Of a DNA stretch of 64,000 nt, positions 1 to 64,000 are shown one piece after another. A program made the position numbers and the translations under genes. The stretch's first letter is position 1. Each line of letters opens with the position of its first letter. A model generated the notes under the pieces. It did not search any database. It saw only the letters and a program-made list of their open reading frames with translations, and had not been told where the DNA came from. Origin of the DNA: Gemmatimonadaceae bacterium (GTDB lineage Bacteria; Gemmatimonadota; Gemmatimonadetes; Gemmatimonadales; Gemmatimonadaceae); the NCBI GenBank assembly GCA_045803545.1, contig JBJMOW010000005.1:1280001-1344000 (forward strand), in the 5' to 3' direction.

Positions 1-961
1 GGCGCATCAGCGAACTTTCCCAGTCCGTATTGGCAGTTCCTTCGCCAGCGGCGGCAGCGGGGACGTTCGCGGAGATGAAGTCACGGAACTGCGAAGCCGT
101 GGCGAGTCCGATGCTCTTCGGATTCCAGGCGGTGCCGGCCGAAAACTCGTACTCCATGCTCGGTCCGCCAGAGTTGCCCTTCTTGGTCTCGATCAGGATC
201 ACGCCGTTGGCAGCACGCGCACCGTAGATCGCGGCTGCGGCAGCATCCTTGAGGATCGTTACCGACTGAATGTCGGCAGGATTGATCAGGTCGAGCGGGT
301 TGCGCGGAAGCGGTGGATCACCGCCGATGCCGACGCCGCCGGGCTCGATCTGATTGCCCGACACCGCGACGCCGTCGATGACGTAGAGCGGCTCGTTGCC
401 GCCGGAGATCGACGTACCGCCACGAATCAGGATGTGAGCGCCAGCGCCGGGCTCACCGCTGTTCTGGGTGACCTGGACGCCAGTCGCGCGGCCTTCGATC
501 AGGTTGGTGACGTTGGTCGGAACGGCGACCTTAGCCTGGTCAGCATCGACCGTGGCGACGGAGCCGGTGATCGCGAGTCTGCGCTGCGTTCCGTAGCCGG
601 TGGTGACGACTTCTTCAAGCACCGCGGCCTGCTTGCTCATCGCGAAAATCGCGCTGACCGAGCCACCATTGGGAACGTTTACACTCTGGACCGGCGCACC
701 GTATCCAATGCGGCGTGCGCGGACAGTTTGAGAGCCGGCGGGAACGCCGCCAATCGTGAAACTGCCATCGGCTGCGGTAACAGCACCGCGACGGGTTCCC
801 TCGACGAATACGCTTACGTCAGGTACACCCTGCTGGGTGTCGGCGTCAACGACTCGACCCGTGATGGTGCCGCTTGGCGGAACCGGGTTTTGTGCGCCCA
901 GATTGGTCGACCATAGCAGGCCGACTAGGAGCGCGAGAGTAAAGCGACGAACTACTGCCAT
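1..961 (-). CDS. SusC/RagA-family TonB-dependent outer membrane receptor, N-terminal part (runs off window)
   Basis: Hand translation from ATG 961 (GGAGG RBS upstream): signal peptide MAVVRRFTLALLVGLLWSTNLGA, TITGRVVD domain and plug signature ILKDAAAAAIYGARAANGVILIETKKG. Not in the ORF track because it is truncated. Confidence 0.9.
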   Translation of the reverse strand, partial: MAVVRRFTLALLVGLLWSTNLGAQNPVPPSGTITGRVVDADTQQGVPDVSVFVEGTRRGAVTAADGSFTIGGVPAGSQTVRARRIGYGAPVQSVNVPNGGSVSAIFAMSKQAAVLEEVVTTGYGTQRRLAITGSVATVDADQAKVAVPTNVTNLIEGRATGVQVTQNSGEPGAGAHILIRGGTSISGGNEPLYVIDGVAVSGNQIEPGGVGIGGDPPLPRNPLDLINPADIQSVTILKDAAAAAIYGARAANGVILIETKKGNSGGPSMEYEFSAGTAWNPKSIGLATASQFRDFISANVPAAAAGEGTANTDWESSLMR

Positions 962-1188
962 ACGGGGTCCTCCACGGGTATTGAGGTGGGACTTGTTCGA
1001 GCCCTCGACTTGCGGGTGTGCAAATACCGCCGATTCGTCTAGGAAAACGTGAACCGGCGGGGCCTCGTCCCCCGCAGATCAAATTTTGGCTTCCTTAAAT
1101 GCGCCTCTGTCACAGAATTGTCAAGACAAAGGAATTGGTCAAGCATTTTCAGATTGAGGACAGGTGAGGGTCGGATAGCGTACGGAAT

Positions 1189-1399
1189 CGAGGACTGAAC
1201 TGATAACTACCGCGCTGGTAGCTGGTAGCAGCTGGCTAATGGCTGATCGCTGCCTGCTAACGGGACCGATCTCATCGCATAAACGCGAACAGAACGCTTT
1301 TCCTATGACTCTGTGCCGATCTGTCCCGTCGCTTTCAGCGAATAGCTAACAGCCAGCTGCTATCAGCTACCAGCGAGGTAGTTATCAGTTCAGTCCTCG
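1189..1399. repeat. Long inverted-repeat intergenic element, family C copy 1
   Basis: 49-bp arms 1189-1237 and 1351-1399 with 2 mismatches, plus an inner ACGGGAC/GTCCCGT stem; similar to 48332-48514. Confidence 0.85.
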
Positions 1400-1452
1400 G
1401 CCCGATTTCTCGACTCTAGCCCCAGCCTCGCCCGACGAATTAAAATCCGCCC

Positions 1453-2061
1453 ATGCACCCGATGTTCTTGCACGACGTAGAATCCCATGCCGCGCCCGAG
1501 CCGTACGAGACGCGCTTCAGGATGATGCGCGAGGCGGGGCTGCCGATCCCACAGATTCAGCACCTCTTCGCCTTCAAACCTGACCGGACCGACCATCTCT
1601 CGCGGTTTACGCAGGGCGTGATGCGCGGCACCTCTCCGCTGCCGCCGTGGCAGCGCGAGCTGATTGCAGCGTTCACCTCAAAGCTCAATCAATGCCTCTT
1701 TTGAATTGGCTCGCACGCCGCGGTCGCGGCGGAGCTGCACGGTGATCGCTCAGTAATCCAGGCGATCCTGGAGGACCTCGACTCGGCGCCGATCACGGCG
1801 AAAGATCGAGCGCTCTATTCCTTTATAAGGAAGATGGTCGCCAACTCGACGTCGATCGGTCAGGCCGATGTCGACGCCGCGAAAAAGGCCGGCTGGTCAG
1901 ACGAAGCGCTCTACGACGCAATCACCGTTTGCGCGCTATTCCAGTTTTATAACAACTGGATCGATGCTACGGGTGTCAGCGATATGCCCGCGGTCGGATA
2001 CGAAGCATCCGGAAAGCGACTCGCGGGGCACGGCTATTGGCAGGAGCCGCAGAGCGACTGA
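1453..2061 (+). CDS. AhpD/carboxymuconolactone decarboxylase-family peroxidase-like selenoprotein (in-frame UGA read as Sec, about 202 aa)
   Basis: ORFs 1453-1704 and 1834-2061 share a frame with no stop between them other than TGA 1702-1704. Read-through gives RELIAAFTSKLNQCLF-U-IGSH, matching AhpD CxxCxxxH. Confidence 0.85.
1709..1735 (+). promoter_or_regulatory. Putative bacterial SECIS element
   Basis: GCUC-gca-CGCCGC[GGUC]GCGGCG-GAGC hairpin; the upper stem begins 11 nt after the UGA and has a GGUC loop. Confidence 0.75.
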
Positions 2062-2192
2062 GGGCCGAGGACTAAGTGCATCGATCATCGAGGACTACGT
2101 GAGGATCGATGACAATCGAGGATGCTCGATCGTCTGCAATCCTCACTTAGTCAGCAATCATAGATGCCGTTAGTCCTCGGCCCTCAGTCGCT
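2053..2192. repeat. REP/REPIN-like hairpin element, family A copy 1
   Basis: Perfect 23-bp terminal IR AGCGACTGAGGGCCGAGGACTAA; related copies at 19581 and 58475; lies between convergent genes. Confidence 0.85.
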
Positions 2193-4348
2193 TACTGCTT
2201 GAGCCCTCTCTCTTCGAGTAGCGCCTCAACGTTCGGATCCCTCCCTCGGAAATTCCGATAGAGCGTTGCGGCATCTACTGTCGCTCCGCGCGAGAGGATC
2301 ATGTCGCGGAAGCGATCGCCGTTTTCGCGGGTGAGCCCGCCGTGCTCGCGGAACCAGGCGTAGGCATCGTCGTCCAGCACTTCGCTCCAGGTGTAAGCGT
2401 AGTAGCCGGCCGAGTAGCCGCCGTCCCAGATGTGGGAGAAGTACGTGCTGCGGTAGCGGGGCGGAATCTCCGGCACCGAGACGTTGTACTTCTGCAACGC
2501 TTGTCTCTCAAAGGCATCGACATCCGACACGTTGGTGCCCGCCGGGAGGGTGTGCCACGCGAAATCGAGTAGCGATGCCGCCATCAGCTCCGTCGTCGAA
2601 AATCCCTGATTGAACGTGCGCGAATTCTTGATCTTGTCGACGAGCGACTGCGGCATCGGTGCGCCCGTCTGATAATGCTTGGCGTAGTTCGCGAACACAC
2701 TCGGCTCGAGCGCCCAGTGCTCGTTGAACTGCGATGGAAATTCGACGAAGTCGCGCGGCACGTTGACGCCCGACACTGTCGGGTAGGTGACGTTGGAGAA
2801 CATGCCGTGCAGCGCGTGGCCGAACTCGTGGAACATCGTCGTTACGTCGTCGAACGTCAGCAACGCCGGCTGACCCTCTGCAGGCTTCGTGAAGTTGGCG
2901 ACGTTGAACACCACCGGCCTGGTACCGATCAACTTCGTCTGATCGACGAAGTTGTCCATCCACGCGCCGCCACCTTTGTTGTCACGCTTGAAGTAATCGA
3001 CGTAGAACAGAGCGAGCGATGATCCATCCTTGTCGAACACCTCGAAGGTCCGCACGTCCGGCTGATAGACCGGAATGTCGTGGCGCTCCTTGAAGGTCAC
3101 CCCGTAAAGTTTGTTCGCGGCGTAAAACACCCCGTTTTGCAGAACGTTGTTCAGCTCGAAGTACGGCTTGATCTGGGACTCGTCGAGATCGTACTTCGCT
3201 TTCCTCACCTGCTCGGCGTAGTACTGATAGTCCCACGGCTGCAGCTTGAAACCACCGCCCTGCGAGTCGATCAGCTTTTGCATGTCGGCGATCTCCTGTC
3301 GCGCGCGAGCAGTTGCGGGCGCGGTGAGATCGGTGAGCAGCTTGATTGCGTTCTGCGGATTCTTCGCGCCCTGCGTTGCCAGCACGTAATCCGCCCACGT
3401 CGGGAAGCCGAGTAGCTTCGCCTTCTCGGCGCGCAGCTCCGCCATTCGGCGAATTGTGTTGCGGGTGTCATTGCTGTCGCCGCGCGAGGTGCGCAGTGTC
3501 GAGTTCTCGAACAAACGCTGGCGCACTGCCCGATTGGTCAATTCTGCCTGCGCGGGATGCTGTGTCGTATTGCGAAGCGGGATCACCCACTTGCCGGCCA
3601 GCCCGCGCTGCTTCGCCGCGTCGGCAGCTGTCTGGATCTCGGCGTCGGTGAACCCTGCCAGTTCACTGACGTTGTCGAAGACCAGCGCTCCTGCCTTCGT
3701 TCCCGCCAGCAGTTTGTTGGAGAATTCGGTCGAGAGCTTGGACAACTCCTGATTGATCGCGCGCATGCGGATCTTGTCCTGCTCCGAGAGCTGAGCACCC
3801 GCACGCACGAAGTCGCGGTTGTATCGCTCGATCAGCGCGATCTGCTCCGGCGTGAAGCCACCGTCATTGCGCCGATCATAAACGCTCTTCACCCGTTGAT
3901 AGAGCTGATCGTTGAGATAAACCTGGTCGTTGGCGGCGGCGAGTTTGGGTGCGACGATTTCCTGGACTTTCTGGAGCGTGTCGTTGGTGTTCGCGCCGAC
4001 GACGCCGAAGAAAGTCTTGGTCGCGCGCGTCAGCAGCGCGCCGGATTTTTCCATCGCGACGACGGTGTTGTCGAACGATGGGGGCGTCGTCTGCTTGGCG
4101 ATCGAGTCGACTTGCGCCAGCCACTGGCGAATTCCTTCCTCGAGGGCGGGCTGGTAGTGCTCATTGCGAATGAGATCGAACCGAGGCGCCTCATAAGGGA
4201 GCGTGCTCTCGACGAAAAGCGGATTCGACGCAACGACGGAAGGCGCAGGAGCGGCGGCCGTATTGGTAGTCGTCGCTGGCGCACACGCGCCAGCGATGGC
4301 GGCGGCTGGAAGCAGAGTGAGCGCAAAGCGCTGCGTGGCAGTGGTCAT
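2192..4348 (-). CDS. dcp: M3 family metallopeptidase (peptidyl-dipeptidase Dcp-like), lipoprotein
   Basis: FHEFGHALH zinc motif, RDFVEFPSQ, KGGGAWM, GYSAGYYAY; lipobox-like AGAC. Confidence 0.9.
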   Translation of the reverse strand: MTTATQRFALTLLPAAAIAGACAPATTTNTAAAPAPSVVASNPLFVESTLPYEAPRFDLIRNEHYQPALEEGIRQWLAQVDSIAKQTTPPSFDNTVVAMEKSGALLTRATKTFFGVVGANTNDTLQKVQEIVAPKLAAANDQVYLNDQLYQRVKSVYDRRNDGGFTPEQIALIERYNRDFVRAGAQLSEQDKIRMRAINQELSKLSTEFSNKLLAGTKAGALVFDNVSELAGFTDAEIQTAADAAKQRGLAGKWVIPLRNTTQHPAQAELTNRAVRQRLFENSTLRTSRGDSNDTRNTIRRMAELRAEKAKLLGFPTWADYVLATQGAKNPQNAIKLLTDLTAPATARARQEIADMQKLIDSQGGGFKLQPWDYQYYAEQVRKAKYDLDESQIKPYFELNNVLQNGVFYAANKLYGVTFKERHDIPVYQPDVRTFEVFDKDGSSLALFYVDYFKRDNKGGGAWMDNFVDQTKLIGTRPVVFNVANFTKPAEGQPALLTFDDVTTMFHEFGHALHGMFSNVTYPTVSGVNVPRDFVEFPSQFNEHWALEPSVFANYAKHYQTGAPMPQSLVDKIKNSRTFNQGFSTTELMAASLLDFAWHTLPAGTNVSDVDAFERQALQKYNVSVPEIPPRYRSTYFSHIWDGGYSAGYYAYTWSEVLDDDAYAWFREHGGLTRENGDRFRDMILSRGATVDAATLYRNFRGRDPNVEALLEERGLKQ

Positions 4349-4445
4349 TCTCTTACCAAAGGGGGTCTAAGGGACCGCAAACTTACGGGGGCGCGCTCGA
4401 CCGATTCCAGAGCGCAAGTAGTTTCATTACACCGTGAACGCTAAC

Positions 4446-5232
4446 ATGTCCCGCAACGTCCTTGCCCTGCTGGCGCTCGTGAGCGGCGCGAGTATCCTGC
4501 ACGCACAAAGGGACTCCGTCGCGAATCCGCGCGCGGTGCAGCCTGAGCGTCCGACAGTCGCGACCCACGCCGGAACTGTAGCTCCCGGTTACACCGAGCT
4601 CGAGGAAGGGGGCGAATGGGATAAATGGTCCGGTAACGGACGCAGTTTCTTCGCGCCTACGAATCTCAAGATCGGCGTCGCATCACACGCGCAGCTCAAC
4701 ATTCTGTTGAACGTCATTCACGACACTCGCGTCGCCGGCAAGAACCGTGAGCCTCGGCGATCTTACGCTCGGCTTGAAGTATCGAATTATCGACGGCCAT
4801 TCGATACTTGGCGACTTCGCGATTCTGCCGGCGGTGAAATTTCCTACCGCATCAGGAGACGCTGGCACCGGCACCACCGACTTCTCGTTGCTGTTCATCT
4901 CCAGTCGCCGGCTCGGGCCGGTAGCGATGGATCTGAATGCCGGAGCGACACGTCGCAGCGGCGATGGAACGAAGACACCGATGACGGCCACGATCTGGAC
5001 GGCTTCCTTCGGATTCCCGATACAGGGACCGATCGGAGCGACGGCGGAAATATTCGGGTTCCCAAGCACGAGTGGCCCCGCTGGAAGCGAGGCCACCGCT
5101 GCACTTCTACTCGGGCCGACTTTTCTCGCTCGCGATTGGCTGGCACTCGACGCGGGGTTCATCACTCCACTCATCGGGCCGCAGCCACACGCGATTTACG
5201 CCGGCTTCGTCTGGAACTTCGGCCGGCTGTAG
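4446..5232 (+). pseudogene. Frameshifted outer-membrane beta-barrel 'transporter' (MetA-pathway-like)
   Basis: N-terminal half (signal peptide, QPERPTVATHAGTVAPG) is in the 4434 frame. The C-terminal half (SLGDLTLGLKYR...KFPT...GFVWNFGRL) is in the +1 frame from about 4747. Confidence 0.7.
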
Positions 5233-5498
5233 TACTCGTCGATAACCGTCCGCACCACCAGATCGAAGACCTGCTTGGACGGCGTGATGTCCGCCAGCGC
5301 ATCGGTATCACCCGCAATGGTGACGAGCGGAACACCGCACGCCTGCTTCACCGCGACAATGATCTTCTCGGGCGGGGTTCCAGCCATCTCGAGGTCGCGC
5401 ACCAGTTCACGCGCGGCAGCTCTCACCTCTTCAGGTGAGCCGCTGCCCTCAATCGCGCGCTCGAACACCCTTCGTAGATCGTCTTCGTGTCTAGTCAT
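5196..5498 (-). CDS. Small helical hypothetical protein (paralog family with 17622 and 21999)
   Basis: 100-aa ORF with pattern RAA...L...G.PPE.I...K...IDEYY. Confidence 0.7.
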   Translation of the reverse strand: MTRHEDDLRRVFERAIEGSGSPEEVRAAARELVRDLEMAGTPPEKIIVAVKQACGVPLVTIAGDTDALADITPSKQVFDLVVRTVIDEYYSRPKFQTKPA

Positions 5499-5564
5499 TT
5501 CAGCAATTGTTCGCCAACCACAAATACCAATGTTTCCCGTGAGAGTTCCCCACTCAGCTGTGAC

Positions 5565-6587
5565 TCAATGTGACGAGACGGGCTCAACCACGACGATAGA
5601 GAAACTGCCCGGTAGCATGGGCGCTCTCCGCCGAGGATTGGTCGCGGTGGACTCAGCTGGGACGGGGCCGAACTTCGCGACCGGAATGTAAATGCGGTGC
5701 GTTGCAGGATCGATTCCCATGGTGCGGCCGCGCTCGCCAGTTTGCACGCTCTCGACGACGTGGTACTTGTTGGCCGCGTCCTGGTGAATGACGGTCAAGG
5801 TCCCGTCGGAGTTCGACGTGTAGATGTCTCGCAGCCGCGCATCCCATCCGGCGCCATCGACGCCCTGACCGATCGGTAGGGCGGTAACAACTCGGCCACT
5901 GGCGTAGTTCGAAACCGCCAGCACTCCGCTGCGACAACCCGTGAACAAGCGCTGAGTCCTAGTGTCGATCGCCATCGAGACCGGACTTTTGCAGGGCGCG
6001 GTCGACCAGCGTCTCGTCACCTTGTTGGTCTTGGTATCGATCTCAACTATCTGGGCGCTGTCGACGAGGTTGACATAAAGCTTTCCGTCGCGCGCCGACG
6101 CGCCAGCCTCGGGTTTGCCGCCGAGTGGGATCGAGGTGATGACGGTACCCCGGCGAGGATCGACGACGGTCGCAGAGTTCGCGTCGCCGTTGAAGGAATA
6201 GATGCGTTTCGACGCGGGGTCATAGAGGATATCGTCAGCGTCGTCGGCCGCGCGGATCTTGAGTAGCGGCTTGTAACTCGACATGTCGAACATGATGATC
6301 GAGCTGTCTTCCCCCGACGTTGCGAAGCCGCGTCCAATCTCCGGCACGAGCGCGGTGCCGTGTGCGCCGTTGAAGCCCTTGATCTCGGTGATTACGTGGC
6401 CGTCGTTCATGTCGACGACCGTGAACCGGTCACCACGCGCGACAAAAAGGCGGTGCCGCGGTGCGTCCGGAAGCACGTAGTCCCAGCCTCCTTCGCCGCC
6501 GACGGCGTAGGTGTGGGTCACAGCATAGGTCTGCGCGGAGAGCGACGGGGCTGCGACTAAGGTGAGCAGCAGTAGGGATTTACGCAT
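5565..6587 (-). CDS. YncE/YVTN-type beta-propeller secreted protein
   Basis: Signal peptide MRKSLLLLTLVAAPSLSA, GGWDY, GAHGTAL and repeated propeller blades; start moved to ATG 6587. Confidence 0.85.
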   Translation of the reverse strand: MRKSLLLLTLVAAPSLSAQTYAVTHTYAVGGEGGWDYVLPDAPRHRLFVARGDRFTVVDMNDGHVITEIKGFNGAHGTALVPEIGRGFATSGEDSSIIMFDMSSYKPLLKIRAADDADDILYDPASKRIYSFNGDANSATVVDPRRGTVITSIPLGGKPEAGASARDGKLYVNLVDSAQIVEIDTKTNKVTRRWSTAPCKSPVSMAIDTRTQRLFTGCRSGVLAVSNYASGRVVTALPIGQGVDGAGWDARLRDIYTSNSDGTLTVIHQDAANKYHVVESVQTGERGRTMGIDPATHRIYIPVAKFGPVPAESTATNPRRRAPMLPGSFSIVVVEPVSSH

Positions 6588-6686
6588 TCTTCCTCTCTCG
6601 GTAGTAAGCTCGGCCAGGGGTCTTTGGTGGACGGATCGCACGCTTGTTGCTTCGTACACGGCAAATTGACTCCAACGAATCTACCA

Positions 6687-7970
6687 ATGCGCTTAAGAAA
6701 TTCATTCGGCGTAGCTGTCATCTTCTTAACATCAGTCTGCGTCAGTTCAGCTTGCTCGAAAGCTCAACAGCCGTCCAATGGTGGCGCGCGCGCTGCCGCC
6801 GGTCAGTCCACGCAAGCGCCGTTGTCGCCGCAGGAGCGGCAGCTCTACACGGACGCGGCGCAGTCGTCCTGGAATTTCGTCAACAGTATCACCGAGCCGT
6901 CCACGGGCCTGGCGCGGGCACACGCGCGATATTCGTTCGTGACGCTGTGGGACATCGCCGGCGTCATCGCCGCGAATTACGTGGCGCGCGAACTGGGATT
7001 CATCAACGACGTCACCTACGACGCGCACATCACGCGCATCCTGGCGACGCTCGCTACGGTCGACTTGTTCGAGAACACTGCGTTCAATCGCATTTACGAC
7101 GCGAAAACCGGACGCATGGTCGACAACGCTACGCCGGCCAAGATCTCCCAAATCGGCGCCGGGTATTCGTCGGTCGACATCGGGCGACTGTTGATCTGGC
7201 TGCGCATCATATCAATCAGTCAGCCAAAGTACGCGCCGCAGGCGACACAGATCGTACGTCGTCTGAATTTCCGAAAAATCCTCGACGATGGCCGGTTGCA
7301 CGCGGTTGACGTTTCACCGAACGGTCGGTCGCACGACGACTTTCTGGAGCAGGAGATCGGCTATCAGCAGTATGCGCTGTCAGGATTCGCGATGTGGGGT
7401 GCCCGCGTCGATCGTGACGCGCTCGATGTTCAGAACGATGTCGCGAAGATCAAGATCTACGGCGTGCAGCTGCTGACCAACAACAGCGGGAACGACCGCG
7501 TGATGAGTGAGCCGTTCATCATGATCGGCATGGAGACCGGGTTCCGATCGCCGCAGCTCGCGCGACAGGCGAGTCAGGTACTGGCGGCGCAGCAGGCGCG
7601 CTATCAAAAGACCGGAGTCGTCACCGCCGTCACGGAAGACGCGATGCCGGATGCGCCGTACTACTTCTATTACTACAGTCTCTGGCACAACGATCGGCCA
7701 TTCGTTGTCGAAGGCCCCGGCAAGAACAAGGAAGTCGATCGCCCACGCTGGGTGAGCAGCAAGGCAGCGTTTGGCTGGAACGCGGTTTTCCCCAGCGCCT
7801 ACACTCAGCTGCTACTTCGTACGGTCGCGCCGGCTCGAACACCGAACGGGTGGAGTGGCGGCGTCTACGAAGGAACGCAGCGATCGACCGGCATTCCCAG
7901 CCTGAATACTGCGGCGATCATCATGGAGTCGGCGCTGTTTCGAATCAGAGGGCGTCCGCTTGCACAATAG
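6687..7970 (+). CDS. DUF3131-like protein (glycoside-hydrolase/glucoamylase-like fold), probable lipoprotein
   Basis: TLWDIA, NRIYD, GYSSVDIGRLL, SEPF, TAVTED...PYYFYYY, SSKAAF and NTAAII motifs. Confidence 0.7.
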   Translation: MRLRNSFGVAVIFLTSVCVSSACSKAQQPSNGGARAAAGQSTQAPLSPQERQLYTDAAQSSWNFVNSITEPSTGLARAHARYSFVTLWDIAGVIAANYVARELGFINDVTYDAHITRILATLATVDLFENTAFNRIYDAKTGRMVDNATPAKISQIGAGYSSVDIGRLLIWLRIISISQPKYAPQATQIVRRLNFRKILDDGRLHAVDVSPNGRSHDDFLEQEIGYQQYALSGFAMWGARVDRDALDVQNDVAKIKIYGVQLLTNNSGNDRVMSEPFIMIGMETGFRSPQLARQASQVLAAQQARYQKTGVVTAVTEDAMPDAPYYFYYYSLWHNDRPFVVEGPGKNKEVDRPRWVSSKAAFGWNAVFPSAYTQLLLRTVAPARTPNGWSGGVYEGTQRSTGIPSLNTAAIIMESALFRIRGRPLAQ

Positions 7971-8026
7971 AGCTGCGGGGTGAGAGCTAACTGATTGTTG
8001 CGAGCTGCGAGCTGGATGCGAGATGC

Positions 8027-8102
8027 GAGCCCGCTGCGAGATGAGAGCCCACTGCGAGACGAGGGGCCGCTGCGAGATGAGAGCCCACTGCGAGACGAGA
8101 GC
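8027..8102. repeat. 18-bp tandem repeat, 4+ copies
   Basis: GAGCCCGCTGCGAGATGA / GAGCCCACTGCGAGACGA / GGGGCCGCTGCGAGATGA / GAGCCCACTGCGAGACGA with no spacers. Confidence 0.9.
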
Positions 8103-8115
8103 TGAAGCGAAAAGA

Positions 8116-8145
8116 AAAACGCCGGGGATTTCTCCCCGGCGTTTT
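8116..8145. terminator. Bidirectional intrinsic terminator
   Basis: AAAACGCCGGGGA-tttc-TCCCCGGCGTTTT between convergent genes. Confidence 0.8.
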
Positions 8146-8165
8146 CGATACCTATCCCAACACGC

Positions 8166-9014
8166 TTACTGACAGCTGTCGACGCCGTGGGTGTCGAGGT
8201 GCAGCAGGCAGTGCAGCGAGCCAATCTGCAGCGCCGGCGTGTTCGTTCCATCGAACGTCACCGTCACCGAAGTGTTGACTTCCTTGCTGGCGTTGCCGCC
8301 GGCGCCCTGCAGCCCTGCGGTGTACTGAACGTCGAGCTTAATCGACCCGCTCAGCGGAATCTGGCTCGTCGCATCCTTGCCAGGCATCGTGACGTTGGTG
8401 ACTGTCACAGTCGACGTACCGGTCAGGCTTCTGACACCGTCGAGGCCGATGTGCGAAATCTGGTCGTCACCGGTACCGGTGCCATTCCAGATGCGCTGCG
8501 GCGCGTGGCTGATCAGACCGCTGACGGTGAGGTCGCCCGTCCTGTGAATGCTGGCGTTCCAGACGAGATCCTTCGACCAGGTTCCGTCAACTGTCGCCTG
8601 GAAGTTCACGGACTCGACGACCGTCGCGTCCCAGTTCTGCACCGTCTGACCCTGCCCATTGTAGAAAGCGAAGGATCTGGTGACTGACAGCCCGTTCTCG
8701 GTGGTCGCGGAGCAGCTGTAGCGCCCCGAGGTGTAGCTGCAGGTGGGCGAGATGCCGCTAAAAGTCGGCTGAGTGCCGGACCCGACCGTCACATTGTAGC
8801 TGGGCGCGACTCTCGAGAACGAGCCGGCTGCGGCGACATTGTCATTGAAGCCAGCGACCTGTGATGCGATCGCGTCGCCGGAGCTCGCCGCAACGTCGGC
8901 AGTGATCTGCGCATCGTCAAGCGTCGGCGGAGAGAGGAGATCGGCGCTACAGGCAACTGTTCCGAGAGTGATGAACACTGCCGCGGCAGCGCGCATTTGA
9001 TTTCTGAAATTCAT
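8166..9014 (-). CDS. Hypothetical lipoprotein, Ser/Thr/Gly-rich and beta-rich
   Basis: AGGAG RBS before ATG 9014; lipobox TVAC; two Cys pairs. Confidence 0.75.
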   Translation of the reverse strand: MNFRNQMRAAAAVFITLGTVACSADLLSPPTLDDAQITADVAASSGDAIASQVAGFNDNVAAAGSFSRVAPSYNVTVGSGTQPTFSGISPTCSYTSGRYSCSATTENGLSVTRSFAFYNGQGQTVQNWDATVVESVNFQATVDGTWSKDLVWNASIHRTGDLTVSGLISHAPQRIWNGTGTGDDQISHIGLDGVRSLTGTSTVTVTNVTMPGKDATSQIPLSGSIKLDVQYTAGLQGAGGNASKEVNTSVTVTFDGTNTPALQIGSLHCLLHLDTHGVDSCQ

Positions 9015-9208
9015 AAACGCATTGCTCCTGATGTTGAATGCGCCGCTGGCGCGGCGCGGCTTGTACCTATCAACACGAAGCATCGGGCGAAACGAAACGC
9101 GTTTCGACATGGGTCGGAGCCGACCCAAAATTCAGCCGATCAACGGTGGACGTTTGGCTAGCGAACTGTGAATTGTCGATTTGTGATTACGGCTGATACG
9201 GGCCGGGA

Positions 9209-9436
9209 TCAGCTCTCGAGGAAGGTCTCGGCCTCGTCGTTGTCCAGGGCAATGGAGTCGAGGTGCGGAAGTATGTCGTACTTCCAGTGAATGCCGACCA
9301 TCTTGTCGAGCAGTCGCTCGAACTCGGCAGGGGAGAGCGAAGTGCAGAAGCGAGCGATACGGCGCGCGATGTGTAGTCGCGCCGCCGCCAGTGTCTCTGC
9401 TTTATGACTGCTAATTCGGTCTGGTTGATTCGCCAA
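9209..9436 (-). CDS. Small hypothetical protein
   Basis: 75-aa ORF with protein-like composition; TTG start uncertain. Confidence 0.5.
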   Translation of the reverse strand: MANQPDRISSHKAETLAAARLHIARRIARFCTSLSPAEFERLLDKMVGIHWKYDILPHLDSIALDNDEAETFLES

Positions 9437-9540
9437 CGAAGTGCCGCGAGAAACAATCCCGCCATCCGCCGCAAGAATCGTCCCGCAAACTTTCGGAAAA
9501 TCCGTTTTATGGACTTCGCTAACCGGTCACGCTTGAGGTG

Positions 9541-9726
9541 CTACTCGTTGGGATCGCGCTCGAATAGCGCCTGCTTCTTGGTCCAGCGATGCATTTGGTG
9601 ACACGCCGGGCACTCGACCGGATCCATCTCTTCGATCGGCGAAAGCTCGAACGTCTGGGGATCCATCGAGTAGCCTGTATAAATCATTTTGCCGGTGTTC
9701 GGGCACTTGATCAGAATCCGGTTCAC
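9541..9726 (-). CDS. Small zinc-ribbon-like protein
   Basis: IKCPNTG...CPAC..MHRW; purine-rich RBS before GTG. Confidence 0.7.
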   Translation of the reverse strand: MNRILIKCPNTGKMIYTGYSMDPQTFELSPIEEMDPVECPACHQMHRWTKKQALFERDPNE

Positions 9727-9854
9727 TCTCTCGCCTCAGCAGACGCACTGGGTTGACTTCTGCAAAGAGGATTCCGTCACCTAGGGTCTAGGCCTTATGT
9801 CCTCGCTACGGTTTTCTAATGCCCGCCTCTAGCGGAAGGCCGTGCGCGGAGACG

Positions 9855-10565
9855 CTACCAGGCGCACTTGACCTGGGCTTTGACCGCCATCGTCTGGGGC
9901 GCCAAACCCATCTCGTTCGACACCACGAAATGATATATGCCCGCGGTCGGCAGGTCGTAGTCGAGAGTATTTTCCGATCCTCGGAACGTCTCCCAGGACG
10001 ACTGTGCGATCGCGGCCGGGTTGGCGTGCCAGAAGACGTATTCGTCGTCAGTCAGCAGGAATATCTCGACGTTGCCACCGAAACCGTTGACGCCCCTGGT
10101 CGAGCCAACGAGCCGGCACTTTTGATCTGTCTGCGGTAGCTCAAAGGAATACTGCAAGGCGTCGTGCGCCGGCACCGTCGTCGCTTTTACGTCCGCGACC
10201 TTGATGGAGATCAGGGAAGCCTTCGTCGTGGCAGCTGGCGCCGCCGCCATCGCGGGCGAAAGAGTCATCGTCGGAGCGTCCGCTACTGGGACGGACTCTT
10301 CGACGTCAGGGACGAATCGCGCTGTACGTGGCGGTTCGGCGCTCGCCAGCCCCGGAGTTCCCTGGATCAGAAACCAGGTGACTGCGTAGACGATAATCAG
10401 TCCCGCTGCGACACCAACGCGAGCTTTGTTGTCGGCAGGATCGCTCGTTGGAGCGCCGTCGTGCGAGACGTCCCAGCCGCACTGTTTGCACTCCTTGTCC
10501 TCCGGCTGCATTGGCTCGCCGCAGAAATTGCAAAACTTCTTTTTTATCTTGATCGGCATCTTCAT
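9855..10565 (-). CDS. Hypothetical membrane protein: zinc ribbon, TM helix, beta-sandwich domain
   Basis: CNFC...CKQC, one hydrophobic helix, Ala/Pro linker, C-terminal GIYHFVVSN; start uncertain (10565-10622). Confidence 0.7.
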   Translation of the reverse strand: MKMPIKIKKKFCNFCGEPMQPEDKECKQCGWDVSHDGAPTSDPADNKARVGVAAGLIIVYAVTWFLIQGTPGLASAEPPRTARFVPDVEESVPVADAPTMTLSPAMAAAPAATTKASLISIKVADVKATTVPAHDALQYSFELPQTDQKCRLVGSTRGVNGFGGNVEIFLLTDDEYVFWHANPAAIAQSSWETFRGSENTLDYDLPTAGIYHFVVSNEMGLAPQTMAVKAQVKCAW

Positions 10566-10674
10566 CGTTTTCTCTGGACTGTCCCTACCGATGAAGACGA
10601 GCGATTGGGAATCCGGGAACATGGGGATTCCCTGCCTCTAGCACCAAACACACGTGTCGCCGTAGAATGGCGCC

Positions 10675-12912
10675 ATGATTCGGCCTGTGACTGCCGGCTT
10701 ATTCCTTTGCGCGACGATTGCGTCGGCGCAGCAGCGCACATTGCCGATGATCGAGCTGAAACCCGGCCTCGTCATTACCCAATCGGCACGCGTGTCGCCG
10801 AACCTTTATAACCTGCCCTCGACCGCCCTCGCCGACTCCCCGATCGTAGTAATTCGCGGCGACAACATCACCGTCGACTTCGCGGGCGCGACCCTGCAGG
10901 GAACATCGCCCGACTCGAATCCTGATCTCGCCCGCGGTATCGCCATCCTCGTCGACCGTGGCAGCAACGTTCGCATTCTCAACGCGCGCGTCCGTGGTTA
11001 CAGGATTGGGATCCTCGCGCGCGGTACCGTTGGTCTCACACTCGTCGACAACGATCTGAGCTGCAACTGGAAGCCAAGGCTGTTCAGCGTGATCGAGCAC
11101 GAGAGTTTGATCGACTGGCTCTCCTATCATCACAACGAGAACGGCGAATGGCTCCGCTACGGCGCAGGTATTTATCTCGACAGTGTCCAGGCCGGAGAGA
11201 TTCGCGGCAACACCGTTCGTCAGGGGATGAATGGCCTGATGCTGACACGGAGCAATGGCCTGACGATCAAAGGAAACGATTTCTCATTCAACTCCGGAGT
11301 GGGCATTGGCATGTACCGATCTGCCGGCAACACCGTCGTGCACAATCGGGTCGACTACAATGTCCGCGGGTACAGCGACGGTTTCTACCGTCGCGGGCAG
11401 GACGCGGCCGACCTGCTGATGTACGAGCAAAGCGCCAGCAATTTTATCGCCTACAACTCGCTCACCCACGGCGGCGACGGCGTCTTTCTTTGGGCCGGAC
11501 AGACTACAATGGACAGGGGCGTCGGTGGCGCCAACGACAATGTCTTCTACGGCAATGATTTCAGTTTCGCGGCTGCGAACGGTATCGAAGCAACCTTTAG
11601 CCGGAACGCCTTCATCGCGAATCGAGTCGAGGGCGGCGAGTACGGCGTGTGGGCGGGCTACAGCTTCGACTCGAAGTTTGTCGGCAACGACTTTCGTCGG
11701 AACCGAACCGGCATTGCCATCGAGCACGGCCAGAACAATCTGATGGCGTCGAACAGCTTTTTCGACGACTCGACCGCGATCAATGTCTGGGCCGATTCGA
11801 TCGCGCCGAGTGACTGGGGATATCCGAAGCACCGCGATACGCGGAGCAGGGATTACCAGATCAACGACAATCTCTTCGCCGGCAATCGCGTGGGCATTCG
11901 CGCAGCATCGACGATGGGTTTGACGGTCGAGAACAATCGGTTCGTGGGCGTCGACTCGACCGCAGCGATTCACGACTCGACCGGCTACACGTTTATTCGC
12001 AATGCTGTGCGCGTAGGATCTGGCAGCACAGCGCCGCGTACGCCGACGCTCCCGGCCGAGTATTCGCGCATGGCGCCGAAGCCGATTCCTGGCGCGTGGA
12101 TGCCGCCGCGTTCGGATACAGCGTTGTCGCGTCGACCGCGTTCCGCGATCGTCGTCGATGAGTGGGGCCCCTTTGACTATCGGTCGCCGAAGTTGTGGCC
12201 TGTCGACAGTGCTCGCGAATCGCCGCTTCGCCTGCGCGTCATCGGCCCCACGGGCAAGTGGCGCGTGAGCACGCAGACTGGTGTGGCGTCGGTGTCGCGT
12301 ATGGAAGGAAAGGTTGGCGACACCATCGCTGTCACGCCGAAGCCCGACTCGATTGGCGACTGGACGATCACACTGGAGTACACCGGCGTATCCGTGACAT
12401 CACCCCGCGGCGAGAAATTCGGGCGCGGAGACCCGTATCGTTTTTCCTACGAGCGTTTCGAGCCGCACATCGACTGGTCGATTCAATTCTATAAGTGGAC
12501 TGACAGTATCGCCGATCTGAGGAAGGGCTCAGACGGATTCGCCGAACTGGTGAAGACCGCGCCGCTCATCAGCGGACGCGCGCCGCGACTCGACTATCAG
12601 GGGTACCGAGCGCTACCCGGACTGCCCCGTGAGAATTTCGCGCTCGACGCTACTGGCTCGGTCAACCTGCCGCCGGGCGAATACACTCTGCGCACGATCA
12701 GCGACGACGGGATCAGCGTATGGGTGGATGGGAAGCTGATGATCCACAACTGGCAGCAGCACGAATCAGCAGTCGACTACGCTCCGATCACCGGCGGCCA
12801 CCACGACCTGCGCGTCGAGTATTACCAGGCGGATGGCTGGTACGAGCTGCGGGTGGATGTTCTTAAGGGGCGCGACCGGTCGGAGGGCAGCCCCGGCGCG
12901 CACGGGGCCTAG
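10675..12912 (+). CDS. Right-handed parallel beta-helix (NosD/CASH-like) protein with C-terminal PA14 domain, secreted
   Basis: Repeated GI.I...N.I..N.F..N motifs; PA14 signature YTLRTISDDGISVWVDG...HDLRVEYYQ. Confidence 0.85.
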   Translation: MIRPVTAGLFLCATIASAQQRTLPMIELKPGLVITQSARVSPNLYNLPSTALADSPIVVIRGDNITVDFAGATLQGTSPDSNPDLARGIAILVDRGSNVRILNARVRGYRIGILARGTVGLTLVDNDLSCNWKPRLFSVIEHESLIDWLSYHHNENGEWLRYGAGIYLDSVQAGEIRGNTVRQGMNGLMLTRSNGLTIKGNDFSFNSGVGIGMYRSAGNTVVHNRVDYNVRGYSDGFYRRGQDAADLLMYEQSASNFIAYNSLTHGGDGVFLWAGQTTMDRGVGGANDNVFYGNDFSFAAANGIEATFSRNAFIANRVEGGEYGVWAGYSFDSKFVGNDFRRNRTGIAIEHGQNNLMASNSFFDDSTAINVWADSIAPSDWGYPKHRDTRSRDYQINDNLFAGNRVGIRAASTMGLTVENNRFVGVDSTAAIHDSTGYTFIRNAVRVGSGSTAPRTPTLPAEYSRMAPKPIPGAWMPPRSDTALSRRPRSAIVVDEWGPFDYRSPKLWPVDSARESPLRLRVIGPTGKWRVSTQTGVASVSRMEGKVGDTIAVTPKPDSIGDWTITLEYTGVSVTSPRGEKFGRGDPYRFSYERFEPHIDWSIQFYKWTDSIADLRKGSDGFAELVKTAPLISGRAPRLDYQGYRALPGLPRENFALDATGSVNLPPGEYTLRTISDDGISVWVDGKLMIHNWQQHESAVDYAPITGGHHDLRVEYYQADGWYELRVDVLKGRDRSEGSPGAHGA

Positions 12913-12937
12913 TCGGGGTCGACGACTGCGGGCAAAA

Positions 12938-13071
12938 AAAGGTAGACAGGATGCAGAGAAGCTCAGGCTGAAGTTCGCAGCTGCGTTCGTGGCCGTGGGC
13001 TGCGATGGGCTTAAATCCCGCGGCCATCGCTGCAGTCTGTCGTTCTGAGCTTCTGCTTTCTGCCTACCTTT
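12938..13071. repeat. Hairpin element, family B copy 1
   Basis: AAAGGTAGACAG...GCAGAGAAGCTCAG ... CTGAGCTTCTGC...CTGCCTACCTTT; related to 29083 and 36160. Confidence 0.8.
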
Positions 13072-13097
13072 AGTTCACTTCGTGACGATCTCTGACC

Positions 13098-13586
13098 TCA
13101 GAGTTGTGCCGTCGCCTCGGTCGAAACACCGGTGTCGCGCTTAACGCGGGTCCGTTGGGACGGCTCGCTGATCTGTTCGACCACCAGGGCGACCTCCTGC
13201 TCCGAGACGGCGTTGTCGTGGGCGGCGCGGGCAATGTCGGCCTGCGAAATGATTCCCATGCAGCGACCGCCGGCGTCGACGATGCAGATGCGTCGCACCT
13301 GCAGCTCGGCCATCTTGCGCTCTACATCGCGGAGATCGTCGTCGGCCGTGCAGCAGTGGACGTTCGGCGTCATCACCTCACTGAGCCGGGTGTCCGGGCT
13401 CTTGCCAGTGGCGATGGTGCGAATCGCCAGGTCTCTGTCGGTAACTATCCCGATCACGCGACGCGAATCATCAACGATTGGGATGACGCCGCAGTCCTTG
13501 TCGCGCATCACTTGCGCGGCGGTGCGTGCGGTGTCATCTCGACGAAGGCAAGAAGGATCCCGCGTCATAATATCTCTAGCTCTCAT
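13098..13586 (-). CDS. CBS domain-pair protein
   Basis: MRARDIMT...GIVTDRDL...VMT...GIISQADI; GGAGG/GAGGGAG upstream of ATG 13586. Confidence 0.9.
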   Translation of the reverse strand: MRARDIMTRDPSCLRRDDTARTAAQVMRDKDCGVIPIVDDSRRVIGIVTDRDLAIRTIATGKSPDTRLSEVMTPNVHCCTADDDLRDVERKMAELQVRRICIVDAGGRCMGIISQADIARAAHDNAVSEQEVALVVEQISEPSQRTRVKRDTGVSTEATAQL

Positions 13587-13627
13587 TCGATGTCTCCCTC
13601 CTCCGTTATGCCTAGCTGAGTAGGCAA

Positions 13628-14584
13628 CTAGTGAGCCGCTGACGGCGGCGCCACCCAGTCGCGCGGTCGTTCGAGCCTGGCTCTGTCCCATTTCGCCAGC
13701 CCCGCCGCGACATTGTAGGTGCTCTCGAGAAACTGCAGCAACGCGCGCTCGGCGTCCACCGCGTTGCGCACCGATTCGTAAGGAAGGATCCACTCCCGCA
13801 ACTGAGGATGATAGTATGCGCCGTCCGGTTGAACCGGCGCGCTATCACAGCCCGGCGGCTCTGGGTACGAATATGCGTAAAACGCGGATTCACTTACGGG
13901 CCCACCGACGTTCCCGGGCCACCAGCCGCCGCTGATGCACTCAGATGAATAGCTCTCGCGCGTGACGTAGTCGGCGATGTTCGGAATCCCGCCGGGATGG
14001 GGCGGCGCCGGCTTGCCGGAGAATCGCGTACATGCGATGTCGAACCCGCCCCACCAGAAATGAGACGGGCTGCATTTGCCGACGAAGCGGCTGCGAAATT
14101 CCTTCAGCACGCGGTCGGTGAAGACAAGTATCTGCCACGCTCGATGCGCCGCATCAGGATCGTAGGTGTCGTGCTGGTGATCATCCGTGAACCGCAGCGT
14201 ATCGCTCATTTCCACCGGTACCGGCCACAGCTTTGCCGAAACGCCGACCGAACGCAGCGTTGTCATGTATTCGTCGTAAAAATCCGCAACAGACCGAGAG
14301 CGCAGCGGCATCGTCCGCGTCTCGCCTTCGCTGGTGATGATCACCAGCTCGTGATTGTTGAAGTCGAAGCTGATCTCGAAGGTGCGTCCTTCATAGGGGA
14401 TCGGCGACGTCGACAGACCGCGGGAAGTGACATAGAGCACGACCTGCCACCAGTGGTTCTGCATCGGCGCGAACTTCAGGCGTGTCTTGCCGACGATCTG
14501 TGTCCAGCGGTGAAGCGTTGTCTGGGTATCCGACCACGCCTTCAGATCGAGCTCAGGCAAGATCATTGCTTTTGCCAATTGCAT
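13628..14584 (-). CDS. DUF5996-family protein
   Basis: TLHRWTQIVGKTRL, NHWWQV.LYV..RGL.T, HFWWGGFDIA.TRFSG and FYAYSYPEP motifs. Confidence 0.85.
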   Translation of the reverse strand: MQLAKAMILPELDLKAWSDTQTTLHRWTQIVGKTRLKFAPMQNHWWQVVLYVTSRGLSTSPIPYEGRTFEISFDFNNHELVIITSEGETRTMPLRSRSVADFYDEYMTTLRSVGVSAKLWPVPVEMSDTLRFTDDHQHDTYDPDAAHRAWQILVFTDRVLKEFRSRFVGKCSPSHFWWGGFDIACTRFSGKPAPPHPGGIPNIADYVTRESYSSECISGGWWPGNVGGPVSESAFYAYSYPEPPGCDSAPVQPDGAYYHPQLREWILPYESVRNAVDAERALLQFLESTYNVAAGLAKWDRARLERPRDWVAPPSAAH

Positions 14585-14670
14585 CGCTATCGTCCCCTCG
14601 CCGCGACCGCGGCGGCCTTCGGAGCCCTTCTCACGAAAGGGCTCCTGTGCTTCTAATCAGGATGCTAACC

Positions 14671-15726
14671 ATGCCGTCAACACTCCCGCAGCGCCAGTTG
14701 GGCACCACTGACATGAACATTACCCGCGTCGGGTTCGGCGCGTGGGCGACAGGCAGCGGCGAGTGGGGACCACAGGATGACCAGGCGTCGCTCGGCGCGA
14801 TGACCAAAGCCCTTGATAGTGGAATCAACTGGATCGACACCGCGCCGATCTACGGGCACGGTCACTCCGAGGAGGTCGTGCGACGGTTCCTTCAGGGTCG
14901 TGGTGGCAAGGACCGGCCGTACATCTTCACAAAGTGCGGCCTCGTCTGGGACAAGAAGAACCGGAACGACGTGAAACGCGTGCTCACGCCCGACTCCATA
15001 CGACGGGAATGCGAGGCGTCGCTGCGCCGGCTCGGCATCGAGCGCATCGATCTCTATCAGTTTCACTGGCCGGACGACTCGACCGACACCCAGGTCGAGG
15101 CCTCGTGGCGCGTGATGGAGCTGCTGCAGCAGGAAGGAAAGGTCCGGCACTGCGGGGTCTCTAACTTCGACGTCTCGCTGCTCAGGCGAATCGACGCGCT
15201 GCACCACGTGCAGTCGCTGCAGCCGCCGTTTTCACTGATCCGGCGCGACGTGGCGGCCTCCGAGATTCCTTGGTGCCACGCGCATCGGACCGGCGTGATC
15301 GTGTACAGCCCGCAGCAGGCGGGGCTGCTCACCGACTCATTTTCCGTCGATCGCGTGAAGCAGATGGCACCGGAAGACTGGCGCAGAACGAACGCGAATT
15401 TTCAGACGCCCCACCTCGAGCGCAACCTGCAATTCCGCGACGCGCTGCGTCCCGTCGCCGAACGGCATAGCACTACGGTTGGAGCAGTGGCGGTCGCGTG
15501 GACGCTGGCGTGGCCGGGTGTAACGGGTGCCATCGTCGGCGCGCGCAACGCCGAACAGGTCGAAGGCTGGCTAAAAGCGGCAACACTGACTCTGACCGCG
15601 ACGGATCTCGACGAGATTGCTAAGGCGATCGACCAAACTGGAGCGGGTACGGGTCCAACGCATCCGCCCCTTCCCCGCGAAAAGACGGGGAGCGCCGGAC
15701 GAAGCGAGGCGTCAGCCCGGATTTAG
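14671..15726 (+). CDS. Aldo/keto reductase
   Basis: GFGAW, DTAPIYG, TKCG, SLRRLGIERIDLYQFHWPD, GVSNF. Confidence 0.92.
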   Translation: MPSTLPQRQLGTTDMNITRVGFGAWATGSGEWGPQDDQASLGAMTKALDSGINWIDTAPIYGHGHSEEVVRRFLQGRGGKDRPYIFTKCGLVWDKKNRNDVKRVLTPDSIRRECEASLRRLGIERIDLYQFHWPDDSTDTQVEASWRVMELLQQEGKVRHCGVSNFDVSLLRRIDALHHVQSLQPPFSLIRRDVAASEIPWCHAHRTGVIVYSPQQAGLLTDSFSVDRVKQMAPEDWRRTNANFQTPHLERNLQFRDALRPVAERHSTTVGAVAVAWTLAWPGVTGAIVGARNAEQVEGWLKAATLTLTATDLDEIAKAIDQTGAGTGPTHPPLPREKTGSAGRSEASARI

Positions 15727-15774
15727 GCTGGCAAGAATTTCGCAGCGATTGGGATAATCCCCCGATCGCGCACC

Positions 15775-16149
15775 GTGACACACAGAACGTTCAAAGACAA
15801 AGACGGAAGAATCTGGGACGTGTGGCAGGTCCACCCGTCCGCCGCGGAGCGTCGCTTCGTTCAGCGGCGCGTGAAAGACGAGCCTAGAAGCGACACTTCC
15901 GAGCGTCGGACCGGCGATGACCGTCGCGCCAGTGAGAAGGCGAAAGCAGCAGCCCGCGCCACGATCGCTCCGGAGTTCACCTATGGCTGGCTGTGCTTCG
16001 AGACGGCAGGCGAGAAGCGCCGCCTGGCGCCAGTCCCCGAGGGCTGGGACCGAGCCGACGACGAGACGATCGAGCAATGGTGCTGCACGGCGAAGCCGGT
16101 GCCGAAGCGCAAAACCGATCCCGGACAGAAACGGATCGAGGGTAGGTAG
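15775..16149 (+). CDS. Small hypothetical protein (GWLCFE...EKRRLAPVPEGW family)
   Basis: 124-aa ORF with Trp-rich motifs and ERR repeats. Confidence 0.75.
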   Translation: MTHRTFKDKDGRIWDVWQVHPSAAERRFVQRRVKDEPRSDTSERRTGDDRRASEKAKAAARATIAPEFTYGWLCFETAGEKRRLAPVPEGWDRADDETIEQWCCTAKPVPKRKTDPGQKRIEGR

Positions 16150-16218
16150 GCCGGTAGCAGCCGAGGCACTGGGCACCGCTACCCCGGTCAGGCCCGCTTT
16201 TTTCCTGATCAGGAACAT

Positions 16219-17391
16219 ATGCTGATCCTCATCGAGAACGGCGAGCTCTACTCCCCTGAGTATCGAGGCAAAAAGAATCTTCTCGTCGCCAACAACCGCA
16301 TAGAAAAGATCGGCGAGGTTGGGCGGCGTGGGCTCGATCAGCTTGGGGTCGAGTACGAGGTCATCGACGCAAACAATCGAGTTGTAGTTCCGGGCGTCAT
16401 CGATCCGCACGAGCATCTGCTCGGCGGCAGTGGCGAGGGCAGCCTCGCCAAGCAGAGTCCGATGCTGTTCGTCAATGAAATTTGCCGCGCTGGTGTGACA
16501 ACAGTCGTTGGAGTGTTAGGCGTCGACACGACGATGAAGACTTTGCCAGGGCTGCTGGCGCGTGTGAAGGGACTCAAGGAAGAGGGTCTCAGCACGTTCT
16601 TGTGGACCGGCGGATACAACGTTCCGCCGACGACGATGCTTGCCGACGTGAGGCAGGACATGATGTTCATTGACGAAGTGATCGGCGCCGGGGAGGTCGC
16701 GATCTCAGACGAGCGATCGATGGCGCCGAGCTCACAGGAGCTGGCGAAAGTTGTCTACGATGCGCACATCGGTGGCATCCTGACCGGGAAGGCCGGCCTC
16801 ACGCATTTCCACGTCGGGGACAGTGATCAGCGCCTCGCGCCGATCATGAACCTGCTCGAGTGTTACGACATCAAGCCTGACTGGCTTTTCCCGACGCACG
16901 TTCAGCGCACGAAAGAATTGATGGACGAGGCGATCGCATTCGCCATCGATGGGATGCCCGTCAACATTGATATCGTCGAGGAAGACGCGGCGAAATGGAC
17001 GAAATATTATCTGGAGCACGGCGGTCCGCGCGAGAACTTCACAATCTCCTCCGATGCTGACTCGTCAACGCCAGACATCTTCTACGGGCAGATCTGCGAG
17101 CTGGTGGTCAAGCACAAGATGCCGCTCGAACTGGTGCTGCCCTTCGTGACATCCAACACCGCGCGAATACTCAAGCTGACGACAAAGGGAAAGCTGGAGG
17201 AGGGATGCGACGCTGACGTGCTGGTGCTGACGCGAGACGGGCTCGACATCCAGGAGGTGATCGCAAACGGCAAGCGCCTGGTCGTAAATGGGTCCTGCAA
17301 GACCGATCCGAAGTTCCTGGAAGAGAGCAGTCGCCGCGTCGAGCTCGTGGGCGCTGAGAACGAAGAGCCGATTCATCTCGCCAGGACGTAA
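16219..17391 (+). CDS. iadA: Isoaspartyl dipeptidase (beta-aspartyl peptidase), amidohydrolase family
   Basis: PGVIDPHEHLLGGSGEG, GVTTVVGVLGVD, GEVAISDER, HFHVG, PTHVQR, TISSD. Confidence 0.85.
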   Translation: MLILIENGELYSPEYRGKKNLLVANNRIEKIGEVGRRGLDQLGVEYEVIDANNRVVVPGVIDPHEHLLGGSGEGSLAKQSPMLFVNEICRAGVTTVVGVLGVDTTMKTLPGLLARVKGLKEEGLSTFLWTGGYNVPPTTMLADVRQDMMFIDEVIGAGEVAISDERSMAPSSQELAKVVYDAHIGGILTGKAGLTHFHVGDSDQRLAPIMNLLECYDIKPDWLFPTHVQRTKELMDEAIAFAIDGMPVNIDIVEEDAAKWTKYYLEHGGPRENFTISSDADSSTPDIFYGQICELVVKHKMPLELVLPFVTSNTARILKLTTKGKLEEGCDADVLVLTRDGLDIQEVIANGKRLVVNGSCKTDPKFLEESSRRVELVGAENEEPIHLART

Positions 17392-17621
17392 ACGGACCGC
17401 AGAGCGCGGCATTAGCGGTGAGTTTTCCGCGCGTTTCTCTCGCACTTTTTTCGTGTCGCTTTTGAAAATGTTCGATAGCAGACCCACTAAGTCGTTGGCG
17501 CTGCACGTCAAGCTGTGACGGCTTGCAACTTGCTTTTTCTGCGCGCGTCAGGGAGCCGTCTGGTTCACTGATACACTCGATTCTTGGGTAGGTACGTGAT
17601 CGTTCGACGAGGAAGCAGCGC

Positions 17622-17948
17622 ATGGTAAGACTTGCCACCCGACACCCGCAACGTACCCTGCGTTGGGCTCTCCCCCGCCCGTTTCACCACGTCCTGAAGG
17701 GAGCCCTGCAGAATGCAGGTATCGGGATCGCGCTGGAGCCCGAACTGAGGCGAGTCGTTCGCCGGATACTCGATTCGCCAGATATCGCCCGGGTGTCGCA
17801 TGACGAATTGATGTCAAGTCTGAGACTCGCGTTGGTGGAGGCAGCGATGGAGCTCGGCTTCCCACCCGGCGCCGAGCGCAACGAGCTGTTGGCGAGAATG
17901 GTCGCGGTGTGTCAGCACGAGCTGTACGGCGCGAAACGATCGTGGTAG
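17622..17948 (+). CDS. Small helical hypothetical protein (divergent paralog of 5196/21999)
   Basis: ELRRVVRR...ELMSSLR...LLARMVAVCQHELYG; RBS GAGGA. Confidence 0.6.
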   Translation: MVRLATRHPQRTLRWALPRPFHHVLKGALQNAGIGIALEPELRRVVRRILDSPDIARVSHDELMSSLRLALVEAAMELGFPPGAERNELLARMVAVCQHELYGAKRSW

Positions 17949-17967
17949 CTCTCAGCCCGCAATATCG

Positions 17968-18005
17968 AAAAAAAAAAGCCCGACGACTTTTTAGGTCGCC
18001 GGGCT
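17968..18005 (-). terminator. Intrinsic terminator
   Basis: Minus strand AGCCCGGCGAC-loop-GTCGTCGGGCT followed by a long U tract. Confidence 0.8.
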
Positions 18006-18065
18006 CGCTCGGTCCAGTTCTAACGCTGGGAGGCCGCCCTGAACCGAGCTACTTCTCCTGCTACT

Positions 18066-18629
18066 TTATGACGCGCGCTGACCGGCGCGATCGCCTTCGT
18101 GCTTCTGGTGCTCCTGCTCGCGCTGCTGGCGTAGCTGCTGATACTTCGCGCGCTGAGTAGAGTTGAGAACTGCGTCGATCTGTTTGTCGGTCTGATCGCG
18201 CAGGGCCTTTATTTCAGGCGGGAGCTGACGTTGACCGCCGAAGCCACGACCGCCGCGATCGGCGCGATCGGCGCGCGCACTGTCGGGACGCTGTCCATCG
18301 GGACGCTCGCCACCCCGTTGCGGACCCTGGAACCCATTCTTTTGTCGGAGCGCCTGCATCTGCGTGCTCTCGTTGGTCAGAATGGTGCGGATTCGTGCCT
18401 GCTGAACGGCGCTCAGCTGAAGGTCCTGCGTCATCGACGCAATACGACGATCGATGCGCTGCTGCGGATCGAACTGGCCGCGGCCTTCACCTCGCTCCTG
18501 CCTTTGCTGCGGAACGTTCTGTCCCTGTGACTGGGCGCACGCAGTCGACGCGGCGATGGCGAGCGCCACCACTGCTGACGCTACGACGCCTGAACGTGCC
18601 ACGCGCTCTTTGATTGTATAAAGCTTCAT
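18066..18629 (-). CDS. Secreted Gln/Arg/Gly-rich helical protein, Spy/CpxP-like
   Basis: AGGAG RBS before ATG 18629; signal peptide; LQLSAVQQARI and VLNSTQRAKY motifs resembling LTxxQ. Confidence 0.7.
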   Translation of the reverse strand: MKLYTIKERVARSGVVASAVVALAIAASTACAQSQGQNVPQQRQERGEGRGQFDPQQRIDRRIASMTQDLQLSAVQQARIRTILTNESTQMQALRQKNGFQGPQRGGERPDGQRPDSARADRADRGGRGFGGQRQLPPEIKALRDQTDKQIDAVLNSTQRAKYQQLRQQREQEHQKHEGDRAGQRAS

Positions 18630-18658
18630 TGCTGCTCCTGTAGCTGAAAGTGAGTGAA

Positions 18659-19459
18659 TCAGGCGACGTTGACGCCGAGGTTGATGATGCCGGCGTAGCC
18701 ATCGCTGGTCTTGCTGGTCTGAAGGGTCAGACCTGCCTTCTCGGTGGTCGAGAGGCTGTTGTAGATCCCGTCGTTCGCGTTGCGTAGGTCGCGACTGCCA
18801 CGCGAGCTGTACGGGCTCTGGGTGTAAACCGAATCCGTCAGCGCGTCGTCGAAGAAGAACTGCGAGGTGAACTCGTAGGTCCTCGTCGAGCCTGCATATA
18901 GACGGAGCTTGAAATGGATGTGAACGGCACGTCCACTGTACCACCCCGGATAAATCGTAGTGAACGCTGCAACGCCGTTCGCATCCGTTATCTGATAACC
19001 GCGCAAAAACTTTCTCGACGAGCCGGAGACATCGGAGTACACCCCTGCCGCGTCGCAATGCCAGACATCGAGGTACGCTCCGGTGAGCGGAGTGCAGGCG
19101 CTGCTTGCAACGCGAGAAACGTTGAAGGTGAGCGCCAGCGGAATCCCACTCGATACCACACTTGTCGCTGGATCGGTGCGGATATCGGACCGATTGAGCT
19201 TCTCATCGACGAAGAACGGACCCTCGGTCAGCGACGCCGTCAGAACGCAGGTCGAGCTGCCGGTGGCTGGAATCGTCGTTCCACCACTCGCGGTGGTGTC
19301 AGTCGTATCGGTCGCGTTGGTCGCGGCGGCTGCACAGCTCGCAAGGACGGATTGCGAAACCAGCACGCTCGCCGCGCCCTTCGCCGCGAACCCGAGCAGT
19401 TCGCGCCGGCTCAGTCGCGTGGCTTTTGGAGATTCTGTCTCAATGAGTTTGTTCGACAT
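18659..19459 (-). CDS. Intradiol ring-cleavage dioxygenase-family protein with Tat signal
   Basis: SRRELL twin-arginine motif, TEGPFF, DVWHCDAAGVYS, LRGYQ.TD..G, YPGWY.GRAVHIH. Confidence 0.88.
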   Translation of the reverse strand: MSNKLIETESPKATRLSRRELLGFAAKGAASVLVSQSVLASCAAAATNATDTTDTTASGGTTIPATGSSTCVLTASLTEGPFFVDEKLNRSDIRTDPATSVVSSGIPLALTFNVSRVASSACTPLTGAYLDVWHCDAAGVYSDVSGSSRKFLRGYQITDANGVAAFTTIYPGWYSGRAVHIHFKLRLYAGSTRTYEFTSQFFFDDALTDSVYTQSPYSSRGSRDLRNANDGIYNSLSTTEKAGLTLQTSKTSDGYAGIINLGVNVA

Positions 19460-19538
19460 TGAAGTCCCGTGAGATGATCGGTGCGTTGTGCTCTGATCAG
19501 AATACACGTGAGAGGGGGACTTCTCTGCGGCTATGTCA

Positions 19539-19569
19539 TGAAGTGCACGAGGGCGTTACGAATCGCACT
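19539..19569. promoter_or_regulatory. Putative LytTR-type operator (imperfect direct repeat)
   Basis: TGAAGTGCAC-gag-GGCGT-tacga-ATCGCACT; closely similar motif at 21804. Confidence 0.55.
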
Positions 19570-19580
19570 TCTCAACGGCG

Positions 19581-19728
19581 GATTGAGGGCCGAGGACTAA
19601 GGGCATCGATCACCGAGGACTGAGTGAGGATTGCAGACAACCGAGAACTCGAAGTACGGTGGGCTCGGTTGTCCTCGCTCATCACTTAGTCAGCAATCAT
19701 AGATGCACTTAGTCCTCGGGCCTCGGTC
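19581..19728. repeat. REP/REPIN-like hairpin element, family A copy 2
   Basis: GATTGAGGGCCGAGGACTAA...CACTTAGTCAGCAATCATAGATGC.CTTAGTCCTCGGGCCTC. Confidence 0.85.
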
Positions 19729-19733
19729 ATTAG

Positions 19734-20519
19734 CTAGATGTGAAGCCCCATTAATTCCTCGAGCTTTTCAAACCTGCTGCGGGAAACCTTGAGCCTCTGT
19801 CCGCCCTTCAGCACCACCGCGTAATCCCCACCGGGATTGCGGATCAAGGTCTCGACGAGATCGAGTCGCACTATTGCGGAGCGATGGATGCGGAAGAATT
19901 TCCCGGGATCGAGGCGGTCCTCGAGCGTCTGCATCCGCTCCCGTATCAGGTAGCGCTTGTCGGCGACAAACAGCTCCGCGTACGGTCCGCTGGCGATCAT
20001 ATAGTCGATCTGCTTGACCGGCACCACACGCACCTGGCCTTTCATCTCTACCGCGATGCGCTCGAGGTACTGGGTCTTCGGCGCCGCTTTAGCTTCGGAG
20101 CCTCCGAGTAGGCTGCGCAATTCGTCGGAAAGCTTCGAGACCTGATTGAGCTCGATCATCTTCCGCGCTCGACGAAATGCCTTCTCGAATCGCTCGTCAT
20201 CGAAGGGCTTGACCAGGTAATCGAGCGCGGCAAGATCGAATGCGACGACAGCGTAGTCGTACGCCGTCGTGAAGATCACCGGTGGCATATCGTCGACGCC
20301 GATCTCACGCACGACGTCGAGTCCGGTTTTGCCAGGCATTTGGATGTCGAGGAAAACGAGATCGGGTTTCAGCTCACGGATCGCTTCGACCGCAGTCAGG
20401 CCATTGTCGGCGGTGCCAACGATCTCGACACCATTCTCGTGGGCGAGCAAATCCTCCAGTCGCTGGCGACTGAGCTTTTCGTCTTCGGCGATCAGTACAC
20501 GCAGTGGCTTGGCGCTCAC
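19734..20519 (-). CDS. LytTR-family DNA-binding response regulator
   Basis: REC domain (AEDE, FLDIQMP, TTAYD, DYLVKPF) plus LytTR domain (FFRIHRSAIV, LKVSR). Confidence 0.95.
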   Translation of the reverse strand: MSAKPLRVLIAEDEKLSRQRLEDLLAHENGVEIVGTADNGLTAVEAIRELKPDLVFLDIQMPGKTGLDVVREIGVDDMPPVIFTTAYDYAVVAFDLAALDYLVKPFDDERFEKAFRRARKMIELNQVSKLSDELRSLLGGSEAKAAPKTQYLERIAVEMKGQVRVVPVKQIDYMIASGPYAELFVADKRYLIRERMQTLEDRLDPGKFFRIHRSAIVRLDLVETLIRNPGGDYAVVLKGGQRLKVSRSRFEKLEELMGLHI

Positions 20520-21757
20520 TGACTGGCCTGAGATTTAGTCACCAGCACCGTGCGGAGCTCCGCGGAAGTGCGATACGGAACCGCGATTCTCGCGATGGTA
20601 CCGCCGCCGGCCGCTTCCGTGAGAGCGAGGCTCTGCTCACTACCATACATCTGCTCCAGACGTTGCCGAGTGTTGGCGAGTCCGACTCCCGCGTCATCGA
20701 GTCGAGCGATTTTCGCAGGGCCGGGACCGTTGTCGGTGACAGTGAGCACGAGTCGTTCCCCTTCGACTCGAGCACGAATCCCGATTTTGCCCGCTGCCGC
20801 GATTTTGTCAACGCCGTGCTTGACCGCGTTCTCCACTAGCGGCTGCAGTATCAAACTGGGCACCATTGCATTGCGCGCGTCATCCTCGATCTGCATGTCG
20901 ATCTCCAGCTTGCCCTGAAACCTGACCTGCATGATCTCGAGGTAGCGCTCGAGGAAAGAGATTTCCTGCGATAGCGGCACTTCGTGATCGGTACCGCCTT
21001 CGAGGGTATACCGCAGCAGCTCGCTGAGGCGGGCGATCATGCGGCGTACCCCACGCGGATCGCGCTCGACCAGTGACGACACCGCGTTCAACGTGTTGAA
21101 CAGAAAGTGCGGATTCAGCTGCGCGTTGAGAGCCGACAACTTCGCTTCGGCGAGCTGCGTTTGGAGTTGAGCCGTTTCGGCCGCCATCTGCGCGGCGGCT
21201 TTCTCGTGGGCGCGGAATCGACGCGAATATTCGCGCGCGAAACCGGCGGCCAGGATGCCGCAGAATATCAGGAAGTGATTGAGGATCATCGGGCCGTGGA
21301 AGAAATTCAGCGGCGAGCCACCCCCGAGTCCGCGCCGAACCCCGCCTCCACGTTCTCCACCGCCGCCAAAACGCCCGACACCACCCGGCGCTCCTCTGCC
21401 GCGATCCGAACCCTGGAGGGTCTGTATCAGCGATGAGTTGATCAGGTCGACAAAGAAGGCAATGACAAGTCCGATTGCGATGAGCGCCAGGATCCTTGTC
21501 CATGGTGGCGACTCGATAACGTTGAACCGGCTGACAAGCCAGAAGAGTGGCGGTGTCAGCAGCGCCCACAGATACATCTGCTGGAATGCCAGGGCGATCG
21601 GCACCGCGGTTGGTACCGCGGTGAAGCCTTCGCGCTGATCGGCGAGTCGATTGGCGGCGGTTAATATCGCCAACAGAGTCCAGAACGCGAAGATCCCGAA
21701 AATCTCTACGCCACTAAGTCGGAACCGTTTCTCTGCGGCTGGGGATGCTTCGCTCAT
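20516..21757 (-). CDS. LytS/YehU-type sensor histidine kinase
   Basis: Four TM segments, LNAQLNPHFLFNTLN, LQPLVENAVKHG, DNGPG, GVGLAN. Confidence 0.95.
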   Translation of the reverse strand: MSEASPAAEKRFRLSGVEIFGIFAFWTLLAILTAANRLADQREGFTAVPTAVPIALAFQQMYLWALLTPPLFWLVSRFNVIESPPWTRILALIAIGLVIAFFVDLINSSLIQTLQGSDRGRGAPGGVGRFGGGGERGGGVRRGLGGGSPLNFFHGPMILNHFLIFCGILAAGFAREYSRRFRAHEKAAAQMAAETAQLQTQLAEAKLSALNAQLNPHFLFNTLNAVSSLVERDPRGVRRMIARLSELLRYTLEGGTDHEVPLSQEISFLERYLEIMQVRFQGKLEIDMQIEDDARNAMVPSLILQPLVENAVKHGVDKIAAAGKIGIRARVEGERLVLTVTDNGPGPAKIARLDDAGVGLANTRQRLEQMYGSEQSLALTEAAGGGTIARIAVPYRTSAELRTVLVTKSQASQ

Positions 21758-21803
21758 GACCCATGATACCCCGTCCCGGAGGGCGTGGGCAAATCAAACA
21801 GCG

Positions 21804-21835
21804 TGAAGTGCACCCAGGCGTATCTCAGTCGCACT
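21804..21835. promoter_or_regulatory. Putative LytTR-type operator upstream of the kinase gene
   Basis: TGAAGTGCAC-cca-GGCGT-atctca-GTCGCACT; the two GCAC cores are 21 bp apart. Confidence 0.55.
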
Positions 21836-21998
21836 GTCGAGAAACATTTGGGCGGTGAAACTCGCTTGTGACGTCTACGTGCAGACTATGACTGCGCGGT
21901 GTAGTTCGTGACAACGAAGGCGAGTGAACAACAACGGTGTGTGTCAGAAGCAAGTAGAGAGATCAGAAAGCATTCTAACACACAACCGGTTCACTAAA

Positions 21999-22334
21999 AT
22001 GTCACTCGCCTTCAAGACCACCGACGCTCCTTCGCACCAGCCGCCCAGACTCTCCACGCTCGAAGCGACGCTGCGCGGCTATTTCGTCGCCGCATTCACC
22101 GGCGCCGACAAGCCCGATTGGGCGTTCCGCGCAGCTGTCTGGAACGTGACTGACGACCTCAAGATGATCGGCGACAAACCGGAGGACGTTATCAAGCGGA
22201 TCAAGTACATCGCCGCCATCCCCGTCGCGTTTCACTACCGAGTCGGCTACCGCGAGAGTCAGTCGAGGCTGACTCACACTGTATCGAAGGCGACTGCGAT
22301 CGCGATCGACCGATACTTCGCGGCCAACGTCTAG
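21999..22334 (+). CDS. Small helical hypothetical protein (paralog of 5196)
   Basis: FRAAV...DDLKMIGDKPEDVIKRIK...AIDRYF. Confidence 0.65.
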   Translation: MSLAFKTTDAPSHQPPRLSTLEATLRGYFVAAFTGADKPDWAFRAAVWNVTDDLKMIGDKPEDVIKRIKYIAAIPVAFHYRVGYRESQSRLTHTVSKATAIAIDRYFAANV

Positions 22335-23173
22335 TTGCCGTTGAGAGCAGCCGCGACGTCGCTCAGGGTCCGGAATCCACGCTGCTGCTCGCGAGTGAAC
22401 TCTATCCGAAACTCCTCCTCGACGGCCATCATCAGCACGACCAGATCGAGAGAGTCGATACCCATCTCGAGGAGCGAGGCGTCAAAGCGGATTTCGGATT
22501 CGTCGCGACTGAGCGAGTCTGCGGCGAGGCGACGCAGGCGTTGCTCGACTGAATCGGGTGCGACGCGATGCGGACCGACCACCTGCTCGAAACAATGGGC
22601 GTACTGCTTGAGTCCGTTGTACACCTCTTCGTCGACGCGCTTGAAACGATCCATCATCTCGTCGACGACAGCCTGACCATTCGCCGCGGCGTAGGCGTCG
22701 AGCCGGTCTTTCACCCAGCGAATGTGTCCGGTTTCCTCCTCGATCAACTGCTGAAGCGTGCGCTTGACCTCGGGATGGGTGCCTGGCCAGGACAGATGCG
22801 CGCGGAAATGTCGAACTACTCGCCGCTCGAACACCTGCGTCAGCGCCAACACCTCGAGCAGGTTCGTGGGATTACCGACTGCCGCGTGATATCGCGCTTG
22901 ATATGTCTCTCTTACCTTCTTTGGAGTGCCACCGACTCTCTGAATGCACTGGGTCCAGGCCCACGCGTGCCCCGCCTCTTCCGCGCAGTGCTCGGTGAGC
23001 CGCACACGCAAATCGTCGTCATCGGTCTCACGCGCGAGCCGTCCCATCAGCAGTCCGCCGGCAAGCTCGGACTCGCGATAGTAGCTGAGTAGCCACAGCT
23101 CGTTCTCACTGATCTCCAGCTTGCCCGGCGTCGGTGGCTCGTATGAATGTGCGACAGCAATTGAGCTAGCCAT
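22331..23173 (-). CDS. Ferritin-like diiron-carboxylate domain fused to a C-terminal acyl carrier protein
   Basis: YYRESE / EEAGH / QVFE / EETGH ligand pattern; ACP motif MGIDSLDLVVLMMAVEEEFRIEF. Confidence 0.85.
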   Translation of the reverse strand: MASSIAVAHSYEPPTPGKLEISENELWLLSYYRESELAGGLLMGRLARETDDDDLRVRLTEHCAEEAGHAWAWTQCIQRVGGTPKKVRETYQARYHAAVGNPTNLLEVLALTQVFERRVVRHFRAHLSWPGTHPEVKRTLQQLIEEETGHIRWVKDRLDAYAAANGQAVVDEMMDRFKRVDEEVYNGLKQYAHCFEQVVGPHRVAPDSVEQRLRRLAADSLSRDESEIRFDASLLEMGIDSLDLVVLMMAVEEEFRIEFTREQQRGFRTLSDVAAALNGN

Positions 23174-23891
23174 TGCTCATCTCCTCCATCAAATGCTCCG
23201 TCGGCGAAAGGCCGCAGAGCTGTCGGATCTTCCGGTTCATCGCCATGATGGCGTCGAAATCATTTTCCTCGGCGTGCGGAATTTCGACAACGTCGCTGCC
23301 GTAATGCCGAAAGTTTTCAGCGGCGCTGATGATCTCCGGCACAATCGATCGATCAGCGTCTATTCGCTTCCTGAGCAATGCACCAGCGCCGGCGCTGTGA
23401 CGAAGCTCGTCCCTGCTCATGTAGTCCATCAATTCGGCAAGCACCGGCTCGCGCGTTTGCGCAGCAATCCGCCTGAAGAAATGCGCGGCGAACAGCTCGG
23501 AGCACATGAAGTGGGTCAGGTACGTTACCGCCGAATCGCGATCGTACTGGATCGAGCTGGTGCGACCGCGCGCCTCGACAAGGTCGCGCACACTCGACTT
23601 GCTGCTCTGATCTCCAACGGTATCCAGATATCGCCGCAGCGCGGTGTAGTGCTTGAGCCCCTCGTAAAGCTCCAGACTTAGAATCGCGGTGGCGTCGACG
23701 TCGTCCCACAACATGAGCATCAGGCGCGGTGCAAACGTCGGCAGATAGCCCTCGATAATCGCCGCATCGCGCAGACCGGCGTGAATCTCGGCTTCGTCGC
23801 GGGCGATCCGGTGGTCGATCGCTCCCCAGCGGATGCTGTCGATCGACCATGCCGACGATTCGGCAGCACGCAGATGCTCCTCGTAGATCAA
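23166..23891 (-). CDS. Ferritin-like diiron protein (acyl-ACP desaturase/AurF-like fold)
   Basis: IIEG / EGLKH / CSE / DELRH pattern with N-terminal W...I.W. TTG start at 23891 inferred from overlap with the upstream TGA. Confidence 0.8.
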   Translation of the reverse strand: MIYEEHLRAAESSAWSIDSIRWGAIDHRIARDEAEIHAGLRDAAIIEGYLPTFAPRLMLMLWDDVDATAILSLELYEGLKHYTALRRYLDTVGDQSSKSSVRDLVEARGRTSSIQYDRDSAVTYLTHFMCSELFAAHFFRRIAAQTREPVLAELMDYMSRDELRHSAGAGALLRKRIDADRSIVPEIISAAENFRHYGSDVVEIPHAEENDFDAIMAMNRKIRQLCGLSPTEHLMEEMSNG

Positions 23892-24754
23892 TGTCCCCTC
23901 TCTGCAACGGCGAGCGTCTGCAAGCCAACGGTGTCGTTCGTCGTCCGCACACTGGTGAAACCAGCAGAGGTCAGAAGCGCTCTCAGCTGTTGAGTTGAGC
24001 GATAGTGCGTATGAAGCTCGGCGAGCTCTCGCGCGAGATAGTCGGAAACCCGATCGCGGTTCATCGCCGAGGTTATGAAACGGCCGCCAGGCCGCAGCGC
24101 GCACAACGCGCGGCGATAGAAATCGTACAGGATCCCGTCCGCGAGAAATTCTCCGAAGCCGAGTGACACGATGACGTCAACACCGGTTGGGATAGTGCCA
24201 GGTTTCAGCGCATCGCCACAGCTGAACTCGAAGGACTGATGTCCGTCGATGAGCTTGCGCGACAACGCCAACGGCTCCGGATCGATGTCGATACCCATGA
24301 ACGTCGTGCGCTCATAGCGACCGGGATCGCTGCGCCGCAGCGTCTCCGCGACGTCGAACAGATCGCGCGCGATGCCGCACGGAATCGAAACGACGGTGAG
24401 CTCCCGATCATCGTCAATCGCCTCGATCGCACGCATGATCTCCAGGCGGGAATGGAGGAAGCGACTACGCATCGAGCGCGAGCCTTTGAGCTTGAGCAGC
24501 AAGCGATCGAGCATCCGGCCAACGCCAAAGCGTCCGCTGGGCTCATTTCTGTAGATGTGATCAGCGAAGCGGAAGCTACCCGAGTTTCTGATTCCCTCTC
24601 GCGCGAGATCACTGGTCGTCAGCAAGGCGTAGACGGGGAGCAGGTGATACTTCCCCTCCGAGACCAATCGGCGTGGAATCGAGGCCGACCGGCGCGTGCG
24701 ATTGGGCAGCGCCGCGATTGGCGTCGCAGTCAGTTCATGCTGTGGCCGAGACAT
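23888..24754 (-). CDS. Class I SAM-dependent methyltransferase (resembles the YnbC C-terminal/Methyltransf_20 type)
   Basis: SGS...DHIYRNEPSG...GRMLDR, SIPCG.ARD, GIDID, GDAL, LRPGGRF. Confidence 0.85.
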   Translation of the reverse strand: MSRPQHELTATPIAALPNRTRRSASIPRRLVSEGKYHLLPVYALLTTSDLAREGIRNSGSFRFADHIYRNEPSGRFGVGRMLDRLLLKLKGSRSMRSRFLHSRLEIMRAIEAIDDDRELTVVSIPCGIARDLFDVAETLRRSDPGRYERTTFMGIDIDPEPLALSRKLIDGHQSFEFSCGDALKPGTIPTGVDVIVSLGFGEFLADGILYDFYRRALCALRPGGRFITSAMNRDRVSDYLARELAELHTHYRSTQQLRALLTSAGFTSVRTTNDTVGLQTLAVAERGH

Positions 24755-25865
24755 CGTTCCTCACTGTCGAAGGCCAATTCCGTTCATCGGCACCGTGTTG
24801 ATTCACGATAGCGATCACCCAGCGCTCCCAGCCGAACGCAACGCAGCCGGTGTTGGCAGGCTGGCCGGAGTCGAGCTTGATGCGGAATGCCTTGCCGAAG
24901 TGATCGTGATGGTTGTTGAACGATGCGGCGGCGATCGTGCGCCCGTCGTCGCTGGCGCGCAGCCTCAGCTCGTATTTGAGCGGCAGTATCTGCTGCATCA
25001 ACATTCTTCCGCGCGACTCGGCGGTGAAAAACGGATCGTTTGCAATCTCGATAGCGCCATCGAGTCCCAGCTCTTTCGTCCAGGCGTGGACGCGCATCAT
25101 CAACTCGCCTCGCACCATTTCAACTGTTTGTGGTGTTCCCACGGTGATTATCTCCCGCATCGTGAACTCACGCAGTCTCTCAACCGCAGTGGGTGATTGC
25201 TCCTCGAACTCGTTCCGGAAGCACCGGCCGAGCGCAGTCACCATGGAGCCAGATGCAGTAACCGTGCAGTCAGAGAGAGTTGGATAGTGGTGGTAGCAAA
25301 CAGCGGGGGGTCTAGCGTTCTCACCATTGCGAACGAGTTTCTCGGGAAATGCCGATAGAAACCCCGCGCGATCGAGGGATGACAGCGAGATGTCGTCCGG
25401 GAAGGCGAGTCGGGTAGCGCCGAGGTGATCGGCCCAGTCGCAAACAGTGGCATCGAGCCAATCACGCAGTTCGGCGACTGCTCCGTGCAACACCAGGGCC
25501 CCCTGACCAGTCAGCTCGAGATCACCCTTTGCGATCAGCCTCCCGACCGGGGAGCCGGACGTCTCCGTGCGAAGAGTGCCGCGCCGGCGAGTGGTCGACC
25601 TTCTGGTGATCGACTCGACACCAGTGAAAACCCGGGCGATCGTCTCGATCGACCTGAAATTGGCGAGAACGATCTGCGAATCGGGAATCTTGCGGTCGAG
25701 GGTGGATTGCAGGAACGCGATCAGCTCGAGGATCTTGAGCGAGTCGATGACCTGGTCCTCGAACAGTCGCGTTTCAGCGGTGATCGAAGGCGCGATCTGA
25801 CCATCCGCCAGCTGTTCGCGGACGAAGCATAAAAGGCGCTGCTCGAGCTCGTGGGCGGTCAACAT
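24735..25865 (-). CDS. ACP fused to a SerRS-like amino acid:[carrier protein] ligase (class II aaRS catalytic core)
   Basis: ACP VIDSLKILELIAFL; PPAVCYHHY, motif 2 CFRNE...RLREFTMRE, SFNNH.DHFG, motif 3 TGCVAFGWERW; no tRNA-binding arm. ATG 25865 overlaps the upstream stop. Confidence 0.88.
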   Translation of the reverse strand: MLTAHELEQRLLCFVREQLADGQIAPSITAETRLFEDQVIDSLKILELIAFLQSTLDRKIPDSQIVLANFRSIETIARVFTGVESITRRSTTRRRGTLRTETSGSPVGRLIAKGDLELTGQGALVLHGAVAELRDWLDATVCDWADHLGATRLAFPDDISLSSLDRAGFLSAFPEKLVRNGENARPPAVCYHHYPTLSDCTVTASGSMVTALGRCFRNEFEEQSPTAVERLREFTMREIITVGTPQTVEMVRGELMMRVHAWTKELGLDGAIEIANDPFFTAESRGRMLMQQILPLKYELRLRASDDGRTIAAASFNNHHDHFGKAFRIKLDSGQPANTGCVAFGWERWVIAIVNQHGADERNWPSTVRNDVSATA

Positions 25866-26980
25866 TGACGTGTCCCCCAGTTGCTCTCGAGGCAGTACTT
25901 CACGACTCGCGGATAGAAATCGAGCGACGGCTGCGGCGCGATGCCGTTGCCCGCCAGGGTGGCCGTTGCCCGATCGGTCTCGAAAACCTTGGGATGCGCG
26001 AGCTGATACGCGAACGTACGAATCGATCTCGTTGCTTCGCGCAGCACTGGATTCCCTGTTTCCTCGACGGATTTGACGAACAACTCGTACGTATCGAGAT
26101 CGACGATCAACGGTTTCTCGACTGCTCGCTTGCGCCACTGGGGCCGGTACGTCGCGATCGCGCTCATCGTCTCGTCGATGATTTCGCCGAGCGTATTGCT
26201 CGATTCGCGGCCCGCCGCGAGGTGGAAGACCCCGGGACGCGCTGCGTGCTCCGCCAGGTGCAGCACAGCCTCGGCGACGAAGTCAGAGCTGACGATGTCG
26301 ACCGGCTCGTTCGGATCGCCGGGAATCATCGGCGCCAGACCGCCATAGAGGAGCCTGACCGCGTGGTGGATGGTATTGAAGTGCGTCACTCTACCGGTAC
26401 CGGAATCTCCGATGACTGTGCTCAACCGCACCAGAATCAGCGGAAGCTCCGACATCGAGGCGCTGATCATGTCCTCCATCTCGGCTTTCGATTCCTCATA
26501 CGAGTTGACGAAGCCGAGTCCTGCGTCGCCGAAATCGGACTCGGCGAAATCGCCACACCGCTTGCCGCTGACATAGACGGTGCTCAGGAACGCGCCGCAC
26601 TCGAGCGCTGGACAGTGCCGCGCGAAATCGAGAACGTTGCGACTGCCGTCGACATTAGCCCTGCGCGCAGCAGTGATCGGAAGTGTGAATGACGTCGAGC
26701 CAGCGGAGTGAATGATGTGGGTCGTGTCGCGTTGCAGATGAACCAGAGCATCAGCGCGAACGCCAAGGTCGGGCCCGGCGCCGATGTCGCCTTCGACGAC
26801 ATCAACGGTCGCGCTGATGTCTGCATAAGCGAGCAATGAGCGCACGCGCTCGATAGGATCACTGTCGCTGCGGCGGACGAGGACTTTTACGGCGAGACCT
26901 TCCCGTGCCGCGAGTCGACGCAGCAGGTCGCTGCCAATCGCGCCCGTTGCACCGGTGAGCAGAATTGACGCGCGTCGCAT
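25859..26980 (-). CDS. Thioester reductase / fatty acyl reductase-type extended SDR
   Basis: LLTGATGAIG, IIHSAG, NVDG, STVYVSG, YEESK, RLSTVIGDS. Confidence 0.88.
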   Translation of the reverse strand: MRRASILLTGATGAIGSDLLRRLAAREGLAVKVLVRRSDSDPIERVRSLLAYADISATVDVVEGDIGAGPDLGVRADALVHLQRDTTHIIHSAGSTSFTLPITAARRANVDGSRNVLDFARHCPALECGAFLSTVYVSGKRCGDFAESDFGDAGLGFVNSYEESKAEMEDMISASMSELPLILVRLSTVIGDSGTGRVTHFNTIHHAVRLLYGGLAPMIPGDPNEPVDIVSSDFVAEAVLHLAEHAARPGVFHLAAGRESSNTLGEIIDETMSAIATYRPQWRKRAVEKPLIVDLDTYELFVKSVEETGNPVLREATRSIRTFAYQLAHPKVFETDRATATLAGNGIAPQPSLDFYPRVVKYCLESNWGTRQC

Positions 26981-27966
26981 CAGTGCTGCACCACCATGCT
27001 CGCCCAGTTCGATCCGTACCCGAACGTGAACAGCAGCATGTAGTCGCCTTTCTTCACCAGCCCGGCGTCGGTTGCGTGCCGCAGGTTGAGCAGGTTGTCC
27101 GACGCGATGGTGTGGCCGACTTTGGAGATGTTAGCGGTGTAAATCCGGTCAGCGGGGCATTTGATCAGCCGGCCCAGTATCTCCCAGCTGCGCAGCGACA
27201 CGTTGTGTGGAATGACTGCTGCGATGTCGTCGATGGTCAGGCCCGCATTCTTCAGCGTGCGCTCGATCAGCGCCGCCGCAGTCGGGAAATACGCGGCAAT
27301 AATCTCGTTCTCTATGGTGTCGCTATCCCACAGCGCGCCTTTCGTCACATGACCGCACTCGACGATTCTGTTTCGCTGGGCGCCGCGTCGCACCAGTGCG
27401 GCGCACGCACCGTCCGAGACGAGATTGTAGGCAAGGTCCCGCGGCTGGTCAGGCGGGAACTTGTCGGCGCTGACGCAGAGGATCGCGTTGAGATTGTCTT
27501 CGGTCGAGATCAATGCGCGAGCCATGCGTAGCGCGGCAAATATCGATGCACAGCCGACCTGGTTGACGCCAACGACCGCGGCGTTCGGAAGATCGAGACG
27601 GGTCTGCAGCACCGACCCCGGGTATTTGAAAAGGTCATGGACGTTGCCGAGGTCGAGTACCGATCCCGGACGGGAGACGCCGTTGCCGTTCCAAAGCGTA
27701 GAGCTGGAGTTGAGCGCGGCGGCGTAGAGAATCATGCCGATGTCGTCGCGATCCACATCGCTTTCTGCGAGCAGTTTCTCGGCGGCGGCGACGGCCATGT
27801 CGAGATTCGACTCCTCACCCGCCAGATGGACGGTCTCGAATCCGAACGAGCGCAGCGTCAGTCCCGATCGATTAAGGAGCCCGCGCGCACCGAGCTCCGC
27901 GACCGTAGCAACGCCCGGCGGCAGGTACTCAGCGATCGATTCGATTCCGATTTGGCGCTTGCTCAT
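26980..27966 (-). CDS. KAS III (FabH)-like ketosynthase/acyltransferase, non-canonical
   Basis: VGCAS catalytic Cys, SDGACA, PHNVS, GHTIASD (FabH Asn position is His), FGYG..W. Confidence 0.88.
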   Translation of the reverse strand: MSKRQIGIESIAEYLPPGVATVAELGARGLLNRSGLTLRSFGFETVHLAGEESNLDMAVAAAEKLLAESDVDRDDIGMILYAAALNSSSTLWNGNGVSRPGSVLDLGNVHDLFKYPGSVLQTRLDLPNAAVVGVNQVGCASIFAALRMARALISTEDNLNAILCVSADKFPPDQPRDLAYNLVSDGACAALVRRGAQRNRIVECGHVTKGALWDSDTIENEIIAAYFPTAAALIERTLKNAGLTIDDIAAVIPHNVSLRSWEILGRLIKCPADRIYTANISKVGHTIASDNLLNLRHATDAGLVKKGDYMLLFTFGYGSNWASMVVQH

Positions 27967-27972
27967 GGCGAG

Positions 27973-27978
27973 ATTCTA
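27973..27978 (-). promoter_or_regulatory. Putative -10 box of a leaderless promoter for the biosynthetic operon
   Basis: TAGAAT 6 nt upstream of ATG 27966, with no SD sequence. Confidence 0.55.
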
Positions 27979-28029
27979 CCCTGCGCTTCAGTACGGCGGG
28001 ATACGTACAGTGACGTAGCTGGGATGCAG

Positions 28030-28578
28030 TTAAGCCTTCATATGAAGGGTTGGGAACGAGCTTCCGAATTGTTTACTGAATAATGAACGGATCAAACCTC
28101 CTTTCTTCGATCGTTCCGCTCCTTTGAACCGCACGACGTGCCCAGGCAGCGGCCAGCCGAGATTTCCAATTGCAACGCGGTTCCTGTGGATTCCGGCGAT
28201 CATCTCGATCTCGCCGCATTTCACTACGTGCTCGCTTCCCCGCCGACTACTGAAGGACCGCGTCTGTACAAAGCAGCGCTCGAGAATCTCCGTCGCTTGC
28301 TGGTGAGTGATGCCAACGAGCAGCCATCGCCGCCGCACCCAGAGCGCGATCACGATCAACGCGACGTCGAAGATGACTATTGAGATCGGCAGCACTCGCG
28401 CACCAGGGCCGCTGAGCGAGCCACGCTGAGTGAAACCATGGATGATTGTCGCCATTACAAAGATGCCGTTGACGACCACGAGGGAGCTTCCCTTCCATAG
28501 TGTAGGCGACGGGCGACGCGCGATGATCAGCGCCCACGCCACGAGCACCAGCGCATACGCGCCAAGCCACGGCAGCAT
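28030..28578 (-). CDS. Hypothetical membrane protein
   Basis: Three hydrophobic segments followed by a soluble tail. Confidence 0.65.
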   Translation of the reverse strand: MLPWLGAYALVLVAWALIIARRPSPTLWKGSSLVVVNGIFVMATIIHGFTQRGSLSGPGARVLPISIVIFDVALIVIALWVRRRWLLVGITHQQATEILERCFVQTRSFSSRRGSEHVVKCGEIEMIAGIHRNRVAIGNLGWPLPGHVVRFKGAERSKKGGLIRSLFSKQFGSSFPTLHMKA

Positions 28579-28605
28579 GGAGTTGTGGGAGAGCTTAGGT
28601 CGCGG

Positions 28606-29040
28606 CTACTCCTCGAGCAGCGCTTTCAGATTCTCGACGACGCGCTTGCCTTCCTGCTCGTTGAGCTTCTCGAACATCGACGCTTTCATTTTTCCGAGCG
28701 CGTTGGTCGGCACTTCGTAGTCGACGTTGAGACTGAGCCTGGTTCTGGGCCCCGCTCCGTCAGCCTTATAGGTGAAGGTGCTTTTGGCGCCAGTTGTGGT
28801 TTTGTAGACGAACTCTTTTGCGGGCACGAAGCGAACGGTTTCGGCCTTTCCGGTCAGCTCGACGCCGGCGATGTTGTAGACCCAATCCCAGCTGGTGCCG
28901 GGCGTTCTCACATCACCTTTGACGTTGGTCACCGACTTGAGCGGGCCGATGAATGCCGGGTGATTGGTGACGTCGACGATGTACTCCATCAGGGAGTCGG
29001 GCGTGCACTTTACTTCGACGGACTGGGCGACTCTGGTCAT
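28606..29040 (-). CDS. SRPBCC/START-like (polyketide cyclase-like) protein
   Basis: GGAG RBS before ATG 29040; SVEV...EYIVDVTNHP.F...TRLSLNVDY...LKALLE pattern. Confidence 0.85.
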   Translation of the reverse strand: MTRVAQSVEVKCTPDSLMEYIVDVTNHPAFIGPLKSVTNVKGDVRTPGTSWDWVYNIAGVELTGKAETVRFVPAKEFVYKTTTGAKSTFTYKADGAGPRTRLSLNVDYEVPTNALGKMKASMFEKLNEQEGKRVVENLKALLEE

Positions 29041-29082
29041 TTTGACTCTCCGTTGGAATTCTTGTGCGCTGAGGATTGAGCC

Positions 29083-29228
29083 AACCAAAGGTAGGCAGGG
29101 TGCAGAGATTGCTCAGCGGTCAGTGTGCAGCTAATGAACGTGGCGTTTGTTGCGAAGCGTGGCCAGGAATGCCGATTCAAACGCTGCACACTCTGCACTG
29201 CGCATCTGCAACCTGTCTGCCTTTGGTT
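29083..29228. repeat. Hairpin element, family B copy 2
   Basis: AACCAAAGGTAGGCAGGGTGCAGA ... TCTGCAACCTGTCTGCCTTTGGTT. Confidence 0.8.
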
Positions 29229-29266
29229 CACGATGCCAGATAGTGCCGCGATCTCGAACAAAGAGC

Positions 29267-31456
29267 TTACTGGATGTCGTACTGCGGCTCGGGCCTGTTC
29301 ATCAGGTACTTGTCGAACCAGCCAATAATGTGCCGCAGGCGTTCGACACGGTGCCACGGCTTCCCTGAACGTGAAAGTTCATGAGTCTCGTCGGGGAAAC
29401 GAACCATCACCGTCGGCTTGTGCAAATACTTCAGGGCGCGGAACATCTGCTCGCCGCCCATAACCGGCGGCGTGCGCATGTCAGCATCGCCTTCGACAAA
29501 CATGATCGGCGTGGTGACGTTGGTGACATAGGTGATTGGCGAAAGATCAGCGAACTGCTTCTGGTTCTCCCACGGCGGCCCGGAGAACCACGTCGGATGA
29601 AAGAGAGTGAAATCCGCAGTGTACCAGAAGCCGGTCCAATCTGCGATCGATCGTTGTGAGACGGCGGCCGCGAAGCGGTGGGTGTGGCCAACAATCCAGT
29701 TGGTGAGAACGCCGCCACCGCTGCCACCGGTGGCGCCCATTTTCGTCGAATCGACGTATCCGCGCTTCACTACCTCGTCGACGCCGGCCATTAGATCCTT
29801 GTAGTCGTCGCCGGGATAGTTGTGCTGAATGATGTTCGCGAATTCCTGGCCGTACGACGTGCTGCCGCGCGGATTCACGTAAAGGACGACGTAACCCTTG
29901 GTCGCCATCCAATCGAATTCGTGAGTGAAAGTGTAGCCGAAAGCGGCGTTCGGCCCGCCGTGGATCTCGAGAATCAGCGGATACTTTCTCGAGGCACTGA
30001 AACCCGGCGGCTTGAGAATCCACCCTTGAATGCGTTTTCCGTCGAAGCTGTTGTAGGTGAACTCTTCCGGCGCCGGAATGTCGAGGGTGCTGAACAGTGC
30101 GTCGTTGACGTGAGTGATTTGGCGGGAGGCGATGGTGCGGGAGGCGGGAGGCGAGAGGCGGGAGGCGTCAATCACGAACAGATCGCCGATGTTCACCGGG
30201 GTGGACACCAGAGTCACGAGCTTTGAACCGCTCTTGTCGGCTGCATATGACACGACTTCCTCGTCACCGGTCGTCACCGCGCTGGATGTGCCACCATCGA
30301 TTGGGAAGCGGCGCAAGTTCGCGCGGCCGTTTTCGGTGGTGACGACGATCACACTGCGGCTGTCGCTGCTCCAGATAATTCCGCCGCCGCTGCCGGCACG
30401 CGGCGGATGTTGATCGCCGGTAAGGCCGCCTTCGACGTCGTAGTCGTAGTTCGTGCTGAGATTGACAGGCTTCGCTCCCGGAGTCGCATCCATGACGTAG
30501 ACGTCGCGCTCGTCGTAGAAGCGGAGTGGTTTGCCGTTCTCGTTGCCGGTGAACGCGATTTTCTTTCCATCACGAGAGATCGCAATTGAGCCCACGGCGC
30601 CATCGAGACTCGCGACCTTTGTCGGCGTACCGCCGCTGGCTGAAACCGAGAACAGCTCGTCGGCAGCCGTTTCGTAGTACGGCTCGAGATGGCGATCGGA
30701 CGTGTAATAGAGACGCGATCCGTCGGTTGACCAGACGGGCTCGCTCTCGTCGAACGTCCCATTGGTGATCTGCTTCGCACTCGGCTGTCCACCGCTCGCG
30801 GTGAATGATGCGGGCACAGTCCAGATGTGCGAATGCGCGGTGACGTCGGTGTAACCGGCGCCGTTCCAACGGTACTGCGCCCGCGTGATCACCCGAACAT
30901 CGCTGACGTGCTTCTTCGTGGTGTCGGTCGACTTCTTCGCCGAATCCGATCCAGCGGTGTCGGGAACCGATGTAAACGCAATCGTGCGACCGTCGGGCGA
31001 CCACACCGGCGACGACGCGCCTTTTGGCGCATTGGTGAGCATCCTCGCTTCGCCACCATCCATTGTGATCAGATAGATCTGCGGCGGCCGAGGCTTGCCA
31101 TCGACCGGGTCTGGCGTGCGCACGAAGGCTAGCTGGCGTCCATCCGGCGACCAGCGCGGTCCCCGGTCTCCGCGGCCCGACGTCAACGGCCTCGGCGCTG
31201 CGCTTCCATCCGCGGGCACCATGAAGATCTGGGTGTCGTAGCGATCCTTGTCGGCGTCAGCTGTTACGCGTACGAACGCGACCTGCGAGCCGTTCGGAGA
31301 AATCTGTGGATCAGCGGCCCAGACAAACTTGAACAAATCGGTGTCCGAGATGGGCCGCCGCGTCTGTGCGCTGACGTCGGCCGGCCCCATGATGAGAGTT
31401 ATGGCGGCGAGGCCGAGCAGCAGCGGAGTCTTACCCACCAATATCGCGGACCTCAT
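29267..31456 (-). CDS. S9 family serine peptidase with PD40/WD40-like propeller
   Basis: WSPDG repeats, IHGGP, NPRGSTSYG, GGSGGG, D.RTP, ETHEL. Confidence 0.92.
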   Translation of the reverse strand: MRSAILVGKTPLLLGLAAITLIMGPADVSAQTRRPISDTDLFKFVWAADPQISPNGSQVAFVRVTADADKDRYDTQIFMVPADGSAAPRPLTSGRGDRGPRWSPDGRQLAFVRTPDPVDGKPRPPQIYLITMDGGEARMLTNAPKGASSPVWSPDGRTIAFTSVPDTAGSDSAKKSTDTTKKHVSDVRVITRAQYRWNGAGYTDVTAHSHIWTVPASFTASGGQPSAKQITNGTFDESEPVWSTDGSRLYYTSDRHLEPYYETAADELFSVSASGGTPTKVASLDGAVGSIAISRDGKKIAFTGNENGKPLRFYDERDVYVMDATPGAKPVNLSTNYDYDVEGGLTGDQHPPRAGSGGGIIWSSDSRSVIVVTTENGRANLRRFPIDGGTSSAVTTGDEEVVSYAADKSGSKLVTLVSTPVNIGDLFVIDASRLSPPASRTIASRQITHVNDALFSTLDIPAPEEFTYNSFDGKRIQGWILKPPGFSASRKYPLILEIHGGPNAAFGYTFTHEFDWMATKGYVVLYVNPRGSTSYGQEFANIIQHNYPGDDYKDLMAGVDEVVKRGYVDSTKMGATGGSGGGVLTNWIVGHTHRFAAAVSQRSIADWTGFWYTADFTLFHPTWFSGPPWENQKQFADLSPITYVTNVTTPIMFVEGDADMRTPPVMGGEQMFRALKYLHKPTVMVRFPDETHELSRSGKPWHRVERLRHIIGWFDKYLMNRPEPQYDIQ

Positions 31457-34158
31457 TACTTCACCAGTTCTGCCGTCGCCACCGCACCGTTCATCTGCGG
31501 CAGCACGCTAGAGACCTTCACTACGCGACGGTCGGCTTTGCTCACCCACAGCGTCGTCGTCTCACCAGTGCCCTCGGCAGGGGTGGTGATGACTTTCCAG
31601 GCGTCGAAAGTACCGGCCGGAACCGTCACGCTCTCGGTGCCGACGACTTTTAGCTGCCGCGGCTTCACCTGCTGCGACATGATGTCGAAGTTGCGGAACG
31701 TCGTCGCGTAGCCGGTTGCAAGTGGCAGCGCCGCAATCGCGTCGTTAGCACCCGCGCCGTCGGCGAATAGTACGCCGCCCAGGTCAGCCGAGATCGGACG
31801 ATCCTGGCCGTTCACTGACATCGTGCCAGTGGCCTTGTTGTCGGCAAACTGGATGTCGACGGTCGCCGGCCCCTGATGAATGATACGACGGGTCAACAAC
31901 AGCGATCCCTTCGATACCGTCGATTCGTCGGACATGGTGCCCATCGGCATCGACGCGGATTCAGTCACCAGCCAGACACCGCCGCTGTCCTTGACGGTGT
32001 GCGTGAGATCCATCGGAATCGTCTGACCACCTGCCTCGAGTGTTCCCTTGTACGTCGTAACGCCAGGCGTAAGGTCATACGCCGGCTTCGGTGCGCTGGG
32101 CGCGACTTCCACCTTCTTCGCGACGACGACTGTCTTCGGATCCACAGTGAGCTGCGCGAGACGCGTGCTGATCGCCGGCGTCATGCTCTGCTGATAACGA
32201 CCGCCCAGGTGCTTCGCCAAAAACTTCTCAGCGGCCGCAAACATCGCGAGGTTGTTGATTGGGCGCGCGAAGCCGTGGCCTTCATCCGGCGCGAGCAGGT
32301 ATTCGACGGGCGATCCACGGTCGCGCAGAGCGGTGACGATCTGCTCGCTCTCTGCTTTATTCACTCGCGGGTCGTTGGCTCCCTGCACCACCAATAGCGG
32401 CGCCTTGATCTTGTTCGCCGAAGTAAGGGGAGACTGGCGAATCAGCTGGGCTTTGCCGGCTTCGGTGTTTGGATTTCCCATTCGCTCGTTGAAGACCGTG
32501 CGGATGGACTCCCAATACGGCGGAATCGAGTTGAGCAGCGTGATCAGGTTGGACGGGCCGACGTAAGACACTCCGGCTGCGTAGACGTCGGGAGTGAATG
32601 CGAGGCCGGCGAGGGTCGCGTAGCCGCCGTACGACCCGCCCGCGATGCCAACACGCTTCGGATCTACGATGCCTTGGGAGACCAGATAGCGGACACCCTC
32701 AGTGATGTCGTCCTGCATCTTCTGGCCCCACTCGTTGTTGCCGGCATTGAGGAACTTCTTGCCGTAACCGGTCGAAGCGCGGAAGTTCGGCTGCAGCACT
32801 GCGTAACCACGATTGGCAAAAAACTGCGCGTATGGATTGTATCCCCACACGTCACGCCCCCACGGACCTCCGTGAATCCAGGCGACGAGCGGGAGATTCT
32901 TGGCCGGCACGCCGACGGGAAGCGTGAGATAGGCGGGGATTACCAAGCCATCAGATGACTTGTACGAGATCGCCTTGACGCGCGCGAGCGATTCGCGCGG
33001 CAGCTTGTCGAATACGCGGTAGAGGAACGTCAGCTTCTTGCTATTGCGATCGTACAGGTAGCGCTCGCCCGGCTCACGATCGCTGGACGCGACGACCATC
33101 CACTCATTCTCGTCGCGAGTGGTAGACGTAATGTTGATCTCCTTCCCCGGCAGCTTGCTCTTGATAAGATCGTAATCCTTCTCCCACTGCGGATCCTTGA
33201 AGTACACCCGCGTTCGATCGTCGACGTAGGCAGTCGCGACAAGCTTGTTGGTAACCTCCGAGAAAGTCGCAGCACCGAAGTCGACGCGGTTCAGCGGATC
33301 GGATTCGACGAGCTGCTCTGACTTGGTGTTGGGATCAAAGAGAACCAACCGGGTGAGGTCTGGCGTTCCCTTGTTGGTCTCCAGGTAGAGCTTGTCGTTA
33401 GCCGCATCGAACTGAAGCGGATTGCAGGTCTCGAAGACGTTGCACGAATAGATCTGCGTGAAACCGCTCGGATCGACGCGCAGGATCTCCGTGTCACCCT
33501 TATCCGTGCTGCGTGCCGCCAGTTTCAGATTGCCGGCGTTGTCGAAGATCCAGCTCGATACACGCTCGGTGTTCTGCTTGAGCAGGGTCTTCTCACCAGT
33601 CGCGATGTTCAGCTTATACAGATCGTGCCATGCTTTGTCGCGATCGTTGATGCCGACGTACATGGTGTTGGGATCGTTGCGCGGCACGGCGTAGATTATC
33701 GCGCGAACACCCTTCGCTTCCGTGAGATTCCGGGCGGCCGGAACTTCCTGGCCTGTCGCAGCTGCGGCCGATGGATCGACGGCGTAAACGTTGAAGTTCT
33801 CGTCGCCGCCCTGGTCCTGGACATAGAGGATGTACTTGCCGTCTCTGCTCCAGAAATACTGGGTTACAGGACGCTTGATGTCGTTGGTGATCAGCTTCGC
33901 CGCCGTCCACGGCTCGTTGACGCCCTTCACCCAGATGTTGCGCGTGTCCTTGTACGGTTTGAGGAACGAGATGTATTTCCCGTCGGGCGATATCTGCGCG
34001 CCGGAGATCTCCGGATTGCCGAAAAACAGCTCGCGATCGATGAGCGGTGGCAGCTTGCCGTTCTGGGCGGGCAAGAATGCCGGAGTGGTAAATGCGATCG
34101 CAACCGCGAGAGACCAGCGTAGGGTCTGCCGCGGGCGAAGAGTGACGGGAATTCTCAT
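31456..34158 (-). CDS. S9 family peptidase with an extra C-terminal domain (DUF3108-like)
   Basis: IHGGPW, GGSYGGY, QGANDPRV, DEGHGF; C-terminal ESVTVPAGTFDAWKV. Confidence 0.92.
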   Translation of the reverse strand: MRIPVTLRPRQTLRWSLAVAIAFTTPAFLPAQNGKLPPLIDRELFFGNPEISGAQISPDGKYISFLKPYKDTRNIWVKGVNEPWTAAKLITNDIKRPVTQYFWSRDGKYILYVQDQGGDENFNVYAVDPSAAAATGQEVPAARNLTEAKGVRAIIYAVPRNDPNTMYVGINDRDKAWHDLYKLNIATGEKTLLKQNTERVSSWIFDNAGNLKLAARSTDKGDTEILRVDPSGFTQIYSCNVFETCNPLQFDAANDKLYLETNKGTPDLTRLVLFDPNTKSEQLVESDPLNRVDFGAATFSEVTNKLVATAYVDDRTRVYFKDPQWEKDYDLIKSKLPGKEINITSTTRDENEWMVVASSDREPGERYLYDRNSKKLTFLYRVFDKLPRESLARVKAISYKSSDGLVIPAYLTLPVGVPAKNLPLVAWIHGGPWGRDVWGYNPYAQFFANRGYAVLQPNFRASTGYGKKFLNAGNNEWGQKMQDDITEGVRYLVSQGIVDPKRVGIAGGSYGGYATLAGLAFTPDVYAAGVSYVGPSNLITLLNSIPPYWESIRTVFNERMGNPNTEAGKAQLIRQSPLTSANKIKAPLLVVQGANDPRVNKAESEQIVTALRDRGSPVEYLLAPDEGHGFARPINNLAMFAAAEKFLAKHLGGRYQQSMTPAISTRLAQLTVDPKTVVVAKKVEVAPSAPKPAYDLTPGVTTYKGTLEAGGQTIPMDLTHTVKDSGGVWLVTESASMPMGTMSDESTVSKGSLLLTRRIIHQGPATVDIQFADNKATGTMSVNGQDRPISADLGGVLFADGAGANDAIAALPLATGYATTFRNFDIMSQQVKPRQLKVVGTESVTVPAGTFDAWKVITTPAEGTGETTTLWVSKADRRVVKVSSVLPQMNGAVATAELVK

Positions 34159-34300
34159 TGGAAAGTCCGTGACGGGGGAAATGCGGAGTGCCGAGTCCAG
34201 CTGCGTGTATGAGGCAGCCTCGAACGGGTACTAACGTATAGCGCATACAAAAGTGCCACCAGCACAAATTCGACGCCTTTTATCCGAGATTACATAGCGA

Positions 34301-34930
34301 ATGTCTTCTCTCGAACCAAAAACCGTGACGATGGTTCCGACTCCGCGGCGACCGTTTGGTCCCGGAGCAATACTGGTAGTCGTAGCACTTTTGCTGTTGA
34401 TCGCGTTTGGCTATTGCGCCAGTCGAGTGGCGAGGAACCCGTTTCTCGGTCGAAGCGAGCCGGTCGTCACGCACGACATTGTCGTGCAGCAAATACGCAA
34501 CGTCGCAAAACTGGTTTCGAGCGAAGCAAGTGTGCGCGACGTCGTGTCGTATCAGAATACGTGGTACGGATCGACGAAGCGTTCGCTGGTTGTCGTCACC
34601 GGCAGGCTGCTCGCGGGCATCGACCTCAAGGACAATCCAGACGTCCGCATCGACGACGCCGATCGCCGGATCATCATTCGCATTCCGCCCGCGAAGTTGA
34701 TCGCGGTCGAGATAAAAGACATGCAGACCTACGACGAGCACGGCGGATTGTGGAATCCGTTTACGCCCGAAGATCGCGACGCGATTCAGCGACAGGCGCG
34801 AGCTCAGCTGCTCGCCGCTGGCTCGCAGATGGAGTTGCTCAAACACGCGAATGAAAGCGCGGTGGAGATGCTGCGCATGTTGCTTGCAAAGGACGGCTAC
34901 ACCGTTGATGTTGCAGTGAGAGGTACATAA
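34301..34930 (+). CDS. DUF4230-like membrane-anchored protein
   Basis: N-terminal TM helix, IRNVAKL, G..LAGIDL, IRIPPAKL. Confidence 0.75.
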   Translation: MSSLEPKTVTMVPTPRRPFGPGAILVVVALLLLIAFGYCASRVARNPFLGRSEPVVTHDIVVQQIRNVAKLVSSEASVRDVVSYQNTWYGSTKRSLVVVTGRLLAGIDLKDNPDVRIDDADRRIIIRIPPAKLIAVEIKDMQTYDEHGGLWNPFTPEDRDAIQRQARAQLLAAGSQMELLKHANESAVEMLRMLLAKDGYTVDVAVRGT

Positions 34931-34951
34931 CGGAAGTCAGCCGGAGGTTTC

Positions 34952-35605
34952 ATGAACGAGCGCGTCCCGTCTGCAGTCGCCGTCGTTTCGTCTCTGGTAA
35001 TCATCGCGTACGCTTGTACAACGGCACAAACCACCACCAACACCAATCCGTCTCCCGCGGGCGGAGTTGCCGCCAACGCGCAGGGCGGCCTCGGTGGACC
35101 CGGTGGCCGCGGCGGATTCCGGGGGCCTCTTACTGATTCGGCGCGCAGAGTGCGCGACAGTGTCACTGCGGCTCGTCGTGACAGCGGCGCGGCAGGAGTG
35201 ATGCGATTTATCGCCGGCCGCGAGAATCAGCCCGCCGAAAGCGTCTTCAAGAACATCAAGATTTTCAAAGGCGTGCCGGCGGGCAGGCTCGTCAACATCA
35301 TGAACAACGGCTTTGGCCGCTCACTGGGCGTCAGCTGCGGTTTTTGTCACGTGCCTGGCAAATGGGATCTCGACGACAAGGAAGAGAAGAACACCGCACG
35401 GCTAATGTTCGCGATGGTCCAGACCATCAATGGCGAATACATCTCCAAGGTGCCGCACGACAGCGCCAGTCCGCAGCCGGTGGTGAATTGTTTCACCTGC
35501 CATCGAGGCGAGCCGCGTCCACTGGGACCGGGCGGGCCGCCGCCGGGAAATCGGCCACCGGGAGGCCCGCCACCAGGTTCTCCGCCGCCCGCTAGCGGAT
35601 TCTAG
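34952..35605 (+). CDS. Diheme c-type cytochrome (reaction-centre cytochrome c subunit-like family)
   Basis: FKNIKIF, M...F..SLGVSCGFCH, ARLM..MV..IN, NCFTCHRG; export signal. Confidence 0.85.
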   Translation: MNERVPSAVAVVSSLVIIAYACTTAQTTTNTNPSPAGGVAANAQGGLGGPGGRGGFRGPLTDSARRVRDSVTAARRDSGAAGVMRFIAGRENQPAESVFKNIKIFKGVPAGRLVNIMNNGFGRSLGVSCGFCHVPGKWDLDDKEEKNTARLMFAMVQTINGEYISKVPHDSASPQPVVNCFTCHRGEPRPLGPGGPPPGNRPPGGPPPGSPPPASGF

Positions 35606-35625
35606 CCGTCAGCGCCCGGCAACTC

Positions 35626-36135
35626 CTACTGCGCCGGGCTGCCGATTTCGGCGACGAGCTTCCACTTTCCGCCGACTTTCTTCCAGACGTTGAGGAAGTT
35701 GCCGGACTGCTTTGTGGGCTTGCCTTTGACGTCCGCCGTTTGCGAGAACGTACCGTAGTCCCACGCCATCGTGGCGTCGTCGGAGAAGTTCACGCCGTCG
35801 CTGTGGAAGGTGACGTCCTTCACATTTGCCTTGACGGCCTCGACGTACGATTTCCGAATATCGGCCAATCCTTTCACGGTCTTCCCACCGCCGATCGAGA
35901 CAGCGTCGTTGTCGTAGCAGCACATGACTGAATCGACGTTTTTCGAGACCATACCGCGAATGAACGCCGAGTCATTGCCAAGTATCTCGGCGCTGGCTGC
36001 GTTGCGGTCGAAGGACTTGCCACTCGCTGTCGATGAGGCTGCGGTCGAGTCGGCCGAGGCGGGCGTGCTTTTGTAGCAGGCGGACTGAATAACCGCGAGT
36101 CCTGCAACCAAGGCGATAGTGCTCGAAATGCGCAT
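35626..36135 (-). CDS. DUF4440/SnoaL-like (NTF2 fold) lipoprotein
   Basis: GGAGG RBS, lipobox QSAC, MAWDYGTF, GNFLNVWKK..GKWKL. Confidence 0.85.
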   Translation of the reverse strand: MRISSTIALVAGLAVIQSACYKSTPASADSTAASSTASGKSFDRNAASAEILGNDSAFIRGMVSKNVDSVMCCYDNDAVSIGGGKTVKGLADIRKSYVEAVKANVKDVTFHSDGVNFSDDATMAWDYGTFSQTADVKGKPTKQSGNFLNVWKKVGGKWKLVAEIGSPAQ

Positions 36136-36159
36136 CGTTCCTCCCGGTTGGTTTAACAA

Positions 36160-36293
36160 AAGGTAGGCAGACTGCAGAGAAAGCTCAGAGGGCAGGATGC
36201 AGCGTATGATTGGCGTTTGTAGCGACTTGCGCCAGAACGCCACATTCAACGCTGGGAACCCAGTCCTGTGCTGCTCTGCTACCTGCCTACCTT
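36160..36293. repeat. Hairpin element, family B copy 3
   Basis: AAGGTAGGCAGACTGCAGAG ... CTCTGCTACCTGCCTACCTT; interior shared with the 29083 copy. Confidence 0.8.
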
Positions 36294-36319
36294 GCTGCAG
36301 TTTAGTCCTCAGTCCCAGT

Positions 36320-37030
36320 CTACTGCTGAAGACGGATCTCCCGCGCTCCGAACGGACGCGCGAAAGTGCCCGCGTTCGCGCGCTGGGCGAGCGCGTTGAC
36401 GCGGCTCACCGTCTGTCGAACCGTGTCGGTAATGCGATCCCACTGGCCGCCCGCGATCCAGTCCGAGGGCGCCATCCAGCTGCCGCCAACTGCGACGACG
36501 TTCTTCATCGCCAGGTATTGCGGGAACGTAGCCCCGGTGACTCCGCCCGACGGATTGAATTGGATGCCGTTGAACGGACCATTCAGCAGCTCCAGGTACT
36601 CCGTCCCGCCGAGGGTGGTGATCGGCCACAGCTTCATGAGTTTGAGGCCGGTGTCGAGCACGGCTTCGATCTCCGAGGCCGTCGCGACACCCGGAAAAAC
36701 GGGTATGTCCTGCTCGAGACAATAGTCGACGACATCGCGCTTGAATCCCGGGGAGATCACGAACTCGGCGCCGGCCGCTTTCGCCTGCTTTGCCTGCTCG
36801 ACATTGAGCACGGTCCCGCAGCCCGCGAACATCTCCGGCTGCTCGCCTTTGATCCGTCTCAGCGCTTCGAACGCCTTCGGCGTGCGCAGCGTGATCTCAG
36901 CGATCGGCAGTCCGCCGCTTAGTAAAGCACCTGCCAGCGGCAGCGCATTGTTGGGGTCTTCGATGACGATGACCGGAATGATCCGCCAGCGGCGCAGAGC
37001 TTCATTTATCGACGTTTCGTGAACTTCCAC
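36320..37030 (-). CDS. eda: KDPG/KHG aldolase
   Basis: IIPVI, AEITLRTP, GTVLN, AGAEFVISPG, PGVATASE, PSGGV, VGGSW; GGAGG before GTG 37030. Confidence 0.92.
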   Translation of the reverse strand: MEVHETSINEALRRWRIIPVIVIEDPNNALPLAGALLSGGLPIAEITLRTPKAFEALRRIKGEQPEMFAGCGTVLNVEQAKQAKAAGAEFVISPGFKRDVVDYCLEQDIPVFPGVATASEIEAVLDTGLKLMKLWPITTLGGTEYLELLNGPFNGIQFNPSGGVTGATFPQYLAMKNVVAVGGSWMAPSDWIAGGQWDRITDTVRQTVSRVNALAQRANAGTFARPFGAREIRLQQ

Positions 37031-37144
37031 CGTTAGTCCTCCAGACGGGCGCAGGGCGAGGGTAGAAAGGTGCACCAATCGCCGGCCTTAGAGTAGGGGC
37101 GGGAGTCTGTTACAGTTGAGTCCCGGCGAGAGTCTTGATTTACC

Positions 37145-37648
37145 ATGTCTCCCGCCGCCAGCACCGATCACACAATCCGCACGATTACCATCGACGGACG
37201 GAAGTACAACGTCGTGCTTCGCGTCGGTTACGACGGCGTTGAGTATGTCGGCAGGATGCGCTTTACGGACACGGCAAGTCCCGATCTGTCGTTCCAGGAT
37301 CACGGGTCGATCCCCGGCGCCAGCATGCTCGAGACGGTACGAAAGGCGAAGGAGTTTTCTCCAAACGAGATCGAGCAACGGCTGCATCGGGCGCTGTCGG
37401 AAAAACGTCGGTTCAACAAACTTCGCGACGCCACCGACGATATGATCAACACCATCAAATACCTCAATCGCCTCGCGATCGATATCAAGAAGGGGCGGCT
37501 CGATCAGGATGGTGGAAAGCAGGAGCTGGAAAACGTCCAGAATCAGCTGCTCGAGATCGTGCGCACCTTCCGCCACCACGCCGGTGTCGAGGATCATCCG
37601 CAAGCGAAGCGGACTCCGCGCAGCGCCAAGCGAAAATCACTGTCCTGA
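37145..37648 (+). CDS. Hypothetical protein
   Basis: 167-aa ORF with a beta N-terminus (YDGVEYVGRM.F) and a coiled C-terminus. Confidence 0.75.
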   Translation: MSPAASTDHTIRTITIDGRKYNVVLRVGYDGVEYVGRMRFTDTASPDLSFQDHGSIPGASMLETVRKAKEFSPNEIEQRLHRALSEKRRFNKLRDATDDMINTIKYLNRLAIDIKKGRLDQDGGKQELENVQNQLLEIVRTFRHHAGVEDHPQAKRTPRSAKRKSLS

Positions 37649-37703
37649 CGAACTGACGAACTGATCGACTTCGCTCGCCGGACGGTCGTTATTAAGATTC
37701 GGC

Positions 37704-38639
37704 GTGACGAAACCAACCAAAGCGCAGGCGTTCGCCGCGCTCGCAGCTGCCGGCTCTCTCTGGGGAACCGGCTTTCTTTTTGGCAAGTGGGCGCTCGAAG
37801 AGCTGTCGGTCGGGGAGATGGTTTTCTACCGATTTGTGTTCGCCTCCCTTGGCTTCGCCCCCGCAGTGATCCGTGGGTTTGCGCATCCCTCATCCCGCAT
37901 CCCTCGCAACGACTTCTGGCTGATCTTCATCTGCGCGCTCGTCGGCGTTCCGATTCAGTTCATCATTCAGTTCGAGGGACTCGCCCACACCACCGTTTCC
38001 CACGCATCGCTGATGGTCGGTGGACTGCCGGTGCTGCTAGCCGCTGGATCCGCGTTGTTCGCTCACGAACGTGTGACGCTTAGTCGCTGGATCGCGCTCA
38101 TCGCATCCACCGTCGGCGCAGCACTCATCGCACTCGGCGCCTCCACCGGTGAAGGCGGGTCGCACGCAACGGTACTCGGCGATCTACTCGTCGCCACATC
38201 GTTGCTGGCAGCCGTAGTCTGGATCCTGATCACACAACGCTTGATGCGAAGCGGTCGCTATACGCCCGTCACCGCCAGTGCATACGTCATGACACTCGGC
38301 GCGGTGCTACTCGCGATCTGGGTTGTCGCGACCGAAGGACCGCCGCCCATCCATCTAACTCTCAAGACCTGGGCGTCGGTCGCCGCGATGGGACTTTGCG
38401 CGACGACGGTGACAACCTATCTGTGGAACTGGGGACTTTCGCATGTGCCGGCGTCACAAGCGGGCGTCTTCATCAATCTCGAGCCGGTGATCGGCGCCAT
38501 CCTGGGCGTGATGATCTTCAGCGACATACTCGGCCCGTACGCGCTGGTTGGCGGGGTGCTGGTCGTCGGAGCCGCGATCTACGTCGCATCGAGCGAGAAC
38601 CATCCGGAAGACCGCTCCCGCGAAAGGGCTATCGCTTAG
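37704..38639 (+). CDS. DMT/EamA-family transporter
   Basis: About 10 TM segments, LWGTGF, YRF, NLEPV. Confidence 0.9.
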   Translation: MTKPTKAQAFAALAAAGSLWGTGFLFGKWALEELSVGEMVFYRFVFASLGFAPAVIRGFAHPSSRIPRNDFWLIFICALVGVPIQFIIQFEGLAHTTVSHASLMVGGLPVLLAAGSALFAHERVTLSRWIALIASTVGAALIALGASTGEGGSHATVLGDLLVATSLLAAVVWILITQRLMRSGRYTPVTASAYVMTLGAVLLAIWVVATEGPPPIHLTLKTWASVAAMGLCATTVTTYLWNWGLSHVPASQAGVFINLEPVIGAILGVMIFSDILGPYALVGGVLVVGAAIYVASSENHPEDRSRERAIA

Positions 38640-40410
38640 GCTGATTTCTCCGCGACGGAATCACTTGCGGCGCCGTTGGTAAGCTTCGCTCCCATGCGCC
38701 GGATGTCACGACACGATTGCCACCCGCCTGCAGACTCCCGGCAAAGATCGCATACAGGTCCGAAGCCGCAGTGTTCACTCCATAACCAAGGTCTGCCATC
38801 GACCGCACGGTCATCACGCTGATCGGCATCGGCGATGCGTTCGCGAATCCCGTCATCAGCTCGGTGCCGAACGTCGTCTCGCGCCAGTGTGAGTTGGCAG
38901 TTCCAGCGCCGCCGGTGTTCTCCACCGGTACTGAGTTCAGACAACTGTTGGTGCCGCCCGTCAAAATGCAGCCGGCGATTCCACCGGATCCGAGATACCC
39001 AACGGTTGGCGTATCGAATCCTGTCAGCAAATTGAGATTGTTCCAGAAAACTCCAAATCCGAGCACGTGGAGCATCTCGTGAGTGATGACATCCTGCAGG
39101 CTGCCGGTGTTCGACAAGGTGTTGAGATCGTCGAGATCGAATTCCATCACACCAACGACCGTGCGCAGATCATTGGCGTCGCGCAGGTAGCAAGGCCCCG
39201 CTTGCGCGAGAACCTTTCCTGGTCCGTCGATTGGCTGAACCGACGCGTAGATGATCACGCCAGGTACCTGCTCGGCGAGAACCGGGATGCCGGTGACGCC
39301 GCACGTCGTTGGATCAGCGCCAGTTGCATCGACGGTTGGCACGCTTCCGACTATGAATCCTCGGATTCTTGCTGCAGCAGTGGTGAAAAACGCCTGCTGG
39401 GCGGGTGTCATTGGCGGCCCCCACAGTCGCACGTCGATCACATAGTCGGACGTTGCCGACGCGGAGACGATTGCTGATTTGCCGCTGATGCTGGCGATGA
39501 CTTGTTGTGACAATGCCGATTTGCCGAGCGTGAATCGCGGCATGGTGATACTGCCGTCCGCCGCTGCGGGTGCTGTAAAGCCGGCGAGCGCTCCCCCGCC
39601 GGTAGTCACCGAGAAATTGGCGACGACTCCATCTGCTTTGTTGCCGTACTGGTCAGCGGCGGCGAGGACGACCGGCAGCGTTAGCGTCGTGCCCGCGAGC
39701 CCGCTCTGATTGTTTCCATTTATGACATCGAACGAAACTACCGGACCGGCAGCGGCTGCAACTGTGTACGCTACTGTTGCAGCTGACGATGAAAGCGTGA
39801 GAGTCTGATTTCCTTTTACCGTCCCGAGGGTCCACGACGGCACGGTGACGACCCCGGCATTGTCGCTGGTGAGTTTGTCGATAGCTGCGCCACCACCGAC
39901 GACAGTCACGTTGACGTCGGTGTTAGCAATCGGATTGTCGAACGCATCCTTTAGAATTGCCGATATCGCTGAAGCGACCGGTTGGCCGACGGTGCCGGTC
40001 AGGCTTGTCGCTCCGGTGGCGACGAGCTTGGCCGCCACGCCCGGATTGGAGGGGACGTCGACGGCGGCGGGAGCAAGCCCACTGACGGAGATCTTGAGTG
40101 AATTGACGCCTGGTGACTTGCCGAGGGTCCAGATGCCGACAGGTGTCGTTGGAGTGGCGCTCTTGGCGGGCGCGTTGGTTACGGTCCCGCCACCGGCACT
40201 GACACTGATCGAAAGCGCGACTCCCGCAATCGGGTTTCCATTCTGGTCCTTCACGACAAAGGCCGGCTCGACCGGCAGCGGCAGTCCAGCGTAGAACGGT
40301 CCGCCCGGAGCCTGCACGATCTCAATCGAGGCCGGCTTGACGCGCGGACCGGACGAGTCACCGCAGCCAAGCGTTATGACGATGACCAGCGGTGGGAAAA
40401 GGCGTCGCAT
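38629..40410 (-). CDS. Lipoprotein with Ig-like repeats and a leishmanolysin (M8)-like zinc metalloprotease domain
   Basis: Lipobox LGC; three D..GN...WTLG Ig-like repeats; HEMLHVLGFG, GTANSHW, ELMTG. Confidence 0.88.
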   Translation of the reverse strand: MRRLFPPLVIVITLGCGDSSGPRVKPASIEIVQAPGGPFYAGLPLPVEPAFVVKDQNGNPIAGVALSISVSAGGGTVTNAPAKSATPTTPVGIWTLGKSPGVNSLKISVSGLAPAAVDVPSNPGVAAKLVATGATSLTGTVGQPVASAISAILKDAFDNPIANTDVNVTVVGGGAAIDKLTSDNAGVVTVPSWTLGTVKGNQTLTLSSSAATVAYTVAAAAGPVVSFDVINGNNQSGLAGTTLTLPVVLAAADQYGNKADGVVANFSVTTGGGALAGFTAPAAADGSITMPRFTLGKSALSQQVIASISGKSAIVSASATSDYVIDVRLWGPPMTPAQQAFFTTAAARIRGFIVGSVPTVDATGADPTTCGVTGIPVLAEQVPGVIIYASVQPIDGPGKVLAQAGPCYLRDANDLRTVVGVMEFDLDDLNTLSNTGSLQDVITHEMLHVLGFGVFWNNLNLLTGFDTPTVGYLGSGGIAGCILTGGTNSCLNSVPVENTGGAGTANSHWRETTFGTELMTGFANASPMPISVMTVRSMADLGYGVNTAASDLYAIFAGSLQAGGNRVVTSGAWERSLPTAPQVIPSRRNQPKR

Positions 40411-40593
40411 GCGAGTTTTAAACTAGGTGTGGCGGGATCGCCAATACTCTGTGCTGACGCCCACCTGTCAAGCCTTGGGGGGTGAACAACCGATTAGAAG
40501 CGGCCGGTGCTGCTGAAACTTCCAACCCTTTTCGGGCATAAGGTATCAAAGGGGTATTCCCGGAATCCGCTAACCCTTACGGACTGCAACCGT

Positions 40594-43191
40594 ATGCTCA
40601 TTACCACTCCCGCGTTCGCAATCATCGGCCTCGCCCTGAATCTTCAGACGGCAGTTGCCCAAAACAGTCAGGCTTCCCGCAATGACAGCGGTCAACCGAG
40701 ACCGTCGGTGGTAGCGGCGCCGACAGATACGAGCGCGACCGCGGTGCGTGCGGACGGCTCGATCAACATCGACGGCAAGGACGATGATGCGGCGTGGCGT
40801 AGTGCGCCGCCGATCACGCAGTTTCAGGAATGGCGTCCGAACGAAGGCAAGGCGGCGCGATTCAAGACCGAAGCGAAGATCGTTTACGACGCGGCGAACC
40901 TCTACGTTTTCGTGCGGGCATTCGACCCCCACCCAGATAGTATCAAGAAGATCCTCGAGCGTCGTGACACTTTCACCTCGTCCGACATGATTTGGATCTT
41001 CGTTGATTCCTATCATGACAAGCGCACGGGATACGAGTTCGGCGTCAACGCCGCCGGCGTGAAGATGGATCAGGCCGTCTACGACGACGGCAACGAGGAC
41101 GGAGCATGGGACGCGGTGTGGGACGTCGCCACCCGCATCGACTCACTGGGGTGGACGGCAGAGTTCAAGATCCCCTTATCACAGATGCGCTACAGTCGCG
41201 ACCGCGAGCACACCTTCGGCATCATGGTCGACCGCGATGTCTATCGATACAACGAGCGTTATATCTGGCCGCTACTGCGCCAGTCGAAGCCGGGCTTCGT
41301 ATCGCAGTTCGGCTCCCTGCATGGAATGGACGATCTGGAGAATCCGCGCCGGCTGGAAGCGATGCCGTACGTCGTGACCAAGAACGCGTCCACGATCAGG
41401 AATAACGCGTTCACACAAAAGTCGAATCTGGATGTTGGTGGAGACTTCAAATACCGCATCGCACCCAATGTCACACTCGACGCGACCATCAATCCTGATT
41501 TCGGTCAGGTCGAATCGGATCCGTCGGTGCTTAATCTTTCAGCGTACGAGAGCTTCTTCGACGAGCGGCGTCCGTTCTTCGTCGCCGGTCGCGGACTGTT
41601 CCGCGCCGACGTCAACTGCAGCGCCGTCAACTGCTGGGGGGAGTCTCTATACTATAGTAGACGCATCGGTCGCACCCCCGAGCTCGCCGGCACTTACGGT
41701 GACACCGTTCCGCAGCAGCCGGTAACCATCCTCGGCGCCGGCAAGCTGCTGGCGAGATTCCCCAAGGGAACGACGGTCGGATTGCTGGAGGCTGCAACGC
41801 AGCGCGAGACCAATCCGGGCGACACCACTTACTCGCCTTCGACCAACTACGCGGTGCTACGCGCAACGCAGGACTTCCGCGGCGGTAGCAGCGGAATCGG
41901 TACGATGATCACCGCAGTGAATCGTCGGATGGATGAGTGGTCTTCGCCATATCTCGCAACGAGCGCCTATGTCGGCTCGCTCGATTTCCGTCACCGCTTC
42001 TTCAAGAACACGTACGAGATCACCGGCAACCTCGACAGGAGCGTGGTGCGGGGCTCGACTGGCGTTATCGCGTCGTTGCAGAACAATGGGGTGCACCAGT
42101 ATCAGCGGCCCGATGCAAATCTTCCGCTCGACAGCACGCGCAACTCGCTCGGCGGAGACGCCGAAGAATTCGCGGTCGGCAAGATTGGTGGGCAGCACAT
42201 GATGTTCAATTCGGCTTACTCGCGCCGCTCGCCCGGCTTCGACGTCAACGACCTCGGCTACCTGCGTCGCGCGGACCAGGTGTCATGGAGTACCTGGGCC
42301 GGCTTCTTCGATCGTCGGGATCGCTTGTTCTATCACCGCTTCCAGTTGAACAACAACTGGTGGCAGTGGTGGACCGCTGAAGGCCTGCCGCTCGAGCGTG
42401 CTTACAACTACAACACCCACATTACGCTCAAGAACTATTGGGGCCTCCACCAGGGTGGAACGATCGGTCAGCTCGGTAAGACCTACGATGATCGTCAGCT
42501 ACGTGGTGGTCCGGCGGTGCGCCAGGACAGGTACATCGCGCCGTGGCTTTCGATCAACGGCGACGATCGCAAAGCAATCGTGCCGTACTTCAACGGCAGC
42601 TACTTCGAGAGCTCGAACAGGAGAAACTGGTCGGTGAACGCTGGCCCCGAAGTCGATTTCAAGGTGCTGGGCCGGTTTAGCTCAGCGATCTCGGCGAACT
42701 GGAGCCACAACGTCCAGGACAACCAGTTTTACGGGAATTTCACCGACGCTGCCAATTCTCCTCACTACACTATCGCGCACCTCGATCAGACCACGACGTC
42801 GGTGACGGCGAGGCTTAACTACACGTTCACGCCGAACCTGTCGCTGCAAACCTACGCATCGCCGTTCGTGTCGAAGGGAACGTACAGCAACGTCCGCCAG
42901 GTCTCGGCGACGCCGCGCGCTGACAACTACGACGATCGCTACACCGCCTACAATGATCCCTCGGTCACGAGCGATCCGGGCGGCTTCAACTTCAAGGCGC
43001 TGCAGTCGAATGTCGTTCTGCGCTGGGAATACAATCCAGGCTCAACACTGTTCGTGGTCTGGAACCAGGGTCGCCAGGGATTCAACGGCATTGAGGGCGA
43101 CCGAGCGTTCAGCGGCGACATGCGCGACCTCTTCAAGCTGCATCCGGCAAACACGTTCCTGATCAAGGCGAGCTATTGGCTCAATAGATAA
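40594..43191 (+). CDS. CBM9-like plus DUF5916 outer-membrane protein
   Basis: IDGK.DD.AW, WTAEFKIP, NPDFGQVE.D, E.RPFF, YYSRRIG; C-terminal KASYW. Confidence 0.85.
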   Translation: MLITTPAFAIIGLALNLQTAVAQNSQASRNDSGQPRPSVVAAPTDTSATAVRADGSINIDGKDDDAAWRSAPPITQFQEWRPNEGKAARFKTEAKIVYDAANLYVFVRAFDPHPDSIKKILERRDTFTSSDMIWIFVDSYHDKRTGYEFGVNAAGVKMDQAVYDDGNEDGAWDAVWDVATRIDSLGWTAEFKIPLSQMRYSRDREHTFGIMVDRDVYRYNERYIWPLLRQSKPGFVSQFGSLHGMDDLENPRRLEAMPYVVTKNASTIRNNAFTQKSNLDVGGDFKYRIAPNVTLDATINPDFGQVESDPSVLNLSAYESFFDERRPFFVAGRGLFRADVNCSAVNCWGESLYYSRRIGRTPELAGTYGDTVPQQPVTILGAGKLLARFPKGTTVGLLEAATQRETNPGDTTYSPSTNYAVLRATQDFRGGSSGIGTMITAVNRRMDEWSSPYLATSAYVGSLDFRHRFFKNTYEITGNLDRSVVRGSTGVIASLQNNGVHQYQRPDANLPLDSTRNSLGGDAEEFAVGKIGGQHMMFNSAYSRRSPGFDVNDLGYLRRADQVSWSTWAGFFDRRDRLFYHRFQLNNNWWQWWTAEGLPLERAYNYNTHITLKNYWGLHQGGTIGQLGKTYDDRQLRGGPAVRQDRYIAPWLSINGDDRKAIVPYFNGSYFESSNRRNWSVNAGPEVDFKVLGRFSSAISANWSHNVQDNQFYGNFTDAANSPHYTIAHLDQTTTSVTARLNYTFTPNLSLQTYASPFVSKGTYSNVRQVSATPRADNYDDRYTAYNDPSVTSDPGGFNFKALQSNVVLRWEYNPGSTLFVVWNQGRQGFNGIEGDRAFSGDMRDLFKLHPANTFLIKASYWLNR

Positions 43192-43206
43192 CGGACGTGT
43201 AGCCAC

Positions 43207-43247
43207 CAATCGCGGCGATGGAGATCCCATCGCCGCGATTGTGTTTT
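43207..43247 (+). terminator. Intrinsic terminator
   Basis: 15-bp stem CAATCGCGGCGATGG/CCATCGCCGCGATTG followed by TGTTTT. Confidence 0.75.
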
Positions 43248-43318
43248 CATGGACTCGGCGCGCCAAAATGCCACCCGGCGGACTGTGAAAGGGCCGCGCC
43301 GAGAATCGTCTTATAGAT

Positions 43319-46108
43319 GTGCCTGCATTCAGTTTGAATCCGTCGCGTCAGGGTATAACCTCAGCGACCCTGCGCCGCATCCTTTTAGTCGTTGCGCTCT
43401 TCGCGTCGAGTGTGGCGACCGCGCAGGTGCAAAGGCCGCGCGGCTATCCCGGCAAACCGCCGTGGGCTGATACGGCGAGCGAGTCGAACATCTATCCGGT
43501 CGGCGACGCGATCGGAGTGTACACGGCGGTACTCGATCTCTACTTCAGCGAAGGCTCTGATCGTCCGAGCGTCATCGTGATGCACGACACCGCCGAAGGT
43601 CGGAGCGGCGGGCCATGCCCAATGCAGTGCCCGGAAGCCTGGCTGCACAAATCGAGAATCAAGGAGAGCACGATGCTTTCCTTCGCGAAGCTCAGTCCGA
43701 AGCGACCAAGGATCGTTCCGTTCGGATATCGCATCCCGATCACGTTCATCTCCTACGAGCAATACAATCAGCTGAGAGAGGCAGGGCGAGCACGCCCGCA
43801 AATCCATCAGGGCGGCAACGTCGAAGGTCAGGAGTGGGAGGTCGAATTCGCGAACAGATACCCGGGCGCATGGGGCTTCATCTACTTGTCGAAAGTTGGA
43901 TTCGACGATGCGCACACCGAGGCGCTCATTTCGGTCCACTTCTATTGCGGCCTCGCCTGCGATGCTGACGAAAACATTTTCCTGAAAAAGGTCGAGCAAC
44001 GATGGGTGGTGGTGGAACGCATCCCGAATTCGAGCCAGGGGCTCCAACCGTTCTCCAGTATGCGATATCGCGGGCCCTCGGGCAGCAGCCCGAGTGAATC
44101 GGAAGTTTTGTATCCGCCCGCGTCTGAGCGGCCCGAGGGAGAAGACGTCGCGGAAGTTTATAACACGGTGCTCGACAGCCTTTACAGCTTTCACGGCGAA
44201 TTTCCGCGCCGGATCGTAATCACTGATTGGTTTGCAGTGGACGGCGGGACCTATGACTCGGTTCCTCACAAGCGTCCGATTCAGGTTTCGACACTGGCGC
44301 GGTACAAATTCTTCCGAGGCGTGCGCGCGCCGCTCTACACAAGTCTCAAACTGCGCGCGCCGGTATCGGTGCTGCCCCGGGACTCGATGCCGGGAATAGA
44401 ACTTCGTGGCAAACCACTGGAGAAAATCGCGCTCGACAATATGGTGATGACCGAGAATTCACCTTTCTGGCTCGGGTTTCGAATGCAGTACCCCGGCGCG
44501 TGGGGCACTGTTGGATTCACGCGTGCTGCCTTCAACGACAGTCGAACCGAGGCGCTTGTCTTCACCAGCCACGCGTGCGGCCAGAGTTGCCGCAACGACG
44601 ACAACTGGCTCCTCGAGCGCGACGGTACGAAATGGCGGATCGCCGAGCGCATTCCGCGGCTGGCGGACAAGGATTGGGAGCTTGACTCGTTGCGCTATCT
44701 GGGCGCCGATGCTGATCCGCGAGCATACAGGAACCGGCGCGTTCGTGGAATATTTGTCAACCAGTCGACCGGAGCTCCACTTCCCGGACTCCGTTTCACC
44801 ACGAGCATCGATCGCGACTCGTCACTGAGGAAAGCGGACAACGAGGGTGGTTTCGAGCTTAGGAGTTTACCCCTGATGGGCGGCATCTGGCTCGGCGTTC
44901 CGTGTCAGCGGCAGCCGATGCTACCTGATGCTCCACGGAAATACAGTTCGCGACCGCTGCGTGTTGCCGAATTCACCACCCACCCCGGGCTCGATTCGAG
45001 TGTGAGGGTGCCGGTCGATTTCAGGCGGTGTCTGCTCGGTCGTCGCGCTAAGGCGCTGGCGGGCGGTAAACCGGGACCACAGGCGCTTGCCTCGGGTTAT
45101 CCGGACGCGACTGACGCCGCAGTTTATAGAGGAGTCTTCGAGGCGCTTTATCCAGCCTCTCGAGGCCCGGTGCTTCTTGTACCATATGTGCACCGAATTT
45201 GGCCGTACGTGTTTGAGTCCGAACTTGTTCGTCTGCAAAAACAGGGAATCGTCGATTCAACCGTAGCGAGTCGACTGGCCGCACTCCCCAAAGATTCAGT
45301 TTGGATACGGCCTGGCGTGTCGTTCGGACGGAAGGTTGTGATTCTCGGTTCCGCGGAGCGGGCCTTCCTCGAGGAGCAAGCCGCCGAAATAAGCTACGCA
45401 GGAGAACAGCGGGATTTTTCGTTGCTGGGAATGGCAAAAGAAGCATATCCGGGCGCAGACAAAATCCGCGCTCTAAGCCGAATTGTCTACAACCGGGCAA
45501 TGAACCAGGCATTGGTGCAAGTCACCGAGACCGATCAACCGTACGATTTCGGTGAGACCATGATTCTCCACAAGGAACGCGGTGCCTGGCGGGTCGTCCA
45601 GCGACACGTAGAAGACGAGGCAACGTCCGGCGAAATGATCGCTGGTCGTTGTGAGCCGGTTGATGCCGTTCCGACCACACTGCGTCTCGACCAGCTCGAG
45701 CGCTTTGTTGGTGATGCAGACATAACCGTGATTCCGACGTCATCGGGCCTGCGACAGTATGGCGGAACGACGCGCTATCGATTCACCCCGAACGACACGC
45801 TTCACCGATATTATTGGCTGCCCAGCTTCAAAGGCGACAAGAGGCCGGCAAAACGCCTTCAGGGAGAACAAAAGCTCGCGACGGTTCAGGAATTTGATAG
45901 CGTCGGCAATGCGTCGAAGTATCTCGGGGAGCTCACATTCAGGCCAGCTGGATCGACCATCGCGTTCTTCCAGCCGAACACCCTTGACGGTTGGTTCGAA
46001 CAATTAACCATCCTGCGCGTCAATGGTCGCCAGTTCTTCGGCAAGTGGGAGAGTGGAAGTGGCCCGACCTACCCCTTCAAGGGATATTTCTGTGGGCGGC
46101 TCCGGTAG
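43319..46108 (+). CDS. Large secreted hypothetical protein with three internal domain repeats
   Basis: 929-aa ORF with a signal-like segment; the unit VY..V...YPGA...ALI/V...W occurs three times. Start uncertain. Confidence 0.75.
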   Translation: MPAFSLNPSRQGITSATLRRILLVVALFASSVATAQVQRPRGYPGKPPWADTASESNIYPVGDAIGVYTAVLDLYFSEGSDRPSVIVMHDTAEGRSGGPCPMQCPEAWLHKSRIKESTMLSFAKLSPKRPRIVPFGYRIPITFISYEQYNQLREAGRARPQIHQGGNVEGQEWEVEFANRYPGAWGFIYLSKVGFDDAHTEALISVHFYCGLACDADENIFLKKVEQRWVVVERIPNSSQGLQPFSSMRYRGPSGSSPSESEVLYPPASERPEGEDVAEVYNTVLDSLYSFHGEFPRRIVITDWFAVDGGTYDSVPHKRPIQVSTLARYKFFRGVRAPLYTSLKLRAPVSVLPRDSMPGIELRGKPLEKIALDNMVMTENSPFWLGFRMQYPGAWGTVGFTRAAFNDSRTEALVFTSHACGQSCRNDDNWLLERDGTKWRIAERIPRLADKDWELDSLRYLGADADPRAYRNRRVRGIFVNQSTGAPLPGLRFTTSIDRDSSLRKADNEGGFELRSLPLMGGIWLGVPCQRQPMLPDAPRKYSSRPLRVAEFTTHPGLDSSVRVPVDFRRCLLGRRAKALAGGKPGPQALASGYPDATDAAVYRGVFEALYPASRGPVLLVPYVHRIWPYVFESELVRLQKQGIVDSTVASRLAALPKDSVWIRPGVSFGRKVVILGSAERAFLEEQAAEISYAGEQRDFSLLGMAKEAYPGADKIRALSRIVYNRAMNQALVQVTETDQPYDFGETMILHKERGAWRVVQRHVEDEATSGEMIAGRCEPVDAVPTTLRLDQLERFVGDADITVIPTSSGLRQYGGTTRYRFTPNDTLHRYYWLPSFKGDKRPAKRLQGEQKLATVQEFDSVGNASKYLGELTFRPAGSTIAFFQPNTLDGWFEQLTILRVNGRQFFGKWESGSGPTYPFKGYFCGRLR

Positions 46109-46246
46109 GGCACGACTCGCGAAACTCGGTTGGCACCTACATCGTTCGTATCGTGTAAAACAGTCTGCGGACTAGTGTAAACTGAGTCCGCGCGTAATGG
46201 TGATGCTCCCCGTCGCACACCGCTCCGTCCGCTCTCTCACCCACTA

Positions 46247-48307
46247 ATGCGAAACACCGTCAATCGAAGCGGCCTCCTCGCTGTCCTCGCCTTCGCTGCG
46301 GCGTGCAGCACTCCAGCCGTCACCAACAACAACGCGCCCGCCCCCGCGTCCGGCGACTTTCTCGCCGCTAACCTCGACACAACCGTTAGCCCTGCAGTCG
46401 ACTTCTTTCAATACGCGAACGGCGGCTGGCTGAAGCGGCATCCCATTCCGGCGTCCGAAGCGACGTGGGGAATTGGCAACGAAGTGCGCGAGCAGCTCTA
46501 CGTGAACCTGCGCAAGATCAACGAGGAGTCGGCCGCAGCCACGGCTGCCCCGGGAAGCGAAGCGCAGAAGATCGGTGATTTCTGGGCGACGGCGATGGAT
46601 ACCGCGAAGATCGAGCAGCAAGGCATTCACCCGCTTGACGCCGAGCTCGCGCGGATCGGTGCGATCAAAACGCCGAGCGACGTAATGGACGTCACCTTCG
46701 CGGAGGGTCCGCTGCAAGTCGGGCCGTTCTTCGGGTTCTACGTCTACCAGGATGAGCGGCGCAGCGACGTGCAGGCGGCGCATCTATCTCAGGGTGGCCT
46801 GGGAATGCCGGAGCGCGATTTCTATTTCAATCCGGATACCGGCGTCGCACGCATTCGCGGCGAGTACGTGAAGCACATCGCGCGCACGTTGCAGTTGTTG
46901 GGACGCGATCCGACGTCGGCGAGTAAATCGGCGCAGGACATCATGACCTTCGAGACTGCGCTCGCGAAGGCATCGCGAAAGCTCGAGGACCTGCGTGATC
47001 CGGTCGCGAACTACAACAAAATGACGCCGGCACAGCTGACGTCGAAGTACACCCCGAACATCGATTGGGCCACCAGACTCAGTTCGTGGGGCCTGCGTCC
47101 CGATTCAGTCATCGTAGGCCAGCCCGAGTTCTTCACCGCGCTTCAGGGGCTGGTCAACTCAACGCCGATTCCGGTGCTGCAGGATTATCTGCGTTATCAA
47201 CTGGTCACCACGTACTCGCCCTATCTGAGCAATCAGTTCTACAACGAGTACTTCGATTTCTACGGCCGGACGCTCAACGGTCAGCGTGAGCCACGCGCAC
47301 GCTGGAAGCGCGTGCTCGACATTCAGGGCAACGCCATGGGGATGGTGCTCGGCAAACTTTTCGTGAACGAGTATTTCTCGCCCAAAGCGAAGCAGCGCTA
47401 CACCGACATGGTGGAGGCGATTCGTACCGCGTATCGCGAGCGCATCAATCGTCTCACCTGGATGAGCGATTCGACCAAACAGCGGGCGCTGCAGAAACTG
47501 GCGACGGTGTATCCGAAGGTCGGATACCCGAACAAGTGGAAGGATTATTCGGCGCTGGTTGTCGGTCGCAGTTCGTACGCCGAGAACATGATGAACGCAA
47601 ATCGCTGGGCGTTCAACGATAATATCTCGAAGTTCGGCAAGCCGGTGGATCGTACCGAATGGGGCATGACGCCGCAGACGTACAACGCGTACTACAATCC
47701 ATCGAACAACGAAATCGTTTTGCCGGCGGCAATCTTCACCGTTCCCGGAGTTCCGGACTCGGCGGTCGATGATGCAGTGGCCTACGGTTACGTAGCCGCA
47801 GGTACAATCGGCCACGAGATCACCCACGGGTTCGACGACGAAGGCCGCCAGTTCGACGCCAAGGGTAATCTCACCGACTGGTGGACTGCTACCGACGCCG
47901 CAAACTTCCAAAAACGCGCGGACGTGATGGCGAAGCAGTTCGACGCTTATGAGCCGCTACCGGGCCTCCATATCAACGGCAAGGCTGGACTAGGCGAGAA
48001 CATCGCCGACTACGGCGGAATGCTGTTGGGCCTCGATGCATTCCGTAAGACGAAACAGTACCAGGAAGGGAAGAAAATCGGCGGACTCACTCCGCTGCAA
48101 CGCTACTTCCTCGGCTACGCCATCGGCTGGATGTCACAGCAGCGCGACGAATCGCTGCGAAGTCAGCTGCTGAGTGATGTGCACTCGCCCGCGAAGTGGC
48201 GCGTGCTCGGCCCGGTTTCGAACGTGCCCGAGTTTTATCAGGCGTTTGGGGTGAAGCCAGGACAGCCGATGTACCGGCCGGATTCCGTGCGGGTGCAGAT
48301 CTGGTAA
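46247..48307 (+). CDS. M13 family metallopeptidase (PepO/neprilysin-like), lipoprotein
   Basis: DFFQYANG.W, NAYYNP, GHEITHGFDD, GENIAD, HSP..WR; lipobox AAAC. Confidence 0.95.
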   Translation: MRNTVNRSGLLAVLAFAAACSTPAVTNNNAPAPASGDFLAANLDTTVSPAVDFFQYANGGWLKRHPIPASEATWGIGNEVREQLYVNLRKINEESAAATAAPGSEAQKIGDFWATAMDTAKIEQQGIHPLDAELARIGAIKTPSDVMDVTFAEGPLQVGPFFGFYVYQDERRSDVQAAHLSQGGLGMPERDFYFNPDTGVARIRGEYVKHIARTLQLLGRDPTSASKSAQDIMTFETALAKASRKLEDLRDPVANYNKMTPAQLTSKYTPNIDWATRLSSWGLRPDSVIVGQPEFFTALQGLVNSTPIPVLQDYLRYQLVTTYSPYLSNQFYNEYFDFYGRTLNGQREPRARWKRVLDIQGNAMGMVLGKLFVNEYFSPKAKQRYTDMVEAIRTAYRERINRLTWMSDSTKQRALQKLATVYPKVGYPNKWKDYSALVVGRSSYAENMMNANRWAFNDNISKFGKPVDRTEWGMTPQTYNAYYNPSNNEIVLPAAIFTVPGVPDSAVDDAVAYGYVAAGTIGHEITHGFDDEGRQFDAKGNLTDWWTATDAANFQKRADVMAKQFDAYEPLPGLHINGKAGLGENIADYGGMLLGLDAFRKTKQYQEGKKIGGLTPLQRYFLGYAIGWMSQQRDESLRSQLLSDVHSPAKWRVLGPVSNVPEFYQAFGVKPGQPMYRPDSVRVQIW

Positions 48308-48331
48308 GACTCCGGACCGAGGACTTTAGAA

Positions 48332-48514
48332 GCGAACTACCTCGCTGAGCGCTGACCGCTACACGCTGTTAGCTGGCCGCGGCCTGCAACGGGACAGGTC
48401 CCATTGCATAGAGCCAAAGAGAACGCGCTTCCCAGACTTCAACGCAATTTGTCCCGTCGCCTGCAGCGAACAGCGGTCAGCGTGTAGCGGTCAGCGCTCA
48501 GCGAGGTAGTTCGC
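48332..48514. repeat. Long inverted-repeat intergenic element, family C copy 2
   Basis: Perfect 37-bp arms 48332-48368 and 48478-48514; same inner stem as the 1189 copy. Confidence 0.88.
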
Positions 48515-48529
48515 GGTTAAGGTCCGCGG

Positions 48530-49675
48530 TTAAGGTCCTGAGTCCGCAGCCCGACGAAGGTACGTGAACACGTTGCCCGCCAGCCGCTTCGACGCCCGGT
48601 TCGCCTCGAAAAGGTGCCCGCGCAAGCTGTGGACGAAGCCGATGAAGTAAAGTCCGGGACGCGACGTTGGCTCGCCCGACGCCGCGATCGGCTCGGCGAC
48701 GTCGTCGAGCACGCCGTTGCCGTCGATCAGACGAGCAAGACCCGTCTCGAATCCGATCGCGGCAACGATTGAGTCGAACGACTCCTCGACGCCGTCCGCG
48801 TAGACTGCGCCGGCCGGCGTCAGGCGCTCGACTCCCGGCCGGATGTGGAGCAATCCGCGCTTGACCGCGCTCACGAATCCGACGTCGATCAATGGAATCC
48901 GCTTCGCCGAATATGGACCCCAGGCCGGCTGAGGAATTTTGTATTTCGTCAGATCGCCCAGCGTGATCCGCGCGGTGAGGCGGCCCAGGCGATCGGCGAC
49001 CGCCGGCGGCAGAAGACTCAGGATGATTCCGGTGCGCTGAACGGGCATTCCGAACGGATCACGCGGCACGATCATCGGTGGCGTGCGGATACTCAACGCT
49101 ACGAATTTGCCGCCGTTCTCGGCGATGTCGGCGGCGATCTCAGCGCCGCTGTTTCCGGAGCCGACCACCAGGACGCGTTTGCCGACGAACGACTTCGCGT
49201 TCGAGTATCCCACCGAATGTGAAAGCTGTCCGCGAAAATCCAGCGTGCGCGGCCAGTGCGGATCGATCGGCCGCCGGTATTGACCGGTGGCGATGACGAC
49301 GGCGCGAGAGCTCCACGTTTGGCCGTTGGAGGTTGTCGCCTTCCAGCGCGACTTCTGCGGATCCGACGAGATGGCAGTCACCGTCGCGCCGTTGACAACC
49401 TTGAGCCCGAAGTGATCAACGTACTCGCGGAGATACTCCACGAATTGATCGCGCGAGAGGTACTTTGGATAACGGCGCGGAATCCCGAAGTGCGCGAGCC
49501 CGGAGAATCCGCGCACTGTGTGCAGGTGCAATCGATCGTAGCGTCGGGCCCAGGTACCGCCGACTTGCGCATCCTGCTCGAGCACAACGGAGTCGATTCC
49601 CTGCTGCTTGAGCGCGCCGGCCGCCGAGAGCCCCGACGCGCCACCGCCAACAATCACAACTGACGCTTCCGCCAT
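48530..49675 (-). CDS. Flavin-containing monooxygenase (class B, FMO/YUCCA-like)
   Basis: GGGASG, GGTW..RYD.L.LH, ATG, HS..Y, GSGNSG.EIA. Confidence 0.9.
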   Translation of the reverse strand: MAEASVVIVGGGASGLSAAGALKQQGIDSVVLEQDAQVGGTWARRYDRLHLHTVRGFSGLAHFGIPRRYPKYLSRDQFVEYLREYVDHFGLKVVNGATVTAISSDPQKSRWKATTSNGQTWSSRAVVIATGQYRRPIDPHWPRTLDFRGQLSHSVGYSNAKSFVGKRVLVVGSGNSGAEIAADIAENGGKFVALSIRTPPMIVPRDPFGMPVQRTGIILSLLPPAVADRLGRLTARITLGDLTKYKIPQPAWGPYSAKRIPLIDVGFVSAVKRGLLHIRPGVERLTPAGAVYADGVEESFDSIVAAIGFETGLARLIDGNGVLDDVAEPIAASGEPTSRPGLYFIGFVHSLRGHLFEANRASKRLAGNVFTYLRRAADSGP

Positions 49676-49750
49676 CCGCCAATCTTGACGCGGCGGATGG
49701 CGCGGTGCAATCTCGCCGTGGCATGTCCTCAACCGCATCCCGGAGGCAGG

Positions 49751-50605
49751 ATGAAACGTATGCTCGCACTGCTGGCGCTCGGAGCGATCTCACAGATCGC
49801 CTCGGCCCAGAGTAAGGATGAACGCGCGATCCGCGCCCAGGATGAAGCATGGCAGAATGCGATCAACGCGCGGGATCTCGACAAGATTCTCGCGGTTCAC
49901 AGACCCGACGCGATCTACATGATGTCGCACCAGCCGCTGATCAAGGGCGCCGTAGCGATCCGCAGCGGATGGTCGGAAGCAATCAAACTTCCGAACTACA
50001 ACGTTCACTGGACGCCGACCAGGATCGACGTAGCCAGTCCGCGCGTCGCCACTGAGTACGGTACCTACACTGAGTCATACACGGGACCGGATGGGAAACT
50101 CGTCAATGATGGCGGCAACTATGTCACCATCTGGCACAAGGTGAACGGCAAGTGGCTGGTCGCACTCGATGCACCGAACACGACGGCGCCGCTGCCGGCA
50201 GCGCCGGAAATGGCGGCGACGATGGCGGACGTGCAGATGACGTCCAACGCCGCCGTGACATGGACGCCACTCAACGTTCCAGGCTTCGATCCCGGAACTC
50301 AGCTCGCTGTGATCAACGGTGATCCGACAAAAGCCGGTGAGTACACGCTGCGCCTGAAATTCCCGGCCGGCTATCGTTTCCCGGTGCACTGGCATCCGGG
50401 CGCCGAGAATCTAACGGTGCTTTCTGGTGCGTTCCTGTTCGCACCGGGCAATACTGCGGATTGGAGCCAGGTGAAAACCTATGGTCCGGGCGACTATATC
50501 TTCGCGCCGGCGCGCCATGCGCACTTTGGTGGAGCGCAGACCGAGACCGTCATCGAGCTGCATGGCAACGGTCCGTTCGCCATCAATCTCGGAGCACCCA
50601 AGTAA
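49751..50605 (+). CDS. Secreted DUF4440 (NTF2) plus cupin fusion protein, paralog 1
   Basis: Signal peptide, ATEYGTY, GNYVTIWHKVNG; cupin PVHWHP..E...HAH. Confidence 0.85.
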   Translation: MKRMLALLALGAISQIASAQSKDERAIRAQDEAWQNAINARDLDKILAVHRPDAIYMMSHQPLIKGAVAIRSGWSEAIKLPNYNVHWTPTRIDVASPRVATEYGTYTESYTGPDGKLVNDGGNYVTIWHKVNGKWLVALDAPNTTAPLPAAPEMAATMADVQMTSNAAVTWTPLNVPGFDPGTQLAVINGDPTKAGEYTLRLKFPAGYRFPVHWHPGAENLTVLSGAFLFAPGNTADWSQVKTYGPGDYIFAPARHAHFGGAQTETVIELHGNGPFAINLGAPK

Positions 50606-50622
50606 CGGAGACGCGATTGCGA

Positions 50623-51108
50623 ATGTTTTGCGTTGGCGCCGCCACCCTTCTGTTAACGACAGCCTGTCTTCCTCGGCTTTCGACGGGGCCGGCGCCAACG
50701 CAGACGACAGCCTTCGGCGACCGAATCAGAGTTTGGCATCGGAGTCCATGCTGCGCCAACCCGATAATCGGTGTTGAGGACTCGCTGACAGACGACGCGC
50801 TGTGGGTAAGAGCCGAGCGTGATCAGGCGCGGCTGACGGTGCCCAGGGCGTCGATCACCCACGTCGACAAGTGGATCAAAGTCAATCCGCCGCCCGCTGG
50901 CAAGCTATACGCTGTGAGCTTTGCGGCCGGCGCTGGCTTAGGTCTTCTGCTCGATGTTTTCATGTGGAGGCTATCTCGGCCGGACCCCTGGAACTACCAC
51001 GGCCGCTTCATAATTGGTGGCGCCGTCGCCGGATTACTCGCCGGAACGGTGTTTGGTGCTTTGGAAGACGCCAGATGGGAAGCGGCATCTATACCATCGA
51101 CCCGCTAG
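50623..51108 (+). CDS. Hypothetical membrane lipoprotein
   Basis: Lipobox TTAC and two Gly/Ala-rich TM segments; start uncertain. Confidence 0.55.
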   Translation: MFCVGAATLLLTTACLPRLSTGPAPTQTTAFGDRIRVWHRSPCCANPIIGVEDSLTDDALWVRAERDQARLTVPRASITHVDKWIKVNPPPAGKLYAVSFAAGAGLGLLLDVFMWRLSRPDPWNYHGRFIIGGAVAGLLAGTVFGALEDARWEAASIPSTR

Positions 51109-51217
51109 CGAGGAATTCCCGAAAGACATCGTAGCGCCGCCGAAAACCGCCGGGTGTTATTCGCCTGAAGTGTCTAGAACGTGGAACTAAATTACAGGTC
51201 CACGGAGGACACTTCGC

Positions 51218-52072
51218 ATGATCAGCAGGACCGCTCTCAGCTGCGCCGTCGCATTCGCCATCAGCGCCCAGTCGCTCGCCGGGCAATCAACCGAAGAACG
51301 GTCGATTCGCTCACTTTCCCAGCAGTGGCAGCAATACATCGCCGAGAAAAACATTGATCGCATTGTTGCGCTGCATACCACTGATGCGGTGGTGATGCCG
51401 TCGAACCTTCCAGTGGCGAAGGGAGGGGGGTCGATCAGGGCGATGTACAACGATCTCGTAAATACGCCCGGGCTGAAGCTTCACTGGGTGCCGACCAAGA
51501 TCGACATCGCCAGTCCACGCGTCGCCACCGAATACGGAACCTACAATCAGTCTTACGAGACGTCCCGCGGACGGACCAGTGAGAGCGGCAACTATGTCAC
51601 GATCTGGCACAAAGTGAACGGTCAGTGGCGAATCGCAGTTGATGCCCCGATCAGCACCGTGCCGATGCCGGCAGCGTGGCCAGCGGAAACGTCGCAGATG
51701 GTCGCGCGGTCCAATGAGCAGTTGACGTGGAACGATTTTTCGCCGCCAGGATTCCCGGCGGGCGGGAAAATCACCGTGCTGCAAGGCGATCCATTCAGTC
51801 CTGGCCAGTTTGTGCTGCGGCTCCAGTTACCGGATGGGTATCAGATTCCGCTGCATTGGCATCCGACGGGAGAGTACGTAACGGTGATCTCGGGCGAAGC
51901 GCAATTCGGGATGGGAAACGCGGTCGACATGAGCTCGACGCAACATTTCCACGCCGGGGATTTCGCGTTCATTCCCGCCCGCCAGTCGCACTACGGTCGC
52001 GCGAGCGGGACGACCGTGCTGCAGATCAGCGGGCAGGGGCCGTTTCAACTCAATACCGGGGTTCCGAAATAG
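51218..52072 (+). CDS. Secreted DUF4440 plus cupin fusion protein, paralog 2
   Basis: Same architecture and length as 49751; PLHWHP..E...QSH; GGAGG RBS. Confidence 0.85.
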   Translation: MISRTALSCAVAFAISAQSLAGQSTEERSIRSLSQQWQQYIAEKNIDRIVALHTTDAVVMPSNLPVAKGGGSIRAMYNDLVNTPGLKLHWVPTKIDIASPRVATEYGTYNQSYETSRGRTSESGNYVTIWHKVNGQWRIAVDAPISTVPMPAAWPAETSQMVARSNEQLTWNDFSPPGFPAGGKITVLQGDPFSPGQFVLRLQLPDGYQIPLHWHPTGEYVTVISGEAQFGMGNAVDMSSTQHFHAGDFAFIPARQSHYGRASGTTVLQISGQGPFQLNTGVPK

Positions 52073-52169
52073 GATTGAGCGTCACAGCCAATCGGAGTTA
52101 CCAGACGGGGTTGAGCCGTTCGGACCAACGGCCAGTCCGGAGTCCGGACTAACTGAGGAGTGCGGAATA

Positions 52170-54080
52170 TTACTTCGGCGACCAGGAGTTGTTGGTTGAG
52201 TCCGCATCGACCCAGATACCGGTGTCGAGCGTCGCGGACTGAACGGTTTTGCTCGTCCTGATCGGGACGATAGTGTGCTTCGGGTCGTGCGCCCAGATAC
52301 CGGCGGTCTGGTGGAATGTCTGGGTCGTTCCGTCGGTGAACTTGGCGACAACGTCGACGGGAACGGGCATCCCGCCAACGTTACCGATGTGAACGTCGTA
52401 TCCGTTGCCAGTTTTCTCGACTGCCAGGAGCGCGAGGTCGATGTTGCCCGAATTGAAGAACCATCCATTCCAGAACCAATTGAGATTCTGCCCGGTGATG
52501 TTGTTCACCGAGTTGAAGAAATCCCACGGGATCGGATGCTTGCCGTGCCAACGATCCATGAAGCCGTGTAAGGCCGCGCGGAACTGGGTGTCGCCAAGCA
52601 TGTCCTTGAGCGCAAGGTAGCCGAGGGCGGGTTTGCCGTACGAGTTGTCACCGTAGGCGGCGCCGGTGAGTGCGTCAGTGGGCGTGATGATTGGAAGATC
52701 CTCGAGCGAGGAGGGATTGCCCGCCCACCCGCTGACGCGGAACTGCTTGAAGAATCCGCTGGCGCGGTCGACGCCGAGGTCAGAGACGCCGATCAGATAC
52801 TCGAATGCCGTCGCCCAGCCTTCGTCCATGTAGGCGTAGCGGGTCTCGTTGATCCCCATATAAAACGGGAACCAGCTGTGCGCGATCTCGTGCTCGACGA
52901 CGAAGCGCGCGAAGACGGTGTCGGGGAAGGCTTCGTCGTTGACGAACATCGGATACTCCATGTCCGCCGTTCCCTGTACCACCGTCGTTTTCTCAAATGG
53001 GTAGGGCACCCCTGGCCAGTTGTGGGAGAGCCACTCCAGGCTGTGACGGCCGTACTGGACCATGTGATGATAGTCTGCTGCCGTGTCGTTATACGAAGCC
53101 TGCACAATGGAGCGGCGCCGAGTGGTGCTGTCGACGATGACACTCGCACCATCCCACACGTAATGATCGCTGAGATTGAACGCCATGTCGGAAATGTCGC
53201 GGGCGCGGAATCGCCAGGTATTCCGTGATTGCTTCGTCACCCTCTTCGCAGTCATGTCGGCAAGGGTCGCGACGTTGATGGTCTGGTCGGATGTCATCGA
53301 CCGATTGAAACGATCGAGGATCGCCGGCTGGAGAACGTCGGCGGCGTTGAGCAGCGTGCCCGTCCCCCATACGACGAAATTCGCCGGCACCGTGATCGCG
53401 ACATCGTAGTCATTGAAGTCGCTGTAGAACTCCTGCATGTCGGTGAAGTTCATGGTGTCCCAGCCATCATAGTCGTCGAACACCGCGACACGCGGATAGA
53501 AGTAGGCGAGGAAATACGTCGTCGAGTCGAGCATTCCCTCGCGCCCGCTCTCCAGCGAGATCGGATAGTGCCACTTGAAGCTCAAATGCACCGAGTCGTG
53601 CGGCAGCAGTGGCGTCGACAACGGAAAACGTTGCCAGGTGAAAGTCTGCGCGCCGCCCGGCCACGCTGCGCTGAGCCCATTCACCGCGAATGACTCGACC
53701 GTCACTCCCTCGGTGAGATAGTCGGCTCGCGCACCACCCATCCGCGGTGCGCCCGGCTTGTGGATGTTCAGCAAGAGCTTGATCACCGGGTTCCGCAGGG
53801 TGTCGGGGCTGTTGTTGTAGTAGGTGATCTCCTCGCTGCCGCGGACGTTCCGGTCAGGCGGAAGCGCCGTGATCGCGATGTCGTAGCGACCGCGATTCTG
53901 CCAGTACTTGGGGCCGGGGCGCCCGTCGGCCGAGCGGGTGCCGTTGCGAAATGCACGCTGGATATTGCGCGGCATGTAGAGCGCAGTCGCCGGCGTCGTT
54001 AACGGAGTTGGTGAGACGATGGGTGCGGGCGCGCATCCGACAGCGGCGACGATTACGAGTCCAAGCGCGTGCAGGCGCAT
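52170..54080 (-). CDS. M1 family metallopeptidase, probable lipoprotein
   Basis: PGPKYWQN, MEYP, HEIAH.WF...MDEG, YGKP; lipobox AVGC. Confidence 0.92.
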   Translation of the reverse strand: MRLHALGLVIVAAVGCAPAPIVSPTPLTTPATALYMPRNIQRAFRNGTRSADGRPGPKYWQNRGRYDIAITALPPDRNVRGSEEITYYNNSPDTLRNPVIKLLLNIHKPGAPRMGGARADYLTEGVTVESFAVNGLSAAWPGGAQTFTWQRFPLSTPLLPHDSVHLSFKWHYPISLESGREGMLDSTTYFLAYFYPRVAVFDDYDGWDTMNFTDMQEFYSDFNDYDVAITVPANFVVWGTGTLLNAADVLQPAILDRFNRSMTSDQTINVATLADMTAKRVTKQSRNTWRFRARDISDMAFNLSDHYVWDGASVIVDSTTRRRSIVQASYNDTAADYHHMVQYGRHSLEWLSHNWPGVPYPFEKTTVVQGTADMEYPMFVNDEAFPDTVFARFVVEHEIAHSWFPFYMGINETRYAYMDEGWATAFEYLIGVSDLGVDRASGFFKQFRVSGWAGNPSSLEDLPIITPTDALTGAAYGDNSYGKPALGYLALKDMLGDTQFRAALHGFMDRWHGKHPIPWDFFNSVNNITGQNLNWFWNGWFFNSGNIDLALLAVEKTGNGYDVHIGNVGGMPVPVDVVAKFTDGTTQTFHQTAGIWAHDPKHTIVPIRTSKTVQSATLDTGIWVDADSTNNSWSPK

Positions 54081-54238
54081 TCGGAGATCCATAAGAGTTG
54101 GTGTTAACTGCCATGTACCTCGTGAACGAGGTATTCTAACGCGCGGTTTCATCTACTGCGCGGCGGGCCTCTCTATAGACCGCGACGCCGTGTCTCGGTT
54201 TTGTAAACGCAATCAAGAAGTGCTACGTTAGCCCGGCC

Positions 54239-55210
54239 ATGATCCTGCACGAGCGCTGGTTTCTCGACGAATCGAAGTTTCCGGTTCAATTCGACACCTG
54301 GAACACTCCGCAGGCGCTGATCCCGGTCGGTATTGCGGTCGGCGTCACCGCCATCGCGACGATCATCTACCGTATGCGCGGCGGGCACAACGTGATCCCC
54401 GGCCCGATCCAGCTCGGCATGCCTTGGGAGAACTACATCAAGCTTCTCAGCTGGATGCCGCTCGTCATCGGCGTGCATCTCGGTGTCACATTGCTGGTCA
54501 GCGGAGTAAGCCGCCAACTCTTCATCCCTAATCTCGTCCTGCCGCTCAACCTGCTCGGCGGCGTGCTCGGGATGATCGAGATCGCGATCGCGCTCAGTTT
54601 CATCTACGGTGCGCTGGCGCGACCGGCGGCGGCGGTGCTGGCGTTTATCTGGCTCGTTGGAACGATGGTATTCGGTCCGCTCCGGCTCATCGAGCATACT
54701 GAGATACTCGGCATCGCGTTCTTCATTTTCGCGACTGGACGTGGTCCGCTCGCGTTCGACCAGGCGCTCGATCGTCTCAACAAGCCGGTCGATCAGCTCA
54801 TTCCCTACGCCGTCCCGGTGCTGCGCGTCGCCCTCGGCATCGCGCTCACAGTCGTTGCGTTCACGGAGAAGATCTGGAACGTCCCAATGGCCGTCGCCTT
54901 CCTGCAGGACCATCACTTCAATTTCTTTCCTTACATCGGCATGACATCGGTCGACAATGTCAGGTTCGTGCTGATCGCGGGGACCATCGAGCTGATCGTG
55001 GGGCTGATGCTGATTACGGGCTCATACGTGCGGCTGGTGATTCTGATCACGTTGGTTCCGTTCAATCTCACGCTCCCGTTCATGGGATGGCGGGAGCTCG
55101 TGGGCCATCTGCCGACTTACGGCATCCTTGCATTGCTGCTGTTATGGGGAGATGAGCGGCCGGGAGAGCGCGGCACGTTAGTGCGAGCGTTGCGTGGTGC
55201 GCGAGTTTGA
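54239..55210 (+). CDS. DoxX-like multi-pass membrane protein
   Basis: HERWF start, many TM segments, LRVALG, EKI..., ELVGHLP.YG. Confidence 0.7.
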   Translation: MILHERWFLDESKFPVQFDTWNTPQALIPVGIAVGVTAIATIIYRMRGGHNVIPGPIQLGMPWENYIKLLSWMPLVIGVHLGVTLLVSGVSRQLFIPNLVLPLNLLGGVLGMIEIAIALSFIYGALARPAAAVLAFIWLVGTMVFGPLRLIEHTEILGIAFFIFATGRGPLAFDQALDRLNKPVDQLIPYAVPVLRVALGIALTVVAFTEKIWNVPMAVAFLQDHHFNFFPYIGMTSVDNVRFVLIAGTIELIVGLMLITGSYVRLVILITLVPFNLTLPFMGWRELVGHLPTYGILALLLLWGDERPGERGTLVRALRGARV

Positions 55211-55302
55211 TTGAGGGCAGAAGCCTCACAGCATCGATCGCGGACTAATTGAGGATTCACGACGGTGGGCGTATGATTTAGCGCGCTGTTGCTGGACGAA
55301 CC

Positions 55303-56655
55303 TTGGCTCCGAGGTGTGAAGTGCGGCGTCTCTCTCTTCTCGCGTTCGTTTGTCTTGTCGCAGCACCCGCTGCAAACGCGCAGAATCTGCGCGACAAGAT
55401 TTCCGATCTATTTATCTTCGGACCCGGGCAACAACCGCTGTTTCTCGCGGGCTCCGGCGATCCAAACAATCCGCTTTCGATTCAGGCGCACGGCGCGCAT
55501 TTCATTCCCGCCTCCAACGCTGAGAACGCCGCGCTGATCTCGTTCCTCACCGATGCGTTGGGCGTGAGCATCGGGAGTATTCCAATTGGATCGACCAGCG
55601 GTGGCGAGACTTTTCGGTTCGAGGCGGGGCTGCCGGTGCTCGTCTCTACTTCATCGGGTCCGATCTTCGCCGAGCGAGCGCAGACATTGGGACGCGGGCA
55701 CATGCTGGCCGGAATCAGCAGGACCGGATTCCGGTTTGCGACTCTGCGCGGCGTCGACATGGGCGACATCAATCTCGTGTTCACTCACCAGAACGTCGAT
55801 TTCCCGGGATGCAGTGCGCAGTTCGGCGGCGACTGTGCGCTGTACGGCGTCCCGCGCCTCGAGAACGACGCGATGGATTTCCATCTGTCGATGGATCTCG
55901 ACGTCAGAGTCACGTCGATGTATTTCACTTACGGCGTCGGAGATCGCTTCGACTTCGGTGTCGTCGTCCCGATCGTGCAGTCGGAATTTCGCGGACAGAG
56001 CGATGCGCAGATCCGGCCGTTCGGGGGCGATAGCGCACTTCACTACTTCGCGGGCACGCCTTCCAATCCCATATTGACGGCGCATCGCGAAAGTCTTGGG
56101 TCCGCCGCCGGGCTGGGCGATGTCGCACTGCGTTTCAAGCTGAACCTCCGAAACGCACCGGAGGGGGGCTTCGCGCTCCTTGTCGACGGCCGGTTCCCAA
56201 CCGGCAGCCAGGAAGACCTGCTCGGCTCGGGCAAATTTTCCGGCCGCGCGTTGATGATCTTCAATTCCAAGATCGCGGATTTTTCGCCGCACCTGAACGC
56301 CGGCTATTTGTATCACGCCGATAGGACGCAGAACGACGCCATTCTGGGAACGATCGGTTTCGATCAACGCCTCGCTGACGCGTTTACGCTGGCTGCCGAC
56401 CTCGTGACCGAGCTGCAGGTGGGAGACAGCAAGCTGCCACTGCCGGGGATCGTCACCTACGACTCACCGTTCCGGCGGACGCTCAACCCGACAAACATTC
56501 CACAGATGCGGGATGACATCGTGAACGGGTCTTTCGGCTTCAAGATCGCGCCGGCGCGGAAGACAACGATCGTGCTGAATACTTTGTTCCCACTCAATCG
56601 TGGTGGGCTGCGCCCGAATCTCGTCTACACCGCGGGGATCGAGTACACCTTCTAG
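55303..56655 (+). CDS. Outer-membrane beta-barrel 'transporter'-like protein
   Basis: Signal peptide, GPIFAERAQTLG, GLGDVALRFK, RFPTG..EDLLGSG, terminal GIEYTF. Confidence 0.75.
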   Translation: MAPRCEVRRLSLLAFVCLVAAPAANAQNLRDKISDLFIFGPGQQPLFLAGSGDPNNPLSIQAHGAHFIPASNAENAALISFLTDALGVSIGSIPIGSTSGGETFRFEAGLPVLVSTSSGPIFAERAQTLGRGHMLAGISRTGFRFATLRGVDMGDINLVFTHQNVDFPGCSAQFGGDCALYGVPRLENDAMDFHLSMDLDVRVTSMYFTYGVGDRFDFGVVVPIVQSEFRGQSDAQIRPFGGDSALHYFAGTPSNPILTAHRESLGSAAGLGDVALRFKLNLRNAPEGGFALLVDGRFPTGSQEDLLGSGKFSGRALMIFNSKIADFSPHLNAGYLYHADRTQNDAILGTIGFDQRLADAFTLAADLVTELQVGDSKLPLPGIVTYDSPFRRTLNPTNIPQMRDDIVNGSFGFKIAPARKTTIVLNTLFPLNRGGLRPNLVYTAGIEYTF

Positions 56656-58370
56656 TGCATCGAAATCAGTCTCCACGCATTGCCGTCGCGTTGGAAGCTC
56701 GCCGCGACGCTGACGCTTTCGTGCTTGCTCTCGTTTTCGGCGGACACGTAGTCATAGCGGCCGGCCAGCGTCGCTTCGGCTGAAGTAGTCGTACTCGAGA
56801 GGTCCTCGATACGGAACGTGACGTTGATGGTTTTCGCGCGCTGGAAGAAATCGAGCAACCCGCGCGCTTGCGATGCGCTGATGTTGGGATGGATGCGGCG
56901 CACGGCGGCCATGTCCTTCGTCTCGATCGCCCGCGCATAAGCGTCTACCACTGGCGTTAGATCACTCGCGGTTGCCGGCTTTGGCGGCGGCGGCGCGGGT
57001 GGCGTCTCCCTCGGCGTCTCCACCGGCTTTTGCACCACGAGCTGTGGCGTTGTGACCACCGGCTGTTGCACCGGAGCGGATTGCGCCGGCGTTTGGGTGA
57101 CGGTGTTCGCCGTAGAGGTGGGCGGGGCCAGCTGCCTCGCCGGTGAAGTGGCCGCCACTCGCTGCGGCGTCGGCTTCTGAGCCGTGGTTGTCGTGCGTGA
57201 ATTACGCGCGGTCTCCTTGCGCTCGTTCTTTGGCGCTGGAGGCGCCGAGACCGGTGTTGGCAAAGCGTTGCTGACGCTCACTTCGGTGGCCGGAGGTTGA
57301 GCCGTTGTCGTGGAGGGCGCCGCGGGCACAACCGAGTCGCGCGTCACGTTCTGACTCGTGACCGCTGAATTGGCGTTGCGAGGTCTGCCGACTTCCGACC
57401 AGACTATCAACAATACCACCGCTGCCAGGGCGGCCAGGCCGGCGATCATGAAATTTCTCGAGCGCGACTCCGCCTTCTTCCGCGCCTGTTCGATTGCGCT
57501 TGATACCGAGGCGCTGAGCGACACCGATTCCGGGTACGCTGGCCCACTGAGTTTCGCGCGGACGGCGCTCAACTCGTTCGCCATAACCAGTGCGTTGGCG
57601 TACCGATCCTTGGGATCCTTTGCCATCGCCTTCTGCACGATCGAGTCGAATGACCGAGGCAGATTCGGCATCAGGGCTGAAACGGGCTTTGGATCTTCGG
57701 TGATGATGCGGAAGAAGAGATTTTGCAGCGTCGGGCCTTCAAACGGCTTCATGTTCGTCAGCAGCTGGTAGAGAACGCCGCCGACGGCGAAGATGTCAGT
57801 CTGCTCCGTCGTCTTCCCTTCCGTGATCTGCTCCGGCGCCATGTAACTCGGCGTGCCCAGCAGGGATCCCGTGGTGGTCATGCTCGACGAGGCGAGGTGG
57901 GCAACGCCGAAATCCATGATCTTGGCGCGGCCATCGCCGGTGACGCGAATGTTCGCCGGCTTGATGTCGCGGTGGATGATTCCGCGTTTGTGCGCGAACG
58001 ACAGCCCGGTGAGGACGTCGATCATGATATCCAGCTTCGCCTGCAGCGACAGCAGCTGCCCCGACTCCATCAGCTTCTCGAGATCGATTCCCTCGACGAA
58101 CTCCATCGCGATGAAGAGGTGGCCGTCCACATCGCCCAGGTCGAAGATGGTGACGACATTGGGATGCTGGAGGGAAGCTGCGGCCTGCGCTTCGTGGAGG
58201 AAGCGGCGGCGCAGATCGTCCTGCCGCGCGATCGACTCGTTCATGACTTTGATCGCGACCGACCGATCGAGCACGGTATCCCGTCCGCGATACACGACTC
58301 CCATCGCGCCCTCGCCAACGAGCTCGACGATCTTGTACTTGCCGATGTCGGGGTACTGGGTATCGGTCAT
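56652..58370 (-). CDS. Hanks-type Ser/Thr protein kinase with TM helix, Pro/Thr linker and C-terminal NTF2-like domain
   Basis: GEGAMG.VY, VAIK, HRDIKPAN, DFG, GTPSYMAPE. Confidence 0.95.
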   Translation of the reverse strand: MTDTQYPDIGKYKIVELVGEGAMGVVYRGRDTVLDRSVAIKVMNESIARQDDLRRRFLHEAQAAASLQHPNVVTIFDLGDVDGHLFIAMEFVEGIDLEKLMESGQLLSLQAKLDIMIDVLTGLSFAHKRGIIHRDIKPANIRVTGDGRAKIMDFGVAHLASSSMTTTGSLLGTPSYMAPEQITEGKTTEQTDIFAVGGVLYQLLTNMKPFEGPTLQNLFFRIITEDPKPVSALMPNLPRSFDSIVQKAMAKDPKDRYANALVMANELSAVRAKLSGPAYPESVSLSASVSSAIEQARKKAESRSRNFMIAGLAALAAVVLLIVWSEVGRPRNANSAVTSQNVTRDSVVPAAPSTTTAQPPATEVSVSNALPTPVSAPPAPKNERKETARNSRTTTTAQKPTPQRVAATSPARQLAPPTSTANTVTQTPAQSAPVQQPVVTTPQLVVQKPVETPRETPPAPPPPKPATASDLTPVVDAYARAIETKDMAAVRRIHPNISASQARGLLDFFQRAKTINVTFRIEDLSSTTTSAEATLAGRYDYVSAENESKHESVSVAASFQRDGNAWRLISMH

Positions 58371-58474
58371 GGACGTGCATGTTCACGGCCGAGGTCAGGA
58401 CGGCCGATGTACCGAGAATATTGGGGTCTTCGCGGCTTAGGGCAATGACTGGCGGCGGAGGACTAACAGCGTTT

Positions 58475-58623
58475 TGACTGAGGCCCGAGGACTAAGTGCA
58501 TCGATCATCGCGGACTTATTGCTGATCGATGACAACCGAGAACGAGCGCTCAAAGTCCTCAGTTGTCTGCAATTCTCACTTAGTCCGCTATCGTAGATGC
58601 ACTTAGTAGTCGGGCCTCAGTCA
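58475..58623. repeat. REP/REPIN-like hairpin element, family A copy 3
   Basis: TGACTGAGGCCCGAGGACTAAGTGCATC ... GATGCACTTAGTAGTCGGGCCTCAGTCA. Confidence 0.85.
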
Positions 58624-59366
58624 GCAATAGCCTTCGATTTCAGCGAGGAATCAAACAGCTCGATGAGTTTATCAAACCCTCTTTCCGCACTCCGCGGATC
58701 GAACATCTCGCGGCCGGGGATCATCCAGCCATGCCGCGCATTGTAAGTCTCGCTGGCGAATTCGCCGCCCCATTTCTCCAGAGCGGACTCGAACATCTCG
58801 ACCTGGCCCGCGGTCATGCTATTGTCGTTGGTCGCGTGGCCGAAGTAGAGGCGGGCTTTTACGCGCGGCAGTGCGCGGTGCGGGCTGGTGTCTTCGTCCT
58901 TGTACAAACCGCCGCCGTGGAAGGACGCCGCGGCGCCGATGCGATCGGGTCGAGCTGCTGCGATGCGCAGCGCGAATTGCCCGGAATAGCAGAATCCTAC
59001 AACGCCCATTGGGCCACCGCTCACGGACGCTTGTGAAGCGAGAAAGTCGACGTAGGACCGGCCATCACGCTCCATTGTATCGGGGGTGAGGGGAGCGGTC
59101 AGCTCCCCGGCGCGCGCCTTCGTCTTCGGATCCTGAAAATCGAAGTTCTCAAAGAAGGGCGGTTTGCCGGCGCGATAGAAAATGTTCGGCAGCAGCACGG
59201 TGTAGCCGTGCTCGGCGATGCGTTTCGCCAGGTCGACGTAAGCCGGGCGGACTGCCCAGATATCAGTGAGGACGATTACGCCCGGATTGCTGTCGTTGTC
59301 TGGGCGAACCAGTGTCGCGTCCAAGACGCCGTCGGAAGTGCGAATGTCGACTTTTTCTTCAGTCAT
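58617..59366 (-). CDS. Dienelactone hydrolase family protein
   Basis: GYTVLLPNIFYR, VGFCYSG, SFHGG, D, HGW. Confidence 0.92.
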   Translation of the reverse strand: MTEEKVDIRTSDGVLDATLVRPDNDSNPGVIVLTDIWAVRPAYVDLAKRIAEHGYTVLLPNIFYRAGKPPFFENFDFQDPKTKARAGELTAPLTPDTMERDGRSYVDFLASQASVSGGPMGVVGFCYSGQFALRIAAARPDRIGAAASFHGGGLYKDEDTSPHRALPRVKARLYFGHATNDNSMTAGQVEMFESALEKWGGEFASETYNARHGWMIPGREMFDPRSAERGFDKLIELFDSSLKSKAIAD

Positions 59367-59426
59367 TGGCTTCGGTACTGGCGATTGGATTTCAAAGTTC
59401 TAGAATAGGCAGCAAAGGAGATCACG

Positions 59427-60713
59427 ATGAGAAGATTCGTCCACTCCCTGGTCATTCTTGCGCTTGCGCCTTCCCTGCTGTGGGCGCAATCCGCGACAAC
59501 CGTACCGGCACCGCGGACAATCAACGGTTTCGATGCGTCCAGACTGGCGCGCATCGATCAAGCCCTTCAGCGCTACGTCGACAGCAACGAAATCAGCGGC
59601 GCTGTCGCACTCGTCCTCCGCGACGGGCGACCGGTTTATGAAAAGGCAGTCGGCTGGGCGGACAAGGAAGCCGGTCGACGGATGACGACCGATGCGATCT
59701 TCCGCATCGCGTCCCAAACAAAAGCGATTACCAGCACGGCGGTGCTGATACTGGTCGAGGAAGGCAAGATCGGGCTACAGGATCCGGTAAGCCGTTTCAT
59801 TCCGCAATTCGCACACACCACCGTCGCGACACGATCCGACACCGGTCGGGTGATCGTTCCGGCGAAACGTGAGATCACTATTCACGATTTGCTCACTCAC
59901 ACTTCGGGAATTTCTTACGGCGTCGACTCGATTGTAGCTCCGCTCTACGCTGCGAGGACGTTGGGTCCGGCTGCTGGTTGGGGTTGGTACACTGCCGACA
60001 AGAACGAGCCAATCTGCACGACGATGGAGCGGCTCGCGTCATTGCCTTTCGTTTCGCAGCCCGGCGAGAAATGGGTATACGGCTACAGCATTGACGTACT
60101 CGGCTGCGTCGTTGAGCGCGCGTCGGGAATGCCACTCGATCAGTTCATCCGCACCCGAATTACTGATCCGCTCGGTATGAAAGACACGTTCTTTTTCATA
60201 CCGTCGGACAAGAAGCAGCGGCTGGTCACAGTGTACATGAATGACAGCGCAGGTCGCCTGCAGCGAGCGCCCGCGGGTGCAAAAGGTCAGGGACACTATG
60301 TCGAAGGGCCTAGACGAAATTTTGCCGGTGGAGCGGGATTGCTGTCGACCGCTCGCGACTACGGACGCTTTCTGCAGATGGTCGCCAACGGCGGACAACT
60401 CGGTGGCGTCCGTATTCTTGCGCCGCGCACCGTGAGATTGATGACCACCAATCAGGTTGATACGCTGCTCAAAGCCGGGAATGCGTGCATGGGCTTCGGT
60501 CTAACCTTCGGCGTCCACGATCGCTTTGGTTGCGACGACCTCTCGTCAGAGGGCACCTACTTCTGGGGCGGTGCTTACGGGAGCTCTTACATGGTCGATC
60601 CGCAGGAGCATCTGATCATTGTTTACATGGAGAATCGACTGCCGCGTCACCCGGACGTGGGGGACAACTTCCGAACTCTCGTCTACCAGGCGTTAGTCGA
60701 GCCGCGAACGTAA
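59427..60713 (+). CDS. Serine hydrolase, beta-lactamase class C-like family
   Basis: FRIASQTK (SxxK), LLTHTSG, PGEKWVYG, WGG; signal peptide. Confidence 0.92.
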   Translation: MRRFVHSLVILALAPSLLWAQSATTVPAPRTINGFDASRLARIDQALQRYVDSNEISGAVALVLRDGRPVYEKAVGWADKEAGRRMTTDAIFRIASQTKAITSTAVLILVEEGKIGLQDPVSRFIPQFAHTTVATRSDTGRVIVPAKREITIHDLLTHTSGISYGVDSIVAPLYAARTLGPAAGWGWYTADKNEPICTTMERLASLPFVSQPGEKWVYGYSIDVLGCVVERASGMPLDQFIRTRITDPLGMKDTFFFIPSDKKQRLVTVYMNDSAGRLQRAPAGAKGQGHYVEGPRRNFAGGAGLLSTARDYGRFLQMVANGGQLGGVRILAPRTVRLMTTNQVDTLLKAGNACMGFGLTFGVHDRFGCDDLSSEGTYFWGGAYGSSYMVDPQEHLIIVYMENRLPRHPDVGDNFRTLVYQALVEPRT

Positions 60714-60719
60714 GGTTGG

Positions 60720-62666
60720 CTACCGCGGCCACACGTTGTTCAATCGATTGACGTCGGGCAGGACGTGTCGCGGGTCAACCTCCACACGCACAACTGTCTT
60801 TTGTTCCGGAACGCGGTACACGAACACCGAGCCGAGATTCCACATCTCGATCGGCAACTTCGGGGTGCTCTGTGAGCCGTCGGCGAAGGTAATGGTAAGT
60901 TCCGTCGGCAGGATCATGGTCCCGCGATTGGAAAGGCGAACAAGCGTCCCGCCCCCTTCCGGTACGAACCGCACAGAATCGACCGCGACATCGAGACGCG
61001 ACGTCGAATAGATCCAGCCACGCCAGAACCACTCGAGATCCATTCCCGATTGATCGCGCATAATGCGGAAGAAATCCGCTGGCGTCGGATGCTTGAACGC
61101 CCATGCCTTGATGTATTCGCGGAACGCCTTGTCGAAACGATCCTTGCCGAGCACTTCGTAGCGCAGTGTCTGCATCATGAGCGCCGGTTTCTGATAACCG
61201 ACCCAGAACAGATCGCGGACCTGGGTCGGGTTGGTTATCAGCGGCTGCTCTTCGCCCGGTTTGGCGTGATCAGCGTACAAGTGCAGTGGATGCGCTTCGA
61301 TCGAGTCGCCGTAAGGCGTGCCGCGGAAGTAGGACGCGGCGTTGCCCAGATCGATGAACGTGTTGAAGCCTTCGTCCATCCACGGATATAGACGCTCGTT
61401 GGAGCCCACGATCATGGGGAACCATTCGTGCCCGAATTCGTGGGCGATCACCCACTGCTGATCTTCCCGAGTACCGGCGTTCGGTGTGAAGGTCAGCATT
61501 GGGTACTCCATGCCAGCGATTGGCCCCTCGACCGTCGTCGCGTGCGACCACGGGTAGCGGTACCACCGCTCGCTGAAGTACTTGATCGTTTCTCGGCCGA
61601 TGTGATTCACTTCCTTCCACTTGCCAGCGTTCGGTCGATAGAGATCCTCGACGAGGATGCCGTTGTATCCGCTCGCGTCCCATCGGAAATTGGGACCACC
61701 CGCGAAAGCGAAGTCGCGCACGTTCCTGGCGATGTAGTGCCAGGTGAGCGACGAATGGGGATGCAGCGCTGACAATTCTCCCTGTGCGAAAATGCGGGGA
61801 CGTGTCTTGTCGAAATTGCCGACCTCATCGCCGCGAATGATCGCGATGGCGGTGTCAGATCTTCGCGCCAGAGCCAGCCGCGCGCGCTGAATCGCGGTCA
61901 GCACCTGTTCCGGATTCATCAGCTCGCCAGTGGCGGCGATGATATACGACGCCGGAACGGTCAGCGACACATCGAAGTTGCCGTACTCGAGATAGAACTC
62001 GCCGGCTCCGATGTACGGCTCGTGATTCCAGCCGCGCACGTCGTCGTAGACGGCCATGCGCGGGTACCATTGGGCGATCTCGTAGAGTGGTCCGTCGCGG
62101 CCCATTCTTCCACCGCCGTTCTCCGGCACGTTGAACTTCCAGGCGGCGTCGATGTCAATGGCAGCGCCGGGCGCTAGCGCCGTCGCAAGATCTATCCGCA
62201 TCGTCGTCCCGAAAGTCGTGCGGTTTGCGTTCACGCCGGCCACGAGGAGCGAGTCCAGTGTCAGCCCGCCACTGAATCTCTGACAGGAGAAATCGAACGC
62301 GACGTCGAGAAAAACGAGCGGCGGCTGATTGAGTTGATTGGTGATGCTGTTCGGCGCGCAGAGATTCTGCTCGACGAACAACCATAGGTACGGCAGCGAA
62401 TCTGGCGAGTGATTCACATAGTGAATCGTCTCGCGCCCGCGAATCTCGTTCTTCGCCGAGTCGAGAATCGCGTTGATCCTGTAGTCGACGTGCTGCTGCC
62501 AGTATCTCGCGCCGGGCCGGCCGCTGGCACTGCGATATTCGTTGGGCGCGGGAAGAATGAGCGGCTGGAATGGGGACGAATCCGCCACTTGCTGCAGCGA
62601 CTGCGCGCCAGCGGCAGCGCCAGCAGCCGCGACTAGTGCGACGAAGGCAGCGATGCTACTACGCAT
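60720..62666 (-). CDS. M1 family metallopeptidase, secreted
   Basis: PGARYWQQ, GMEYP, HEFGHEWF...MDEG, YQKP; start moved to ATG 62666. Confidence 0.92.
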   Translation of the reverse strand: MRSSIAAFVALVAAAGAAAGAQSLQQVADSSPFQPLILPAPNEYRSASGRPGARYWQQHVDYRINAILDSAKNEIRGRETIHYVNHSPDSLPYLWLFVEQNLCAPNSITNQLNQPPLVFLDVAFDFSCQRFSGGLTLDSLLVAGVNANRTTFGTTMRIDLATALAPGAAIDIDAAWKFNVPENGGGRMGRDGPLYEIAQWYPRMAVYDDVRGWNHEPYIGAGEFYLEYGNFDVSLTVPASYIIAATGELMNPEQVLTAIQRARLALARRSDTAIAIIRGDEVGNFDKTRPRIFAQGELSALHPHSSLTWHYIARNVRDFAFAGGPNFRWDASGYNGILVEDLYRPNAGKWKEVNHIGRETIKYFSERWYRYPWSHATTVEGPIAGMEYPMLTFTPNAGTREDQQWVIAHEFGHEWFPMIVGSNERLYPWMDEGFNTFIDLGNAASYFRGTPYGDSIEAHPLHLYADHAKPGEEQPLITNPTQVRDLFWVGYQKPALMMQTLRYEVLGKDRFDKAFREYIKAWAFKHPTPADFFRIMRDQSGMDLEWFWRGWIYSTSRLDVAVDSVRFVPEGGGTLVRLSNRGTMILPTELTITFADGSQSTPKLPIEMWNLGSVFVYRVPEQKTVVRVEVDPRHVLPDVNRLNNVWPR

Positions 62667-62835
62667 TCTTCCGCGCCGCCGAAGCTGGCCCGCGAACCAC
62701 CCGACCCGATAACGCGCCAGTGTGCTCGCCGTTCCTGAGAACCTGGACACCGTTGGCGACTACGTCACGCACGCCCGTTGATGCCAGGGCCAGCACAAAG
62801 AATGGGAGGCCAATGCCAGAACAGATTCGAGTCAT
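62659..62835 (-). pseudogene. 3' remnant of an N-acyl-D-amino-acid deacylase-like amidohydrolase
   Basis: 58-aa frame containing STGVRDVVANGVQVLRNGEHTGALSGRVVRGP; its stop overlaps the start of the M1 gene. Confidence 0.6.
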
Positions 62836-62899
62836 CGGTGTCTGATAGGAGCAACACGAAAGTACCTCGGCCTGGTATGTCGCACTAGGATTTCTCGCG

Positions 62900-63544
62900 A
62901 TGAAACTGCAGCCTCGATCGGTGGTTTTTGGAACTCTTTTCTTGGGCGGGCTACTGCTGATCGCCTGGCAGGAGTACTACAGGAAATCCGAGATGCTCTC
63001 GGCGATCGGCCTTCCTGGCCAGCGGGGAAATACCCACCGTCACTGCGATGGCGTGTACTCCCATCCCAGATGGCGAGTGCTCCCGCGAGGCTTGATCACT
63101 TGTCGCGGACTCGGCTCCCGCTCGGATTTCGCGATGGTAGGCGTCGACGCACTTACGCGCCAAGTGATCGTGGCGGGACGAGGTTGGCCTGCATTTGACT
63201 CGGTCAACTGGGCATGGGAAAGGGATTCGACCGAGCAGCAACTGAGGCTCCGCGGTGGCCACGAGTTCAAGTGTCTTTACGCGCCAGAACTGAATCCTCC
63301 GAGCACCATGAAGTATTGGCGCTTTAACGGCTTTTTCGTGAGGGAGAACGCGTATGCGAGGCCGGCCCCCTATGTGGTGCCGTGGCAGTTAACCCTGTCT
63401 GCGTCGACTACTCAACCAGAGGAATGTCTACGGCCGCCGGCGTCCCGCGACCCTGAGGAGTCCAATCCTTGTGTTGGCGCGAGAATCATCGTTCCCATCG
63501 GGTTCGGTAAGGCCATTTGCTGGAAGGCTCCGCCATGGGCCTGA
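62900..63544 (+). CDS. Hypothetical membrane-anchored Cys/Trp-rich protein
   Basis: 214-aa ORF with an N-terminal TM helix and six Cys. Confidence 0.55.
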   Translation: MKLQPRSVVFGTLFLGGLLLIAWQEYYRKSEMLSAIGLPGQRGNTHRHCDGVYSHPRWRVLPRGLITCRGLGSRSDFAMVGVDALTRQVIVAGRGWPAFDSVNWAWERDSTEQQLRLRGGHEFKCLYAPELNPPSTMKYWRFNGFFVRENAYARPAPYVVPWQLTLSASTTQPEECLRPPASRDPEESNPCVGARIIVPIGFGKAICWKAPPWA

Positions 63545-63666
63545 TCCGCTGGTCCCACACCTGCAGCGTGTAAACCGGTTTTCAGATTCCTTTGTCCAAT
63601 GCCGGGTAGACCTGCCGACAAAACTTTTCCCGGATTGGCACCGTAGAGGGGATTGGAGGTCGTTCG

Positions 63667-64000
63667 ATGCCTTATCCTCATCACTATGCGATGAGTCGGA
63701 GCGATCCGGGGACTTTCGTGGTGCGCCCCGGTAGCAGCGATGCGCTGACGGCGCGCACCATCGACGCAACGCAGCGCCCGGTGCTGACGCGAGCTTCGGA
63801 AAGCGTCGCGCAGGCAGCGCCCCAGGTCGTGGACAGCTTCCGCGGCGCCTTCACCAACCCGCTCTTTCTCAGCGCGCTCGGACTATCACTGATCGCAGTC
63901 TGGATACTGTCGCGGATGCGGCGCCAGCTCTCGGGTCTCGCCCTCGGCGCGATGCTGGTCGTCGCGTTGACGTCGTTCAGTGCGCCACACAAGCCGAAAT
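63667..64000 (+). CDS. Hypothetical membrane protein, N-terminal part (runs off window)
   Basis: GGAGGT RBS, ATG 63667, open to the window end (MPYPHHYAMSRSDPG...) with two hydrophobic segments. Confidence 0.6.
   Translation, partial: MPYPHHYAMSRSDPGTFVVRPGSSDALTARTIDATQRPVLTRASESVAQAAPQVVDSFRGAFTNPLFLSALGLSLIAVWILSRMRRQLSGLALGAMLVVALTSFSAPHKPK

Follow-up and report, generated by a model that had tools for sequence, protein, structure and literature searches.

Background

KAS III-like acyltransferases that do not condense, such as CerJ, ChlB3 and AfcL/AfcO, are marked by a Cys/His/Asp pattern. CerJ and the ChlB-type enzymes use carrier-bound acyl groups to make C-O and C-S bonds. For AfcL and AfcO, Cys/His/Asp triads have been described: AfcL (2025) forms an amide between the acyl-S-enzyme and H2N-Lys-S-CoA, free lysine not being used. 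Ferritin-like diiron oxidases include N-oxygenases that introduce nitroso, nitro and nitronate groups into carrier-bound substrates; in enteromycin-class pathways, according to later work citing He and Ryan (2021), a diiron oxygenase is paired with a nitronate O-methyltransferase on carrier-bound glycine. The DUF3419 annotation, finally, is found on a putative betaine-lipid synthase, itself identified by homology to BTA1.

No characterized cluster with the architecture reported below was found in the literature open to search. The originally claimed novelty is somewhat weakened by the published logic of afc (AFC-BC11), where AfcL makes an amide with an aminoacyl thioester.

Organization of the operon

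ORF calling on the window (the whole stretch of 64,000 nucleotides analyzed, from an uncultured soil bacterium) locates six minus-strand genes at 22331-27966, each overlapping the next. Gene 1 (26980..27966, 328 aa), coding for a KAS III-like acyltransferase, ends at the A in 26980, which is common to its TGA and to the ATG of gene 2 (25859..26980, 373 aa), a thioester/fatty-acyl reductase-type SDR. Gene 3 (24735..25865, 376 aa, counted from the ATG at 25865) is an ACP1-ligase fusion and overlaps the TGA of gene 2 (25861-25859) by 7 nt, while 20 nt are shared between its stop, ending at 24735, and gene 4 (23888..24754, 288 aa, ATG at 24754), a class I SAM-dependent methyltransferase. Gene 5 (23166..23891, 241 aa), a stearoyl-ACP-desaturase/R2lox-like ferritin-fold dimetal protein, starts with a TTG at 23891 and overlaps the preceding TGA (23890-23888) by 4 nt; gene 6 (ATG at 23173) in turn overlaps the end of gene 5 (TAG 23168-23166) by 8 nt. 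Gene 6 (22331..23173, 280 aa) encodes a ferritin-like diiron domain fused to ACP2. For gene 5, the unusual TTG start finds support in the length of its homologues (all 120 listed have 230-249 aa, with 241 in most cases) and in the N-terminus MIYEEHL, which two relatives share with it.

All five junctions overlap as originally described. The six gene identities are likewise upheld by Pfam, NCBIfam and PDB sequence matches, and may, like the catalytic residues and the co-conservation reported below, be regarded as established; no protein of the six scores above a curated NCBIfam cut-off. Both ACPs carry the expected DSL serine (S42 in gene 3, S241 in gene 6).

Pfam was run on 40 window ORFs (10, and another 30 out of a set of 53 of at least 100 aa): none of the 40 belongs to the NRPS, PKS, PPTase or acyl-AMP ligase families, in keeping with the original description of an operon without NRPS/PKS and without PPTase or acyl ligase nearby. 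An enzyme loading a fatty acid on ACP2 is found neither in the operon nor among these 40 ORFs.

Two accessory minus-strand genes lie upstream. The first (28030..28578), 64 bp from gene 1, encodes a predicted membrane protein of 182 aa, for which no Pfam or NCBIfam family was found; the second (28606..29088) encodes a 160 aa SRPBCC protein (Pfam Polyketide_cyc2, 3.7e-12).

Conservation of the locus

The gene order is seen again in 80 related loci, 79 of them labelled Gemmatimonadota: a recurrence which places the arrangement far beyond chance. Together the six genes probably make up a single biosynthetic operon, conserved in soil Gemmatimonadaceae, for an uncharacterized pathway.

Two architectures are present. 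Type A (33 loci) has the same architecture as the window. Among loci with room, the methyltransferase is found in 29 out of 29, the ligase in 26 out of 26, the reductase in 25 out of 26, the KAS in 24 out of 25 and the ferritin-like gene in 27 out of 29. Type B (47 loci) features a free-standing ACP, and contains neither the methyltransferase (0 of 42 loci) nor a second ACP; additional genes code for a betaine-lipid-synthase-like protein matching DUF3419 (2.2e-53), a GNAT-like protein and an MMPL exporter resembling MmpL3 (2.1e-71). Here too co-occurrence is high in loci with room: ligase 37/37, reductase 35/35, KAS 27/27, free-standing ACP 36/37, ferritin-like 38/41, DUF3419 33/37, GNAT-like 31/35, MMPL 23/25. 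Since type B lacks both ACP2 and the methyltransferase, these two fall outside the conserved core, and types A and B must draw on different acyl donors. The original scheme, in which the acyl chain is held on ACP2, therefore cannot cover the whole family.

Of the accessory genes, that for the 182 aa membrane protein is a neighbor of the cluster in just 8 of the 22 type A loci where there is room for it. The SRPBCC gene flanks the cluster in 15 of 17 type A loci with room and in none of 21 type B loci; its strand varies (13 minus and 8 plus among all matches).

Core enzymes and carrier domains

The N-terminal part of gene 3, ACP1 (25596..25865, about residues 1-90, phosphopantetheine serine S42), matches PP-binding at 0.0018 over residues 26-78 and, weakly, the aminoacyl carrier protein 1 (4h2s_C, 7.5e-4). 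Of 28 fused ligases, 25 contain a [D/N/G]S[L/M/I] motif. The C-terminal part (24735..25541, about residues 109-376) is a SerRS-derived amino acid:carrier-protein ligase domain: it matches the NF005479 amino acid--[ACP] ligase model (2.8e-50; 171 bits, the cut-off being 357) and, over residues 186-370, the PDB structure of Bll0957 (3mey, 1.9e-34). Its Cys/Glu/Cys and motif residues line up with those of Bll0957, and at least 95% of 66 sequences keep each of C190, R217, E238, C341 and R348.

Gene 2 is best described by the Pfam fatty-acyl-reductase domain NAD_binding_4 (1.2e-39) and by PRK07201 (3.2e-32); the TIGR01746 thioester-reductase domain follows (3.4e-28, 98.9 bits, cut-off 213). The TGxxGxxG motif (T9, G10, G13, G16), S133, Y161 and K165 are each at least 95% conserved in 60 sequences. 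Gene 4 matches Methyltransf_20 (9.7e-11) and PDB 3ocj (2e-06), while no NCBIfam family was found for it.

Gene 1 is recognized by ACP_syn_III_C (2.6e-18) and ACP_syn_III (2.9e-07). By sequence, true FabH enzymes are its nearest relatives of known structure (7e-14 to 2e-11), but its scores with the NCBIfam FabH models (75-91 bits) are far under the cut-offs (249-315). In the alignment to FabH structures, C139 and H254 are equivalent to FabH Cys112 and His244, and the FGxG loop is also conserved; GHTIASD, however, aligns with GNTSAAS, so that His285 takes the position of FabH Asn274, with Asp290 five residues on. Across 60 aligned sequences, each of C139, H254, H285 and D290 is shared by at least 95%. 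H285 and D290 equal His296 and Asp301 of ChlB3, the former also His295 of CerJ, equivalences derived from aligned ranges. Together with the chemistry of AfcL, His285/Asp290 lend real support to the earlier guess that this KAS III homologue forms amides and not C-C bonds; because His254 is kept, gene 1 could still condense.

Proposed pathway and alternatives

The pathway probably couples an amino acid to a fatty chain on stand-alone carrier proteins, without peptide or polyketide synthetases. Tentatively, the favored course is that an aminoacyl-S-ACP1 is N-acylated, tailored and reductively released as an N-acyl amino aldehyde or alcohol lipid. The chemical steps, the amino acid and the product, as we infer them, would be the following. 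The ligase domain would activate a small amino acid with ATP and load it onto the phosphopantetheine of its own fused ACP1, as suggested by the homology to Bll0957 and by the conserved Zn and ATP residues. C139 of gene 1 would accept an acyl group, supplied by ACP2 in type A or by a housekeeping acyl-ACP or acyl-CoA in type B, and the enzyme, by analogy with AfcL, may transfer this group to the free amine, generating N-acyl-aminoacyl-S-ACP1. Gene 5 and the ACP2-tethered gene 6 would oxidize the carrier-bound chain, by desaturation or hydroxylation; gene 4 would methylate an N or O atom, and gene 2 would release the thioester as aldehyde or alcohol. In type B the alcohol may be extended by the betaine-lipid-synthase-like enzyme, and then exported by the MMPL pump.

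The lipid character of the product, already part of the original prediction, is supported by the type B MMPL and DUF3419 proteins, the NAD_binding_4 reductase, the fold of gene 5 and the AcpP-like nature of ACP2. Gene 5 matches DesA2 (PDB 1za0) at 6.4e-07; its model (pLDDT 91) aligns best, by VIA-align, with the castor stearoyl-ACP desaturase (1oq4_A, Z 18.9, rmsd 3.5, 239 aligned residues), followed by R2lox (Z 17.5), AurF (13.8) and CmlI (13.5). At least 95% of 80 sequences retain E47, E74, E77, H81, E132, E162 and H165, the first metal motif being E74-x2-E77-x3-H81, not ExxH. ACP2 (22331..22558, residues 206-280 of gene 6 plus the stop, serine S241) is a fatty-acid-type carrier domain, which matches PP-binding (2.1e-11) and is 33-35% identical to solved AcpP structures; no similarity between ACP1 and ACP2 was found by BLASTP. 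PP-binding is present in all 20 type A rows of the gene 6-family alignment and in none of the 22 other rows, and a DSL or NSL motif in 26 of 27 ferritin-ACP fusions.

The substrate of gene 2 could equally be a plain fatty acyl thioester. This would fit a different, rather unlikely course, in which gene 2 is a fatty acyl-ACP reductase that reduces the chain borne by ACP2 (by a housekeeping ACP in type B), gene 5 desaturates the chain, gene 6 handles the aldehyde, for example by deformylation as in cyanobacterial AAR-ADO, and gene 1 transfers the aminoacyl group of ACP1 to the alcohol, or to some other acceptor, so that an amino acid ester lipid results. The best matches of gene 2 and the C-O and C-S bonds formed by CerJ and ChlB-type enzymes speak for it, and the fusion to ACP2 would bring aldehyde formation beside gene 6. 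The diiron domain of the latter (22589..23173, residues 1-195) carries E36, E66, H69, E116, E147 and H150 in the order E / ExxH / E / ExxH, at least 95% conserved in 73 sequences. Ferritin-like proteins with aldehyde-deformylating activity top the VIA-align rows of its model (pLDDT 86.6; Z 16.8 and 16.1), where 3ez0 is also found, and the AAR-ADO complex is at rank 49 of the Foldseek list. Yet these rows lie within about 1 Z of bacterioferritins and Dps proteins, helical bundles having a high background: the predicted model of gene 6 gives generic fold matches. Besides, deformylation gives the amino acid no explained role. Of the two carriers, only ACP1 occurs in type A and type B alike, and the reductase gene is invariably its neighbor; release from ACP1, as in the N-acyl amino lipid course, is therefore favored.

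Improbable, in turn, is that the diiron proteins oxidize the amine of aminoacyl-S-ACP1 to a hydroxylamine, nitroso, nitro or nitronate group, which the methyltransferase caps before the reductase releases a small diffusible aldehyde or alcohol. N-oxygenation logic is that of the pvf, ham and mgo signal clusters, and SRPBCC neighbors are known there (pvfD, mgoD), as in type A. The ligase-ACP and the free reductase would stand in for an NRPS A-T-R protein; the logic is also that of a glycine-derived nitronate pathway, with the N-oxygenases and the enteromycin-class enzymes providing precedents. The gene 6 family shows weak Pfam matches to AurF in 20 of 42 members (best 3.9e-06), as well as to Ferritin (32) and COQ7 (28), and a Tistrella mobilis plasmid locus brings together genes for a diiron oxygenase, a small ACP-like protein, an amino acid:carrier-protein-ligase-like protein, a nitronate monooxygenase and a methyltransferase. 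However, the Tistrella diiron oxygenase matches gene 6 at an E of 0.02 only and gene 5 not at all, and the similarity of its methyltransferase to gene 4 is generic. Gene 5 is structurally nearer to the acyl-ACP desaturase than to AurF and CmlI, and N-oxygenation needs no KAS III-like acyltransferase, AcpP-like ACP2 or MMPL exporter. In the sequence and fold comparisons made here, no result points to halogenation.

Least probable of all is that gene 1, true to the canonical priming role of KAS III, is a ketosynthase, joining the aminoacyl starter on ACP1 to malonyl-ACP2 (malonyl-AcpP in type B) into a 4-amino-3-oxoacyl chain, then elongated or cyclized and released by the reductase: the FabH-like Cys and His, the FGxG loop, the FabH relatives and a dedicated AcpP-like ACP2 able to carry malonyl would agree with it, but the His285/Asp290 pattern is that of non-condensing relatives, FabH family scores are low, and the operon has no ketoreductase, dehydratase or malonyl transferase.

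Relatives of gene 1 in other bacteria also speak for the favored course. The KAS III of the Burkholderia afc locus, whose gene adjoins a ferritin-like gene, is 28% identical to gene 1 over 316 aa (E 2e-25) and shares with it the PHN...GH....D motifs; against this, it is likely to be AfcO, rather than the assayed AfcL. The 294 aa protein encoded after the afc carrier protein showed no similarity to gene 1. In Bacillus mycoides plasmids, gene-1-like KAS III genes are located near a pair formed by an ACP and an amino acid:carrier-protein ligase.

Organization and genomic context of the operon

The six genes represent a real, conserved and uncharacterised pathway, which varies a known carrier-protein logic and is not a new kind of system. 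They are found on the minus strand, at window 22331-27966, and are numbered in order of transcription; the arrangement originally predicted, with each gene overlapping the next, is confirmed by the reading frames at all junctions. At 26980 a single A serves both the gene 1 stop and the gene 2 start. The overlaps at the other junctions are 7 nt between genes 2 and 3 (ATG at 25865), 20 nt between genes 3 and 4 (start at 24754), 4 nt between genes 4 and 5, where the TTG at 23891 runs into the gene 4 TGA, and 8 nt between genes 5 and 6 (start at 23173). The TTG start is supported by the agreement between homologue lengths (230-249 aa, mostly 241, in 120 out of the 120 homologues listed) and by the N-terminus MIYEEHL, which recurs in two relatives. 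Family matches and conserved active-site residues show that the six products had been correctly identified: a KAS III-like enzyme (gene 1), a reductase (gene 2), an aa:CP (amino acid:carrier protein) ligase fused to a carrier, ACP1 (gene 3), a methyltransferase (gene 4) and two ferritin-fold proteins, the second fused to ACP2 (genes 5 and 6). The two ACPs are unrelated at the BLASTP level; each has the anticipated DSL serine.

G+C content is about 60% across the whole window and composition is unbroken at the operon, whose closest protein relatives carry the label Gemmatimonadaceae. The host genome (3.7 Mb, 6 contigs, 93% complete) contains one PPTase-family match outside the operon, within a 243-aa open frame on contig 2 (174834-175034); phosphopantetheinylation in trans, as originally suggested, is therefore plausible. 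Promoter and terminator scanning gave counts close to the shuffle expectation. All 14 sequencing runs listed for 22331-29088 are DNA runs, 13 of them labelled soil metagenome and one bearing a coded organism label.

Conservation and the two architectures

Gene 3 finds matches in 19 of 41 related genomes; in the draw from the window's own genus, the ligase is matched in 13 of 24. An alignment scan with gene 5, including one genome per species, yielded 89 relatives; the 80 best were retained, 79 of these loci being labelled Gemmatimonadota and one Acidobacteria. All six proteins were mapped on the fetched contigs of related genomes, and two conserved architectures emerged, type A (33 loci), similar to the window, and type B (47 loci), featuring a free ACP. 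The gene order is repeated across these 80 loci.

Per-gene counts are restricted to loci with enough contig to show the gene. The ligase is found in 26/26 type A and 37/37 type B loci, the reductase in 25/26 and 35/35, the KAS III-like gene in 24/25 and 27/27, the ferritin-like gene in 27/29 and 38/41, respectively. The methyltransferase (29/29 in type A, 0/42 in type B), an SRPBCC neighbour (15/17 and 0/21) and a 182-aa membrane protein (8/22 and 0/24) occur in type A, while the free-standing ACP (0/26 in type A, 36/37 in type B), DUF3419 (0/23 and 33/37), a 395-aa GNAT-like protein (0/19 and 31/35) and MMPL (0/13 and 23/25) occur in type B. Of the 33 ferritin-like matches in type A, 27 extend into the ACP domain; the ferritin-like protein of type B is without ACP. 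From these counts, the core therefore consists of the KAS III-like enzyme, the reductase, ACP1, the ligase and both ferritin-fold proteins, to which type A adds ACP2 and the methyltransferase. Two type A loci, L047 and L051, are rearranged.

Type B is a sister operon found within the same bacterial family; its order is KAS III-like, reductase, free ACP, ligase, two ferritin-fold proteins, DUF3419 (betaine-lipid-synthase-like), 395-aa GNAT-like protein and MmpL3-like exporter, with 35-50% identity to the window's proteins. An example is the locus L013, positions 3056-12283; L052 and L054-L100 are others of this type. The type B operon may be the better target for product discovery.

A two-component pair, a LytS-type histidine kinase with its LytTR response regulator, is encoded on the same strand, 574 bp downstream of gene 6 (window 19734-21757). 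The pair also follows the cluster in one related locus, L024, and was left out of the cluster because the other type A loci show no such matches downstream. In five type A loci, the genes downstream of the cluster vary in size and order.

The distribution of the operon is patchy. In a phylum sample, which scored six candidates per genome and may undercount, the gene 5 profile matched 10 out of 401 genomes, all within the window's own family: besides the window's own genome, 9 of the 93 sampled members of this family are matched, and none of the 307 genomes from other families. The Acidobacteria-labelled MAG is grouped in another phylum, where the cluster is present in that genome only, among 401 sampled; one further genome of this second sample features a lone, weak gene-5-like match. 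The unidentified aminolipid of Gemmatimonas groenlandica was considered as a possible product, and no tie to the operon was found; no named isolate is among the sources of the 80 loci.

The KAS III-like enzyme

Both KAS III domains are found by Pfam in gene 1. The scores of curated FabH families are not reached: 75.1 bits against a cut-off of 292 for TIGR00747, 82.2 against 249 for PRK09352 and 91.4 against 315 for PRK06840. Residue conservation was evaluated on alignments of script-picked ORFs, whose starts were chosen by nearness to the BLAST match, with a threshold of at least 95% of sequences; C139, H254, H285 and D290 are kept at this level in 60 aligned sequences. HMMER alignments to FabH structures place GHTIASD of gene 1 opposite GNTSAAS of FabH, so that the FabH asparagine corresponds to a histidine. 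The aligned ranges (gene 1 226-326 with CerJ 236-336, and 232-326 with ChlB3 242-337) locate H285, by arithmetic on the ranges and not by superposition, on ChlB3 His296/CerJ His295, and D290 on the corresponding aspartates (Asp301 in ChlB3).

Cys113/His296/Asp301 of ChlB3 and His295 of CerJ are described in PMC9573744 as the triad of KAS III-like acyltransferases; CerJ and ChlB3/ChlB6 pass acyl groups from a carrier to O, S or N nucleophiles. Like these enzymes, gene 1 is predicted to combine a thiolase fold with a cysteine and a His-x4-Asp replacing the FabH asparagine; unlike CerJ and ChlB3, to which its similarity is low (8e-11 and 1e-06, respectively), it keeps the FabH-type His254. As judged from sequence, gene 1 carries the triad of acyl-transferring KAS III-like enzymes, and is a predicted acyltransferase.

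A recently deposited 358-aa '3-oxoacyl-ACP synthase-3', PDB 9z38_A, features GHCGASD, with the GH....D motif of gene 1; the N-terminal region is also common to gene 1, but the PHN histidine is not present. A literature search on PDB 9z38 found no relevant paper.

Reductase, carrier-ligase fusion and methyltransferase

Gene 2 matches NAD_binding_4 (PF07993) at 1.2e-39, with 136.5 bits against a cut-off of 20.1, followed by thioester-reductase and PRK07201; TIGR01746 reaches 98.9 bits, under its cut-off of 213. T9, G10, G13 and G16 (TGxxGxxG), S133, Y161 and K165 are kept in at least 95% of 60 sequences. The domain, the TGxxGxxG motif and the Ser/Thr-Tyr-Lys residues of a thioester or fatty acyl reductase SDR are all found.

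In gene 3, residues 186-370 match Bll0957 (PDB 3mey) at 1.9e-34, while the match to the SerRS 3w3s (9.8e-17) is confined to the C-terminal core of the latter; Pfam reports tRNA-synt_2b at 9.3e-07. The protein features a methanogen-type SerRS catalytic core, without a tRNA-binding domain. The score with NF005479 (2.8e-50) is 171.1 bits against a cut-off of 357, and covers positions 133-315 only of the 318 in the profile: the ligase is a divergent relative, not an equivalog. C190, E238 and C341 align with positions 151 and 196 and with the TGCVAFG cysteine of Bll0957, which are presumably zinc ligands, and are kept, together with R217 and R348, in at least 95% of 66 sequences; Cys/Glu/Cys zinc positions and the residues of class II motifs 2 and 3 are, in other words, both in place. 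A dedicated carrier is found beside the ligase, as the fused ACP1 with S42 in the window and as a free ACP in 36/37 type B loci. The N-terminal domain of gene 3 weakly matches a Bradyrhizobium aminoacyl carrier protein. Gene 4 belongs to Methyltransf_20, an uncharacterised family, and is a class I methyltransferase.

The two ferritin-fold proteins

The reactions known for ferritin-like diiron oxidases comprise C-H oxygenation, desaturation, halogenation and several kinds of N-oxygenation. In gene 6, a ferritin-like domain is joined to an AcpP-like carrier; E36, E66, H69, E116, E147 and H150 make up a full diiron set, kept in at least 95% of 73 sequences, and the modelled E / ExxH / E / ExxH residues are predicted to lie in a helical bundle. 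Gene 5, similar in sequence to M. tuberculosis DesA2 (6.4e-07), keeps E47, E132, E162, H165 and E74-x2-E77-x3-H81 in at least 95% of 80 sequences; the last motif (residues 74-81, window 23649-23672) replaces the first ExxH throughout the family. PF03405 (soluble acyl-ACP desaturases) does not match the window's gene 5, while 17/42 family members match it weakly (best 1.1e-4). For gene 6, the score with PF11583 (AurF/CmlI-type N-oxygenases) is 17.1 bits, under the cut-off of 29.6, with weak matches in 20/42 family members.

For the AlphaFold models, 42 alignment rows were taken from the 60 and 78 usable sequences; both models are confident, with pLDDT 86.6 (gene 6) and 91.0 (gene 5). Foldseek rows are weak (E at least 1e-3) for both, and include ACPs, bacterioferritins, PaaA and 3ez0 for gene 6, R2-like ligand-binding oxidases, RNR R2 and stearoyl-ACP desaturase for gene 5. 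When the models were compared by VIA-align against 48,161 chains, the best match of gene 5 was castor stearoyl-ACP desaturase (Z 18.9, rmsd 3.5, 239/241 residues aligned), followed by R2lox (17.5), an ADO-active ferritin-like protein (17.2) and RNR R2 (17.1), with DesA2 (16.1), AurF (13.8) and CmlI (13.5) at lower scores. On these models, gene 5 may be described as desaturase/R2-like, and gene 6 as a generic ferritin-like oxidase. Genes 5 and 6 were rejected as close paralogues (hhalign probability 24%). Complex prediction for gene 5 with residues 1-200 of gene 6 scored 0.00, which is neither for nor against a heterodimer.

Comparison with known systems

The first description of aa:CP ligases reportedly dates from 2010; their biological role is given as unknown in a 2022 review. 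Like Bll0957 (PDB 3mey/4h2s) and Agrobacterium Atu2573, gene 3 is a truncated methanogen-type SerRS core with an adjoining carrier protein. Unlike in Bll0957 systems, the carrier of type A is fused to the ligase N-terminus, and the partners in the operon are a KAS III-like enzyme, a reductase and two diiron proteins. The ligase is thus part of a compact, strongly co-conserved set, in which every partner (KAS III-like enzyme, reductase, two diiron proteins) can be assayed, and the operon offers a direct experimental handle on these unexplained ligases.

No description of the operon's gene set was found in open-access papers and bioRxiv, in agreement with the original claim that no characterised cluster is alike; the claim needs to be tempered, since a related logic is found in the AFC-BC11 (afc) cluster of the Burkholderia cepacia complex, where stand-alone enzymes work around free carriers, with no condensation domains (Zhong et al., JACS 2025, PMC12186527). 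The same paper reports Cys/His/Asp triads in AfcL and AfcO, and the transfer of the chain by AfcL to H2N-Lys-S-CoA, free lysine not being accepted; two further proteins, the KAS III-like AfcO and the acyl-ACP-desaturase-like AfcN, are essential, with no role assigned. The cluster contains the acyl-ACP-desaturase-like AfcN and AfcD plus an O-methyltransferase, and its product is an N-acyl tetrapeptide. Unlike the operon, afc features an adenylation domain, a fatty acyl-AMP ligase and the use of Lys-S-CoA, and has neither an aa:CP ligase nor a thioester reductase.

Between gene 1 and the KAS III of the afc locus, identity is 28% over 316 aa (E 2e-25), with PHN...GH....D in both; gene 5 shares about 29% identity over 174 aa with an acyl-ACP desaturase gene which we infer to be AfcD. 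In Burkholderia sp. FXe9 the order is ACP, two hypothetical genes, ferritin-like, 3-oxoacyl-ACP synthase and PLP decarboxylase; the locus, found in Burkholderia megaplasmid records, further holds a citrate synthase gene, one for a methyltransferase and two divergent desaturase genes, and fits the published afc cluster. From gene order and the descriptions in the paper, the gene 1 match is probably AfcO, and its ferritin-like neighbour AfcN. AfcN was rejected as a relative of either ferritin-fold protein (hhalign probability 16% with gene 5, 0.2% with gene 6).

The similarity to columbamide-type clusters, also part of the original prediction, is partial. In those clusters the ferritin-like dimetal enzymes are halogenases of the CylC family; the action of ferritin-like dimetal enzymes on ACP-bound fatty chains and a reductive or amide-forming end would be shared. 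The operon is without the fatty acyl-AMP ligase and the type I PKS/NRPS modules which, together with an ACP, are described for those clusters in PMC8406957.

Proposed pathway and alternatives

The reading tentatively preferred here is that an amino acid loaded on ACP1 is N-acylated by gene 1, the chain being tailored and the product released reductively. The ligase would load the amino acid on ACP1; gene 1 would N-acylate aminoacyl-S-ACP1; the two ferritin-fold proteins, and in type A also the methyltransferase, would tailor the chain; the reductase would free the N-acyl-aminoacyl thioester as an aldehyde or alcohol. This is favoured because ACP1 is the only carrier found in both types, with a reductase gene always adjoining, because gene 1 has the putative acyltransferase triad, and because such an enzyme has been shown to need an aminoacyl thioester as its amine nucleophile. 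The type B betaine-lipid-synthase-like protein and MmpL3-like exporter, as predicted from their sequences, support a lipid alcohol; betaine-lipid synthases alkylate a hydroxyl group. The weak points are a missing acyl-loading enzyme, the absence of ACP2 from type B, the FabH-type His254 kept in gene 1 and the fact that the afc relative is AfcO, not the assayed AfcL. In the chemistry originally proposed, the KAS III step is now better founded, by the triad and the AfcL precedent; the scheme as a whole may be considered plausible.

A fatty-alcohol or ester route, where the reductase would act on a fatty chain and gene 6 would perhaps handle the aldehyde, is unlikely. Among the chains ranked by VIA-align for gene 6, the first are aldehyde-deformylating proteins of the ferritin-like type (Z 16.8, 16.1 and 15.1) and 3ez0, within about 1 Z of bacterioferritins and Dps proteins; gene 2 is an SDR and not an AAR homologue, unlike the reductase of the cyanobacterial AAR-ADO alkane pathway.

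N-oxygenation, as in pvf/ham or in the nitronate pathway, is improbable. The glycine-derived nitronate pathway is said to have been reported by He and Ryan in 2021; an SRPBCC-type neighbour is presumably also typical of pvf/ham/mgo clusters. The operon would have in common with all of them a carrier-tethered amino acid, a ferritin-like diiron oxidase acting on it and methyltransferase or reductive release; it differs by the KAS III-like enzyme in its core, while those systems rely on an NRPS A-T(-R) protein and AurF-type N-oxygenases. Aminoacyl-primed Claisen condensation is likewise improbable: the Cys-His-Asn triad of condensing FabH is not found in gene 1, where Cys139 and His254 are present and His285, invariant in the family, occupies the Asn position.

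A more specific form of the preferred N-acylation reading, in which the purpose of SerRS-derived aa:CP ligases is to provide a KAS III-like amide synthase with an aminoacyl thioester as amine nucleophile, leading to a new class of Gemmatimonadaceae lipoamino alcohols, is possible, if doubtful. It would imply a ribosome-, NRPS- and GNAT-independent route to lipoamino acids, with reductive release as last step; lipoamino alcohols would be methylated in type A, while type B lipids would bear a homoserine-ether (betaine-lipid-like) head group and be exported by the MMPL pump. Such a coupling would bring the NRPS-free amide formation of AFC-BC11 to a second phylum, identify the missing source of aminoacyl thioester, and provide a first specialised lipid pathway for Gemmatimonadaceae, a family common in soil, with very few cultured members.

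Ligase loci elsewhere and other features of the window

Ligase homologues are found in 117 plasmid records from many genera, with varying neighbours; a Streptomyces ligase locus resembles an aminomalonyl-ACP-type cassette. On Tistrella mobilis pTM2 (L102, locus positions 8015-12325) five genes in a row encode a diiron oxygenase, a small ACP-like protein, an aa:CP-ligase-like protein, a nitronate monooxygenase and a methyltransferase, in what looks like glycine-nitronate logic with an aaRS-like loader. As a lead for the operon it was discarded: its diiron oxygenase and methyltransferase resemble genes 6, 5 and 4 only marginally or generically (E 0.02 for the diiron oxygenase).

A Bacillus mycoides plasmid (L103, NZ_CP031072.1, 258922-277803), from a culturable host, features three KAS III-like genes akin to gene 1, together with an ACP and a homologue of the aa:CP ligase; the locus, which also encodes a BtrH-N-domain protein, an acyl-CoA dehydrogenase and a xanthine-dehydrogenase-like set, is another orphan aminoacyl-carrier cluster. 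Its KAS III genes are among the best plasmid matches of gene 1 (2e-26); the pairing of a gene-1-type KAS III with an aa:CP ligase therefore recurs outside Gemmatimonadota. The reductase, gene 5 and gene 6 have no match at this plasmid locus.

Within the window, a 929-aa ORF (43319-46108) matches no Pfam family at E 1e-5. Just upstream of the operon, at 29267-34158, two adjacent genes of the S9 prolyl-oligopeptidase family encode 729 and 900 aa, the latter with DUF3108 at the C-terminus; peptidases (M3, M13, M1, M8) are abundant across the window. At 48530-52072, an FMO-like flavin monooxygenase adjoins two paralogous DUF4440/SnoaL-cupin fusions (49685-50605 and 51218-52072).
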